From an uncultured Candidatus Saccharibacteria bacterium (GTDB lineage Bacteria > Patescibacteriota > Minisyncoccia > JAHIHE01 > DAOWLE01): a stretch of DNA of 43,165 nt. Position numbers and translations under genes: made by a program. Below the pieces are notes generated by a model. That model was given only the letters and a program-made list of their open reading frames with translations. It did no database searches and was not told the origin of the DNA. The DNA lies in the NCBI GenBank assembly GCA_964430135.1, contig CAYSEG010000008.1:1-43165 (forward strand). The letters are read 5' to 3'. Position 1 is the stretch's first letter. Each line of letters begins with the position of its first letter. Of this stretch, positions 1 to 43,165 are shown one piece after another.

Positions 1-143
1 CCGTTGTCCTTATTTCTTATTCGTTGATTCAGGAAATAAAGAAGATACTTGGAATGTAATCCTAAATTAATTTTCAATTTTTAAATCTTAATTTTTAGTG
101 AAATCTCAAGCACCAAATTCCGAACAATATGATTTATATATAA

Positions 144-464
144 GAAAGAACGGCAAAATTTGCTGAAGCAGTTATTGAGCTTATGAAAAAAATACCGCAA
201 GATAGCATCAACAAAGGAATGATAGAGTAAATTGTTGCCTCTGGTGCATCTATTGAAGCAAATTATTGCGAGGCAAATGAAGCAGAGAGTAAAAAAGATT
301 TCCAGCACAGAATTAGCATTGTTAAAAAGGAAACAAAAGAGACTAAACACTGGACACGTCTTTTAATAGTAAAAACTAATCCAGAATTTAAAAAAGAATT
401 CAGAAATCTATGGCAAGAAACACAAGAATTGCTTTTAATATTTTTCAAGTATTATGAAGTCTAG
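144..464 (+). pseudogene. four-helix-bundle protein (TIGR02436-like) disrupted by an in-frame TAA
   Basis: Plus-strand frame reads ...KKIPQDSINKGMIE*IVASGASIEANYCEANEAESKKDFQHRISIVKKETKETKHWTRLLIV.... This matches the conserved LLRSGTSIGANxxEAxxAxSKKDF...ANETxxWLxLL core. The TAA at 228-230 sits where the family has a conserved Gln. The region upstream of 141 also has stops, so the N-terminus is decayed. The minus-strand ORFs 81..350 and 263..448 are not supported. Confidence 0.55.
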
Positions 465-545
465 CAGAAATAAATTTTAAAAACTGGAATTTGGAACTTC
501 ATTGGTGCTTGGAAATTGAAAATTTCAATTATTGCCAGGTTAATT

Positions 546-875
546 ATGTTTACTAAAATCAATAAAACATTTCTCTTTTCGATAATCATTTTCTTGCTGT
601 TGTTTGCTCCTTTCACTTTTGCTCAAATTAATGAACCCACCAATAAACCAATCGCAGATATTTTAGCTGATCTTGTTGACTGGCTTTTAAGTCTGGTGGG
701 CATCATTGCCGTTGCAATGATTATCATCGGAGGAGTTCTTTATTTGACTGCCGGAGGAAACGAGAGACAACTGGAAATGGCTAAAAAAACTTTAATTTAT
801 GCTGTCATTGGTCTATTGATTTGCGGAATTTCTTATGTGATTGTTAAAACAGTAGCGGAGATACTAACGAAGTAG
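546..875 (+). CDS. T4SS pilin-like protein (TrbC/VirB2-like, CPR-type), paralog 1
   Basis: Signal-peptide-like N-terminus (MFTKINKTFLFSIIIFLLLFAPFTFA) and two hydrophobic helices. The core GGVLYLTAGGNERQLEMAKKTL...GISYVIV is shared with the two downstream paralogs. An alternative TTG start lies at 516. Confidence 0.65.
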   Translation: MFTKINKTFLFSIIIFLLLFAPFTFAQINEPTNKPIADILADLVDWLLSLVGIIAVAMIIIGGVLYLTAGGNERQLEMAKKTLIYAVIGLLICGISYVIVKTVAEILTK

Positions 876-963
876 AATTTCAATTTCAGAATTAATTAAA
901 GGTGAAGATTCCGAATTTTACGGTTAGTGATCAATAAGGCAATATCAAAAGTCAAACGTTAAA

Positions 964-1323
964 ATGCAAAATGACAAGTTAAAATTCAAAAATGAATTCA
1001 AGAAAAGGCTTTATAATTTTACTCTCTGTTTAATAGAATTTCTTGATTCTTTACCTAAAGATAATGTTTCAAGAAGAATTGGCGACCAACTATTAAGAAG
1101 CGGGACAAGCATTTTAGGTAATTACATTGAAGGTCAATCAGCCAGTAGTAAGAAAGATTTTACAAATTTCTTTAATACTTCTTTAAAATTAGCTAATGAA
1201 AGTAAATTGTGATTTATTTTACTTCGTGACAGCAAAAGAACCAAGCCTGAAAAAGTAGCTTGGTTCTTGAAAGAATTAGATGAAATCGCTAATATTTTTT
1301 GCTTCGAGCATTCTTACTCTTAG
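964..1323 (+). pseudogene. four-helix-bundle protein with an in-frame TGA at a conserved Trp codon
   Basis: ORF 964..1212 ends ...SKKDFTNFFNTSLKLANESKL*. The same frame continues FILLRDSKRTKPEKVAWFLKELDEIANIF to TAG at 1321-1323, which restores the normal length of about 120 aa for this family. The TGA at 1210-1212 aligns with the ANETxxW Trp (TGG to TGA). TGA is a genuine stop elsewhere in the window (frr, and the ATGA overlap upstream of ftsH). Confidence 0.55.
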
Positions 1324-1389
1324 GGGAAGAAATAATTTTGATTTTTGTATTTTAATTTTTAATTTGAATAATGAAGGGAGGTGAGAAAA

Positions 1390-1752
1390 GTGTTCCAAAT
1401 TTTAAAAAACAAACGAAACAAAATAATACTATCCGCACTTGTATTAGTGATAATGGTTTTTCCTCTTTTAGCCTCGGCTGGTTGGAATATGCCGAATAGG
1501 CCAAATGGCTTACCAGATAAAGAATTAGACGAAGTCATTATGACTATCACTGATTGGGTCTTAGGATTTGCCGGAATAATTGCTATTTTAGTAATTGTCT
1601 ATGGCGGACTCTTATATCTTACTTCAGCCGGTAATGAAGACCAAATGGAAAAAGGCAAAAAAACTCTAATGTGGGGCATTTTAGGTTTGGTAATTATCGG
1701 CATTTCCTATGCGATTGTCAAGGTTATTGTTGAGGTTTGGCTGAAGGCATAA
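1390..1752 (+). CDS. T4SS pilin-like protein (TrbC/VirB2-like), paralog 2
   Basis: GTG start at 1390, preceded by AGGGAGGTGA. The 1381 GTG lies inside the SD. Core GGLLYLTSAGNEDQMEKGKKTL...GISYAIV. Confidence 0.65.
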   Translation: MFQILKNKRNKIILSALVLVIMVFPLLASAGWNMPNRPNGLPDKELDEVIMTITDWVLGFAGIIAILVIVYGGLLYLTSAGNEDQMEKGKKTLMWGILGLVIIGISYAIVKVIVEVWLKA

Positions 1753-1866
1753 TTTCCTTGTCTAATTTCGAAAAATTTGCTATAATTGCAATAGTTGTGG
1801 ATAACTTTCTTATTATTTTCTTATTACTTATAACTTATTATTTATTCAGAGAGGGGGTGAAGAAAA

Positions 1867-2226
1867 GTGAAGACATTAAAAAAGATTGGGAAAATAGCTG
1901 CTCCATTGGTTTTAGTAGGTATTTTTGCTTTAACAACCGGTGTGGCGCTTGCGGCAAATGCATGGGGTCCGCCAGATCAGCCAACAAACGTGCCGAATAA
2001 TCTTGCTAGTGCTATATTAAATGTTACTAACTGGATTTTAGGTTTTATCGGATTGATCGCTGTCTTAATTATTATCTGGGGTGGAGTTTTGTATTTAACT
2101 GCTGCTGGAAATGAAGACCAAACCGCAACCGCCAAGAAGACAATTAGCTGGGGTATTATGGGTTTGGTGATTGCCGGACTTGCTTATGCTATTGTCTATG
2201 TAATTTACACTGTCTGGCTTGGGTAG
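1867..2226 (+). CDS. T4SS pilin-like protein (TrbC/VirB2-like), paralog 3
   Basis: GTG start preceded by GAGGGGGTGA. Signal peptide with ALA-AN cleavage site. Core GGVLYLTAAGNEDQTATAKKTI...GLAYAIV. Confidence 0.65.
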   Translation: MKTLKKIGKIAAPLVLVGIFALTTGVALAANAWGPPDQPTNVPNNLASAILNVTNWILGFIGLIAVLIIIWGGVLYLTAAGNEDQTATAKKTISWGIMGLVIAGLAYAIVYVIYTVWLG

Positions 2227-2290
2227 CGCTTAGTTTAATATAGAGAAAAGAATTGATAGTTAATCTAGATCTAGATTATTATAGCCATAC

Positions 2291-2333
2291 AAAAAACAGA
2301 CACGATTCGTTATTGAAAAGTGTCTGTTTTTTC
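2291..2333. terminator. bidirectional rho-independent terminator
   Basis: AAAAAACAGACAC-gattcgttattgaaaa-GTGTCTGTTTTTT: a 9-bp perfect stem flanked by an A-run and a T-run. Confidence 0.7.
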
Positions 2334-2380
2334 ATATTTAAAATTTTAAGCCTAAAACCAATGATTTAAGATTAAAAGCT

Positions 2381-2672
2381 GAATAATTTTCAATTTTCAA
2401 TAACCAATTTTCAATAAATTTTCAATTCACCCAGTTAAATAATTGCGGAGTAAATTTAACAGGGTAAATCAATTTTTTTAAAAAGGCAATTTGTCATTCT
2501 TAACTTGTTTCAGGATCTTCTTTGCCTCGCCGTTAAAACAAACAGTTTGCGAAACAGATAAAAGATTCTGAAATGAATTCAGAATGACAATCCATAGCTT
2601 AAAGTGCTTAAAGTTTGAAAATTGAAAATTGGGATTTGATTGAGAATTGAAAATTGAGAATTAAAAATTTTC
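2381..2672. repeat. family-C TTTTCAAT/ATTGAAAA element split by a nested insertion
   Basis: Left half 2381-2432 (aattttcaattttcaataaccaattttcaataaattttcaatt) and right half 2613-2672 (gtttgaaaattgaaaattgggatttgattgagaattgaaaattgag) match the two halves of the intact copies at 32848-32962 and 41806-41948. The 2433-2612 interior carries a different palindromic element. Confidence 0.6.
2491..2590. repeat. palindromic MITE-like element with TTGTCATTCT terminal inverted repeats, nested inside the family-C element
   Basis: TTGTCATTCTtAACTTGTTTCAGGATC (2491-2517) is the inverted repeat of GATTCTGAAATGAATTCAGAATGACAA (2564-2590). It shares the TGTCATT terminus with family A. Confidence 0.55.
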
Positions 2673-2708
2673 CAACTTAATTTTTAATTTTGAATATAAT
2701 TGCAGTAT

Positions 2709-2806
2709 CCGTTGGTTCGGTCGTCCGCGACTGAACCAGCAAGTGGAATGGTATTGGCTATTTAGAAAATTAAACCTATGGTTCAATCGGAACGATTGAA
2801 CCAACG
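2709..2806. repeat. family-B double-hairpin MITE-like element (copy B1)
   Basis: CCGTTGGTTCGGTCGTCCGCGACTGAACC ... GGTTCAATCGGAACGATTGAACCAACGG. Terminal inverted repeats CCGTTGGTT/AACCAACGG, each next to a 10-bp-stem hairpin. Homologous to copies at 19189-19296 and 30196-30308. Confidence 0.7.
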
Positions 2807-2842
2807 GGCATAATTTGGATTTTGGAATAATTATTAAATTCC

Positions 2843-4363
2843 TTATTTTAATTTTCTAAATATAATTGCGATATCATCCTGATAAATTTCATCCCAATCT
2901 GGGCTTAATCTTAATACTTGAGCCAGCGCCCTATCTTTTTTAATAAGCATCCATGAGACATTATATTTTTCAAGAAGATCTTGCCAATTACTCTGAAGCA
3001 TGTTTATTTCAGTGTAATCTTTAAGAATATGGAGATCCTTATTTTTCCAATGAGCCATTCTTCCATCAATGAAAGTTTTTACTTTAGGATATTCCCAGAT
3101 TAAATAACCGCCGAAGCCATAGTCATTAAACATATTTCCTTCTTGGGGATTTTCTTTGAGAAATTCCACTGCTTTTCTTGGATATTTTGCTTGCTCCGCT
3201 AAAATCGCGGGAGAATTAATTGCTTTTATTGTTTCTTTTAAAGAAAGGAGATGAGGAATATAGATGATAGAAAGAAGCACAAGTCCGATAAATATCACTT
3301 TTGTCTTTAAAACCTCTGAAAGTATTTTTTCCGGGACGCCTTGGATACTTTCTAATAGAAAAGGGATAGTAATAATAACGAAAAGCGGAACATGACGGGC
3401 GCTTTGAAGAGCCAGCCATAGAAAAGCCATCAAAAGAACAAATTGGGTAGGATCAATTCTTGATTTTTTTAAAGCAAGAATTTCAATGATGATCAAAAGA
3501 TAAATAGCAAAAAATATTCCCTCAGTACTATGAAAATTCAAAGAGAGCCACTCAATAATAATATTTGTTCCATAGGAATCAGTAAAGGTTCTTTTAAGCT
3601 CCCAAAGAAGTTTATAGCCGTAAGGATTAATGAATGCAACCAAGAAAGAAAGGGTAGTAAATATGCATAATTTTTTCCAAGCATTTTTTGTTAAGGTTTG
3701 AGATTTTTTTATCCATTCTGTTTCTCCTTTGTTTATCAGTCCTCTAATTTTTATTCTTTCAGTAGAAATGATGATTCCTAAGGTAATAAGGCCAATGACA
3801 AAAGAGGCATGCATATTTGCCCAGAGTAAAAATAATAAAGGAAGGGCGAAAACTGTTTTTGTTTTTTCGTTTTCTTTTAGTTTTTTCACAATAATTAAAA
3901 CCAAAACTAATCCCAAAAGAGTCAGAACTTGGGGGCGAATGCCAATAAAACTCCAGGAAACAAGAACACCAAGAATTCCGATTATTATTTTACTTTCCAA
4001 AGAATTTTTTTTCCGAGTCGTTTCGCCGATTAAAAAGCCAAAAACAGCTACGATAATTAAAGCAAAGGCAATACTTAATCCCCAATATCCAAAAATACTG
4101 TAGATACCGTAGATGAGAATTTCGGTCAGCCATTCATGATCAATCCAAGCAAAATCTGGCATTGTATAAGAATACCAGTCAAGATGAGGAATAGTTTTTG
4201 TTCGCCAAATTAATTCCCCTGTTTTTAGGTGCCAGCCCAAATCAGGATCGCCGGGCGATTTAAAGCCAAACAAAAAAATTATAATCAGGCCCAAAATAAC
4301 AAAACCGTATTTAGTTATATTGTGATTTTTAAATTCGGATTGAAGAAGTTTTTCAAAATTCAT
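2843..4363 (-). CDS. polytopic membrane protein, putative GT-C-type glycosyltransferase
   Basis: 506 aa with more than 10 predicted TM helices. First loop PGDPDLGWHLKTGELIW. It sits in the same tightly packed minus-strand block as the Arn-like enzymes. Confidence 0.4.
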   Translation of the reverse strand: MNFEKLLQSEFKNHNITKYGFVILGLIIIFLFGFKSPGDPDLGWHLKTGELIWRTKTIPHLDWYSYTMPDFAWIDHEWLTEILIYGIYSIFGYWGLSIAFALIIVAVFGFLIGETTRKKNSLESKIIIGILGVLVSWSFIGIRPQVLTLLGLVLVLIIVKKLKENEKTKTVFALPLLFLLWANMHASFVIGLITLGIIISTERIKIRGLINKGETEWIKKSQTLTKNAWKKLCIFTTLSFLVAFINPYGYKLLWELKRTFTDSYGTNIIIEWLSLNFHSTEGIFFAIYLLIIIEILALKKSRIDPTQFVLLMAFLWLALQSARHVPLFVIITIPFLLESIQGVPEKILSEVLKTKVIFIGLVLLSIIYIPHLLSLKETIKAINSPAILAEQAKYPRKAVEFLKENPQEGNMFNDYGFGGYLIWEYPKVKTFIDGRMAHWKNKDLHILKDYTEINMLQSNWQDLLEKYNVSWMLIKKDRALAQVLRLSPDWDEIYQDDIAIIFRKLK

Positions 4364-4371
4364 TTTATTAT

Positions 4372-6069
4372 TTATAACACCTTATAAATTACTGCTTTTT
4401 CGTTTTTATAAACCGGCTTTAAATATTCCATTTTTTCCGGATGAAAGTTTTCTAGATTGTAGTTAGAGAAAAATTTTGGAGAGTAATCAGGGAAAAGATC
4501 TGAAGAGTAGTCGGTGAAGAGCTCTGGAGAATATAGAAAATAAGCAATTTTGTATTTTTTTAAAAATTTATATTTTTGCTCTTTTTTTTCATCATCTTCA
4601 ATGAAATGTTTTAATTGGTTCATTTTTTTTGAAATATTTATAGTACGAGGAATATAGCCCGCAAAAACTATATTGCCGGACAACCCGGGGATAAGATTAC
4701 TGATTGAATATCCTGAAAGGACTATTTCTGAAGAATGAGTATTGTTTTTTAGCCAATCTACAGCTTCAAGATAAGATTTATCTAAATAAATAGGACAGGC
4801 AAGATAAATTTTTATATTTTGATCCTGATTTTTAGAAAAATAATCATATAGGGCAATATCAGTTAGCACGACATTAATATTGGAGAGAGATGTAAAAGAT
4901 ATTATGATAGAAAAAAAGATAACCTTTACTTTCTGAAAGGAAAAAGAAAATCCTTTTTGCGTCCATTTGTTTTTAAGATAATCTGAAAGAAGGAATAAAC
5001 CGAGAGTAGCTAAAATGACCATTGGGATATGCAAACCTTCGGTAAATTTTCTCTGAAATGGTAAAAATGACTGAGACGAAAGAAAGGAAGATGCAATTAT
5101 CCATGCTAATATAAAAAAAGAATTCCAATTTTTATTTTTAATAATTTTTAATATTCCTATTAGAGCTAAGAAAAAAATTAAGCCAAAGCCAGATATATAA
5201 CCCAGAAAGGATTTATTAAAAGTAATTCCTCCTTTTTCAAACCACCATTTAAGAGACGGACTATTGTTAATAGCATAATAATTATAAAGAATACCTGGCA
5301 AAAGAATTACTGCCATTATGAAGCAATATTTCAAAGTTATTTTTGGTTTCAAGTCCTTAATTAGAAATTTAAGAAATATAAAAAATCCAATAGTCAGCCA
5401 GACTATGAAAATATCATAAGTATGAATTAAGGAAAGGCTTAAAAGCGCTATACCTGATCCAACAGCATACTTTAACTTTGGATTTTTAAAAAATTCGAGA
5501 GTTAAGATGAATATAATGAGTATTAAAATTAGGGAGAGCAAATTAAGCGGTGATTCTAAAAGATTTAAGAAAGTAATTGTTTCTATCTGCCAAAGGTCAA
5601 TAGAGTAGTTTCCGGCTATCCAGCCGAATCCAGAGGAAAAAGTAAGAAGCAGAAAACATACCCCCCGCTTCAAAATGCCTTTTAAAAAATAAGAAATAAA
5701 TATATAGGCAATAAATAAGAATATAAAACCAAAAAATATTCTGAAAAGATGATAAGTAAAGATATTTGAAAAGTTGAAAATTCTGGCAAAATGCCCCATT
5801 GCCAGAAAAAGAGGATGAAAAAGAATTCTTCTTTGCGGTTCTACGCAGTATGGATCCTTGAATAAAAAGTGTCCTTCATTAGCTTGTTGAATCCAGGCGA
5901 TATAAGTGTAAGTATCACAAGTATTTATTTGGTGTTGCCCCATAAATTGAAAATTAGGCGGGGTAATATGGATAGCATAAAGATAAGGAAGTAATGTAAT
6001 ACTCATTATAATTATTGAAAAAACAAGGACAAAATACCATTCTTTTTTGGGAATAAAAGGAATAGACAT
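4372..6069 (-). CDS. polytopic membrane protein, putative GT-C-type glycosyltransferase
   Basis: 565 aa with many TM helices. The ATG overlaps the stop of the upstream gene by 1 nt (TAATG), which suggests translational coupling. Confidence 0.4.
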   Translation of the reverse strand: MSIPFIPKKEWYFVLVFSIIIMSITLLPYLYAIHITPPNFQFMGQHQINTCDTYTYIAWIQQANEGHFLFKDPYCVEPQRRILFHPLFLAMGHFARIFNFSNIFTYHLFRIFFGFIFLFIAYIFISYFLKGILKRGVCFLLLTFSSGFGWIAGNYSIDLWQIETITFLNLLESPLNLLSLILILIIFILTLEFFKNPKLKYAVGSGIALLSLSLIHTYDIFIVWLTIGFFIFLKFLIKDLKPKITLKYCFIMAVILLPGILYNYYAINNSPSLKWWFEKGGITFNKSFLGYISGFGLIFFLALIGILKIIKNKNWNSFFILAWIIASSFLSSQSFLPFQRKFTEGLHIPMVILATLGLFLLSDYLKNKWTQKGFSFSFQKVKVIFFSIIISFTSLSNINVVLTDIALYDYFSKNQDQNIKIYLACPIYLDKSYLEAVDWLKNNTHSSEIVLSGYSISNLIPGLSGNIVFAGYIPRTINISKKMNQLKHFIEDDEKKEQKYKFLKKYKIAYFLYSPELFTDYSSDLFPDYSPKFFSNYNLENFHPEKMEYLKPVYKNEKAVIYKVL

Positions 6070-6434
6070 TATGATTTAGAGACTAAAAATACTCCTAAGC
6101 AAATAATAATAACTCCGATTAAACGAAGAGGAGTAATATGCTCATTGAATAAAAATACAGAAGAAATTAAAACTAAAACAAATGAAAGACTCATAAAAGG
6201 ATAGATATAACTTATTTCTTTTTTAGATGCCGCAGCCATATAAGTAAAGCTTCCTAAGAAAGCTAAAACGAGACTTAAAATCACATATCTGTTAGATAAT
6301 GATTTTATAAAAAACGGGGTAATTTGTGAAAAATCCATCGGAAACTTTCCGACAATATTCATTCCATGCTTTAAAATTAACTGTCCGGCCGCTGTAAATA
6401 GAATTGTAATAAGTATCAGCAAATAGACTATCAT
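6069..6434 (-). CDS. ArnE/ArnF-like small EamA/SMR-type flippase subunit
   Basis: 121 aa with 4 TM helices. TAAGQLILKHGM and YIYPFMSLSFVLVLISSVFLFNEHITPLRLIGVIIICLGVFLVS match E. coli ArnE (AGQLCQKQA ... [43 protein letters not shown]) as I recall it. Confidence 0.6.
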   Translation of the reverse strand: MIVYLLILITILFTAAGQLILKHGMNIVGKFPMDFSQITPFFIKSLSNRYVILSLVLAFLGSFTYMAAASKKEISYIYPFMSLSFVLVLISSVFLFNEHITPLRLIGVIIICLGVFLVSKS

Positions 6435-6437
6435 TTT

Positions 6438-7565
6438 TTATTTTTTTATTATATCAATAACTGAACGAATAATATATCTAACTTCTTTGCGGGTTAATTT
6501 AGGATAAAGAGGAAGGGTAATGGTGCTCGCGCCTATTTTTTCAGCATTAGGATACATCCCTTTTTTATATCCATATTTTTTTCTATAATATTTCATTAAA
6601 TGAATTGGTCTAAAATTTACAGCTATCCCTATTTCTTTTTTTTGAAGTTGGTGTATTATTTTATCTCTTTTCTTTGGGTCCACTTGGATTGTGTAGATAT
6701 ATCTAGCTGGTTTTGTCTTTGGTAAAATTTCTGGAATTTGTATATTTTTAATATTTTTAAAAGCATTATTATAAATTTGACAAATTTTCTCTCTTTTTTT
6801 TAATCGTTCTTCTATCTTGTCTAATTGATTTAATAACATCGCTGCTTGAATGTTGGTCATATTATATTTCCAACCCAGAAATTCCATATCGTAATGTTGA
6901 TATTTTTTACTATATCGTTCAGCAGCGCTTTTACTCATGCCATGAAGTCTTGCTTTTTTTAGCCATTCAGCAATATTTTTGTCGTTAGTAACAACTGCTC
7001 CTCCTTCTCCCGAGGTAATATTTTTAATAGCATAAAAACTAAAGGAGGCTGTATTTCCTATTTGTCCGGCTCGATATCCATCTCTTTGGGCTTCTAAAGA
7101 ATGTGCTGCATCTTCTATTATAATAAGATTATATTTATTAGCAATCTTTTGGATTTTTTTCATATCGCAAAGCTGTCCGTAAAGATGAACAGGGATAATA
7201 GCTTTAGTTTTTTTAGTAATTGCTTTTTCAATTAAATCTGCATTTATATTTCCAGTGTTTTTTTCTACATCAACAAAGACTGGTTTGGCGCCAGTAAATT
7301 CAATTGCGTTAGCAGTAGAGATAAATGACATTGGGCTGGTAATAACTTCATTATCTTTGCCGATGCCGTAAGCTAAAAGAGAAAGATGAAGAGCGGCAGT
7401 GCAACTAGTAAGGCCAACAGCATATTTTACCCCTAAGTACTTAGCTAATTTATTCTCAAATTCTCCTACTGTTTCTCCAGTAGTCAAAAATAGAGAATTA
7501 AGAACTTTATTAACGTTTTCTATGTCTTTTTTTTCTAAATTGTGTTTAAAAAAATCTACTTTCAT
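6438..7565 (-). CDS. DegT/DnrJ/EryC1/StrS-family PLP aminotransferase (ArnB-like sugar 4-aminotransferase)
   Basis: SFYAIKNITSGEGG (PLP-binding Lys), AIIPVHLYGQ, IIEDAAHS. Overlaps the upstream gene by 4 nt. Confidence 0.9.
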   Translation of the reverse strand: MKVDFFKHNLEKKDIENVNKVLNSLFLTTGETVGEFENKLAKYLGVKYAVGLTSCTAALHLSLLAYGIGKDNEVITSPMSFISTANAIEFTGAKPVFVDVEKNTGNINADLIEKAITKKTKAIIPVHLYGQLCDMKKIQKIANKYNLIIIEDAAHSLEAQRDGYRAGQIGNTASFSFYAIKNITSGEGGAVVTNDKNIAEWLKKARLHGMSKSAAERYSKKYQHYDMEFLGWKYNMTNIQAAMLLNQLDKIEERLKKREKICQIYNNAFKNIKNIQIPEILPKTKPARYIYTIQVDPKKRDKIIHQLQKKEIGIAVNFRPIHLMKYYRKKYGYKKGMYPNAEKIGASTITLPLYPKLTRKEVRYIIRSVIDIIKK

Positions 7566-9208
7566 TTTTTATTTACTTTAAAGAAATAAAATTTTTGGTT
7601 ACATTTTTCATATTTAGTATAATCAAAAGTCGCTTCATCGGTAGCTAATAGAGAGTATTTATCAGGATTGCTAAGAAGATAGTTTTGTATATCAAGGTAC
7701 TCTAATATCTTATTCTTATATGGTATTTCACAATAAGAAAACTTTTTAAGATTAGTTTCCTCTAAAAATATCATATCACAATTTTTACTAAAAATAAAAA
7801 AGTCTATTTTGATAATTTTTTCTAATTTTTTTAATTCTTCTATATTTTTAGGCGGATGCCAGATGATCTTAATTGGGTAGTTTTGCCAAGCGTATAAAAA
7901 AGTATAAGGGGATACAATAACTTGTGGATTATACGCTTCTATATTTTTGTCTATCATTTGCGAAATAAGCGACTGTTCTTTATATTCCCTTTCTATTTTA
8001 TTTTTCATTTGGATAACGGAAATAATGTCTACAGATAAAAAAATAATAAATAGGCCGCTTATCAGAACCATCTTTTTTATTTCTTTATTGTTTAATTTAG
8101 ATAGATAATTTTCAAGAAATATTGAAAAATATATCAGAAGAAAAGGAATAAACCATAATAATATTCTTGTTTCTATTCTGTTCAATACACTGTAAAAAAG
8201 AAATAAAAGCAAAATATTTATTATAAATATAGGAAAAAATAGCCAGAAAAATCTTTTTTGTTTTTCATCACAATATTTATTATATGAAAGCAGAGTGAAA
8301 AAAGCTATTAACCAATAAGAAAACTTTAGAAGATCTTCGCTGTTTATTATTCTAAGGGTAGTCGCTTTATCAAAATTAAAAAGAAAATTTTCTTTGAGGC
8401 CCCATAATTTTTTATAGAAAGTATCCCATGAATTAATAATATTAAAATTATTGGGATAAATTTGTCTATCTGCTGAAAAGATTGGAAGGTAAAGAGTAAA
8501 AAATAAAGCTAAAAAAACTAAACTAAATATTATAATATTTCTCAGTCTATTTTCTTTGTTATAAATACAGAGTGAACCGATAACAGGCCATAATAAAAGT
8601 CCAAACGTTTCCCTAAAAAACATTCCAATAATTAAAATTACGGCCAAAATTATTGGTTTTGTATAATTATTTTTAAGTTTTATTAGAAGATAAAAGAATA
8701 AAAGACAGAGAAAAACAATGGAAATTTCAGTCATTACCATATTGGTATACAGCCAAAATACTGGAAATAAAATAAATAAAACAATTGATAGATTTCTGGC
8801 TTTTATATTTTTGTCAAGTAATTCTTTTGAGAGAAAATAAAATATAGCAATAGAGGTTAAATATAATAAAAAATTAGGCAGTAAAGCTATATAGTCATTG
8901 ACTCCGAATATTTTAAAGAAAACTGCCACAAGAGTAGAAAAACCAGGCATATGAAATGGTCTATCAAAGCCGCCATTTTTTATTATACTTTCGGTTATAT
9001 AAAGATTTGACGAAATTTCTCCTTTAAAAGCTATATTTCTGGCAGTTAGAGCGTATTCTATTTCATCAGAGTGTGAAATTTGTTGAAATAAAAATAAATT
9101 AGAGACAATTAAAACAATTGTCCCTAATAATAGACAGGTTTTAAGATTGATTGATTTATTTTTATATTTTTTGAAATAATTAAAAAAAGAAGTCGCTGAA
9201 CTATTCAT
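7562..9208 (-). CDS. GT39/GT83-family (ArnT/PMT-like) polyprenyl-phosphate-sugar-dependent glycosyltransferase
   Basis: 548 aa, polytopic. First periplasmic loop SDEIEYALTARNIAFKG: a DE..YA..A motif typical of ArnT/PMT enzymes. Confidence 0.65.
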   Translation of the reverse strand: MNSSATSFFNYFKKYKNKSINLKTCLLLGTIVLIVSNLFLFQQISHSDEIEYALTARNIAFKGEISSNLYITESIIKNGGFDRPFHMPGFSTLVAVFFKIFGVNDYIALLPNFLLYLTSIAIFYFLSKELLDKNIKARNLSIVLFILFPVFWLYTNMVMTEISIVFLCLLFFYLLIKLKNNYTKPIILAVILIIGMFFRETFGLLLWPVIGSLCIYNKENRLRNIIIFSLVFLALFFTLYLPIFSADRQIYPNNFNIINSWDTFYKKLWGLKENFLFNFDKATTLRIINSEDLLKFSYWLIAFFTLLSYNKYCDEKQKRFFWLFFPIFIINILLLFLFYSVLNRIETRILLWFIPFLLIYFSIFLENYLSKLNNKEIKKMVLISGLFIIFLSVDIISVIQMKNKIEREYKEQSLISQMIDKNIEAYNPQVIVSPYTFLYAWQNYPIKIIWHPPKNIEELKKLEKIIKIDFFIFSKNCDMIFLEETNLKKFSYCEIPYKNKILEYLDIQNYLLSNPDKYSLLATDEATFDYTKYEKCNQKFYFFKVNKK

Positions 9209-9224
9209 TATTTCATTTTATTTT

Positions 9225-10262
9225 TCAAAATATTCTATTTTTATATTTAACCTCTCGTAAAATTTTATCCGTTTCAATTAAATATTTGTAATAATCTACC
9301 GTTTTCGTTTTGATATCATCTGTTATTTTTCTTTTTTCTAATGCATCTTTTATTTCTTTAATTCCATCCTCAATATCCTTTTGTGGTCTAAAGCCTAATA
9401 CTTTTTGGATTTTAGAAAAATTAACATTATAACTTCTTTTATCTGGATCACTTGGAACATTCTCAATTATTGCGTTTGGAATATTTTTTTTAATTAAATT
9501 AGCCACTTCATAAACTTGATAATTTTGTTGGTTAGATCCAATATTAAATATTTCTCCATTAATCTTTTTTTTGTCAGCTTCCAGAATCAATATAAAAGCT
9601 CTAATTAAATCTTGGAGATGGATAAGCGGTCGCCATTGTTTTCCTCCCCCAGTGATAAATATTTTTTTATTTTTAAAGGCATGAAGAGTCATAATATTTA
9701 TAATTAAATCAAAACGCATTCTTTTGGATATTCCGTAAACAGTCGCATTTCTTTGACAGGTAAGACAGAAGTTACCATCAGCTAAACTTAGTAATTTTTT
9801 TTCTGTTTTAAGCTTTAATTTAGCATACAGCGAAACGGGAGATGTCTTAGATGATTCATCTAATTGTAAATTTTCACCTTGGCCATAGACACTACAAGAG
9901 GAGGAAAAGATATATCTTTCTACTCCCATTTCTTTAGCTATTTTTGCCGTCCTTGTTGATCCTTGAAAATTTATAGAATAAGTTATTTTAGGATTGAGAT
10001 CACAGGACGGATCATTTGAGATAGAAGCCAAATCAATAACCCCATAGACATTTTTTAGGATTTCTTTTGGAAAATATCTAATATCTTCTTTTATAATTTC
10101 TATGTTAGGATTGCCTAAGTATTCGTCAAGGGCCTCTATTCCAAAGAAAAATCGATCAAGAGCTTTTACTTTATAACCTTTTTTTAAAAGCTGGCCTACT
10201 AATTCTGAGCCAATGTATCCTCCAGCGCCGGTAACAAGAATTGTTTTTTTATTTATATTCAT
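9225..10262 (-). CDS. extended-SDR NAD-dependent epimerase/dehydratase (UDP-glucuronate decarboxylase / ArnA C-domain-like)
   Basis: TGAGGYIGSEL Rossmann motif, SSSCSVYG, YAKLK (YxxxK), TGGGKQWRPLIHLQD (cf. ArnA DGGKQKRCFTDIRD), GEIFNIGS. Confidence 0.7.
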   Translation of the reverse strand: MNINKKTILVTGAGGYIGSELVGQLLKKGYKVKALDRFFFGIEALDEYLGNPNIEIIKEDIRYFPKEILKNVYGVIDLASISNDPSCDLNPKITYSINFQGSTRTAKIAKEMGVERYIFSSSCSVYGQGENLQLDESSKTSPVSLYAKLKLKTEKKLLSLADGNFCLTCQRNATVYGISKRMRFDLIINIMTLHAFKNKKIFITGGGKQWRPLIHLQDLIRAFILILEADKKKINGEIFNIGSNQQNYQVYEVANLIKKNIPNAIIENVPSDPDKRSYNVNFSKIQKVLGFRPQKDIEDGIKEIKDALEKRKITDDIKTKTVDYYKYLIETDKILREVKYKNRIF

Positions 10263-10325
10263 ACTTTGTAAATAACGTATAAATTTTAACGAGAATTTTA
10301 ATCATTTTTTATTTTGATAAAAATT

Positions 10326-11054
10326 TCAATTAGGAGTGAACCATTTATGATAAACTAATTTGGCATCGTAGATTCTAAAACCAATTTTTTGGTAAAGTCT
10401 TTGGGCAGATATATTTTCTCCTTCTGTAGTAACTTCTATTTCATCTATATTTTTTGAGTTAAACCATTTTATACTTTCGTTTATTAATAATTTTCCATAT
10501 CCTTTTCCTTGATATTCTGGAAGTACTCCAATTAGATCAATTATTCCAATTTTATTTTTAATTTTACAGCTAATAAATCCGTAAATTTCATTCTTTATTT
10601 TTAAAACAATGATTTTATCAGCGTATCCTTTTAAAGAATTTTTTATCCATTCCCTATATATTTTTCTTGAGATATTTTTCTTTATTTTCTTGTCTTTATA
10701 AAAACGGCTTGTTTTCCCCACATAATTATTTATCTGAATTAGTTTTTTTATATCAGAAATTTTAGCATCTTCTAACTTTATATTTCTGGGAATGGAATTC
10801 AATTTATTATTTCTTTTTTTAAGATTTAAGTTATAGCCAACTTTAATATTTATTAAATCAAATTTATTCTCTTGAGCAATATTAATGGTATTGTAGTTGA
10901 TATTTACAAAACAAAAAAGACAAGAAAGATTTATTTTTTTACATTCGTCTAAAATTTTTCCAATATTTTTTTTATTCAAAGAATTAATATTTAATTTTCC
11001 AATATTCTTTTTAAATATTTTACTGTCCCATTCTAGATATTGAATATAGTTCAT
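10326..11054 (-). CDS. GNAT-family N-acetyltransferase (WecD-like aminosugar N-acetyltransferase candidate)
   Basis: C-terminal GNAT core IGVLPEYQGKGYGKLLI ... AQRLYQKIGF. Placed between the SDR and the GT2 gene. Confidence 0.7.
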   Translation of the reverse strand: MNYIQYLEWDSKIFKKNIGKLNINSLNKKNIGKILDECKKINLSCLFCFVNINYNTINIAQENKFDLINIKVGYNLNLKKRNNKLNSIPRNIKLEDAKISDIKKLIQINNYVGKTSRFYKDKKIKKNISRKIYREWIKNSLKGYADKIIVLKIKNEIYGFISCKIKNKIGIIDLIGVLPEYQGKGYGKLLINESIKWFNSKNIDEIEVTTEGENISAQRLYQKIGFRIYDAKLVYHKWFTPN

Positions 11055-11058
11055 AGAT

Positions 11059-11988
11059 TTATTTTATAAACTCATTAATAGAATAAAGCGGTCTTTTTTT
11101 TGTCTCAATATAATTTCTTCCTATATATTCTCCTAAAATACCAATCATTATTAGTTGAATTCCTCCTAAGAAAAATATTGAAACAATCAAAGAAGACCAT
11201 CCAGAGATAGCGGTGCTATAAATTATTTTTTTGAGTATAAAATAAGTTCCTAATATGAAAGAAATCAATGAGATAGATATTCCTATTAAAGTAGTCATCC
11301 TTAAAGGTAAAATAGAAAAGGAGAAAACAGCATCAAATGTTAATTTTAACATTTTGAATAGAGAGTATTTTGTCTTACCCCTGAATCTTTTATTATGATT
11401 TATTTCTATTCCTGTCTGTTTAAATCCTACATAACCAAATAATCCAATTATATATCGATTAGTTTCTCTGCATTTGTTTAATTCTAAAACTACTTTTCTT
11501 TTCATTATACGAAAAATAGTATTGTTAATTTCTATTTTTTCTTGAATGATTTTTTTTATTAAAAAAACAAAAATCTTTGAGGTTATCCTTTTAAACAATT
11601 TATCTTGTCTATTTTTTTTAATTCCATATACTATATCATATCCTTTGTTTAGTTTATTTAATAATTTAGGAATTTCTTCGGGTTGATCCTGCAAATCTCC
11701 ATCCATTAAGACTACCAATTTTCCAGTGCAATGATCTAATCCAGCAGTGATGGCAATGTGGTGTCCAAAATTACGAGAGAATTGAATGATTTTAACATTA
11801 TTGTCTATTTTATGTAATTCGTTTAATATTTCAAAAGATTTATCAGTGCTGCCGTCATCAACAAATATCATTTCATAAGTCTTCCTCAAATTCAGCAAAA
11901 CTTTAAATAGCCTTCTATAAAGTTCTTTTAAGTTTTCTTCTTCATTATAAATGGGAATTATAATTGAAATTTCAGTTGTTTTGTTCAT
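11059..11988 (-). CDS. GT2 polyprenyl-phosphate sugar transferase (ArnC/GtrB/DPM1-like)
   Basis: SIIIPIYNEEENL, VDDGSTDKS, DGDLQDQP, plus two C-terminal TM helices: the classic ArnC/GtrB architecture. Confidence 0.85.
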   Translation of the reverse strand: MNKTTEISIIIPIYNEEENLKELYRRLFKVLLNLRKTYEMIFVDDGSTDKSFEILNELHKIDNNVKIIQFSRNFGHHIAITAGLDHCTGKLVVLMDGDLQDQPEEIPKLLNKLNKGYDIVYGIKKNRQDKLFKRITSKIFVFLIKKIIQEKIEINNTIFRIMKRKVVLELNKCRETNRYIIGLFGYVGFKQTGIEINHNKRFRGKTKYSLFKMLKLTFDAVFSFSILPLRMTTLIGISISLISFILGTYFILKKIIYSTAISGWSSLIVSIFFLGGIQLIMIGILGEYIGRNYIETKKRPLYSINEFIK

Positions 11989-11999
11989 GAATATAAAAT

Positions 12000-13676
12000 T
12001 TAAAGATGTTTTATCTTCCAGATTTCAGTATCTTCATTTTGATAGGTCTTTTTAAATTTACTATCATTATTTAAGATATTTCTAAGGTTTTGATACTTTG
12101 ATTTACCACCGATAAAAATATACTCGGCTTTGAATTTTTCTTTGATAACTTGAGAAATAGGTTTATCTTTTTGGGGAACTTTGCATTCTGGCAAACTGCA
12201 GATAATTCCTTCTTCGCTGATATGCCGCCAGAGCCAGTATTTCTGAGGGTCGGCTACATACATAAAAGTCGGATCCATTCCTATTATATAATAATTATGA
12301 TGATTATAAAAGAATAATTGCGGAAAATTTCCCCAGTTGGCATTAAAGACAATTGATCCTTGAGGAGTATTTTTATTCAGCCATTCAGCAGCATCTTTGT
12401 ATTGATCATATTTTATTCCCTGATCAATCGCCCATGAAGCATAAGAAATGTTGGCTAATACTAAACCAAGCAGAGTTATCGCGGTGAAAAATTTAATAAT
12501 TTTTTTATTAGTTTGCTTCTTTAGTGTTATTGCGGGCGACTGAAGGGAACGTGGTAATGACAGCCGGGTTAACGAATCTACCCCAAAAGCTCCAAAAAGT
12601 ACAGTAAACGGCACCCAGTATTCAACAAAACGGTTGGCTTTGAGGGTTAGAACGAAAAAGAAAAGAGAAATGATAAAAAGCGAATAGAGAATTACTTTTT
12701 TGTCGTTTCGATCCGCTTGCTCTTTTGTCATTGCGAACGAGCCCGAATAGGGCGAGCGTGGCAATCCCGTATTTTCGCGGGATTGCTTTGTCGTTCCGCT
12801 TCTCGTAATGACAGAGGAGATAATGCCGATCGCAAAACATATCAAAACAAGCAAATTCGCGCGGGCAAAGTTGGCAAGGTCAGCGATTGGAAACCATTCC
12901 ATTCCTACGGGGATAGAGTGGAATATTCCTGCCTTGAAAATTTGTATATAAAGATAATAAAAATTTTTTGGAAAATAAGGATTAATGATTAATCCTCCTA
13001 ATAGTCCAATTCCGGAATAAATTAATAATTTTAGACCTGGCTTCCTGTTAATAAATAAATTTAAGCAGAAGAAAGAAAAAATGAAAAAGAGTAATATTAA
13101 AGAAGCTCCATATGTCCAGGAATACAAGAAAGATAAAACAAAAAGAAGAAAATATTTCTTTTTGATTATAAGATAGAAGCCTAAAAATAAGAATATTATT
13201 GAAATACTTTGGGTTTTAAGTAAATTTAGTCTAAAAATAAAAATTTGAGAGGCGCAGAATAATAAAATTGTCCAGAAAAAAGTAGATTTTATTTTATTTT
13301 GTTTTAATATCCAATAAAAAACTAAAAAGACGAGGCTGTTAAAAATAATTGTGGCTAATTTTGCTCCAAAGATTAAATCTCCATAAGTAAAAGGAACTAA
13401 AAGAATATGGAATAAAAAGTGAAAATCAGAAAAATTGTCTTTCCAGATAGTAAATTGCAGCCAGGGAAAATTATTAATAAACCCCTGTGTTCTTAAAAGA
13501 TAAGCGTTTTTTATGTGATAATAACCATCAGCCCCGGCCAAATTAGGAGTAGAAAATTGTATAAGAGAAAATATGATAAAAAAAAGTATGAAAACAGATA
13601 AATAAGGAATATATTTTTTGATTAGTAAAAAATTCATATTAAGTAAAAAATACTTTGATTTACTTAATTGTATCAT
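12000..13676 (-). CDS. polytopic membrane protein (putative glycosyltransferase) carrying an in-frame repeat-element insertion
   Basis: 558 aa with many TM helices. The loop RSGTTKQSRENTGLPRSPYSGSFAMTKEQADRNDKK is encoded by a GC-rich palindromic element (see repeat 12697-12814). Confidence 0.4.
   Translation of the reverse strand: MIQLSKSKYFLLNMNFLLIKKYIPYLSVFILFFIIFSLIQFSTPNLAGADGYYHIKNAYLLRTQGFINNFPWLQFTIWKDNFSDFHFLFHILLVPFTYGDLIFGAKLATIIFNSLVFLVFYWILKQNKIKSTFFWTILLFCASQIFIFRLNLLKTQSISIIFLFLGFYLIIKKKYFLLFVLSFLYSWTYGASLILLFFIFSFFCLNLFINRKPGLKLLIYSGIGLLGGLIINPYFPKNFYYLYIQIFKAGIFHSIPVGMEWFPIADLANFARANLLVLICFAIGIISSVITRSGTTKQSRENTGLPRSPYSGSFAMTKEQADRNDKKVILYSLFIISLFFFVLTLKANRFVEYWVPFTVLFGAFGVDSLTRLSLPRSLQSPAITLKKQTNKKIIKFFTAITLLGLVLANISYASWAIDQGIKYDQYKDAAEWLNKNTPQGSIVFNANWGNFPQLFFYNHHNYYIIGMDPTFMYVADPQKYWLWRHISEEGIICSLPECKVPQKDKPISQVIKEKFKAEYIFIGGKSKYQNLRNILNNDSKFKKTYQNEDTEIWKIKHL
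12697..12814. repeat. family-A palindromic element (copy A1) inserted in frame inside a CDS
   Basis: TGTCATTGCGAACGAG ... CTCGTAATGACA terminal inverted repeats. Internal hairpins GCCCgaataGGGC and GCAATCCCGtattttcgCGGGATTGC. GC content is far above the flanking sequence. The insertion keeps the reading frame and falls between two TM helices. Confidence 0.65.
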
Positions 13677-13761
13677 AGAAATTTATTTTGAGGAATTTTT
13701 GGATAAAAAAAAGAGGCAGGTGATTTGTTGTCTTATGACAATAAATTCCTTACCTATTTTA

Positions 13762-14640
13762 TTAATTTGTGTATACTCTGACATTATCAAAGTGTACTTT
13801 TGGCCTGCCCCACACGGATTTTAGTCCGACTGTGGAGTAACTTCTTCCATTTAAGGGATTGGGATCATAGAAGTGTGCGACTCTTTTGCCGTCAACGAAG
13901 AGAGAAATATCTCCGCCTATTCTTTGCGCTTTGATGTGATAGATTTTTCCCGGTCTTACTAATTCGTTTTTGTTCTCATCCATAAAGTAGTTATTTCTGA
14001 GAATTGATGTCTTGGTGTTACTGTTTCCTCCGAAAGCGAATGTGTAGCCGATGTCAGGGTTATAATCTGTTCCTATAGTACATTCTATGCCTGCGCTAGG
14101 ATTATTTTTGTCGGTATAAGCGTCAAATTCCAGGATTACATCTCCTGGGAATTTTTTTTCTAAAATAACCCACATTCCTGCGCATTGGTTTTTCTCACCG
14201 CTTAGTTCTCCGTTTTTCATTGCCCAGTTTCCGGATTTAACTATCCAATTGCGATTTTCTTCTTGATTAAATTTATCTTCAAAGACGAGAACGAAGTTTC
14301 TGGAGTTTTTAGAAATAACTTTTTCAGCCGGCCCGTCATAATTACTGACAACAGAGGCAATTACTACTATTACAACAATTACTGTTATCACTCCAATAAC
14401 TGTCCCCCAAGGGGTTTTCTTTAGTGCTTGTGTTGTTGGTGCTCCTATAATTTCTGGTTTTTCTCGACTTATTATGAAATCTGCGACTACTATGATTATT
14501 CCCAGAAAAAAAGATATTCCTGCTATTGTTCCGATTGGCAAATTAGTAAAAATTACTAAGATGCCAGTAATGAACATTGGAATGACCAACAGCTCTATTC
14601 CTATCTTTCTCGTATCTATCTTTTCTATGTCCATATCCAT
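13762..14640 (-). CDS. membrane-anchored protein with a C-terminal concanavalin/LamG-like jelly-roll domain (DUF1080-like?)
   Basis: An N-terminal domain of 3 TM helices followed by a beta-rich domain (WAMKNGELSGEK ... ILEFDAYTDKNNPSAGIE). Family assignment is tentative. Confidence 0.3.
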   Translation of the reverse strand: MDMDIEKIDTRKIGIELLVIPMFITGILVIFTNLPIGTIAGISFFLGIIIVVADFIISREKPEIIGAPTTQALKKTPWGTVIGVITVIVVIVVIASVVSNYDGPAEKVISKNSRNFVLVFEDKFNQEENRNWIVKSGNWAMKNGELSGEKNQCAGMWVILEKKFPGDVILEFDAYTDKNNPSAGIECTIGTDYNPDIGYTFAFGGNSNTKTSILRNNYFMDENKNELVRPGKIYHIKAQRIGGDISLFVDGKRVAHFYDPNPLNGRSYSTVGLKSVWGRPKVHFDNVRVYTN

Positions 14641-14642
14641 TT

Positions 14643-15758
14643 TTACTCATCTCCTTTTTTCTTTAGCATACCTGAAATTCCGGCAGCGATTGCTCCAATG
14701 TCAGCAATTCCTTTTTCAAGTCCTGCACCAGTAGCAATAAGTGTTCCTTTTCCTGCTGCTTCAAGTAGATCTTTTTGTCTAATGTAAGTCATTACTTGTA
14801 ATGGCGTTAAAGTTTCCCCGGTCTCTTCTTTTACTAATCTGATAATTTCTGTAATTTCCCTTGATTTTTCCAGTCCTTCGCCTATTCCTCTTTTTTCTGC
14901 TGCTTTTAGATTAAATGCTTCTTCCTCAACTTTCTTTCCTGCTAAATGAATCGCTCTTCTTTGTTTCTCTGTATCTTCGTGTAGTCTGATATCTGTTATC
15001 AGGACTGCTTTAAAATCAATTCCATATTCTTTAAGTGCCTCATCGGCTTGTTTTTCTATTCTTTTAGAGATACTTAGTTCTATGTATTCTTTTTTTGCTT
15101 TTTTTCTTTCTTCTTCGGTTAATTCTATTCTTGATTTTATTGCTTCGTCTAATTTAATGCGTCCACAGAATCCTCGAGTTAGTGAGTCCACCATTTCTTG
15201 CACTAAATATTTCCAGCCGCCTTCAGTAGTTACTTTGTATGTCGCTGCTACTACATCAAATACTTCCACTGTTGATCTTATTGTTACTATTGCTGAATCA
15301 TCTTCAAAGTCCAGCTTGCTTCTTTTTTTCTTTTCGCCATTCTCCTGTATATGTTCGATTTCATCCATGTAAAGATCGATAATTATCGTACTTTTGTAAG
15401 GGATTTTACTTTTTACTGTCATTATTCCCGGGATTATAACATAAGGCAGAAATCGCGGCTTCCATACGTCAAAATATTGACCGAAGAGTTCTATTATCCA
15501 ATGATATGGTTTATGGACGACTCTAAGCAAAAGCAATAATCCGGCAATACTAATAATACTTATTCCTTGTAGTGTTCGGTTTCCGAATATCGATCCGACG
15601 ATTAAAAGTATTAATGTAGTAGCAATAGTTCCTCTGATTGCATACCGGATGATTTCTTCAATTCGTTTTCTTTGTTCTTCTCTCTTTTCTTCTTCTTCTT
15701 CTTCTTCTTCTGTTTCTTCTATTTCCAATTCCTCTTCTTCTCTTCTTTCTTCGCTCAT
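14643..15758 (-). CDS. SPFH/band-7 (stomatin/prohibitin-like) membrane protein with an acidic poly-Glu N-terminal tail
   Basis: One TM helix, then IKLDEAIKSRIELTEEERKK ... ALKEYGIDFKAVLITDIRL ... AEKRG, which follows the stomatin core pattern. AGGAGGTGA SD. The N-terminus is EEEEEEEE encoded by (GAA)n. Confidence 0.65.
   Translation of the reverse strand: MSEERREEEELEIEETEEEEEEEEKREEQRKRIEEIIRYAIRGTIATTLILLIVGSIFGNRTLQGISIISIAGLLLLLRVVHKPYHWIIELFGQYFDVWKPRFLPYVIIPGIMTVKSKIPYKSTIIIDLYMDEIEHIQENGEKKKRSKLDFEDDSAIVTIRSTVEVFDVVAATYKVTTEGGWKYLVQEMVDSLTRGFCGRIKLDEAIKSRIELTEEERKKAKKEYIELSISKRIEKQADEALKEYGIDFKAVLITDIRLHEDTEKQRRAIHLAGKKVEEEAFNLKAAEKRGIGEGLEKSREITEIIRLVKEETGETLTPLQVMTYIRQKDLLEAAGKGTLIATGAGLEKGIADIGAIAAGISGMLKKKGDE
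15691..15712. repeat. (CTT)7/(GAA)7 trinucleotide microsatellite inside the SPFH gene
   Basis: cttcttcttcttcttcttcttc on the plus strand. It encodes the in-frame poly-Glu run and could vary in length by slipped-strand mispairing. Confidence 0.7.
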
Positions 15759-16194
15759 TTTCTATATCTTTCACCTCCTAAATTCTTTTTTTCTACCAAA
15801 TCCAAATCCAAATTTTGAACGAACATTTTTTTACATCACTCTCCTATTTTTATTTGTCTTGACATTTTTTTTACAGCCCAAAGGCTGAATTTCAATGTCA
15901 AAATTTTTCCCGGCAAGATTACTGCCGGTAGTCTCATAGGGCGTAGCCAAAGCCACACTCTATTTTGACCTTTTATTATATCAATTTTAGAAACTTTGTC
16001 AAGACCAAGGGGTCAATATTGGTTGAAATAAAGGATTTTTTGGCTTTGTTGTTTCTTTATTTTTAGTCTATAATAGAAGCAAGATTATTTTTAAAAATTC
16101 CCCTAACCTTTTTACAAGGGGCGAGGAGGAGAATTTCATTTTTTAAAGGAGGGAACGGATTGGAGGTATTTTGCGGAAAGGGGAATGAATCTGT

Positions 16195-16223
16195 TTGATA
16201 TAAAATTAGTTTTGCCTTATAAT
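16195..16223 (+). promoter_or_regulatory. sigma-70-like promoter for tRNA-Leu
   Basis: TTGATA-N17-TATAAT, ending 9 nt before the mature tRNA 5' end. Confidence 0.5.
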
Positions 16224-16231
16224 AAAAATAA

Positions 16232-16317
16232 GCCGAGATGGTGGAATTGGTATACACGTAGGATTTAGGATCCTATGGTCCTTATGGACCTTGTGGGTTC
16301 AAATCCCACTCTCGGCA
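16232..16317 (+). tRNA. tRNA-Leu (anticodon UAG)
   Basis: 7-bp acceptor GCCGAGA/TCTCGGC. Anticodon stem-loop TAGGA-TTTAGGA-TCCTA. Long variable arm GGTCCttatGGACC. T-arm GTGGG-TTCAAAT-CCCAC. CCA is not encoded. Confidence 0.85.
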
Positions 16318-16451
16318 CAAGTGTCCAGCACATAATGGACTAAGTGAAAAATTAAAAATTCAAAATGAAAAATGACAAACTAAAAATTAAAAATAAAGAG
16401 GAAAAGAATAAACCAAAACAGCAAAAATTAACTGTTGAAATTCTTGATAAG

Positions 16452-16703
16452 ATGACGAATCTGGCGACGACCGGTCTGGGATTGGTAGCTGCTTTGGCTT
16501 GGAATGATGCGATTAAAGCTTTGTTTCGAAAAATATTTGGCGAGCAGGAAACTCTTTGGGCGATGTTTGGTTATGCGGCTTTAGTAACTATCCTTGTTGT
16601 TATCCTTACTATTCAGTTAAGCCGTCTTTTGAAAATAGCAAAGGAGAGGGAAGAAGAGCTGATTAGTGTATTGGATAGGAAAGTAAGAAAGAAAGAAAGA
16701 TAG
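16452..16703 (+). CDS. small DUF5654-like membrane protein
   Basis: MTNLATTGLGLVAALAWNDAIKALF matches the AALAWNDAI signature. The ORF-track start at 16365 adds MKNDKLKIKNKEEK..., which reads through an A-rich heptamer repeat and is probably not translated. Confidence 0.45.
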   Translation: MTNLATTGLGLVAALAWNDAIKALFRKIFGEQETLWAMFGYAALVTILVVILTIQLSRLLKIAKEREEELISVLDRKVRKKER

Positions 16704-16732
16704 ATAGTTTAATTTTATTCTTTTAAATCCCA

Positions 16733-16873
16733 ATGACCAAATCCCAAATCTCAAGCCCCAAATCCCAATTATTTTTTATTTTCGGCGTTAGCGATCCCTT
16801 GCGGGACTTATTTGGAATTTATGATTTAGAATTTGGTTGGTCATTGGTCATTGGGGTTTGGGATTTTAAACCT
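16733..16873. repeat. family-E palindromic element, copy E1 (left arm flanking the recombinase gene)
   Basis: AAATCCCAATGACCAAATCCC ... cggcgttagcgatcccttgcgggacttatttgg ... TTGGTCATTGGTCATTGGGGTTTGGGATTT. The ends are mutually inverted. The CCAAATCCCAA sub-repeat is duplicated relative to E2. Confidence 0.75.
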
Positions 16874-16927
16874 TCAGTTAGAAATTTGTCAATTTTTAAT
16901 ATAAAAGTTCAATAGTTCAATTACCTC

Positions 16928-17866
16928 TTATTTCCTTTTCCTCTGTTTTCCATGAAATGCCTGATGGATTTTCTTGAGGTGTTTATCGGTAATATGTGTA
17001 TAGATTTGAGTTGTAGTAATACTAGAATGTCCCATAAGAAGTTGAACCGAGCGAATATCTGCTCCGCCCAAAAGGAGGTCTGTTCCAAAAGCATGCCTTA
17101 ATGAGTGAGGGGTTATTTTTTTGGTAATTCCAGCGCTGGCAGCATATTTTTTAACAATTCTCTGAATACTTCTTGGCGTTAGTCTTAAAGAGGCAGTCTT
17201 ACTGGTTTTTACCGTTTTGATAAATAAAGCAGGATCAGTATCTGTTCGTTTTTCTAAGTATTTTTTGAGAGCTTCTTGAGACTCTTTTGATAAAAAAACA
17301 ATTCGCATTTTGTCTCCTTTGCCTCGAATACTGAATTCTCCTTTTTTTAAATTAATTGTTTCCCGATTTAAAGCTGTTAATTCCGAAACTCTAAGCCCGG
17401 TTGAAAAAAGCAATTCCAGAATAGCTTTATCTCTGAGTATCTGAAGATTTTCTTTATGACGCGGCTTTAATTTTTCTTTAAGAGGAGCCTCAAGAAGTTT
17501 TTCTAATTCTCTTTCTTCTAAAAATTCAATTTCGTGTTCAGGGGTTTTTCCTAATTCTACTTTTTCAGCGGCCAGGCTTTTGATGTCTATTTTTGATAAA
17601 TATTTTAAAAAACCCCTTAGAGCAATAATATGGTAATTTTGGGTAATTCTTTTTAATTTTCTGTTTTTTTCATCATGCCAGCGGTTTAAATATAGTCTGT
17701 AGTCTCTGACTTTCTTTTCTGTAATTTGCGAAGGTTTGTTTATTTTAGCCCACAAGACAAATCGTCTTAAATAATGATCATAGTTTTCAATAGTTTTTTG
17801 ACTTCGGTTTTTCTCAATTTCAAGATACTGGAGGTAGTCGGTGATAAGGGAGTTGATGGGGTTCAT
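16928..17866 (-). CDS. XerC/XerD-family tyrosine site-specific recombinase
   Basis: N-terminal core-binding region (LEIEKNRSQKTIENYDHYLRRF). C-terminal catalytic region with R (GLRVSEL), HSLRHAFGT and LLMGHSSITTTQIYTH (the Tyr nucleophile). Confidence 0.85.
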   Translation of the reverse strand: MNPINSLITDYLQYLEIEKNRSQKTIENYDHYLRRFVLWAKINKPSQITEKKVRDYRLYLNRWHDEKNRKLKRITQNYHIIALRGFLKYLSKIDIKSLAAEKVELGKTPEHEIEFLEERELEKLLEAPLKEKLKPRHKENLQILRDKAILELLFSTGLRVSELTALNRETINLKKGEFSIRGKGDKMRIVFLSKESQEALKKYLEKRTDTDPALFIKTVKTSKTASLRLTPRSIQRIVKKYAASAGITKKITPHSLRHAFGTDLLLGGADIRSVQLLMGHSSITTTQIYTHITDKHLKKIHQAFHGKQRKRK

Positions 17867-17924
17867 ATGGTTTTAATTGATTATATTATGAGTTAACTTT
17901 AGCAAATCTCCTACTTAAAGTTAA

Positions 17925-18047
17925 AAATCTTAAACCCCAGTGACCAATGATCAACCAAATCTTAAATCATAAATTCTAAATAAGTCCCGCAAGGGATCGC
18001 TAACGCCGAAAATAAAAAATAATTGGGATTTGGTCATTGGAATTTTA
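17925..18047. repeat. family-E palindromic element, copy E2 (right arm, inverted relative to E1)
   Basis: Its reverse complement aligns with E1 at about 95% identity over roughly 120 bp, through ...aattattttttattttcggcgttagcgatcccttgcgggacttattt. Confidence 0.75.
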
Positions 18048-18210
18048 GGCAATTCTTATATTTTTACCAAAGTTGAATCTTAATATCTTAATTGTACGAC
18101 ATCTTCATCTGTTCTGCAAGCTCTTGCTTTATTTTATTTTTATGTTATTATTAAATAAATGGTTACATTGTTACATTGTTAAATGGGTTATCGTTTAACA
18201 ATGCAGCCAT

Positions 18211-18492
18211 TTGACCATTAAATTTATGCTTAAACCAAAGAAAAAAAATAAACTTATTGAAAAACACAGATTGCACAGCAAAGACACCGGTTCTCCTGAA
18301 GTTCAAATATCTATTTTGACTGAAAGAATTAATCAATTGACCAATCACTTAAAAATTCATAAAAAGGATAATCATTCCCGTCGGGGGCTTTTGCAAATGG
18401 TTGCTAAGCGAAGAAAGTTTTTTGATTACTTAAAAAGAAAAGATAAAAACAGATATAATAAAATTGTTAGAGATTTAAAATTAAAAAAATAG
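18211..18492 (+). CDS. rpsO: 30S ribosomal protein S15
   Basis: [54 protein letters not shown]. The start may instead be the ATG at 18226. Confidence 0.9.
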
Positions 18493-18502
18493 CTACTAAA
18501 AA

Positions 18503-18637
18503 TGTCATTGCGGCGAGGGGGCTTTAACCCCGAAGCAATCCCATAGGAAAGGATAAGATTTTCATATAAGAAAAAATATAATAATGTATTTATAAGGAAA
18601 TTGCCTCGTCGTCCTTCGGATTCTTTACAATAATGAC
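18503..18637. repeat. family-A palindromic element (copy A2) immediately after the rpsO stop
   Basis: TGTCATTGCGGCGAGGGGGCtttaaCCCCgaagcAATCCC ... GGATTctttacaataATGAC. Same modules as A1 and A3, but a longer AT-rich central loop. Confidence 0.55.
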
Positions 18638-18654
18638 TTATAATTTGTATTTTT

Positions 18655-19164
18655 ATGACCAGTACCGTTAAACATAAAGATCAACGGATAGGAGTATTAG
18701 TTGATGCGCAAAATATGTATCATTCAGCGAGAAATCTTTATAAAGCTAAGGTAAATTTTAAAGAAGTTCTTAAAAGCGCTGTAGCTGGAAGAAGATTAAT
18801 TAGGGCTATAGCTTATGTTATTCGGACGGAAAGCGGAGAAGAGCAGGTGTTTTTTGAAGCTCTTTCAAAACAGGGCTTTGAAATTAAAGAGAAAGATCTC
18901 CAGATATTTATTGGCGGGATGAAAAAAGCTGATTGGGATGTCGGGCTAAGTGTTGATGCAATTAAACTGGCTAATAAACTTGATGTAATTGTTTTGGTGA
19001 CCGGCGATGGGGATTTTGAGCCGCTTGTTGAATATTTAAAGACAAATAAAGGATGCCTTGTTGAAGTAATTGCTTTTGGTGAAAGCGCTTCTCATAAGCT
19101 TATTGAGGCGGCTGATGATTTTACTGATTTAAGCAGGGTGAAGAGTAAGTTTTTGATAAAGTGA
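18655..19164 (+). CDS. NYN-domain (LabA/DUF88-like) predicted ribonuclease
   Basis: RIGVLVDAQNMYHSAR ... GRRLIRAIAYV ... VIVLVTGDGDFEPLV are the NYN/LabA motifs. Located between rpsO and pnp. Confidence 0.8.
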   Translation: MTSTVKHKDQRIGVLVDAQNMYHSARNLYKAKVNFKEVLKSAVAGRRLIRAIAYVIRTESGEEQVFFEALSKQGFEIKEKDLQIFIGGMKKADWDVGLSVDAIKLANKLDVIVLVTGDGDFEPLVEYLKTNKGCLVEVIAFGESASHKLIEAADDFTDLSRVKSKFLIK

Positions 19165-19188
19165 ATTTGATGATAAAAATCAAAGACT

Positions 19189-19296
19189 ATTTGTTGGTTT
19201 ATATTTATTGGTTTAATCGTCCCGATTGAACCATAAGTTTAGTTTTCTTGGTAATCAAAACATTAAGGTTCAGTCGTGGACGACTGAACCAACGGA
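19189..19296. repeat. family-B double-hairpin element (copy B2)
   Basis: TTGTTGGTTtatatttattGGTTTAATCGtcccGATTGAACC ... aatcaaaacattaa GGTTCAGTCGtggaCGACTGAACCAACGG. Confidence 0.7.
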
Positions 19297-19398
19297 AGGT
19301 CCTGAGTTTATTTCAGAATTTAGCACGACAAATTAGTTTTTGATTATTTCGTATAAGCAATTCAAAGTAACAATAATTTTTTTCATTAATCGTTATCT

Positions 19399-19450
19399 GG
19401 TCTTCAGACAGATAGACTATTTAAATATTTTAGTCTGTAGTCTGAAGACG
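19399..19450 (+). promoter_or_regulatory. long hairpin in the pnp 5' leader (candidate RNase III / autoregulatory site)
   Basis: GGTCTTCAGACagatAGACTA-loop-TAGTCTgtaGTCTGAAGACg: a 10-bp perfect outer stem plus a 6-bp inner stem, 25 nt upstream of the AGGAAGGA SD. Confidence 0.5.
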
Positions 19451-19474
19451 AGAGGCGGACAGGAAGGAACAAAA

Positions 19475-21622
19475 ATGAAAGAAGAAAATTCTATTTCAGA
19501 AAATCAGGAGGGAAAAACTGAAAAAAAATTTACCGCTGAGATAGACGGTAAAAAATTAATTATTGAGATTGGAAAATTAGCCAATTTTGCTAATGGTGCG
19601 GTTACTGTTCGGTACGGAGACACGGTAGTTTTAGCTACGGCAGTGATGAGTAAAAATAAGCGGGAAGGAATTGACTATCTTCCTTTATTGGTGGATTACG
19701 AAGAGAGAGTCTACGCTGCCGGGAAAATTAAGGGCAGCCGTTTTATCAAGAGAGACGGACGGCCAACCGACAGGGCGGTCGTGAGCGGCCGAGTGATTGA
19801 TCGGGTTATCCGTCCTCTTTTTAACAGTCGAATAAGAAATGATATTCAGGTAGTCGTCACTGTTCTTTCGGTGGACCAGGAAAATGATCCTGTTATCTGC
19901 GCCGTTTTGGGAGCTTCGTTGGCATTGGGTATTTCCGATATTCCCTGGAACGGTCCAGCGGGAGCGGTGGAAATAGCTAAAATAAAAGATCAGTTAAAAA
20001 TTAACGCCGTCTATAAAGAACGAGAGGAGGCGGAATTTGACCTTATTGTCGCTGGCGTCGAAGATAAAATTAATATGATTGAAGGAGAAGGTCAAGAAGC
20101 GGAAGAAAAGGATGTTATAGAAGGAATAAAATTAAGCCAGCGATACATTAAGGAGTTGGTTGATTTTCAAAAAAGAATCATCAGAGAAGTCGGATTACCA
20201 AAAATCCAGCCTATTTTAGTAGAAGTTTCCGAGGAAGTAAAAAAAACAATCAGGAAATTTTTAGCCGATAAATTAAAAGCGGCGATTTACGAAACCGATA
20301 AAACAAAACGAATTGAGGAAGAAAGAAAACTGAAAGAATCTTTAGAAAATTACCTTAAAGAAAAATACCCCGAGGATTTTAAGGAAAAAGGATATAACGA
20401 AGCAGCGGAGATAATAATGGACGAAGAAATTGATAGGGTCGTCCACGAGGGCATTATTAAAGAAAATCGTCGCCCTGACGGCCGGAAAATGGACGAAGTA
20501 AGATCTCTTTCCGCCGAAGTGGGAGTTTTGCCTCGCACTCACGGAACGGGGCTTTTCAATCGCGGCGAGACGCAGGTTCTATCTGTTTTGACGCTTGGCG
20601 CGCCGGGCGACGAACAATTGCTTGACAGTATGGAAGAAAATGGAGTGAAGCGATTTATGCATCATTATACTTTTCCAGGATTTTCGGTTGGCGAGGTAAG
20701 GCCGATGAGAGGTCCTAGCCGTCGCGATATCGGTCACGGTAATCTAGCGGAAAGGGCGCTGGAAAAACTTATACCCGACAAAGAGGATTTTCCTTATACT
20801 ATCAGATTGGTTTCGGAAGTTCTTTCTTCTAACGGCTCTTCTTCTATGGCGAGTGTTTGCGGCAGTAGTTTAGCTTTGATGGACGGCGGTGTCCCTATTC
20901 CCCGTGCAGTGGCGGGAATTGCAATGGGTTTAATGATTGATGAAAAGGATGGTAGTTATAAAATTCTGACCGACATTCAGGGTCCTGAGGACCATCACGG
21001 TGATATGGATCTCAAAATAGCCGGTACTAGGAAAGGGATTACTGCTCTTCAAATGGATGTTAAAATTAAGGGTGTTACTTTGGAAATTTTAAGGGAGGCA
21101 TTTGGAGCCGCCCGTCAGGCGCGGTTAAAAATCATTATGGAAATGAACAAAGCGATCAGCGTTTCCCGTAAAGAGCTTTCTGTCTACGCGCCGCGAATTA
21201 CCACTTTAAAAATTAATCCGGAGAAAATTCGTGATGTAATCGGTCCCGGCGGCAAAGTGATAAACGAGATTATTGATCAAACCGGGGTAACAATTGATAT
21301 TGAGGATGATGGACTTGTGATGATTACTTCAAAAGATGCCAAAGCTGCTGAAAAAGCTGTAGATTGGGTTAGAGATTTAACTCATGAAGTAAAGCCGGGA
21401 GAAATTTTTAAAGGTCAAGTGAAGAGAATTATGGATTTTGGGGCTTTTGTAGAGATTTTGCCTGGACAGGAGGGGCTTGTCCATATTTCGGAAATGGCTC
21501 CATGGCGAGTAAATCGAGTTGAAGATATTCTTAAAGTAGGAGAAGTTATTTCGGTAAAAGTAAAGGGGATTGACGAGCAAGGGAGAATCAATTTAACTTT
21601 AAAAGGGATAAATAATAAATAA
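19475..21622 (+). CDS. pnp: polyribonucleotide nucleotidyltransferase (PNPase)
   Basis: Two RNase PH domains, then KH (IRDVIGPGGKVINEI) and S1 (GEIFKGQVKRIMDFGAFVEI) domains. ATG at 19475 with an AGGAAGGA SD. The upstream extension to 19340 runs through the leader hairpin and is not supported. Confidence 0.95.
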   Translation: MKEENSISENQEGKTEKKFTAEIDGKKLIIEIGKLANFANGAVTVRYGDTVVLATAVMSKNKREGIDYLPLLVDYEERVYAAGKIKGSRFIKRDGRPTDRAVVSGRVIDRVIRPLFNSRIRNDIQVVVTVLSVDQENDPVICAVLGASLALGISDIPWNGPAGAVEIAKIKDQLKINAVYKEREEAEFDLIVAGVEDKINMIEGEGQEAEEKDVIEGIKLSQRYIKELVDFQKRIIREVGLPKIQPILVEVSEEVKKTIRKFLADKLKAAIYETDKTKRIEEERKLKESLENYLKEKYPEDFKEKGYNEAAEIIMDEEIDRVVHEGIIKENRRPDGRKMDEVRSLSAEVGVLPRTHGTGLFNRGETQVLSVLTLGAPGDEQLLDSMEENGVKRFMHHYTFPGFSVGEVRPMRGPSRRDIGHGNLAERALEKLIPDKEDFPYTIRLVSEVLSSNGSSSMASVCGSSLALMDGGVPIPRAVAGIAMGLMIDEKDGSYKILTDIQGPEDHHGDMDLKIAGTRKGITALQMDVKIKGVTLEILREAFGAARQARLKIIMEMNKAISVSRKELSVYAPRITTLKINPEKIRDVIGPGGKVINEIIDQTGVTIDIEDDGLVMITSKDAKAAEKAVDWVRDLTHEVKPGEIFKGQVKRIMDFGAFVEILPGQEGLVHISEMAPWRVNRVEDILKVGEVISVKVKGIDEQGRINLTLKGINNK

Positions 21623-21724
21623 GTTCAAAGTTTAAAAGCGAAAAGGTAAAAATATTTCAGGGTAAAACCCAAAAAGATCTTGATTTTTTATTCGACATTG
21701 TAGACTTTCGCCTTTTGAATTGTC

Positions 21725-22885
21725 TTGTTTTTGCTTTTTACATTTTTAATTTTGAATTTTATTCATATGAGAACATTTGAACAAAATGAACAAAATAAAG
21801 ATATTTTAGAAAAATCAAGAATAAGAACAATGTCAAAAGATTTGAAAGAGATTCAGACAATAAAAAAAGTTCCTTCAGAAAAAAAAGAGCCTGAAAAAGA
21901 GAAAACTACTACAGAAGAAAAAATAAAAGAGGAAGTTCCGAAAGAAGAGATTTCAAAAAAAGAAGAAACTATAAAAGCGGCAGAGCCGACTAAATTTATT
22001 GAACATATAACTCCTCCTGAGAAAAAAAGCGAAAGAGAGTTATCGCCTCAAGAACGTTTAGCTTATGGAGTAGAGTTTAGAAGACCAAAGCCGGTAGAAA
22101 AACCGCCTTCCGCCGAAACTTCAAAGTCTGCCCCGGTTAAAGTTTCAAAGCGGCCGTCGATTTTTGAGTTTCTTAAGAGGGCGCCAAAACATCCAGAGCT
22201 TTCTAAATTAAATGCTTTAGTAAAATCAAAAAAGTTTTTGGCTTTGATTATTCTTGTTTTCGCTATTAGTATAGGTTCTTTTCTCTATTATAGATATTAT
22301 TATTCGCCTCCGCTTCCGTCTTCTCCTGTTATTCCTGAACCTGCGGCAATTATTCCGATAGAAAATAAAATCGTTATTAATTATTCTGAAGGAGAAAATC
22401 TTTTAGCGAAAGTTGAAACTAAGCTTCGGAGAATGTCAAATCTGCCCGAAATTTCCCGATTGAATATTAAAAATCAAAATGGTTATTATTTAGATTTAAA
22501 AGATATCACTGAAAAATTAAATATTAAAATACCCGAAGAATTGGCGGCAAATATAAAAGATTATAATTTACTCGTTTTTTCTTTAAAGGATGAGGGATTA
22601 AGATTAGGATTAGTTTTTGAAGTAGCTGATATAAAATTGGCTGAAAGTTACACAAGAAGCTGGGAGCGCAAAATGAAGGTTAATTTAAGAACTCTTTTCC
22701 TACATTCTTATGTGAAAACACCGGCTAGATTAAATTTTCAAAATGGTGTTTATCAAAATGTATCTATTCGTTATCTTAATTTACCTAATCCTTTTGTAAG
22801 CATAGATTACGCTTTTGTTGGCAATAAATTAATTATTACCACTTCTAAAGCAAGTATATATAAGATTATTGACATTATAAAATGA
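21725..22885 (+). CDS. hypothetical membrane-anchored protein (K/E-rich N-terminus, one TM helix, C-terminal domain of unknown function)
   Basis: ORF whose TGA overlaps the ftsH ATG (ATGA). No recognisable motif. The true start is probably the ATG at 21767 or later. Confidence 0.4.
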
Positions 22886-24720
22886 AAAAGAAACAAATAA
22901 GAGAATTATTTAAAAATTTAGGAATTGCTTTTCTTTTATTTTTGATTATTGCCGGTATTTTTAGCCTGTATAGTTCTCCTTTTGAAAAACCTCAAGAAAT
23001 TAGCCTGAGTACTTTAGTCGGTCAAATTAACGAGGGAAAAGTGAGAGAAATTGAAATAATAAATGAAGAAGAACTTACTATTAAACTTAAAGATGGAATA
23101 GAGGAGAAAAGCTTTAAAGAGAAGGGAACTGGTTTGGGAGATTCTCTAAAAAACTACGGAGTCGATCCAGAAAAATTGACTTTAGTAGATGTCAGGGTGA
23201 AAAGTGTTTCCAGGAGAGAATTTCTAACAGGAATGGCTTTTTCTATTCTGCCCGTTCTTTTAATTCTTGGCCTTTTATGGTTTATGCTTTCTCAAGCTCA
23301 AAAAGCCAACATTCAGGCGATGGGCTTTGGCAGGTCTTTAGCGCGGATGATTAGGCCGGAGGAGCAGAAAGGAAAAAAGAAGACAACTTTTAAAGATGTA
23401 GCTGGCGTCAAAGAGGCGAAAGAGGAGTTGCAAGAAGTGGTTGAATTTTTAAAAAATCCTAAAAAATTTACCAGTCTCGGAGCAAGAATTCCGAAAGGAG
23501 TTTTATTGGTTGGACCTCCGGGAACCGGAAAAACTCTTTTAGCAAGAGCTGTAGCTAATGAGGCTGGCGTTCCTTTTTTTCATATGTCTGGTTCAGAGTT
23601 TGTAGAAATGTTTGTTGGGGTGGGAGCATCGCGGACAAGAGATCTTTTTAGAACAGCGAAGAAAAATGCTCCTTCGATTATTTTTTTAGACGAGCTTGAT
23701 GCGATAGGTCGTCACAGGGGCGCCGGGCTTGGCGGAGGACATGATGAGCGAGAGCAAACCTTAAATCAGATTCTTGTTGAAATGGATGGTTTTGAACCGG
23801 ATGTTGGAGTGATTGTTCTTGCGGCGACAAATCGTCCCGATGTTCTTGATTCGGCATTGCTTCGGCCGGGTCGGTTTGACAGGAGGGTAATTTTAGATTT
23901 ACCTGATATTGAAGGACGGGAGAAAATTTTGGAAATTCATGCAGCAGGCAAGCCTTTAGCAAAAGATGTTAGTTTTCGTGAAGTGGCCGAAAGAACACCT
24001 GGTTTTTCCGGAGCTGATCTTTCAAACTTAGTCAATGAAGCAACAATTTTAGCCGCCAGGCGCAATAAAAAAAATATCGGCAAAGAAGAAATTTTTGCTT
24101 CAATTGAGAAAGTTCTTCTGGGTCCGGAGCGAAAAAGTCATATTCTTTCAAAACACGAGAAAAAAATCACTGCTTATCATGAAGCCGGTCATGCGTTGGT
24201 GGCAGCGTCGCTTCCTCATACTGATCCGGTTCATAAAGTTTCTATTATTGCCAGAGGCAGAGCCGCTGGATATACGCTTAAACTTCCCAAAGAAGATAAA
24301 CGCTTGAGAACTAAATCCGAATTTTTAGATGAACTATCAGTGCTTTTTGGCGGATATATTGCTGAAAAATTAGTTTTTAAGGAATTAACTACTGGAGCAA
24401 CTAATGATTTAGAGCAAGCGAGTTTTTTAGCACGAAAGCTGGTTACCGAATACGGGATGAGCGAGAAGATAGGCCCGATAAGTTATGTTGAGAGACCTGA
24501 TATGGTTTTTTTAGGAAGGGATTTAATTGAAAAACATCGCTATAGCGAGGAGATAGCCCGAAAGATTGATCAAGAAGTGGCTCGTTTTATTGGCAATGCC
24601 TGTAAAAAAGCAAAAAAGATTTTAGTAAAAAAAAGAAAAAAATTAGACAAAATAGCCGCAAGATTGATAGAAAAAGAGACGATTGAAAGAAAGGAATTTG
24701 AGGAGTTGATGAAAGAGTAA
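22882..24720 (+). CDS. ftsH: ATP-dependent zinc metalloprotease FtsH
   Basis: N-terminal TM helices. Walker A GPPGTGKT, Walker [12 protein letters not shown] region, and the HEAGHA zinc site. Confidence 0.95.
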
Positions 24721-24737
24721 ATTTCAAAGTAAAAGTA

Positions 24738-24800
24738 AAAAAAACCGCCTAAAATTTAGATTTTTGATCTAAAGGGCGGTTGTTTTGTTTATTTTTGTTT
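24738..24800. terminator. bidirectional terminator between ftsH and the convergent gene
   Basis: AAAAAAAACCGCC-(palindromic loop tttagatttttgatctaaa)-GGCGGTTgttttgtttattttt. Confidence 0.55.
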
Positions 24801-25134
24801 AATGAATCTCTTTTTGCTTCTCTTTATATTGTTTGATTGCCCAGGTTTCTTCTTTTTCTATTTTTTCTAATACTTGGTATAACTTTTCTAATCCAATTTC
24901 TTTTAGAGAAAGAGAGGGCATTTCTTTAGGTTTAAAAAGTCTCATTTCGTCTATTGATCCTTTCAAGTAGTATATTAGAATTCCGATCAGTGTTGGATAT
25001 GTCGCATCATGGGCTATTAGGTTTTCTAATTGCGTTATTATATCTTTTGCTGTAATTATAGTTTGTTTTCTTACATCTTCTTCGGTTAGTCCTTCTTTTT
25101 CTTCTATTTTTTCACTTTCTATTTTTTTATCCAT
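24799..25134 (-). CDS. hypothetical protein
   Basis: 111-aa ORF with an AGGAGG SD at the right spacing. No recognisable domain. Confidence 0.4.
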   Translation of the reverse strand: MDKKIESEKIEEKEGLTEEDVRKQTIITAKDIITQLENLIAHDATYPTLIGILIYYLKGSIDEMRLFKPKEMPSLSLKEIGLEKLYQVLEKIEKEETWAIKQYKEKQKEIH

Positions 25135-25312
25135 TTCTATTCCTCCTATTTTTTTTTATTTAGTTGTTAAAAAGCAATATCATCCTTTTTGGTTAAAATA
25201 AACCAAATTTGAGTCCATTGTTCTTTGATGCTTAAAGTTTATCATCTATGAGAAATTTCGTCAATAATTTTTTATAGGTAGAAAATTATGCGTCTCACTC
25301 TGATAGTTCAGA

Positions 25313-25341
25313 TTGACATTTTTCTTTAGATAAGATAATAT
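25313..25341 (+). promoter_or_regulatory. sigma-70-like promoter for tRNA-Ile
   Basis: TTGACA-N17-TAATAT, ending 11 nt before the tRNA 5' end. Confidence 0.5.
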
Positions 25342-25352
25342 AAATTCAGATA

Positions 25353-25429
25353 GGGGCCATTAGCTCAGTTGGTTAGAGCGCGATCCTTATAAGGTCGATG
25401 TCCCTGGTTCGAGTCCAGGATGGCCCACC
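25353..25429 (+). tRNA. tRNA-Ile with a UAU anticodon
   Basis: GGGCCAT/ATGGCCC acceptor. D-arm TAGCTCAGTTGGTTAGAGC, typical of bacterial tRNA-Ile. Anticodon stem CGATC/GGTCG with loop CTTATAA. T-arm CCTGG-TTCGAGT-CCAGG. CCA is encoded. Confidence 0.8.
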
Positions 25430-25470
25430 AAAGGTTCCGCACATAAATTATATGCGGAACTAAATTCAAA

Positions 25471-25899
25471 ATGCAAAATTACAAATCAAAATTTAAAAAG
25501 AAGCATCAACACACTTTGGCTATAGCTAGCGCTTTTATTGAAAAAAATAAGAAATATCTTTTAATTTACGATCCAAGATTTAGTTGTTGGAGAGTTCCGG
25601 GCGGCAAAGTAGATTTTGGCGAAAGAATTGAAAATGCTCTTCAAAGAGAAATAAAAGAAGAATTAGGAGTGAAAATTATTATAGATGGATTTTTAGGTTT
25701 CGGACAGGATCAGATGATTTTTAAAAAGAAATTTCAAACATCAAGAGCTGTCTTTTATTTTAAGTGTAAAACAAAATCTAGTAAAATTAATCCTAACCAG
25801 AGAGAAATTTCAAGATATAAATGGCTATCTTTATCCGAAATTAAAAAGCATAGAAATTTAGAAGGAGCAATGAAAGATTATTTTAGAAGATTTCGTTAA
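25471..25899 (+). CDS. NUDIX hydrolase
   Basis: Nudix box GGKVDFGERIENALQREIKEELGV. Confidence 0.8.
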   Translation: MQNYKSKFKKKHQHTLAIASAFIEKNKKYLLIYDPRFSCWRVPGGKVDFGERIENALQREIKEELGVKIIIDGFLGFGQDQMIFKKKFQTSRAVFYFKCKTKSSKINPNQREISRYKWLSLSEIKKHRNLEGAMKDYFRRFR

Positions 25900-25938
25900 G
25901 TAAGGACGACTAGTTCGGCTTATCCCTAAAAAATTTTT

Positions 25939-26014
25939 GGGCTTGTAGCTCAGGGGTTAGAGTGCTTCGTTGACATCGAAGAGGTCGGTGGTTCAAATCC
26001 ACCCAAGCCCACCA
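25939..26014 (+). tRNA. tRNA-Val (anticodon GAC)
   Basis: GGGCTTG/CAAGCCC acceptor. Anticodon stem-loop CTTCG-TTGACAT-CGAAG. T-arm GGTGG-TTCAAAT-CCACC. CCA is encoded. Confidence 0.9.
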
Positions 26015-26076
26015 GGGAAGTTATAGCGTTTCAGTAACATTGAAGAGGTTGTAGGTTCGGGCCTCGTCGCGCCCAT
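26015..26076 (+). pseudogene. degenerate tRNA-Val-derived remnant
   Basis: GGGAAGTTATAGCGTTTCAGTAACATTGAAGAGGTTGTAGGTTCGGGCC retains blocks of tRNA-Val (TAGC, CAG, CATtGAAGAGGT, GGTTC) but cannot fold into a cloverleaf. Confidence 0.45.
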
Positions 26077-26102
26077 TCGGAGAATTTAATAATAAATAAT
26101 TA

Positions 26103-27032
26103 GTGATTCTAAAAGTCAAAAAAGATCAAGAGGGGATTAGGTTGGATAAATTTTTAGTGGAGAAATTTCCAGAATATTCCCGCGGGTGGCTTCAGAAAAT
26201 TATTCAGAATAGGGGTGTTTTGATAAATAACAAGGAAGTGAACCCGAGCTATATTTTAAAAAAAGATGATAGAATTTTAACTAAGATTTATCCCCCTGAA
26301 AAGATTAGCCTTGAACCAGATTTTTCCATTAAGTTTAATATTGTCTATGAAGATAGGGATATTGTTGTTATCGACAAGCCAGCTGGGCTAGTTATTCATC
26401 CAAGTAATACTTGCAAAGCTGGCACTTTAGTTAATGCTCTTTTGGGACGTTGGCCAGATTTAAAAAATGTCGGTGAAGACAAACTTCGGCCTGGAATTGT
26501 TCATCGTTTAGATAAAGGCACTTCGGGACTTTTAATCGTCGCTAAAAATAATCAAACTTTTAAATATTTAAAAGATCAGTTTCAGAAGCGAAAAATAGAA
26601 AAACATTACATTGCTTTAGCAACTGGACAAATAAAGGGAGAACGGGGTATAATTAAAAAGCCCATAGAAAGATCAAAGAAAATTCCAATAAAACAGAAAA
26701 CAACAGAGGGCAAAAACGAAACAAAAAAATCTAAAAAGGCTGAAACAGCCTATAGGGTAATTGAAAGGTTTAAAGGCTATACTTTACTTGAAGCGATTCC
26801 TAAAACCGGAAGAATGCATCAAATTCGTGTTCATTTCGCCAGTATTGGACATCCTTTAGTTGGGGATAAAAAATATACTTTCAAACGGCATAAATATCCA
26901 GCGGGACTCACTAGACATTTTTTGCATGCTAATTATTTGAAATTTAAATTACCAAACGGTAAAATGATAGAGCTTGAATCAAAATTGCCGAGGGATTTAG
27001 ATAAATTTTTAGACGAACTCAAAAATAACTGA
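26103..27032 (+). CDS. RluA-family 23S rRNA pseudouridine synthase (RluD-like)
   Basis: N-terminal S4 domain (RLDKFLVEKFPEYSRGWLQKIIQNRGVLINNKEV). Catalytic motif HRLDKGTSGLLIVAKN. GTG start. Confidence 0.85.
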   Translation: MILKVKKDQEGIRLDKFLVEKFPEYSRGWLQKIIQNRGVLINNKEVNPSYILKKDDRILTKIYPPEKISLEPDFSIKFNIVYEDRDIVVIDKPAGLVIHPSNTCKAGTLVNALLGRWPDLKNVGEDKLRPGIVHRLDKGTSGLLIVAKNNQTFKYLKDQFQKRKIEKHYIALATGQIKGERGIIKKPIERSKKIPIKQKTTEGKNETKKSKKAETAYRVIERFKGYTLLEAIPKTGRMHQIRVHFASIGHPLVGDKKYTFKRHKYPAGLTRHFLHANYLKFKLPNGKMIELESKLPRDLDKFLDELKNN

Positions 27033-27072
27033 TAGATAATTTTTAATACGGAATTTTAACTTTTGAGTTAAT

Positions 27073-28137
27073 ATGAAAAAATTTTTGTATATTTTAACAC
27101 TTCAAATTTTCCTTTTACTCTTTACTGGAGTTTCTTGCGGAATGCCTTCGAAAGACATAAAAACAGGAGGAGTTTTTAAATCTGTTGATAGGGGTTCTAC
27201 CTGGGAACAAAAAGTAAAAATTGAAAAGAAAAAGACTATTGCTTCTGTGAGTGTTTTAAGTATGGCCATTGATCCTCATAATTCTAAAGTGATATATATC
27301 GGGACTGAAAATAGGGGAATTTACAAAACAGAAAATAGCGGTGATTCTTGGAGGCAACTGGCAATAAATAATGGTTCGGTAAATTCCATCGCTCTTGATC
27401 CTAAAAGTGAAGGCATTGTCTATGCAGTTAATTCCGGTAAAGTTTTTAAGAGCACTGATGGAGGAGCTCAATGGCAGATGATTTATATTGAGTCGGGGGG
27501 AGGTACTATTAATACAGTGACTGTTGATTCTTATGATTCAAAAAATATCTATACTGGGACATCGAATGGCGGATTTTTAAAAAGTGCTGATTGCGGTAAT
27601 TCTTGGTCTATTCTTAAATGGTTTGACAGCTCAATAAAGTATATTGTTATTAATCCGAATGACACCAGACAGATTTATGTCGTTACGGCGGAAAAGTTTT
27701 ACAAAACCAATGACAGCGGTCTGAGCTGGGAAAATATCAGTGAAAATCTAAAGGATTTTAAAGGAGCAGATAAAATAAATTGCATTTATGTTAAAAATGA
27801 AGTTTATCTCGGAACAGAAGCGGGATTGTTAAAGAGCGCTGACGCGGGAGTCTCCTGGGAAAGTTTAAGGATATTAATTCCTCCTAAGAAACCGCTGATT
27901 ACATCTATTACTGTAAGTCCTGAGAATTCTCGCGAAATTTATTTTAGCAGTGGGGCTACTCTTTTTAGAAGTTTAGACGGCGGTTTGAACTGGCAGGTGG
28001 TTCAACTGCCTACTTCTCGGAGGATTGAAGTAATTAAGATAGATCCTGAAAATCCCGATATAATCTATATAGGCGTTAAGTTTATTAAGGAGAAAAAGAA
28101 AGGATTTCTTCCTTATCAGCCTGCTCCTCCTAAATAA
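27073..28137 (+). CDS. BNR/Asp-box repeat beta-propeller lipoprotein (Ycf48/sortilin-like)
   Basis: Signal peptide with a lipobox-like FTGVSCG. At least seven S/T-x-D-x-G-x-S/T-W repeats (SVDRGSTWEQ, TENSGDSWRQ, STDGGAQWQM, SADCGNSWSI, TNDSGLSWEN, SADAGVSWES, SLDGGLNWQV). Confidence 0.6.
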   Translation: MKKFLYILTLQIFLLLFTGVSCGMPSKDIKTGGVFKSVDRGSTWEQKVKIEKKKTIASVSVLSMAIDPHNSKVIYIGTENRGIYKTENSGDSWRQLAINNGSVNSIALDPKSEGIVYAVNSGKVFKSTDGGAQWQMIYIESGGGTINTVTVDSYDSKNIYTGTSNGGFLKSADCGNSWSILKWFDSSIKYIVINPNDTRQIYVVTAEKFYKTNDSGLSWENISENLKDFKGADKINCIYVKNEVYLGTEAGLLKSADAGVSWESLRILIPPKKPLITSITVSPENSREIYFSSGATLFRSLDGGLNWQVVQLPTSRRIEVIKIDPENPDIIYIGVKFIKEKKKGFLPYQPAPPK

Positions 28138-28300
28138 TATTTTCTAGCTTAAAAAATCATATTTCTAATAATTGTCTTTAAAATAGGAATTATTTATTTA
28201 TTTTCATCAATTCTTAGAAATAAAAGGTTAGTGAAATTTAAAATTAAGAAATAGAAATTAAATAAAAATTAAAAAATAAGAAATAAGAATTTTTTATAAT

Positions 28301-28858
28301 ATGTATCAGGAAATTATTGATAAAATTAAACCCGAATTAGAAAAATCGATCGAGCATCTAAAAGAAACGTTAGCTAAACTTCGGACCGGGAGAGCAACTC
28401 CAGTATTAGTTGAGGACATTTTAGTTAATTATTATAATTCAAGAGTTCCCCTAAAACAAATTGCAACTATTTCTATACCTGATGCAAGAACTATCGTAAT
28501 TCAACCGTGGGATAAAGGAATAATTAAGGATATTGAAAAAGCGATTTCGTCTTCTGGTACTGGGCTAAATCCAGTTATCAACGGAACTAAAATTCATATT
28601 AATTTGTCTCCTTTAACTGAAGAAACCAGAAAAGATTTAGTGAAAATACTCCATAAAGAAATAGAAAAAACAAGAGTTAATGTCCGGATGATTCGGGAAA
28701 ACGCTTGGCGCCAGATAAAGAATTTAGAAAAAGAAGGTAGTATTTCAGAAGATGATAAATTTCAAGGAAAGGATAAATTACAAGAAGTGATAAATGAGTT
28801 TAATAATAGAATAGAGAAAATAGGAGAGGATAAGGAAAAGGAGATAATGACGATTTGA
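28301..28858 (+). CDS. frr: ribosome recycling factor
   Basis: 185 aa. LRTGRATPVLVEDILVNYYNSRVPLKQIATISIPDARTIVIQPWDK. Ends with TGA. Confidence 0.9.
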   Translation: MYQEIIDKIKPELEKSIEHLKETLAKLRTGRATPVLVEDILVNYYNSRVPLKQIATISIPDARTIVIQPWDKGIIKDIEKAISSSGTGLNPVINGTKIHINLSPLTEETRKDLVKILHKEIEKTRVNVRMIRENAWRQIKNLEKEGSISEDDKFQGKDKLQEVINEFNNRIEKIGEDKEKEIMTI

Positions 28859-28972
28859 AAAAAGTCAAAAGTCAAAAATCAAAATTCAAAAATAAAAGTT
28901 AAAATTCAAAAGTGATTATAAAAATTTTGACTTTTGAATTGAACTTTTGCTTTTGCCTTTTACCTTTTGAAT
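28858..28972. repeat. family-D 7-bp-periodic A-rich imperfect palindrome (copy D1)
   Basis: AAGTCAA|AAGTCAA|AAATCAA|AATTCAA|AAATAAA|AGTTAAA|ATTCAAA - central loop - TTTTGAC|TTTTGAA|TTGAACT|TTTGCTT|TTGCCTT|TTACCTT|TTGAATT. Confidence 0.65.
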
Positions 28973-28981
28973 TAAATATAT

Positions 28982-30091
28982 ATGTTAATCACGATTATTA
29001 TTTTTATTCTAATCTTGGGTCTTCTAATTTTTGTCCACGAATTTGGGCATTTTATTGCGGCTAAACGTGCCGGGGCAAAAGTAGAAGAATTTGGACTTGG
29101 TCTTCCGCCAAGAATTTTTGGTGTAAAAAGAGGCGAGACAATCTATTCATTAAATTGGCTTCCTATTGGCGGATTTTGTAAAATTTTAGGCGAGGGAGGC
29201 GAGAAGAAAAACGACCCTCGGAGTATGGCTTCTAAATCAATCGGACAGCGAGCAAAAATATTTGCCGCGGGCGTGTCAATGAATTTTGCCTTAGCTGTTG
29301 TGCTTTTGATAATAGGTTATACCATTGGGCTTCCATCGATTATTAAAGATGATCAAGTAGGGACTGTTAGAGATCCGAAAGTTCAGATAGTTGAAGTGGT
29401 AAAAGATTCACCAGCCGAAAAAGCTGGGTTAAAAGTAGGCGATGCCATAATAGAGTTAAAAGTTAAAAGTGAAAAGTTAAAAGTTGATGAGGTTGAAAAA
29501 TTTCAGGAATTAATCAAAGCGCATCAAGGTAAAGAAGTTATTTTGGGAATTAAAAGAGGAGATGAAGAGTTGGAAATTGCCGCTGTGCCAAGAGAAAATT
29601 TTCCAGAAGGTCAAGGTCCTTTGGGAATTGGATTAGCCGAGACTGGCATTGTTTCTTATCCAATTCACAAAGCTATTTGGATGGGGATTACCAGTACCAT
29701 TAATTTAACCATAACAATCATTTTTCTTTTTGGAGGTCTTCTTTGGAGTCTGATTTCTACTGGCACGGGAAACATAGATGTGGCCGGACCAGTTGGCATT
29801 GCTGTTTTAACCGGACAGGTAGCCCAGATGGGCTTTATCTATGTTTTGCAGTTTACCGCGCTTATTTCTATTAATCTTGCCCTGATTAATATTTTCCCAT
29901 TTCCGGGATTAGACGGGGGTCATCTTTTGTTTTTGGCTATTGAAAAGATAAAAGGAAGACCAGTCAGGCGAGAGGTTTTGAATACTATCAACAACATCGG
30001 TTTTATTCTTTTGATGCTTTTGATTTTAGCAGTTACTTTTAGAGATTTTGCCAGGTTTGATGTTTGGGAGAAGCTGAAGGGAATTTTTTGA
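28982..30091 (+). CDS. rseP: RIP zinc metalloprotease RseP (site-2 protease)
   Basis: HEFGHF, a PDZ domain (KDSPAEKAGLKVGDAI) and the C-terminal PFPGLDGGHLLF motif. Confidence 0.85.
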   Translation: MLITIIIFILILGLLIFVHEFGHFIAAKRAGAKVEEFGLGLPPRIFGVKRGETIYSLNWLPIGGFCKILGEGGEKKNDPRSMASKSIGQRAKIFAAGVSMNFALAVVLLIIGYTIGLPSIIKDDQVGTVRDPKVQIVEVVKDSPAEKAGLKVGDAIIELKVKSEKLKVDEVEKFQELIKAHQGKEVILGIKRGDEELEIAAVPRENFPEGQGPLGIGLAETGIVSYPIHKAIWMGITSTINLTITIIFLFGGLLWSLISTGTGNIDVAGPVGIAVLTGQVAQMGFIYVLQFTALISINLALINIFPFPGLDGGHLLFLAIEKIKGRPVRREVLNTINNIGFILLMLLILAVTFRDFARFDVWEKLKGIF

Positions 30092-30195
30092 AGTTAAAGG
30101 TTTAAGATGCAAAGTTTAAAATTACAGTTAGAAGTTTAAAATTTATTCCCTCTCTTGGGAGGGATTAGGGGGATGTGTAGATTGAAAATATTTCT

Positions 30196-30308
30196 GTCAG
30201 TTCAGTCGTCCATTCTGTTAGTTCAATCGTTCACGATTGAGCTACGTGTTTAGTTTTTAGCAATCAAAACATTAAGGTTTAGTCGTGGACGACTAAACCA
30301 ACAGAGGA
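30196..30308. repeat. family-B double-hairpin element (copy B3), abutting the truncated Fic gene
   Basis: cagttcagtcgtcc (partial hairpin), GTTAGTTCAATCGttcaCGATTGAGCTAC, spacer gtttagtttttagcaatcaaaacattaa, then GGTTTAGTCGtggaCGACTAAACCAACAG. Confidence 0.7.
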
Positions 30309-31064
30309 ATGTTTTATTTAAGCTAAAAATTGACGAAAAGACCAAGAAAATAAATTCTTTACGGCCTTTGCCGAAGGAATCATTAAAATCTTTAGAGGAA
30401 AAACTTGCTATTGACGAGATTTATAATTCTACGGCCATTAAAGGGAATACTTTGACCTTAGGCGAAACTGCTTTGGTTATAGAAAAAGGAATAACAGTTT
30501 CTGGAAAGCCTCTTAAAGATCATCTTGAAGTTTTGGGCTATAATAATGCTTTGAAATTCTTAAAAGATATTGTCAAAGAAAAAGAAAAATATCCCTTGAA
30601 CGAGGATTTAATTAAAGAAATTCATAGAATTTATTTAAGCCAATAGAGGATATTGGAAAGGAATATAAAACCGGAATTGGATTTTACAGAGGAAATCAAA
30701 GATTTATTAAAAGTTCCCGCCATATTTTGCCGCGTCCAGAAAAGGTTCTGCATCTAATGGAGGAATTTGTAAAAATTATCAATACTTTTGATATACATTC
30801 AATTAAACGAGCCGCCTTGTTTCATTTTGGTTTAACTCATATCCATCCTTTTTCGACGGTAATGGCAGAACCGTACGGATTCTGATGAATTTAATGCTTT
30901 TAAGAAATAATTTTACGATTGCCGTTATTCCAGTTGAAAGAAGGTCCAACTATATTAATTCTTTGGAAAAAGCATCAGTAGAGCACGACGGCAGTGATTT
31001 TCTGAAATTCATTGTTGTTTGTCTTGATGATGTTTTAAATTTATATTTTACGATTGTGAGATGA
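30309..31064 (+). pseudogene. Fic/Doc-family (AMPylase-like) gene, 5'-truncated and interrupted by at least two frameshifts
   Basis: The reading frame runs through the B3 element with no start codon. The N-terminal region has STAIKGNTLTLGE. The frame breaks after IHRIYLSQ (30646) and again inside HPF|FDGNGRTVRILMNLMLL (a T5 run near 30855), which is the Fic HxFx(D/E)GNGRxxR motif. Confidence 0.6.
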
Positions 31065-31134
31065 TAAATAATTCAGAAATAAAAAAGTTCCAAGTTTTAA
31101 ATTCCAAATTGTAAGTTATAAATTTCAAGATTTT

Positions 31135-32838
31135 ATGCGTCAATCAAGACTTTTCGGGAAAACAACTAAAACGATTCCCCGCGATATAAAAGCGATAAGT
31201 CATCGATTACTATATCAAGGCGGATTTATTAGAGAATCTGCAGCGGGCAGATATTATTTTTTGCCGTTGGGAATAAGAGTTAGGGACAAAATTGTAAAGA
31301 TAGTTGAGGAAGAAATGAATAAAGCTGGAGCGATTAAGTTAATCACTCCGGTGCTTCATCCAATTGAACTTTGGAAAAATACTCAGCGGACAGAGTCAAT
31401 TGGATTTGAACTGATGAAAGTAAAAGACCGTGAAGGAAATGATTTTGTTCTGGGCGGGACCGCAGAGGAGATGATAATTGATTTAGTTAAAAAATTTAAT
31501 ATCAGTTATAAGGATTTGCCTTTTAATATCTATCAATTTTCCCAGAAATTCCGCGATGAACTTCGGCCAAGAGGCGGACTGCTTCGCTTACGGGAATTTT
31601 TAATGAAAGATGCTTATTCTTTTAATTTGGACGAAAAAGATTTCAAAGGCGAATATCAGAAGATGTGGAAAGTATACACTAAAATTTTTAAGCGGTTGGG
31701 ACTTGAAATTATTGTTGTTGAATCTGATAATGGATATATCGGTGGGGATTATTGTCATGAATTTGTTGTAGAAAGCGAGGCTGGTGAGAGTCGTTTTTTT
31801 ATTTCTGAAGATGGAAAATACGCTGCTCACGAAGATGTGGCAAAATTTAAGAAAGAAAAGAAAAATTTAGATGAAGAAGAAAGAAGATTAGAGGAAGTTG
31901 AAGCTAAAAGAGGAAAAACAATGGAAGACGGGGTTAAATTGCACCGGCTTCCTCTTTGGCAACAAATTAAAGATGTAATGTTTATTGATGACAAAGAAAG
32001 ATTCATTTTAGCGATTATTCGCGGAGATTTTAATGTTAATGAGATAAAATTAAGAAATTTAATTGGAGTTAACGATCTGAGGTATGCTGATGACGAAGAA
32101 ATTAAAAAATTAGGCAGTGAACCTGGATTTATTTCTCCAGTTGGAATAAACAAAAAAGTCATTATTGTAGCAGATGATTCTTTAAGAACAATAAAAAATG
32201 CTTATGGAGGAGCGAATAAAAAGAATAGGGATTTACTAAATATAAATATTGATCGAGATTATAAGCCTCATTTTGAAGGTGATATCGCTTTAGCAGAAGA
32301 AGGATTTTTAAGCGAACAAGGAAGCAGATTAAAAGAAGGCAGAGGAATAGAAGTTGGAAACATATTTCAACTCGGATATTATTACACTAAGAAAATGAAC
32401 GCGACTTTTACTGATAAAGACGGCAAAGAAAAGTTTTATTATATGGGTTGTTATGGCATAGGAATAGACAGAACTCTAGCAACTATTGTTGAAAAGCATC
32501 ATGACAGAAAAGGAATGGTTTGGCCGGCCCCTGTTGCTCCTTATGATGTCCATTTAATAGAAATTGGAAATCAAAAAGATGAAATCCGCGGTGTCGCAGA
32601 AAGAGTCTACAACATTTTACAATCTTCGAATATTGAAGTATTATATGATGATAGAGATGAATCAGCCGGAGTAAAGTTTGCGGATAGTGATTTGATCGGG
32701 ATACCGATAAGAATAGTAGTAAGCGAGAAGACGATTGAGAAAGATAGTGTGGAGTTGAAGAGAAGGAACGAGAAAGAAACACGGTTTGTGAGGATGGATA
32801 GAATTGGCAGGGAAATAGATAAATGGTTAGATCAATAA
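31135..32838 (+). CDS. proS: prolyl-tRNA synthetase
   Basis: 567 aa, bacterial-type class II synthetase. RESAAGRYYFLPLG, FRDELRPRGGLLRLREFLMKDAYSF, and a C-terminal anticodon-binding domain. Confidence 0.9.
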   Translation: MRQSRLFGKTTKTIPRDIKAISHRLLYQGGFIRESAAGRYYFLPLGIRVRDKIVKIVEEEMNKAGAIKLITPVLHPIELWKNTQRTESIGFELMKVKDREGNDFVLGGTAEEMIIDLVKKFNISYKDLPFNIYQFSQKFRDELRPRGGLLRLREFLMKDAYSFNLDEKDFKGEYQKMWKVYTKIFKRLGLEIIVVESDNGYIGGDYCHEFVVESEAGESRFFISEDGKYAAHEDVAKFKKEKKNLDEEERRLEEVEAKRGKTMEDGVKLHRLPLWQQIKDVMFIDDKERFILAIIRGDFNVNEIKLRNLIGVNDLRYADDEEIKKLGSEPGFISPVGINKKVIIVADDSLRTIKNAYGGANKKNRDLLNINIDRDYKPHFEGDIALAEEGFLSEQGSRLKEGRGIEVGNIFQLGYYYTKKMNATFTDKDGKEKFYYMGCYGIGIDRTLATIVEKHHDRKGMVWPAPVAPYDVHLIEIGNQKDEIRGVAERVYNILQSSNIEVLYDDRDESAGVKFADSDLIGIPIRIVVSEKTIEKDSVELKRRNEKETRFVRMDRIGREIDKWLDQ

Positions 32839-32847
32839 ATAGATATA

Positions 32848-32962
32848 AAATTTTCAATTACCAATTTTCAATTTCCAAAGTGTTTTATTTAGTTTTTTGT
32901 TTGAAAATTTAATTATTGAAAATTCATTGAAAATTGTGATTTAAAAATTGAAAATTAAATTG
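32848..32962. repeat. family-C TTTTCAAT/ATTGAAAA element (copy C2)
   Basis: aattttcaattaccaattttcaatttccaa ... tttttgtttgaaaatttaattattgaaaattcattgaaaattgtgatttaaaaattgaaaatt. Near-identical blocks occur in C3. Confidence 0.65.
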
Positions 32963-33012
32963 TTGTTATTTTACTTAAAGTTTAGTAAATAAAAATATTT
33001 AGTTAAAAATTA

Positions 33013-34071
33013 TTGATTATGTTTAATAAACTCTTCAGCGCTTTTTCACACGACATTGGAATAGATCTCGGCACAGCCAATACCCTGGTTTATGTTAGAG
33101 GAAAAGGAATTGTGATGAATGAACCTTCGGTGGTAGCTATTAATCAGAAGACTGGTCAGATTTTAGCTGTTGGAAATGAGGCTAAGAAAATGGTCGGAAA
33201 GACACCGAGCCACATTATTGCCAGTCGTCCTCTGATAGATGGAGTAATTTCTGATTTTGAAGTGACCGAGCAAATGCTTCGTTATTTTATAGAAAAAGTC
33301 CATCACGAGACTTTTACAATTTTAGTTCGTCCAAGGGTAGTTGTTGGGATTCCTTCAGGAGTTACTGAAGTAGAAAAAAAGGCTGTTCAAGACGCTACTC
33401 TAAATGCCGGGGCACGTCAAGCTTTTTTGATTGAGGAACCAATGGCTGCGGCTATTGGAGTAAGACTTCCAGTCCAAGAAGCGGCCGGTAATATGATTGT
33501 TGATATCGGGGGAGGAACTACAGAAGTAGCGGTTATTTCTTTAGGGGGTATTGTTACTTCAAGAAGTTTGAGAATCGCTGGTGATGAATTAAATGAGGAT
33601 ATTATTCAATATGCCCGTGATGAATTTAATTTGCTTTTAGGAGAAAAAACGGCTGAAGATATAAAAATTGCTATTGGGTCAGCTTACGACTTAGAAGAAC
33701 CTCTTGAAGTTCCGATGCGCGGACGCGATTTAGTAACAGGTCTTCCTAAAGAGGTAATGGTTAATGATACACAAATTAGAGAAGCCCTTGTTCGGTCAGT
33801 AAAGACGCTTGTTGATGCCATTAAGACGACAATTGAAGAAACCCCTCCGGAATTAGTAGCAGATATTATGCATCGGGGAATTATTTTGGTTGGTGGAGGA
33901 AGTCTTCTTAGGGGTTTAGATAAGTTAGTCGCTAAGGAAACTCAGATGCCGGCAAAGGTTGTTGATGATCCAATGACTGCAGTTGTCAGAGGAACCGGAA
34001 TAGTTTTAGAAAACATCAACGCATTGAAAGAAGTGCTGATTAGTGTTCAGCATGAAGAGGCTTTGAAATAA
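33013..34071 (+). CDS. mreB: rod-shape-determining protein MreB
   Basis: DIGIDLGTANTLVYV, DIGGGTTEVAVIS: the actin-fold signatures. Confidence 0.95.
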   Translation: MIMFNKLFSAFSHDIGIDLGTANTLVYVRGKGIVMNEPSVVAINQKTGQILAVGNEAKKMVGKTPSHIIASRPLIDGVISDFEVTEQMLRYFIEKVHHETFTILVRPRVVVGIPSGVTEVEKKAVQDATLNAGARQAFLIEEPMAAAIGVRLPVQEAAGNMIVDIGGGTTEVAVISLGGIVTSRSLRIAGDELNEDIIQYARDEFNLLLGEKTAEDIKIAIGSAYDLEEPLEVPMRGRDLVTGLPKEVMVNDTQIREALVRSVKTLVDAIKTTIEETPPELVADIMHRGIILVGGGSLLRGLDKLVAKETQMPAKVVDDPMTAVVRGTGIVLENINALKEVLISVQHEEALK

Positions 34072-34240
34072 AGTTTTATTATAAAAAATATTAAAGCGTA
34101 ATTAAAATTTCAAGTTTTGGACGGATTGCAAATTAAGGAATTTTTTAAAATTTTAAGTTTATTAATAAGAAAAGGATTGTTGATTTTTATTTAGATGCAA
34201 AAGACGGGTCCGGTTTTGGACGTTTATTGTTATTTCAGTT

Positions 34241-35083
34241 TTGATTTGGTCTGTGATAATCATTTTTTATTCATGTTATATTATGCGCAAGTTATTTTCA
34301 TCAGGGCTAATTACTTTAATATTTTTTTTAATACTAACAGGATTTCTTATTTTTTTAAATTCAAAAAATTATCTTAAGATTCCTAAAGATATTTTTTATA
34401 CTCTCAGTGAGCCTATTCAGAAAGTTTCAATGGCTTCTTTTAATAAGACGAGTAGTCTTATTGATTTAATAAGCTCCATAAAAAATCTTAGAAGGGAAAA
34501 TATAAGGATGAAAGAAGAGCTGAGATTTTTAAAGGCAGAAAATGCGAGGCTTAAAGAAATAGCTTATGAAAATAAAATTTTAAGAGAACAGTTTAAATTA
34601 TCAATTGATCAGAAGCTCCAGTTAATTTCTTCGTATGTGATAGGAAAAAGTTCTAAAAATTTCTCGCAGTATCTACTTATAGACAAGGGTTTAGATGATG
34701 GCGTTGAAAAAGGAAATCCGGTCATTACTTCGGGTGGAATTTTAATCGGTAAAGTCTCAGAAGTTTCATCGGGCTCGGCAAAAATTTTACTTATTACCGA
34801 TCCCTCAAGTGTTATAAACGCTATTATTCAAGAAACAAGAGCGAGCGGAATAGTTAAAGGAGAATATGGGCTAGGTCTTGTTATGGATATGATTCCTCAG
34901 AATGAGGAAGTCAACATCGGTGATACAGTGATTACTTCAGCTTTTGGCGGAGATTTTCCAAAAGGACTTTTAATTGGGCAGATTAAGGAAATAAAAGGGT
35001 CAGAAAACCAAATTTTCCAAAAAGCAATTATAGAACCAGCTCAAGAATTGAAAAAATTAGAGATTGTTTTTGTAGTTCAATAG
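34241..35083 (+). CDS. mreC: rod-shape-determining protein MreC
   Basis: TM helix, coiled coil (LRRENIRMKEELRFLKAENARLKE), and a beta domain with GNPVITSGGILIGKV ... GDTVITSAFGGDFPKGLLIGQI. The likely start is the ATG at 34283 (MRKLF). Confidence 0.8.
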   Translation: MIWSVIIIFYSCYIMRKLFSSGLITLIFFLILTGFLIFLNSKNYLKIPKDIFYTLSEPIQKVSMASFNKTSSLIDLISSIKNLRRENIRMKEELRFLKAENARLKEIAYENKILREQFKLSIDQKLQLISSYVIGKSSKNFSQYLLIDKGLDDGVEKGNPVITSGGILIGKVSEVSSGSAKILLITDPSSVINAIIQETRASGIVKGEYGLGLVMDMIPQNEEVNIGDTVITSAFGGDFPKGLLIGQIKEIKGSENQIFQKAIIEPAQELKKLEIVFVVQ

Positions 35084-35085
35084 GA

Positions 35086-35213
35086 TATCATTGCGGGGAG
35101 CCCCTTAAGGGGCGATGAAGTAATCCCGTGCTATTAATACAGGCTTTTTATAAATCTACGGGATTGTTTCATCGTCCTGAAGCATATAGTTCAGGATTTC
35201 TCGCAACAACGGA
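35086..35213. repeat. family-A palindromic element (copy A3) between mreC and mreD
   Basis: TCATTGCGGGGA-GCCCCttaaGGGGC-GATGAAGTAATCCCGT ... ACGGGATTGTTTCATC ... TTCTCGCAACAA. Nested inverted repeats, GC-rich. It ends 3 nt before the mreD ATG. Confidence 0.65.
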
Positions 35214-35216
35214 TTT

Positions 35217-35729
35217 ATGAAGATTAGTTTAAATATTTTAATTTTGTTCTTAACTGTTATCTTACAGGTTACTCTTGTGCCTCATTTAAGTATTTTTGGA
35301 GTTTACCCTGATTTTGTATTTATCTTGATTATCTTTTTTAGTATTTTAAAACCCATCCATCAATCATTAATTTTTGCATTAGTCGGCGGATTATTTCTAG
35401 ATTTTTTTACTTTATACCCTTTAGGTGCTATTACATTAAGTTTTATTTTAATTTCGTATCTTTTTAGTTTTGTTGTTCAAAATATTCTAAAAAGCCATAA
35501 TTTAGCAACATTTATAATTCTTGGTTTTATCGGAACAATAATTTACGAAATATTAGTATCTTCTTTTATAAAATTGGCTGATTTTATTTATTCATCTAGT
35601 AAAATTCTTGAATTTCGATATAATTTTATTTATTTTATATTACCAGAAGCAGTTTATAATACTATTTTGATTTTCCTTGTTTTTTTATTCTTTCGGTGCT
35701 TCAAGCAACGTTTATTAGCATATAAATAA
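35217..35729 (+). CDS. mreD: rod-shape-determining protein MreD (putative)
   Basis: 170 aa with 5 TM helices, positioned between mreC and the PBP2 gene. Confidence 0.55.
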   Translation: MKISLNILILFLTVILQVTLVPHLSIFGVYPDFVFILIIFFSILKPIHQSLIFALVGGLFLDFFTLYPLGAITLSFILISYLFSFVVQNILKSHNLATFIILGFIGTIIYEILVSSFIKLADFIYSSSKILEFRYNFIYFILPEAVYNTILIFLVFLFFRCFKQRLLAYK

Positions 35730-37660
35730 TGAGCTTATTTTTTTCTTTAAATAATTCAAACAAATATCGTCTCAAGAGATCATTTAAAAAAGATATTGAA
35801 CCAGAAGAAGTTTTTTTAGATTCTCCTTTTGAAGACGCCCCTCGTCTAAAATATCTTCATGCTCAGAGATATTTTATTGCATTGGGACGAATTCTAATTT
35901 TGCTTCTGATTATTCTTATTGTCAGAATAGGGTGGCTCCAAATTGCTAAGGGGGATTATTATCGGGAAATAGCCCAAGCAAACCGTATTCGCACTTGTCC
36001 TATAAGGGCAGATCGAGGAATTATTTATGATAGGAATGGAGTGCCCTTAGTTAAAAATATACCCGCTTTTGATTTAGTTATTATTCCTTCTAAATTACCA
36101 AAAGACGAGATTCATCTTCGTATTTTGACTAATATCATTTCTTCGGTAATTGGCCAGCAACGAGAAGAAATAGAAAGAATAATAAAAGAAGCCGATCATT
36201 CTTCATCAGATCCAATTTTAATAAAAAGAAATCTTGACAGACAAAAAGCACTTATTTTAAAAACTAAAACTGTTGGTTTTGAAGAAGTGAGAGTAGAAAT
36301 AAATGCCATGCGGGATTATTTTGATGGTGTCATTTTTTCTCATATTATTGGATATACTGGCAAAATCAATGAGCAAGAATTGAGAGATTATCCATCTTAT
36401 AATCTTACTGATTATATTGGGAAGGTTGGGATAGAAAAGACTTACGAAAAAACTCTTCGGGGTAATTACGGGAGCGAGGAGTTTGAAATTGATTCTTTAG
36501 GAAGAATTCAGCGAGTTATAAACAAAAAAGAAGCCGAGCCCGGCTTAAATCTTGTTCTTTCAATTGACAGTGCTCTTCAGAATAAACTTTATGAAATTTT
36601 AGAAAAACAACTCCAAGTTCTTAAAGTAAAAGGAGCTGCTGGGATAGCTGTTGATCCCCGAAATGGAAAGGTTTTAGCCTTGGTGAGTTTGCCAAGTTTT
36701 GACAATAATCTTTTTGCCGAAGGAATTTCCGAGAAAGATTTTAAAGCCTTGTTAAACAATCCAGCTCATCCTTTTCTAAACCGCGTCATTAGCAGCCAAT
36801 ACCCACCCGGTTCAACAATTAAACCGATTATTGCCAGCGCTGCTCTCGAGGAAAATATTATCAGCAGTTCTGAAAAAATTAATTGTCAAGGCAGGTTAGT
36901 TATACCAAATCCATACTGGCCGGACAAGCCTTCAGTTTTTTTAGATTGGAAAGTTCATGGTCCGACAAATATTACAAAAGCCATTGCTGAGTCCTGTAAC
37001 GTATTTTTTTATACTGTTGGCGGAGGATTCGGCAAAATAAAAGGTTTAGGAATAGAAAGAATTAAAAAATACTTCCATCTTTTTGGACTGGGAGAAACTC
37101 TTGGTATTGATCTTACAGGTGAGGCGCCAGGATTGGTTCCCGATATAGAATGGAAGAAGAAAAATAAGCATGGTGAACCTTGGCGTTTAGGAGATACATA
37201 TCATACTTCAATCGGTCAGGGAGACACTACCGCTACCCCGCTTCAAATCGCTATGGCGACGGCGGTTGTTGCTAATGGCGGAACATTATTCCAACCGCAG
37301 ATAGTTGATAAAATTATTAATTCCGAAAAGGAATTAGTTAAAGATATTGAGCCTAAAATAATCAGAAAAGATTTTATTGACCCAAAGAATCTTCAAGTTG
37401 TCCAAAAGGGAATGCGAGAAGCGGTGATTTATGGTTCTTCTCGGAGAATGTCCAATTTGCCGGTGAAAGCAGCTGGGAAAACCGGCACAGCTCAATTTGG
37501 AAAAAATAAAGAAACTCATGCTTGGTTTACTTGTTATGCTCCTTATGAATCGCCGGAAATTGTTCTGACTATTTTAATTGAGGGCGGCGGCGAGGGGCAT
37601 GCCGGGGCTTTGCCGGTGGCAAAGGAGGTGCTAGAATGGTATTTTAGCAATAAAAATTAG
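35729..37660 (+). CDS. mrdA: penicillin-binding protein 2 (elongasome transpeptidase)
   Basis: N-terminal TM helix and dimerisation domain, then transpeptidase motifs STIKP (SxxK), SCN (SxN) and KTGTA (KTG). Confidence 0.9.
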   Translation: MSLFFSLNNSNKYRLKRSFKKDIEPEEVFLDSPFEDAPRLKYLHAQRYFIALGRILILLLIILIVRIGWLQIAKGDYYREIAQANRIRTCPIRADRGIIYDRNGVPLVKNIPAFDLVIIPSKLPKDEIHLRILTNIISSVIGQQREEIERIIKEADHSSSDPILIKRNLDRQKALILKTKTVGFEEVRVEINAMRDYFDGVIFSHIIGYTGKINEQELRDYPSYNLTDYIGKVGIEKTYEKTLRGNYGSEEFEIDSLGRIQRVINKKEAEPGLNLVLSIDSALQNKLYEILEKQLQVLKVKGAAGIAVDPRNGKVLALVSLPSFDNNLFAEGISEKDFKALLNNPAHPFLNRVISSQYPPGSTIKPIIASAALEENIISSSEKINCQGRLVIPNPYWPDKPSVFLDWKVHGPTNITKAIAESCNVFFYTVGGGFGKIKGLGIERIKKYFHLFGLGETLGIDLTGEAPGLVPDIEWKKKNKHGEPWRLGDTYHTSIGQGDTTATPLQIAMATAVVANGGTLFQPQIVDKIINSEKELVKDIEPKIIRKDFIDPKNLQVVQKGMREAVIYGSSRRMSNLPVKAAGKTGTAQFGKNKETHAWFTCYAPYESPEIVLTILIEGGGEGHAGALPVAKEVLEWYFSNKN

Positions 37661-37690
37661 GCGAACTTTTTGATTAATTTAATAAGATAA

Positions 37691-37804
37691 GAAAAAGTCA
37701 AAAATCAAAATTCAAAACTAAAAGTCAAAAATCAAAAGTGAATTATTTGAAACTTTTAACTTTTAACTTGAACTTTTAGCTTTTGAATTTTGCATTTTGA
37801 ATTT
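37691..37804. repeat. family-D 7-bp-periodic A-rich imperfect palindrome (copy D2)
   Basis: AAAGTCA|AAAATCA|AAATTCA|AAACTAA|AAGTCAA|AAATCAA - loop - TTTTAAC|TTTTAAC|TTGAACT|TTTAGCT|TTTGAAT|TTTGCAT|TTTGAAT. Confidence 0.65.
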
Positions 37805-37807
37805 GTT

Positions 37808-38266
37808 ATGAAAAATTTTATTACCAAAGAAGGACTTAAAAAATTAAAAGAAGAATTAAATATTCTTAAAAGAAAAAAACGTCAAGAGATAGCCAAACGT
37901 ATTGGTGAGGCAAAAGAAATGGGGGATTTATCTGAAAACGCCGAATATGCCGAAGCAAAAGAAGCGCAATCTCTTAATGAACAGCAGATTGCTGAATTAG
38001 AGCAAACGATCAGAGAGACTGCTCTGATTGATGAGACAAGAAATAAGACTACTATTGTGCAAATAGGATCAACAGTTACCGTGAAAAATAATGATCAAAC
38101 TAAATGTTTTACTATTGTTGGTTCAAGTGAAGCAAATCCCTCTCAAGGAAAAGTATCTAACGAATCTCCGTTGGGGGCAGCTTTTTTAAACCATAAAATA
38201 GGGGATGATATTGAAGTAAAAACTCCGGGAGGAACAGTAAAATATAAAATAATAAAAATTGAATAA
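37808..38266 (+). CDS. greA: transcription elongation factor GreA
   Basis: MKNFITKEGLKKLKEELNILKRKKRQEIAKRIGEAKEMGDLSENAEYAEAKEAQ, then the C-terminal FKBP-like domain. The ORF-track start at 37790 lies inside repeat D2. Confidence 0.9.
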   Translation: MKNFITKEGLKKLKEELNILKRKKRQEIAKRIGEAKEMGDLSENAEYAEAKEAQSLNEQQIAELEQTIRETALIDETRNKTTIVQIGSTVTVKNNDQTKCFTIVGSSEANPSQGKVSNESPLGAAFLNHKIGDDIEVKTPGGTVKYKIIKIE

Positions 38267-38292
38267 GTTAGAAATAAATAGTAAGGATGTAA

Positions 38293-40008
38293 ATGAGCTT
38301 AACGGTTATTTTTATAATTTTATCTTTTTTATGGTTTTTACGGACAATTAGAGCCGCGCTTTTTAATGTTTGGATTTGGCAAATTAAAGAATATCGGCTT
38401 GACAGAATGTGGGCTCACTTGAGTATTTTAAGTGGCAAGAGATTATTTCTTAATTGGTTAAATATTATTAAATTAGGACTTCTTGTTCTCTTTCCGTTGT
38501 TTTTACTTCTAAGGCCGTTTCTTTTTTTAGGGTTAGTTATTATTCTCTTTTCTTTAGAATCATTTTTAGGATTCAAAGAATTTCTGGATAAACGATTTTA
38601 TCGGCCGAAATTTACTCCTAAGGCGACGATAATTTTGGCTGGAACTGTTGGAATTGAAATCATTATTGTTTTTTTCTTGACTTATATTTTATTTGAAGGA
38701 GCGTTCTTTGGGTTGAGATTTACTTTATTATCTATAGGTAATTTAAATGAAGTTATACAATATACTTCTATTAGCTGTTTTTCTTTTTTATTTCTAATAT
38801 TGAGTGTTGTTCTGCCGTTAATTGTTTTTCTTTTGGTATTAGTTCTTAACCCGATAACAAAATTATTTAAAGCGAGAACGATTAAAAAAGCAAAAAAGAA
38901 AATAAAGAAATTTTCGAATCTTATTGTAATTGGAATTACTGGAAGCTATGGCAAAACTTCAACAAAAGAATTTTTAGCAACAATTCTAGCTGAGCGTTTT
39001 AATGTTTTAAAAACAATTAAAGCCAATACTGATATTGGCGTGGCGAAAACTATTCTTGAAAAATTAAAACCAGAACATCAAATTTTTGTTGTGGAAATGG
39101 GAGCTTATAAGCGAGGGGAAATTAAGGCAATTTGCGATATTGTAAAGCCGAAGATTGGAGTTTTAACCGGAATCAATGAACAACATTTGGCACTTTTTGG
39201 AGGGTTGGAGAATACGATAAGAGCGAAATTTGAGCTGATTGAGGCGTTGCCGGAAGATGGGTTGGGGGTAATAAACAAAAAGTTAAAAGTTTCCGCCTTC
39301 GTCCCTGCTGGGACTACGACGGACAAGCAAAATTCAAAGTTCAAAGTTGCAGTTAAAAGTTTAAAGTTTTTTTCTGGTAGCGAAAAATCAGATATTTATG
39401 CGAGTGATATAATAATTGAAAAAGATAAAATCAAATTTAAAGTGATAAACGGCGAGGAGAGCGAGGATTTTGAAGTTAGTTTAATCGGCAAGCAGAATGT
39501 TTCAAATATCTTGGCTTGTGTGGCTGTGGCTGAATATTTAGGAATGACTTTAAAAGAAATTTCTAAGGCAGCGAAGAAAATTAAGCCGATTGAGAAAACA
39601 ATGAAAGCTTATCAAGGAATTAATGGAATAACCTTGATTGATGATACTTATAATGCTAATCCGGCCGGTGTTTTGGCGGCTTTGGATTATTTGAAAATTT
39701 GGAAGGGCAGAAAAGCGATTGTGATGCCCTGTTTGATTGAGCTGGGAAGTACGTCAAAGGATGTTCATCAGAGAATCGGCGCGAAAATCGGCGAGAACTG
39801 CGATTTGGCGATTATTACCAAGAAAGAGTGTTATGAAGATATTAAAAAAGCCGCTTGCGAGAACGGGATGGATAAACAGAATATTTTGCTTTCGCAGGAC
39901 CCGCGGGAAATTTTTGAAAAATTAAAAAATTTTAACAAGCCCGAAGATGTGATATTATTAGAAAGCAGGGTTCCTCAGCAATTGATTGATATGTTGGAAT
40001 TTGAATAA
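38293..40008 (+). CDS. murF: MurF-type Mur ligase fused to an N-terminal polytopic membrane domain of about 200 aa
   Basis: Residues 1-200 contain 5-6 TM helices. They are followed by IVIGITGSYGKTSTKEFLATIL (Mur ligase P-loop), GVLTGINEQHLALFGGLENTIRAKFELIE and LIDDTYNANPAGVLAALDYL (MurF C-terminal domain). Confidence 0.75.
   Translation: MSLTVIFIILSFLWFLRTIRAALFNVWIWQIKEYRLDRMWAHLSILSGKRLFLNWLNIIKLGLLVLFPLFLLLRPFLFLGLVIILFSLESFLGFKEFLDKRFYRPKFTPKATIILAGTVGIEIIIVFFLTYILFEGAFFGLRFTLLSIGNLNEVIQYTSISCFSFLFLILSVVLPLIVFLLVLVLNPITKLFKARTIKKAKKKIKKFSNLIVIGITGSYGKTSTKEFLATILAERFNVLKTIKANTDIGVAKTILEKLKPEHQIFVVEMGAYKRGEIKAICDIVKPKIGVLTGINEQHLALFGGLENTIRAKFELIEALPEDGLGVINKKLKVSAFVPAGTTTDKQNSKFKVAVKSLKFFSGSEKSDIYASDIIIEKDKIKFKVINGEESEDFEVSLIGKQNVSNILACVAVAEYLGMTLKEISKAAKKIKPIEKTMKAYQGINGITLIDDTYNANPAGVLAALDYLKIWKGRKAIVMPCLIELGSTSKDVHQRIGAKIGENCDLAIITKKECYEDIKKAACENGMDKQNILLSQDPREIFEKLKNFNKPEDVILLESRVPQQLIDMLEFE
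39278..39372. repeat. heptamer-flanked GC-core palindromic element inserted in frame in murF
   Basis: AAAAGTT|AAAAGTT-tccgccttcGTCCCtgctGGGACtacgacggacaagc-AAAATTC|AAAGTTC|AAAGTTG|CAGTTAA|AAGTTTA|AAGTTTT. It encodes KKLKVSAFVPAGTTTDKQNSKFKVAVKSLKFF. The core resembles the family-E core atCCCTTGCGGGACt. Confidence 0.55.
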
Positions 40009-40018
40009 AAAAAATAAG

Positions 40019-40032
40019 GCACCGAAGTGCCA
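40019..40032 (-). terminator. rho-independent terminator of the minus-strand mini-gene
   Basis: GGCACcgaaGTGCC, followed on the minus strand by TTATTTTTTTT. Confidence 0.6.
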
Positions 40033-40051
40033 TTATTACGCATTAAGTTTT

Positions 40052-40279
40052 TCATTCGCCGCGCTGTGTGCCTGTTGTGCACGATGCACGCACAACCCAG
40101 ACCGACAAGACGAGAGCAATTACTAATGCTATCCAGGGCAATAATAGCCCTGTAAGCACTGCATCCCTTGTGATTAGAAAAACTAGTCCGCTGGCAGCCA
40201 TCGTCCATACAATTATATCTACTAACAATGTCACAGCGGCTTTCCAGATTTCCCATGGATCGTTTGGTTTATACTTCAT
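40052..40279 (-). CDS. small (75 aa) two-TM hydrophobic protein encoded in a GC-rich patch
   Basis: AGGAGGTGA SD 8 nt upstream of the ATG. A TTGACA -35 box lies about 70 nt upstream. The unit has its own terminator. GC content is far above the window average. Confidence 0.45.
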   Translation of the reverse strand: MKYKPNDPWEIWKAAVTLLVDIIVWTMAASGLVFLITRDAVLTGLLLPWIALVIALVLSVWVVRASCTTGTQRGE

Positions 40280-40502
40280 TATTTTTTCACCTCCTATTTT
40301 TTCCTTCTTTGTCTAGATCTTATCAGATATTATAGAGTTGTCAAGAGCAAAGATTGCTGGCTCTATAGTCCTGAAGGGCCGTGGAGCTTGAATGCAAACC
40401 TGTATCATTTTCGAAATTATTCCTATAATATAAGCGTAAGTCTTGCATTTTGGCTCCATAGGGCTATCGCCACTATGGAGCCAGCGAAGATATAAAAGAT
40501 AT

Positions 40503-41801
40503 ATGTCCAATCCATTTAGGCCAATTTCAGTCGCTTTATCACCAAATACATCTTGGGAAGATATTTTTTTGGCGCTGTCTTTGATAATTTTTCCTTGGAA
40601 TTGGTTGAAATGGAAAAAAGGCAATGCGATTGAAAAATTGGAAAATAAATTTAAGAATTATCTTGGAGTAGAATACGCTTTTAGTTTTGCCAGCGGAAGG
40701 GCGGGACTTTTTGCGATTTTAAAATCTCTTGATTTAAAAGAAGGAGATGAGGTGATTACTCAGGCATATACAACTGTGGCGGTTCCAAACGCAATTATTT
40801 GGGCTGGGGCAAAACCGATTTATGTTGATATTGATGAAGAAACTTTTAATATGGATCCGAAAAAACTTGAGGAAAAAATTACTTCCCGGACAAAAGCAAT
40901 AATTATCCAGCACACTTTTGGATTATCCGGAAGAATAAAAGAAATTTTAGAAATTTCAAAGAAGTATAATTTATTTGTCATCGAGGACTGTGCCCACGCT
41001 TTAGGTTCGGAATACCAAAACAGGAAAGTCGGCACCTTTGGCGATGCCGCCTTTTTCAGTTTTGGCAGGGATAAAATTATTTCTTCAGTTTTTGGCGGGA
41101 TGGTCGTTTTAAAAGACCAAAAGATATACCAGAAATTTCAAGAAATTTATAGGGAGATGCCATATCCTTCAGCGCGATGGATTTTTCAGCAAATTTTTCA
41201 TCCGATCGCTTTTGCGATTATTCTGCCGAGTTATTATTTTTTTAAACTCGGACAGATTTTGTTGTTTTTATTTCAAAAATTAAACTTGCTTTCCCGAGCG
41301 TATCTTAAAATAGAAAAAAACGGCGAGATGCCAAAAAATTTTCCGCAAAAATTCCCAAATGTTTTAGCTAAATTAGCGCTTGTCCAATTTAAAAAATTAG
41401 AAAAATTTAACAGACATAGAATAAAAATCGCTAAATTTTATTCTAGAAATTTGAAGATTGATAGAACTATAGACCACTCAGTAGGTCTAAAATACAAATT
41501 GCCTCAAACACCAGAAAATTCGAAACATATATTTTTGTATTATACAATTCAGAGTTCAGAAAGAGATAAAATTTTAGAAACAGCGAAAAAAAATCATATT
41601 ATTTTAGGCAACTGGTTTAGCGGACCTGTCAGTCCTGAAGAAGTGAATTTAAAAGCGGTGGGTTATCAAAAAGGGGATTGCCCAGTTGCGGAGAAAGTTG
41701 GAAAGATGTCTTTGAATTTACCAACACACCACAGGATAACTTTGGAAGATGCAGAAAAAATTGTTAATTTTTTGAAAAATTCGTCGAATAAAACTGCTTG
41801 A
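40503..41801 (+). CDS. DegT/DnrJ/EryC1/StrS-family aminotransferase (second copy, long form)
   Basis: GVEYAFSFASGRAGL, IIQHTFGLSG, VIEDCAHALGS, FFSFGRDKIISSVFGG (PLP-binding Lys). The ORF-track start at 40443 runs through a GC-rich hairpin; MSNPF at 40503 is more plausible. Confidence 0.8.
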   Translation: MSNPFRPISVALSPNTSWEDIFLALSLIIFPWNWLKWKKGNAIEKLENKFKNYLGVEYAFSFASGRAGLFAILKSLDLKEGDEVITQAYTTVAVPNAIIWAGAKPIYVDIDEETFNMDPKKLEEKITSRTKAIIIQHTFGLSGRIKEILEISKKYNLFVIEDCAHALGSEYQNRKVGTFGDAAFFSFGRDKIISSVFGGMVVLKDQKIYQKFQEIYREMPYPSARWIFQQIFHPIAFAIILPSYYFFKLGQILLFLFQKLNLLSRAYLKIEKNGEMPKNFPQKFPNVLAKLALVQFKKLEKFNRHRIKIAKFYSRNLKIDRTIDHSVGLKYKLPQTPENSKHIFLYYTIQSSERDKILETAKKNHIILGNWFSGPVSPEEVNLKAVGYQKGDCPVAEKVGKMSLNLPTHHRITLEDAEKIVNFLKNSSNKTA

Positions 41802-41805
41802 TGAA

Positions 41806-41948
41806 TAATTTTCGATTACCAATTTTCAATTTTCAACCAAACTCCAAATTCCAATTTTCAAATTGTTAATTTTATATCAGTTATTTTTTTGTTTGAAAAT
41901 TGATTCATTGAAAATTCATTAAAAATTGGGATTTGAAAATTGAAAAAT
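41806..41948. repeat. family-C TTTTCAAT/ATTGAAAA element (copy C3)
   Basis: aattttcgattaccaattttcaattttcaacc ... tttttgtttgaaaattgattcattgaaaattcattaaaaattgggatttgaaaattgaaaaatt. It ends at the femAB ATG. Confidence 0.65.
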
Positions 41949-41949
41949 T

Positions 41950-42996
41950 ATGCTGATAAAAGAAATTAAAAACAAAGATTACTGGGAAAACTTTCTTTTA
42001 TCCCAGCCAGAACCGTCTTTCCTACAATCCTGGTATTGGGGCAAGTTCCACGAATCGCTCGGCGATAAAATTTTTCGCTTGGGAATTTTTGACAACGAAG
42101 AAATTGTCGGCGCGGCTTTGATAATTAGAGTTTTGGCGCGGCGAGGATCATTCCTTTTTTGCCCTTATGGACCAATAATAAGTCAAAAGTCAAAAGTCAA
42201 AAGTCAAAAGCGTAATTCAAAATGCAGAAGTATTGAGATTTTGACAAATTATTTGAAAGATTTAGCGAGAAAAGAAAAGTGCTGTTTTCTTAGAATTAGT
42301 CCGAATTGGGAGAGAAGCGAGAAGGATATAAAAATTTTCAAGGATTTAGGATTTAGGGATGCGCCGATTCATCTTAAGCCGGAAATAACTTGGCTTTTGG
42401 ATATTAGACCGAGCGAAGATGAAATTTTGATGGGAATGCGAAAAACTACTCGGAATTTAATCAGAAGAGGATATAAAGAAAATATCCAGATTATTAAAAG
42501 CGAAAATCCGGATGATTTGGGCGAATTTTATGAAATTTATCAGAAAACCGCTAAACGGCAAAATTTTGTTCCGTTCTCCAAAGAATATTTAAAAAAAGAA
42601 TTTAGTGTTTTTGTTGGAGAAAAAAAAGTCAGTTTATTTTTCGCCAAGCATAAAGATAAACTACTGGCAGCTTCTTTTTTTATTTTTTATGGACGTCAAG
42701 GTTTTTATCATCATAGCGCTTCTTTGCCGAATACTTCTAAAATTTCAACTTCTTATCTTTTACTTTGGAAAGCAATTCAGGAAGCGAAGAAAAGAAATTG
42801 CGAAATTTTCAATTTTTGGGGTATTGCCCCGAAAAATAAACCAAAGCATCCTTGGCAAGGTTTAACTTTTTTTAAAAAAGGTTTTGGCGGTTATCAAAAA
42901 GATTTAATTCATGCCCAAGATTTGCCAATGGATAGGCGATATTGGTTAAATTGGGTGGTTGAAACTTTCCGAAGAATTAAACGAGGATATTCATAA
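41950..42996 (+). CDS. FemAB-family peptidoglycan interpeptide-bridge aminoacyltransferase
   Basis: SFLQSWYWGKF ... FLFCPYGPI ... and C-terminal ...FFKKGFGG matches the FemAB-family (PF02388) architecture as I recall it; this family is commonly annotated in CPR bacteria. Confidence 0.75.
   Translation: MLIKEIKNKDYWENFLLSQPEPSFLQSWYWGKFHESLGDKIFRLGIFDNEEIVGAALIIRVLARRGSFLFCPYGPIISQKSKVKSQKRNSKCRSIEILTNYLKDLARKEKCCFLRISPNWERSEKDIKIFKDLGFRDAPIHLKPEITWLLDIRPSEDEILMGMRKTTRNLIRRGYKENIQIIKSENPDDLGEFYEIYQKTAKRQNFVPFSKEYLKKEFSVFVGEKKVSLFFAKHKDKLLAASFFIFYGRQGFYHHSASLPNTSKISTSYLLLWKAIQEAKKRNCEIFNFWGIAPKNKPKHPWQGLTFFKKGFGGYQKDLIHAQDLPMDRRYWLNWVVETFRRIKRGYS
42178..42245. repeat. in-frame (AGTCAAA)4 heptamer array with a partner arm inside femAB
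   Basis: aagtcaaaagtcaaaagtcaaaagtcaaaag ... attgagattttgac, encoding SQKSKVKSQKRNSKCRSIEILT. Same unit as the family-D intergenic repeats. Confidence 0.55.
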
Positions 42997-43165
42997 GTAA
43001 CATTTTGAAAATCAAGAAATATTCCTGCCAAATCATTATAACTATGCAACCAAAGCAGCTTGGCGAGAAGGCTTGAGTTTTCTAATCAGATATTTTCTTT
43101 TCAGCTTTATCCTCTTTTCGGCTACATCCCGCGCCGGCGGTTCCGATGAAAATTTGGGCCTTTGT

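What the first reader, a model, noticed from the sequence alone, without database searches (positions are those of the whole stretch)
38293..40008. MurF ligase with its N-terminal domain replaced by a 200-aa polytopic membrane domain
Canonical MurF is a soluble three-domain enzyme. Here the first 200 residues form 5-6 TM helices, and the Mur-ligase P-loop (GITGSYGKTSTK) starts only at about residue 213. A membrane-tethered final cytoplasmic peptidoglycan-precursor ligase would place D-Ala-D-Ala addition at the membrane next to MraY and MurG. I have not seen this architecture described.
Basis: partly seen in the sequence, partly recalled or inferred. Interest (0 to 1): 0.6.

Follow-up and report, generated by a model that had tools for sequence, protein, structure and literature searches.

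The report
Membrane-anchored MurF cell-wall ligase
This gene encodes the enzyme that normally finishes the soluble cell-wall precursor, but here its usual front domain is replaced by a conserved five-helix membrane domain; this form occurs in several bacterial phyla and I found no paper describing it.

Summary
ORF 38293-40008 (+) is one 571-aa gene with a Shine-Dalgarno site. It has about 190 residues of membrane helices, a lysine-rich linker, then a MurF-type ligase with its P-loop at residues 214-225. The canonical MurF N-terminal domain is absent. No internal start codon splits the gene, and a 96% identical copy exists in an independent sample.

The architecture is not a curiosity of this genome, nor of the candidate phyla radiation (CPR). 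All 82 membrane-type loci examined share it, including Poribacteria, Clostridia/Erysipelotrichia and Bacteroidales. A profile of the membrane domain alone finds 518 protein clusters (E<=1e-10).

The membrane domain has invariant motifs on its predicted cytoplasmic loops. It has no Pfam family and no match among solved structures, yet it models confidently (pLDDT 89).

In Poribacteria the gene occupies the murF slot of a complete dcw cluster (murE-hydrolase-this gene-ddl-mraY-murD-ftsW-murG-murC). It is therefore most likely the working MurF.

An alpha/beta hydrolase with an intact catalytic triad lies directly upstream in 72 of 82 loci. It is missing from this window.

I found no paper describing any of this. 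Enzyme activity, the substrate (UDP-linked or lipid-linked) and the absence of a second murF remain untested.

The parts
38283..38287 (+). Shine-Dalgarno site (AAGGA), 5 nt before the ATG
   Evidence: Read directly from the sequence.
38293..40008 (+). Whole gene: membrane-anchored MurF-type ligase, 571 aa
   Evidence: Single ORF. P0001 is 96% identical over its full length in an independent sample. Full-length homologues are found in 82 loci.
38293..38862 (+). N-terminal membrane domain, residues 1-190, five helices; predicted topology N-terminus outside, C-terminus inside
38377..38448 (+). Conserved cytoplasmic loop 1, residues 29-52. Motif WQxKEYxxxR...H.....G in CPR; Q-[LQ]-x-x-Y-x-x-x-R-[FY] across phyla
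   Evidence: W29 and Y34 are invariant; Q30, K32, E33, R38, H42 and G48 are at least 90% conserved in 95 sequences. The motif is shared with Poribacteria, Clostridia and Bacteroidales. Loop length is fixed at 21-24 residues, with a mean of 5.5 K+R.
38587..38622 (+). Conserved cytoplasmic loop 3, residues 99-110. Motif [KR][KR]-P-x-x-x-T-x-[KR]
   Evidence: P105, T108 and K110 are invariant in 95 sequences. The motif is present in all phyla. Loop length is exactly 10 residues in all 95.
38860..38922 (+). Lysine-rich linker helix, residues 190-210, continuous with the last membrane helix and leading into the first strand of the ligase
   Evidence: AF2 gives one helix from 151 to 205, then a strand at 211-216. 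Mean K+R is 7.8. A200 is invariant. TIGR01143 aligns from residue 199.
38932..38967 (+). ATP-binding P-loop GITGSYGKTSTK, residues 214-225; the SYGK variant marks this membrane-type family
   Evidence: The pattern [IV]GITGSYGK was one of the two used in the genome scan, and every membrane-type locus found carries G[IV]TGSYGK.
38935..39531 (+). Mur ligase central (ATP-binding) domain, residues 215-413
   Evidence: Pfam PF08245, 5.6e-37. Foldseek best matches are MurF structures: 4qf5 E 6.7e-26, 3zl8 TM-score 0.73.
39610..39960 (+). Mur ligase C-terminal domain, residues 440-556, including the MurF-type DDTYNANP motif (39640-39663) and ELG...H
   Evidence: Pfam PF02875, 4.5e-13. It aligns with P. 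aeruginosa MurF 'IDDSYNANP' and 'MGELGS..H'. D450, Y453, N456, E483, L484 and H492 are conserved.
40443..41801 (+). Conserved downstream neighbour: DegT/DnrJ/EryC1-type PLP enzyme (452 aa)
   Evidence: Pfam, 1.8e-76. It lies directly downstream of the ligase in most CPR loci, in the position that ddl holds in other phyla.
41950..42996 (+). Conserved downstream neighbour: FemAB-family peptidyltransferase (348 aa)
   Evidence: Pfam FemAB, 1.4e-34. It is found 1.2-1.7 kb downstream of the ligase in most CPR loci.
33013..38266 (+). Upstream context: mreB, mreC, mreD, PBP2 (mrdA) and greA on the same strand
   Evidence: Pfam. The same mreC-mreD-PBP2-greA block lies upstream in L004. The independent contig L086 also has greA directly upstream.

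Best explanation
[quoted passage not shown] It is a distinct, ancient form. The roughly 80-residue soluble N-terminal domain is replaced by a five-helix membrane domain with the N-terminus outside and the C-terminus inside.

The last membrane helix runs without a break into a basic linker helix and then into the first strand of the ATP-binding domain. The active site is therefore held within a few nanometres of the inner membrane face.

Two fixed-length, invariant cytoplasmic loops (Q..Y...R and P..T.K) face the ligase. They most likely take over part of the job of the lost domain (holding the nucleotide or pyrophosphate end of the substrate) or dock a partner such as MraY or the co-encoded hydrolase.

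Shown here: the architecture, its conservation, its distribution, the topology signal, the gene neighbourhoods, and the dcw placement of homologues.
Inferred: the catalytic activity, the substrate, the role of the loops, and hand-over to MraY.
For: One gene, not two:
- Single ORF with a Shine-Dalgarno site and no internal start.

It is MurF-like:
- MurF is the best match by HMM, PDB sequence and fold. The MurF motif DDTYNANP and the ELG..H motif are kept.

The fusion is conserved:
- At least 120 full-length homologues at 43-57% identity and 85-99% coverage (most 96-99%).
- 518 clusters carry the N-terminal domain at E<=1e-10. The domain always starts at residues 1-28 of the protein, and complete proteins are about 480-590 aa.
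- All 82 membrane-type loci found have 3-7 hydrophobic segments before the P-loop.

The N-terminal domain is under selection as a folded unit:
- Invariant W29, Y34, P105, T108 and K110.
- The motifs are shared across phyla.
- pLDDT is 89.

Topology:
- Mean K+R is 5.5, 3.6 and 7.8 in loop 1, loop 3 and the linker, against 0-0.7 in the other loops. The outer loops vary in length.

Orthology by position:
- Poribacteria L084 reads ftsI-murE-hydrolase-this ligase-ddl-mraY-murD-ftsW-murG-murC. MurE, Ddl, MraY, MurD, FtsW, MurG and MurC all score above their NCBIfam cutoffs. L048 shows the same order.
- Gottesmanbacteria L055 (CPR) reads ftsI-murE-pgeF-murC-murB-murA-glmU-hydrolase-this ligase-...-femAB-...-mraY-ftsW-murG.
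- ddl lies directly downstream in most Clostridia and Bacteroidales loci.

No other Mur ligase is in the window.
Against: - No activity or substrate data exist.
- I could not read whole genomes, so a second, canonical murF elsewhere in this or related genomes is not excluded.
- The protein scores below the TIGR01143 cutoff (248 against 288.6 bits).
- Two motifs differ from canonical MurF. 'GDMxELG' is 'MPCLIELG' here, and the 'GxHN' histidine is glutamine.
- In CPR the neighbouring gene is a DegT-like enzyme rather than ddl, so the dipeptide donor could differ.
- CPR MurE proteins that simply lack domain 1 exist. Loss of that domain may therefore need no replacement, and the loops may serve another purpose.
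Confidence: 0.65

Rival explanations
1. The enzyme works on a lipid-linked substrate. With the UDP-binding domain gone and a membrane domain in its place, it would add the dipeptide to undecaprenyl-pyrophosphate-MurNAc-tripeptide (lipid I or II carrying a tripeptide). That would put it after MraY rather than before it.
For: - Domain 1, which in canonical MurF contacts the UDP part (established knowledge of Mur ligase structures), is absent.
- The invariant basic and polar loops lie at the membrane face.
- There is a precedent: MurT, a Mur-family ligase without domain 1, acts on lipid II. It appears among the remote hits.
Against: - Synteny (murE-this gene-ddl-mraY) fits the ordinary order of steps equally well.
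- CPR MurE also lacks domain 1, with no membrane domain added, so loss of domain 1 does not by itself imply a lipid substrate.
- No direct evidence of any kind.
Confidence: 0.1
2. It is a paralogue with a different job that coexists with an ordinary MurF. Examples would be adding an alternative dipeptide or depsipeptide, or re-attaching recycled peptides. The hydrolase and the Ddl-like or DegT-like neighbour would supply or edit the donor.
For: - A three-gene module (hydrolase, ligase, Ddl-family ligase) lies outside the dcw cluster in Clostridia and Bacteroidales.
- Bacteroidetes are known to have a MurF-alanine racemase fusion model (NF008897, listed).
- Motifs in the C-terminal domain are altered.
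- Ddl-family members scored include Van-type ligases, but below their cutoffs.
Against: - In Poribacteria the gene is the only murF-like gene in an otherwise complete dcw cluster. The adjacent Ddl scores above the D-Ala-D-Ala ligase cutoff (339 against 262 bits), while the Van models are far below theirs.
- The gene is carried on a 655-kb complete CPR chromosome and on a 662-kb CPR contig (L017 and L041), where redundant paralogues are unlikely (inference).
- In Gottesmanbacteria it sits in a precursor operon with murA, murB, murC, murE, mraY and murG.
Confidence: 0.15
3. The membrane domain is only a passive anchor with no part in catalysis or in specific partner binding.
For: - The helices themselves are poorly conserved: 34% identity in the N-terminal part against 55% in the ligase.
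- MurE without domain 1 exists in CPR, so domain 1 may be dispensable.
Against: - A mere anchor needs one helix, not five.
- Loops 1 and 3 have fixed lengths and invariant residues across phyla that have otherwise diverged to about 30% identity.
- The domain is modelled as a confident compact fold.
Confidence: 0.08
4. Artefact: two adjacent genes joined by a sequencing or assembly error or by a wrong gene call.
For: None found. One homologue (P0002) is a mosaic, nearly identical in the middle of the protein but not at its ends, which shows that chimeric contigs or recombination do occur in this family.
Against: - The same fusion is seen in 82 independent loci and hundreds of clusters.
- A 96% identical full-length copy with the same neighbours comes from another sample.
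- There is no internal start codon.
Confidence: 0.01

Closest known systems
Canonical MurF (UDP-N-acetylmuramoyl-tripeptide--D-alanyl-D-alanine ligase; PDB 1gg4, 4cvk, 4qf5, 3zl8)
   Same: The central ATP-binding and C-terminal domains match. It is the best hit by HMM, sequence and fold. The P-loop, the DDxYNANP motif and the ELG..H motif are shared. Homologues hold the same position in the dcw cluster.
   Different: Canonical MurF is soluble and has three domains. Here domain 1 (about 80-100 residues) is replaced by a 190-residue five-helix membrane domain. The P-loop carries SYGK instead of SNGK. 'GDM' before ELG is 'PCL'. The score is below the family cutoff.
MurT of the MurT/GatD lipid II amidation complex (PDB 7q8e, 9sq9)
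   Same: It is a Mur-family ligase that lacks domain 1, and it works at the membrane on a lipid-bound precursor.
   Different: MurT is soluble, has a DUF1727-type C-terminal domain and needs GatD. The match here is only remote: 28.6 bits against an 800-bit cutoff, E about 1e-6.
Natural Mur chimeras: MurE-MurF, MurD-FtsW and MraY-MurG fusions (PMC10214165)
   Same: These are Mur enzymes fused to another cell-wall protein. MurD-FtsW also ties a Mur ligase to a polytopic membrane protein. The fusions are used as evidence for a precursor-synthesis complex.
   Different: Those fusions add a known enzyme and keep all three ligase domains. Here a domain is replaced, by a membrane domain of no known family. 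The survey screened only proteins over 600 aa, so this 480-590 aa class was outside it.
Recruitment of soluble MurF to the membrane machinery through MreB, MraY and MurG (Chlamydophila pneumoniae, PMC3187750)
   Same: The idea is the same: the last soluble step is held next to the first membrane steps. In this window the gene follows mreBCD-PBP2.
   Different: There the link is a non-covalent protein contact. Here the enzyme itself is an integral membrane protein.
CapB/PgsB poly-gamma-glutamate synthetase
   Same: It is a Mur-family amide ligase associated with the membrane (own knowledge).
   Different: It did not appear among the listed NCBIfam, Pfam or PDB hits. It has a single anchor, makes a different product and has different partners.

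Membership tests
MurF (Mur ligase family, D-Ala-D-Ala-adding enzyme) | Central ATP-binding domain with P-loop (Pfam PF08245) | tested here: met
   Residues 215-413, E 5.6e-37, full profile 1-200. P-loop GITGSYGKTSTK.
MurF (Mur ligase family, D-Ala-D-Ala-adding enzyme) | C-terminal domain (Pfam PF02875) with the MurF-type DDxYNANP and ELG..H motifs | tested here: met
   Residues 440-556, E 4.5e-13. DDTYNANP aligns with DDSYNANP of P. aeruginosa and A. baumannii MurF. The canonical 'GDM' before ELG is 'PCL' here.
MurF (Mur ligase family, D-Ala-D-Ala-adding enzyme) | Soluble N-terminal domain 1 that contacts the UDP part of the substrate | tested here: not met
   TIGR01143 is matched only from position 64 of 418. 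PDB MurF chains align from residue 99-118. Residues 1-205 are membrane helices with no Pfam hit.
MurF (Mur ligase family, D-Ala-D-Ala-adding enzyme) | Score above the curated family cutoff (TIGR01143, 288.6 bits) | tested here: not met
   247.9 bits. The shortfall fits the missing first 63 profile positions. MurF is still the top model, ahead of MurD (82), MurC (77) and MurE (71).
MurF (Mur ligase family, D-Ala-D-Ala-adding enzyme) | Overall fold closest to solved MurF structures | tested here: met
   Foldseek ranks ten MurF chains first (E 6.7e-26 to 1.7e-20, target TM-score up to 0.73), then MurE and MurC.
MurF (Mur ligase family, D-Ala-D-Ala-adding enzyme) | Gene in the murF position of the dcw cluster, between murE and mraY, or next to ddl | tested here: inconclusive
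   Met for membrane-type homologues in Poribacteria, for ddl adjacency in Clostridia and Bacteroidales, and for a CPR precursor operon. In this window the neighbours are mreBCD-PBP2-greA upstream and DegT-like plus FemAB downstream.
MurF (Mur ligase family, D-Ala-D-Ala-adding enzyme) | [quoted passage not shown] | not testable with these tools
   Needs an enzyme assay or complementation.
MurF (Mur ligase family, D-Ala-D-Ala-adding enzyme) | Sole MurF of the genome (orthologue, not an extra paralogue) | not testable with these tools
   No other Mur ligase is in the 43-kb window. Whole genomes could not be read.
MurT (lipid II isoglutaminyl synthase subunit) | MurT-specific model match and DUF1727-type C-terminal domain | tested here: not met
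   NF045635 scores 28.6 bits against an 800-bit cutoff. The C-terminal domain here is PF02875.
Membrane-type MurF family defined here (SYGK P-loop plus N-terminal five-helix domain) | N-terminal domain with Q..Y...R and P..T.K loop motifs, followed by G[IV]TGSYGK | tested here: met
   All motifs are present in the window protein. The N-terminal profile search finds 860 clusters at E<=1e-3.
Membrane-type MurF family defined here (SYGK P-loop plus N-terminal five-helix domain) | Alpha/beta hydrolase gene directly upstream | tested here: not met
   Present in 72 of 82 loci. There is no hit anywhere in this window, and greA is directly upstream in the independent contig L086 too.

The most novel reading that the evidence does not exclude
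The membrane domain and the co-encoded serine hydrolase make MurF part of a previously unrecognised membrane-embedded machine. That machine either works on a lipid-linked tripeptide precursor, which would reverse the textbook order of the MurF and MraY steps, or passes UDP-MurNAc-pentapeptide directly into MraY. The invariant cytoplasmic loops would form the binding site for the pyrophosphate end of the substrate.
Probability: 0.12. Interest if true: 0.9.

Novelty: new variant of a known kind. Interest (0 to 1): 0.66.

Why it matters
Textbooks treat MurC-F as soluble cytoplasmic enzymes. Whether they form a complex at the membrane with MraY and MurG is a long-standing question, argued mostly from weak interactions and gene fusions.

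Here is a natural MurF that is itself an integral membrane protein. It is conserved across CPR, Poribacteria, Clostridia/Erysipelotrichia and Bacteroidales, including abundant gut lineages (one Muribaculaceae cluster has 3,637 member sequences). It gives three things:
- a direct system for testing substrate channelling;
- a membrane domain of no known family or solved fold, with clear mutational targets;
- an unexplained, tightly linked hydrolase partner.

It also matters for annotation, because pipelines call these proteins plain MurF. And it matters for antibiotic targeting, because inhibitors designed against the domain 1 interface would not apply.

Tried and rejected
Literature and library searches that found nothing:
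- Six literature searches that returned results, plus reading three candidate papers, found no description of a membrane-type MurF.
- Pfam on the N-terminal domains of five family members at E<=10 gave nothing credible.
- Rfam on the whole window found three tRNAs and nothing near the gene.

Tools that were not available:
- The AlphaFold database search was not on the machine, so I could not list named UniProt members.
- Model coordinates are not exposed, so I could not measure how close the conserved loops lie to the UDP site.
- Whole genomes cannot be read. The genome scan patterns were specific to the membrane type and could not reveal a co-resident canonical MurF.

Ideas considered and dropped:
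- The small minus-strand ORFs between the ligase and the DegT-like gene as a conserved partner. They are unrelated to one another, apart from one match in L011.
- A stand-alone version of the N-terminal domain. The short hits range from 68 to 282 aa, which looks like fragments from short contigs. This is not proven.
- A split gene with an internal start.
Full report
**1. The observation**

The window holds a single ORF at 38293-40008 on the + strand, encoding 571 aa. An AAGGA Shine-Dalgarno site lies 5 nt upstream of the ATG.

Kyte-Doolittle analysis shows four hydrophobic blocks within residues 1-194, followed by a run of lysines at 195-207. The P-loop GITGSYGKTSTK is at 214-225.

Pfam finds Mur_ligase_M at 215-413 and Mur_ligase_C at 440-556, and nothing in the first 205 residues even at E<=10. 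The best NCBIfam model is murF TIGR01143, matched only from profile position 64 of 418. Its 248 bits fall below the 288.6 cutoff.

Sequence search of the PDB returns MurF chains first (4cvk at 5e-39). The alignments begin at MurF residue 99-118. The canonical N-terminal domain is therefore absent, not merely diverged.

No in-frame ATG or GTG lies between residues 150 and 230. The only alternatives are two TTG codons inside the last membrane helix, without a ribosome-binding site.

**2. The fusion is real and conserved**

- A search of 5.8 billion proteins returns at least 120 homologues, most covering 96-99% of the query (range 85-99%) at 43-57% identity and 515-616 aa. One further protein is 96% identical and comes from another sample.
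- That sample's contig has the same neighbours: the end of greA upstream and a DegT-like gene downstream.
- AlphaFold2 with 95 homologues gives mean pLDDT 88.6 and pTM 0.83. The helices are at 3-31, 36-44, 46-52, 55-73, 75-98, 109-145 and 151-205, followed by a Mur ligase fold.
- The N-terminal 207 residues modelled alone reach pLDDT 88.9.
- Foldseek ranks ten MurF chains at the top for the whole model (E 6.7e-26 to 1.7e-20), ahead of MurE and MurC.

**3. The membrane domain is not a simple anchor**

In an alignment of 95 homologues, W29, Y34, P105, T108 and K110 are invariant. Q30, K32, E33, R38, H42 and G48 are at least 90% conserved.

These residues fall in two loops of fixed length: 21-24 residues for loop 1 and exactly 10 for loop 3. 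Both loops are rich in Lys and Arg (means of 5.5 and 3.6), as is the linker (7.8). The N-terminus, the TM2-TM3 turn and the TM4-TM5 loop carry 0-0.7 basic residues and vary in length.

By the positive-inside rule the topology is N-terminus outside, five helices, ligase inside. The ligase must be inside because it uses ATP. Both invariant loops then face the ligase.

The last membrane helix is continuous with the linker helix that enters the first strand before the P-loop. The catalytic domain is thus held close to the membrane.

**4. Distribution**

A profile of the N-terminal domain, searched against 1.84 billion representative proteins, finds 860 clusters at E<=1e-3 and 518 at E<=1e-10. The domain always starts within the first 28 residues of the protein. 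Complete proteins are about 480-590 aa. I saw no other fusion partner among the best 150 hits.

I examined the best 80 of those loci plus the contigs fetched earlier. All 82 membrane-type loci have the P-loop at residue about 123-391, most around 180-200. The extreme values come from ORFs called from the first possible start codon in high-GC contigs. In every case the P-loop is preceded by 3-7 hydrophobic segments.

Besides CPR lineages (Parcubacteria/Paceibacteria, Staskawicz-, Nealson-, Wildermuth-, Yanofsky-, Gottesman- and Magasanikbacteria) the loci include:
- Poribacteria;
- Clostridia (Oscillospiraceae, Ruminococcaceae, Peptococcaceae);
- Erysipelotrichia (Solobacterium-like);
- Bacteroidales (Muribaculaceae, Prevotellaceae, Alloprevotella).

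The N-terminal domains align across phyla with shared motifs: Q-[LQ]-x-x-Y-x-x-x-R-[FY] and [KR][KR]-P-x-x-x-T-x-[KR]. The Muribaculaceae branch alone gives 7,886 hits. NCBI and JGI name these proteins MurF.

**5. Is it the MurF?**

The strongest evidence is gene position.

- In Poribacteria locus L084 the order is ftsI, murE, an alpha/beta hydrolase, the membrane-type ligase, ddl, mraY, murD, ftsW, murG, murC, then two further ORFs that look like ftsQ (no family hit) and ftsA (judged only from its N-terminal sequence). MurE, Ddl, MraY, MurD, FtsW, MurG and MurC all score above their NCBIfam cutoffs.
- L048, on a 4.69-Mb chromosome, shows mraW-ftsI-murE-hydrolase-ligase-ddl-mraY. The membrane-type gene is the only murF-like gene in these otherwise complete dcw clusters.
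- In a 1.2-Mb Gottesmanbacteria contig (CPR, L055) the gene sits in a precursor operon: ftsI, murE, pgeF, murC, murB, murA, glmU, hydrolase, ligase, DegT-like, then after further genes femAB, mraY, ftsW and murG.
- In most Clostridia and Bacteroidales loci, ddl follows immediately.

In the window itself the gene follows mreB-mreC-mreD-PBP2-greA and precedes a DegT-like gene and a FemAB gene. No other Mur ligase is in the 43 kb.

I could not read whole genomes. A canonical murF elsewhere is therefore not excluded. It seems unlikely for the 655-kb complete CPR chromosome and the 662-kb CPR contig that carry this gene (L017 and L041); that is an inference.

**6. Mechanism**

The best-supported reading (confidence about 0.65) is a housekeeping MurF that is an integral membrane protein. 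It would add D-Ala-D-Ala to the tripeptide precursor at the inner face of the membrane. The invariant loops would replace part of domain 1's role or dock a partner.

The rivals are:
- a lipid-linked substrate (about 0.10), suggested by the loss of the UDP-binding domain and by the MurT precedent;
- a paralogue with another donor or role (about 0.15);
- a passive anchor (about 0.08), which the invariant loops argue against;
- an artefact (about 0.01).

One finding counts against over-reading the domain swap. CPR MurE proteins of 405-408 aa score above the MurE cutoff yet lack domain 1 altogether, with nothing in its place.

**7. Comparison with what is known**

The protein works like, and is closest to, canonical MurF. 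It fails two family criteria: the N-terminal domain and the curated cutoff.

Known Mur chimeras (MurE-MurF, MurD-FtsW, MraY-MurG) add whole enzymes. The survey that catalogued them screened only proteins over 600 aa and never mentions transmembrane segments (PMC10214165). Soluble MurF is known to contact MreB, MraY and MurG in Chlamydophila (PMC3187750).

I found no description of a membrane-type MurF in six literature searches that returned results, or in the three papers I read for it. The library does not cover subscription-only papers, so this is absence of evidence.

**8. Verdict**

I rate it a new variant of a known kind, not categorically new.

It is also richer, because the membrane domain has invariant loops and belongs to no known family, and a catalytically intact hydrolase is tightly linked to it. 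Interest 0.66.

Noticed in passing
Related loci, e.g. L002:9225-10004, L048:8871-9641, L080:8687-9481, L057:8822-9559; absent from the window: An alpha/beta hydrolase of about 250 aa lies directly upstream of the membrane-type MurF in 72 of 82 loci across all phyla, and in 20 of them the two genes overlap by 4 nt. Its catalytic residues are conserved (HGW, GHSxGG with Ser in 97%, Asp in 94%, His in 93%). It fits no specific NCBIfam family (closest is EstV lipase, below cutoff), and its role is unknown.
   Followed up: partly
L055:2267-3484 and L039:2126-3352: CPR MurE proteins of 405-408 aa score above the TIGR01085 cutoff (375-387 bits against 257) but match only from profile position about 70. 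They are MurE without its N-terminal domain, and there is no room upstream for a separate domain gene.
   Followed up: partly
window 40443-41801 and 41950-42996; CPR loci L002, L004, L005, L009 and others: In CPR a DegT-like PLP enzyme and then a FemAB-family gene follow the ligase, in the position where other phyla have ddl. SerRS lies about 0.7-1.1 kb upstream in most CPR loci. The DegT-like protein matches its Pfam model in two pieces, which suggests an insertion.
   Followed up: partly
Protein P0002 (locus L087:7641-9491) compared with window 38293-40008: P0002 is about 100% identical to the window protein over residues about 250-450 but only 26-48% identical at both ends. This points to a mosaic gene (recombination) or a chimeric metagenome contig.
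   Followed up: partly
window 40052-40279 (-): A 75-aa ORF with two hydrophobic stretches lies in a locally GC-rich patch (60% at 40051-40100 against 33% for the window), between the ligase and the DegT-like gene. It has one homologue, at the same position in L011 (52% identity). The small ORFs at this position in other loci are unrelated, and Rfam finds no match there.
   Followed up: partly
window 2843-4363, 4372-6069, 12000-13676 (all -) and 21725-22885 (+): Four ORFs of 386-565 aa have no Pfam match. The three on the minus strand sit in a glycosylation-type cluster (PMT_2, GT2, DegT aminotransferase, epimerase, GNAT).
   Followed up: no
L040 (labelled Chloroflexota, GC 69%) and L050 (labelled Gammaproteobacteria, GC 39%): Both loci carry the CPR-type arrangement (hydrolase, ligase, DegT-like, FemAB). 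Either the bins are mislabelled or the module has moved between phyla. Many loci labelled 'Candidatus Saccharibacteria' are generic labels for CPR bins.
   Followed up: no
window 16928-17866 (-) and 16232-16317 (+): A tyrosine recombinase (phage-integrase family) gene lies about 600 bp from a tRNA gene. This could be the edge of an integrated element.
   Followed up: no

Follow-up and report, generated by a model that had tools for sequence, protein, structure and literature searches.

How did a GC-rich hairpin come to lie, in frame and between heptamer repeats, within a Mur ligase gene, and how much of the surrounding repeat came with it? The window, by which we mean the whole stretch of 43,165 nucleotides that was analysed, has a GC content of 33% and carries a cell-envelope gene set comprising mreB, mreC, mreD, a PBP2-type transpeptidase, greA, a MurF-like ligase, a DegT aminotransferase and a FemAB-type transferase. 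Within the ligase gene, positions 39278-39372 read AAAAGTT AAAAGTT / TCCGCC TTC GTCCC TGCT GGGAC TAC GACGGA / CAAGC AAAATTC AAAGTTC AAAGTTG CAGTT AAAAGTT TAAAGTT TTTT. A sequence-only reading had taken this region for a single element of about 95 nt, composed of two heptamers, a core and six more heptamers, that adds about 31 codons to the gene. The features that enter into the analysis are the following.

38293-40008, plus strand: gene for a MurF-like Mur ligase of 571 aa (Pfam, PDB sequence and fold matches).
39278-39291, plus strand: two AAAAGTT units coding KKLKV, resident heptamer-periodic coding DNA outside the insertion (aligned with loci L001 and L002).
39292-39333, plus strand: in-frame insertion of 42 nt (14 codons), SAFVPAGTTTDKQN (blastn break, MAFFT gap, protein alignments).
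39292-39323, plus strand: GC-rich nested palindrome of 32 nt (folding; perfect in L003 and L009).
39324-39372, plus strand: period-7 tract CAAAATT CAAAGTT CAAAGTT GCAGTT AAAAGTT TAAAGTT TTTTT, coding DKQNSKFKVAVKSLKFF (Tandem Repeats Finder, autocorrelation).

The host gene is MurF-like and not a canonical murF. Pfam places Mur_ligase_M at residues 215-413 (5.6e-37) and Mur_ligase_C at residues 440-556 (4.5e-13) of the 571-aa protein, and MurF is the top match among PDB sequences (4cvk at 5e-39) as well as among folds (4qf5, 4cvk), so that the protein, with its central and C-terminal Mur ligase domains and MurF as nearest relative, belongs with MurF. It lacks the canonical N-terminal UDP-binding domain. 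Residues 1-205 have no Pfam match at all, residues 3-205 are helices in the structure model, and the N-terminal part of about 205 aa is predicted to be a polytopic membrane domain that stands in place of the usual one; a membrane N-terminal domain is also found in Patescibacteria homologs. Both Mur ligase domains are intact. The reading frame 38293-40008 is unbroken, as the sequence-only reading had held, and the peptide which that reading gave for the region is correct. The feature is not an artefact, because the identical 571-aa protein is present on three independent assemblies; an assembly artefact is likewise ruled out by the occurrence of the insert in at least five independent assemblies.

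To what extent the region is inserted can be read from the orthologous DNA of L001 (protein P0003), the nearest core-less relative, which was compared by blastn, MAFFT and protein alignments. There the DNA reads AAGTTGA AAGTTGA AAGTGAA AAGTTGA AAGTGAA AAGTTTG AAATTTT, coding KLKVESEKLKVKSLKFF, and the heptamer-coded NSKLKVESEKLKVKSLKFFS runs uninterrupted at canonical length. The blastn alignment breaks at window 39291/39329, MAFFT opens one 42-nt gap in L001 opposite window 39292-39333, and the protein alignments concur; because the flanks are repetitive, the edges of the insertion are ambiguous by a few nucleotides. The AAAAGTT pair of the window aligns with AAGTTGAAAGTT (KLKV) in L001 and L002. 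On the other side, the resident sequence starts at NSKFKV within the period-7 tract, and the final heptamer units code the conserved strand LKFFS, a predicted beta-strand at 356-361; the motifs NSKFKV / KLKxIKF and LKxxKF(F/Y)S recur in homologs with no more than about 46% identity. The segment from FELIE to LxGxxN measures 70 aa in L001, 72-77 aa in ordinary MurFs and 84 aa in the window, which is 7-12 aa longer than in canonical MurFs. Judged from these alignments, the heptamer-like flanks are resident coding sequence and not insertion, and the proposed gain of about 31 codons shrinks to exactly 42 extra nucleotides, or 14 codons, relative to L001.

The inserted hairpin is larger than had been described. 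The sequence-only reading had correctly located the AAAAGTT pair and the hairpin GTCCCTGCTGGGAC at 39301-39314; the latter is real, and its GTCCC-TGCT-GGGAC is the inner stem (39301-39305 with 39310-39314, loop TGCT at 39306-39309) of a nested palindrome. The outer stem TCCGCC/GACGGA pairs 39292-39297 with 39318-39323, with a single C.A mismatch that stems from a derived A at 39319, and is separated from the inner one by 3x3 internal loops, TTC and TAC. The window core folds with a z-score of -2.6, its perfect counterpart in L003 with one of -5.1, and the GC content of the core is 66% vs 33% in the remainder of the gene. The heptamers proposed 3' of the core are also real: Tandem Repeats Finder detects 6.0 copies of a period-7 unit, with 77% matches, at 39328-39368, and the lag-7 identity of 0.66 for 39325-39372 was reached by 0 of 5000 shuffles and lies in the top 0.5% of 48-nt windows, so that the flanking tract consists of tandem 7-nt units beyond chance. 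The claimed likeness of the core to the family-E core (16794, 17984) was rejected as homology, with 10/14 identical bases, a chance level that 14 other sites in the window reach equally well.

A relationship to other hairpins was found instead outside the window. Hairpins of the form TCCGCC-N3-GGCGGA (15 nt) occur about once per 6-7 kb in L001, L002, L003 and L005, singly, doubly or in triplicate; three murF positions carry them, as do a PHP-domain gene and spacers. In the PHP-domain gene the hairpin is single in L002 and double in L001, and it reads KLKVSAY/KLKISAF, comparable with KLKVSAF in the window. The window core and the L002 core share the foot TCCGCC/GGCGGA, the build of stem, internal loop and stem, and the left junction AAAAGTT|TCCGCC; from base composition, the chance expectation of the 12-nt foot in 56 kb of 33%-GC DNA is about 1e-4. 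In the window we found no second TCCGCC...GGCGGA hairpin of this kind. The idea that the core itself is a dispersed repeat was rejected, the exact core being confined to murF orthologs across the collections searched: a scan with the 20-mer TTCRTCCCTGCTGGGAYTAC gave 0 matches in 185,579 species genomes and 5 in metagenome contigs, comprising 2 murF orthologs and 3 chance matches in 55%-GC contigs, and approximate matching across the 1.07 Mb of fetched loci brought up no further core. With the exact core not dispersed and no other member in the window, foot and junction are the only ties to a mobile family. AAAAGTT as a strict target site of TCCGCC hairpins was rejected as well, as it stands on the left at only 3/7 independent sites.

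The same position has received other sequences in other Parcubacteria, for which the murF loop site is a hot spot of GC-rich palindromes or lineage-specific heptamer arrays. The inserts found at the site are listed below.

L002: two tandem TCCGCC-N3-GGCGGA hairpins.
L006: CCGAAGG-AGAA-CCTTCGG.
L013: GCCCCG...CGGGGC.
L005: an element of about 100 nt, GTCATTGCGAG...CTCGCAATGAC.

The heptamers on either side of the L006 and L013 cores are of other types, AATTTTC and CAAATCT, and P0020 shows at the same site a plain tandem expansion, QKTQN x3. In most of 96 homologs, 25-38 aa separate the invariant Asn328 from the DI motif; the longest versions (P0004, P0007, P0009, P0039, P0040, P0045, P0104) carry unrelated Pro-, Gly-, Arg- and Ala-rich stretches encoded by GC-rich DNA, and lineage-specific insertions in the ligase part of the 96 homologs group after residues 337-365 and after 442. 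The L002 core, TCCGCCTACGGCGGA TCCGCCGAAGGCGGA, sits 14 nt to the 3' side of where the window core lies, and its reading frame differs, giving FPPTADPPKAE vs SAFVPAG in the window; therefore, what the two share is DNA and not protein, which points to independent events at the DNA level. The murF insertions of the window and of L002 are both 42 nt long (6 x 7). These equal lengths could reflect one older event or a length constraint instead of independent events.

AlphaFold models built on the 96-sequence alignment locate the insert in the protein. The MurF fold is kept, and the mean pLDDT is 88.8 in the window protein as compared with 89.5 in P0003, which lacks the core. The model of the window protein has a coil at residues 329-355 (pLDDT 53-60) that joins the strands 324-328 and 356-361, where the P0003 model has a link of 13 residues (pLDDT 75-90). 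The insert is thus modelled, at low confidence, as stretching an inter-strand link of the central domain from 13 to 27 residues. The expectation that the extra residues would map to a loop is borne out to the extent that the model shows a low-confidence coil between two beta-strands. In the comparison with relatives that had also been proposed as a check, the insert is absent from some orthologs, and its residues were not found conserved where the DNA repeat is missing.

Period-7 arrays are a genome-wide property, with a specific enrichment of period 7 over the periods 4-12, as the following densities indicate (regions per 10 kb, first for period 7 and then for the other periods of this range).

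Window: 2.1 for period 7, no more than 0.46 for the others.
Close relatives: 1.3 for period 7, no more than 0.30 for the others.
Other Patescibacteria loci: 0.32 for period 7, no more than 0.25 for the others.
MurF loci from outside the candidate phyla: 0.07 for period 7, no more than 0.09 for the others.

Heptamer repeats of this sort are represented among cyanobacteria by the STRR heptamers. The murF flank and many spacer arrays of the window likewise consist of tandem 7-nt units, and they belong in this respect with heptanucleotide simple sequence repeats (SSRs). They differ from them in having several unit types (AAAAGTC, AATTTTC, AAATCCC), in spacer arrays that often form inverted pairs and in a placement within essential genes at a recurrent loop; as a pure array would meet stop codons, copies in coding DNA are either short or interrupted. 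The arrays of the window lie mostly in spacers, some of which hold composites of heptamer array and GC core (e.g., 16725-16888). In at least 10 species, no other part of the gene is as 7-periodic as the murF site, whose units are lineage-specific and include one perfect (AAGTACC)x4. Copy number does not vary between close strains, the lengths being equal in the window, L003, L004 and L009; between species, both units and lengths differ. Among long SSRs with 5-11-nt units, as described by Mrazek et al., heptanucleotides are the commonest in prokaryotes, with polymerase slippage as the proposed cause, and TAACTGA repeats are known from Beggiatoaceae and cyanobacteria (PMC4679880).

Taken together, we consider it probable, although by no means secure, that the murF insert is a neutral in-frame insertion similar to the repetitive extragenic palindromes (REPs) and the Rickettsia palindromic elements (RPEs). 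A GC-rich nested palindrome (a 32-nt core and about 10 nt more, making 42 nt) would have entered, at the DNA level, an AT-rich, slippage-prone heptanucleotide tract that codes the link between two central-domain beta-strands of the MurF-like ligase. The insert has the foot TCCGCC...GGCGGA in common with the 15-nt hairpin family, and likewise the left junction and the arrangement of a 6-bp outer stem, a 3x3 internal loop, a 5-bp inner stem and a 4-nt loop; members of that family, often in tandem, are dispersed over genes and spacers of related Parcubacteria. The route would be a REP-like mobilisation or the copying of another hairpin. The insert would survive because it is divisible by three in length, contains no stop codon and sits in a loop that accepts extra residues, and the 42 nt would be translated as about 14 disordered residues. 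We infer that it performs no function itself and is selfish or neutral DNA of the REP/RPE kind. The comparisons establish its presence and absence in orthologs, independent insertions at the same site, its position between two strands and the accumulation of mutations in its stems.

An unlikely alternative is that the palindrome was made locally, through template switching or snap-back synthesis while the slippage-prone tract was replicated or repaired, and is not a copy from a mobile family. Such an origin would agree with the confinement of the exact core to murF orthologs in all collections searched, with the heptanucleotide microsatellite tract, a type prone to polymerase slippage (PMC4679880), and with the tandem expansion in P0020. 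It leaves aside, however, that foot, architecture and the AAAAGTT|TCCGCC junction are common to hairpins at unrelated loci of related genomes, with the small chance expectation for the foot given above, and that a segment of 66% GC is hard to draw from surroundings of 33% GC.

We regard it as more doubtful still that the whole stretch of about 95 nt, heptamers and core together, is one composite mobile element. The composites in the window spacers, the different heptamer flanks of the L006 and L013 cores and the lineage-specific units at the murF site would all suit this reading. Against it, the flanks are resident coding DNA in core-less relatives, the motifs on the 3' side recur in distant homologs and the last units code a conserved beta-strand, the difference to L001 amounts to 42 nt and not about 95 nt, and TCCGCC hairpins stand at other loci without heptamer flanks.

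A broader proposal is that Parcubacteria harbour an undescribed modular class of repeats, in which lineage-specific heptamer arrays host small GC hairpins with a conserved foot that are generated or mobilised by a hairpin-recognising enzyme and insert time and again in a small set of loops in essential proteins such as the MurF-like ligase. We hold this to be rather improbable; if true, it would provide a built-in source of loop-length variation, or antisense terminators.

A function of the hairpin as RNA or DNA, be it as antisense terminator, mRNA stabiliser, pause site or protein-binding site, is very improbable. The minus-strand fold does beat shuffles (-22.5 kcal/mol, z -2.1), AACUUUUAACUUUUUG follows on that strand, and the sense strand has no T-run after the hairpin. 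The A-rich sense and T-rich antisense flank is, however, the mere composition of a lysine-rich coding strand, Rfam gave no match at E<=1, and an intrinsic terminator was rejected, given that the consensus scan calls neither strand and the GC stem has no adjoining U-run (sense tail CAAGCAAAAUUC). Moreover, the hairpin is missing from close orthologs and its stems change faster than the flanks. The palindrome is perfect in L003 and L009; derived stem changes are the A at 39319 in the window and those at 39296 and 39301 in L004. All three are G:C>A:T, lie in stems and are nonsynonymous, and over 716 nt the window and L004 show 14 differences, 3 of which belong to the 32-nt core (P=0.015). Different changes retain wobble pairing on different strands, and none is compensatory. 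This substitution pattern looks like that of a decaying passenger, and not like that of a selected RNA or DNA structure or peptide. Equally remote is an adaptive loop, selected for a new interaction or regulation of the membrane-anchored ligase: at least four sequence variants of the lineage, and a mosaic relative too, have kept the insert in frame, but all three core substitutions change the peptide, the pLDDT is only 53-60, and the site bears unrelated peptides in other lineages and nothing in many homologs.

Of the systems that the probable REP/RPE-like insertion resembles, the RPEs were reportedly introduced by Ogata et al. in 2000. RPEs are palindromic DNA lying in frame within Rickettsia housekeeping genes, translated and reported to be compatible with fold and function (PMC10969869). 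The murF insert resembles them as an in-frame, translated palindrome in a housekeeping gene that is present in some orthologs and absent from others, with a stable hairpin and, according to the model, a fold-compatible position; RPEs are also regarded as selfish. They measure about 100-150 bp, however, and form defined multi-copy families in each genome, compared with 42 nt (core 32 nt) and one copy of the core in the 43-kb window. RPEs code a conserved peptide, whereas the murF insert is tied to a family by a 6-bp foot only, and its host is a Patescibacteria bacterium and not Rickettsia. GTAG- or CGTC-tagged REPs are palindromes of 20-40 bp, often in dimers and at times wholly inside ORFs (Di Nocera et al. 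2013, PMC3733652). The imperfect nested palindrome of 32 nt fits this size, and the related TCCGCC family has tandem double or triple hairpins inside genes. The terminal tag is missing, since CGTC (39299-39302) and the minus-strand GTAG are internal and the ends are TCCG and CGGA; the window shows neither further copies nor dimers, and the related TCCGCC hairpins of L001-L003 and L005 stand singly and in tandem. The insert therefore belongs formally to neither RPEs nor REPs, owing to its length, terminal tag and copy number. MITEs are small non-autonomous elements that end up translated within host ORFs as well, such as QMITE1 of Coxiella burnetii, which creates in-frame fusions (named in PMC10969869). 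Their hallmarks are terminal inverted repeats, as which the murF stems could count, target-site duplications, any of which would here be masked by the AAAGTT-type repeats on both flanks, and a cognate IS. The murF feature lacks the array of spaced repeats that marks TIGR arrays. By analogy, then, the insert is best seen as a small counterpart of the known RPEs and not as a new kind of system, and it reveals no new molecular mechanism.

The literature searched yielded no report of comparable inserts from candidate-phyla bacteria. Rickettsia is the best-known source of in-frame palindromic selfish DNA, and intragenic REPs have been reported from several other species; to these, essential genes of Patescibacteria can now be added. 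Such inserts inflate and blur alignments and domain models of candidate-phyla proteins, and they flag positions open to loop engineering. For annotators, Pro/Gly/Arg-rich stretches in AT-rich genomes can be repeat-derived. Among window ORFs of at least 90 aa (43 kb), no HUH/RAYT or IS transposase was found. The sole find of a recombination type in the window is a tyrosine recombinase, which is flanked by another repeat.

The MurF-like protein has a second insertion hot spot, which follows residue 442 (window ~39618) and lies just N-terminal to the LIDDTYNAN motif; there, at least 10 of the 96 homologs carry TCCGCC-type hairpins (TCCGCC-N3-GGCGGA) or other GC-rich sequence. The hairpins occur singly to triply, with the peptides SLPAAGTGAK and FPLTADPQKAEAK, and the other GC-rich inserts read RHPPTV and RPPARRG. 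Example sites in the loci of two relatives are:

L002:11273-11322, insert at the post-442 hot spot
L005:2343-2390, insert at the post-442 hot spot

A different element, a palindrome roughly 90 nt long (GTCATTACGAG...CGCAATGAC), lies at window 12715-12815 and reads in frame as SVITRSGTTKQSRENTGLPRSPYSGSFAMT; it is contained in an ORF of 558 aa (12000..13676, reverse strand) that gave no Pfam match. Its family also occupies the murF hot spot in the loop segment after residues 337-365, both in L005 (protein P0007) and in the homolog P0039.

The murF gene of L003, one of the loci with the perfect window-type palindrome, is a mosaic, as revealed by comparison of L003:7641-9491 with window 38881-39700. 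Its central ~700 nt, insert included, share 99-100% identity with the window, whereas both ends reach only about 50%, and its C-terminal part shows likeness to the clade of P0003, a homolog from a core-less relative. Either different lineages have recombined here or the assembly is chimeric.

In the MurF-like protein, a polytopic membrane domain (residues 1-205, window 38293-38910) stands in for the usual MurF N-terminal domain. This domain is kept across the 95 aligned Patescibacteria homologs, with W29, Y34, P105, T108 and K110 as invariant residues. We speculate that the substrate of such a membrane-anchored MurF-type ligase may differ from the usual one and could be linked to a lipid. Between this gene and DegT, a hydrophobic ORF of 75 aa is encoded on the opposite strand (40052-40279, reverse), which is annotated as a gene in other assemblies; part of the spacer (40263-40344) retains 82% identity in L001, the core-less relative.

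Heptamer arrays were also located in frame within two other genes:

29454-29485, AGTTAAA x4.6, RseP/M50 protease gene, reading ELKVKSEKLKV
42180-42210, AAGTCAA x4.4, FemAB-type gene, reading SQKSKVKSQK

The array in the FemAB-type gene adds no residues, since it takes the place of a variable stretch comparable in length. Relative to periods 4-12, period-7 tandem arrays show a specific enrichment in the genome of the window; across the Patescibacteria loci among L001-L053, the fetched relatives and homologs, this enrichment is weaker, and arrays are rare in loci from outside the candidate phyla. Spacer arrays in the window often form inverted pairs, such as 28860-28913 with 28925-28970 and 37693-37737 with 37751-37804.

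A tyrosine recombinase gene (16928..17866, reverse strand; Phage_integrase match, 7e-41) is flanked on both sides by 143-nt inverted repeats (16746-16888 and 17903-18045) that are 87% complementary. Each repeat holds a GC core, termed family E in the sequence-only reading, amid AAATCCC and TTGGTCA heptamers, the latter also being the heptamer that is repeated in STRR2 of cyanobacteria.

Three T4SS pilin-like genes (PF18895) with a common 180-nt repeat are arranged in tandem at window 516-2226, the first two parted by a stretch of ~500 nt (876-1380) with heptamer arrays. Two additional families of GC-rich hairpin repeats, GGTTCAGTCG...CGACTGAACC and CATTGCGG(C/G)GAG...CCCC, occur in the window, in no case within one of the listed ORFs (90 aa or longer):

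2705-2746, 19208-19296 and 30254-30305, GC-rich hairpins
18506-18537 and 35088-35120, also GC-rich hairpins
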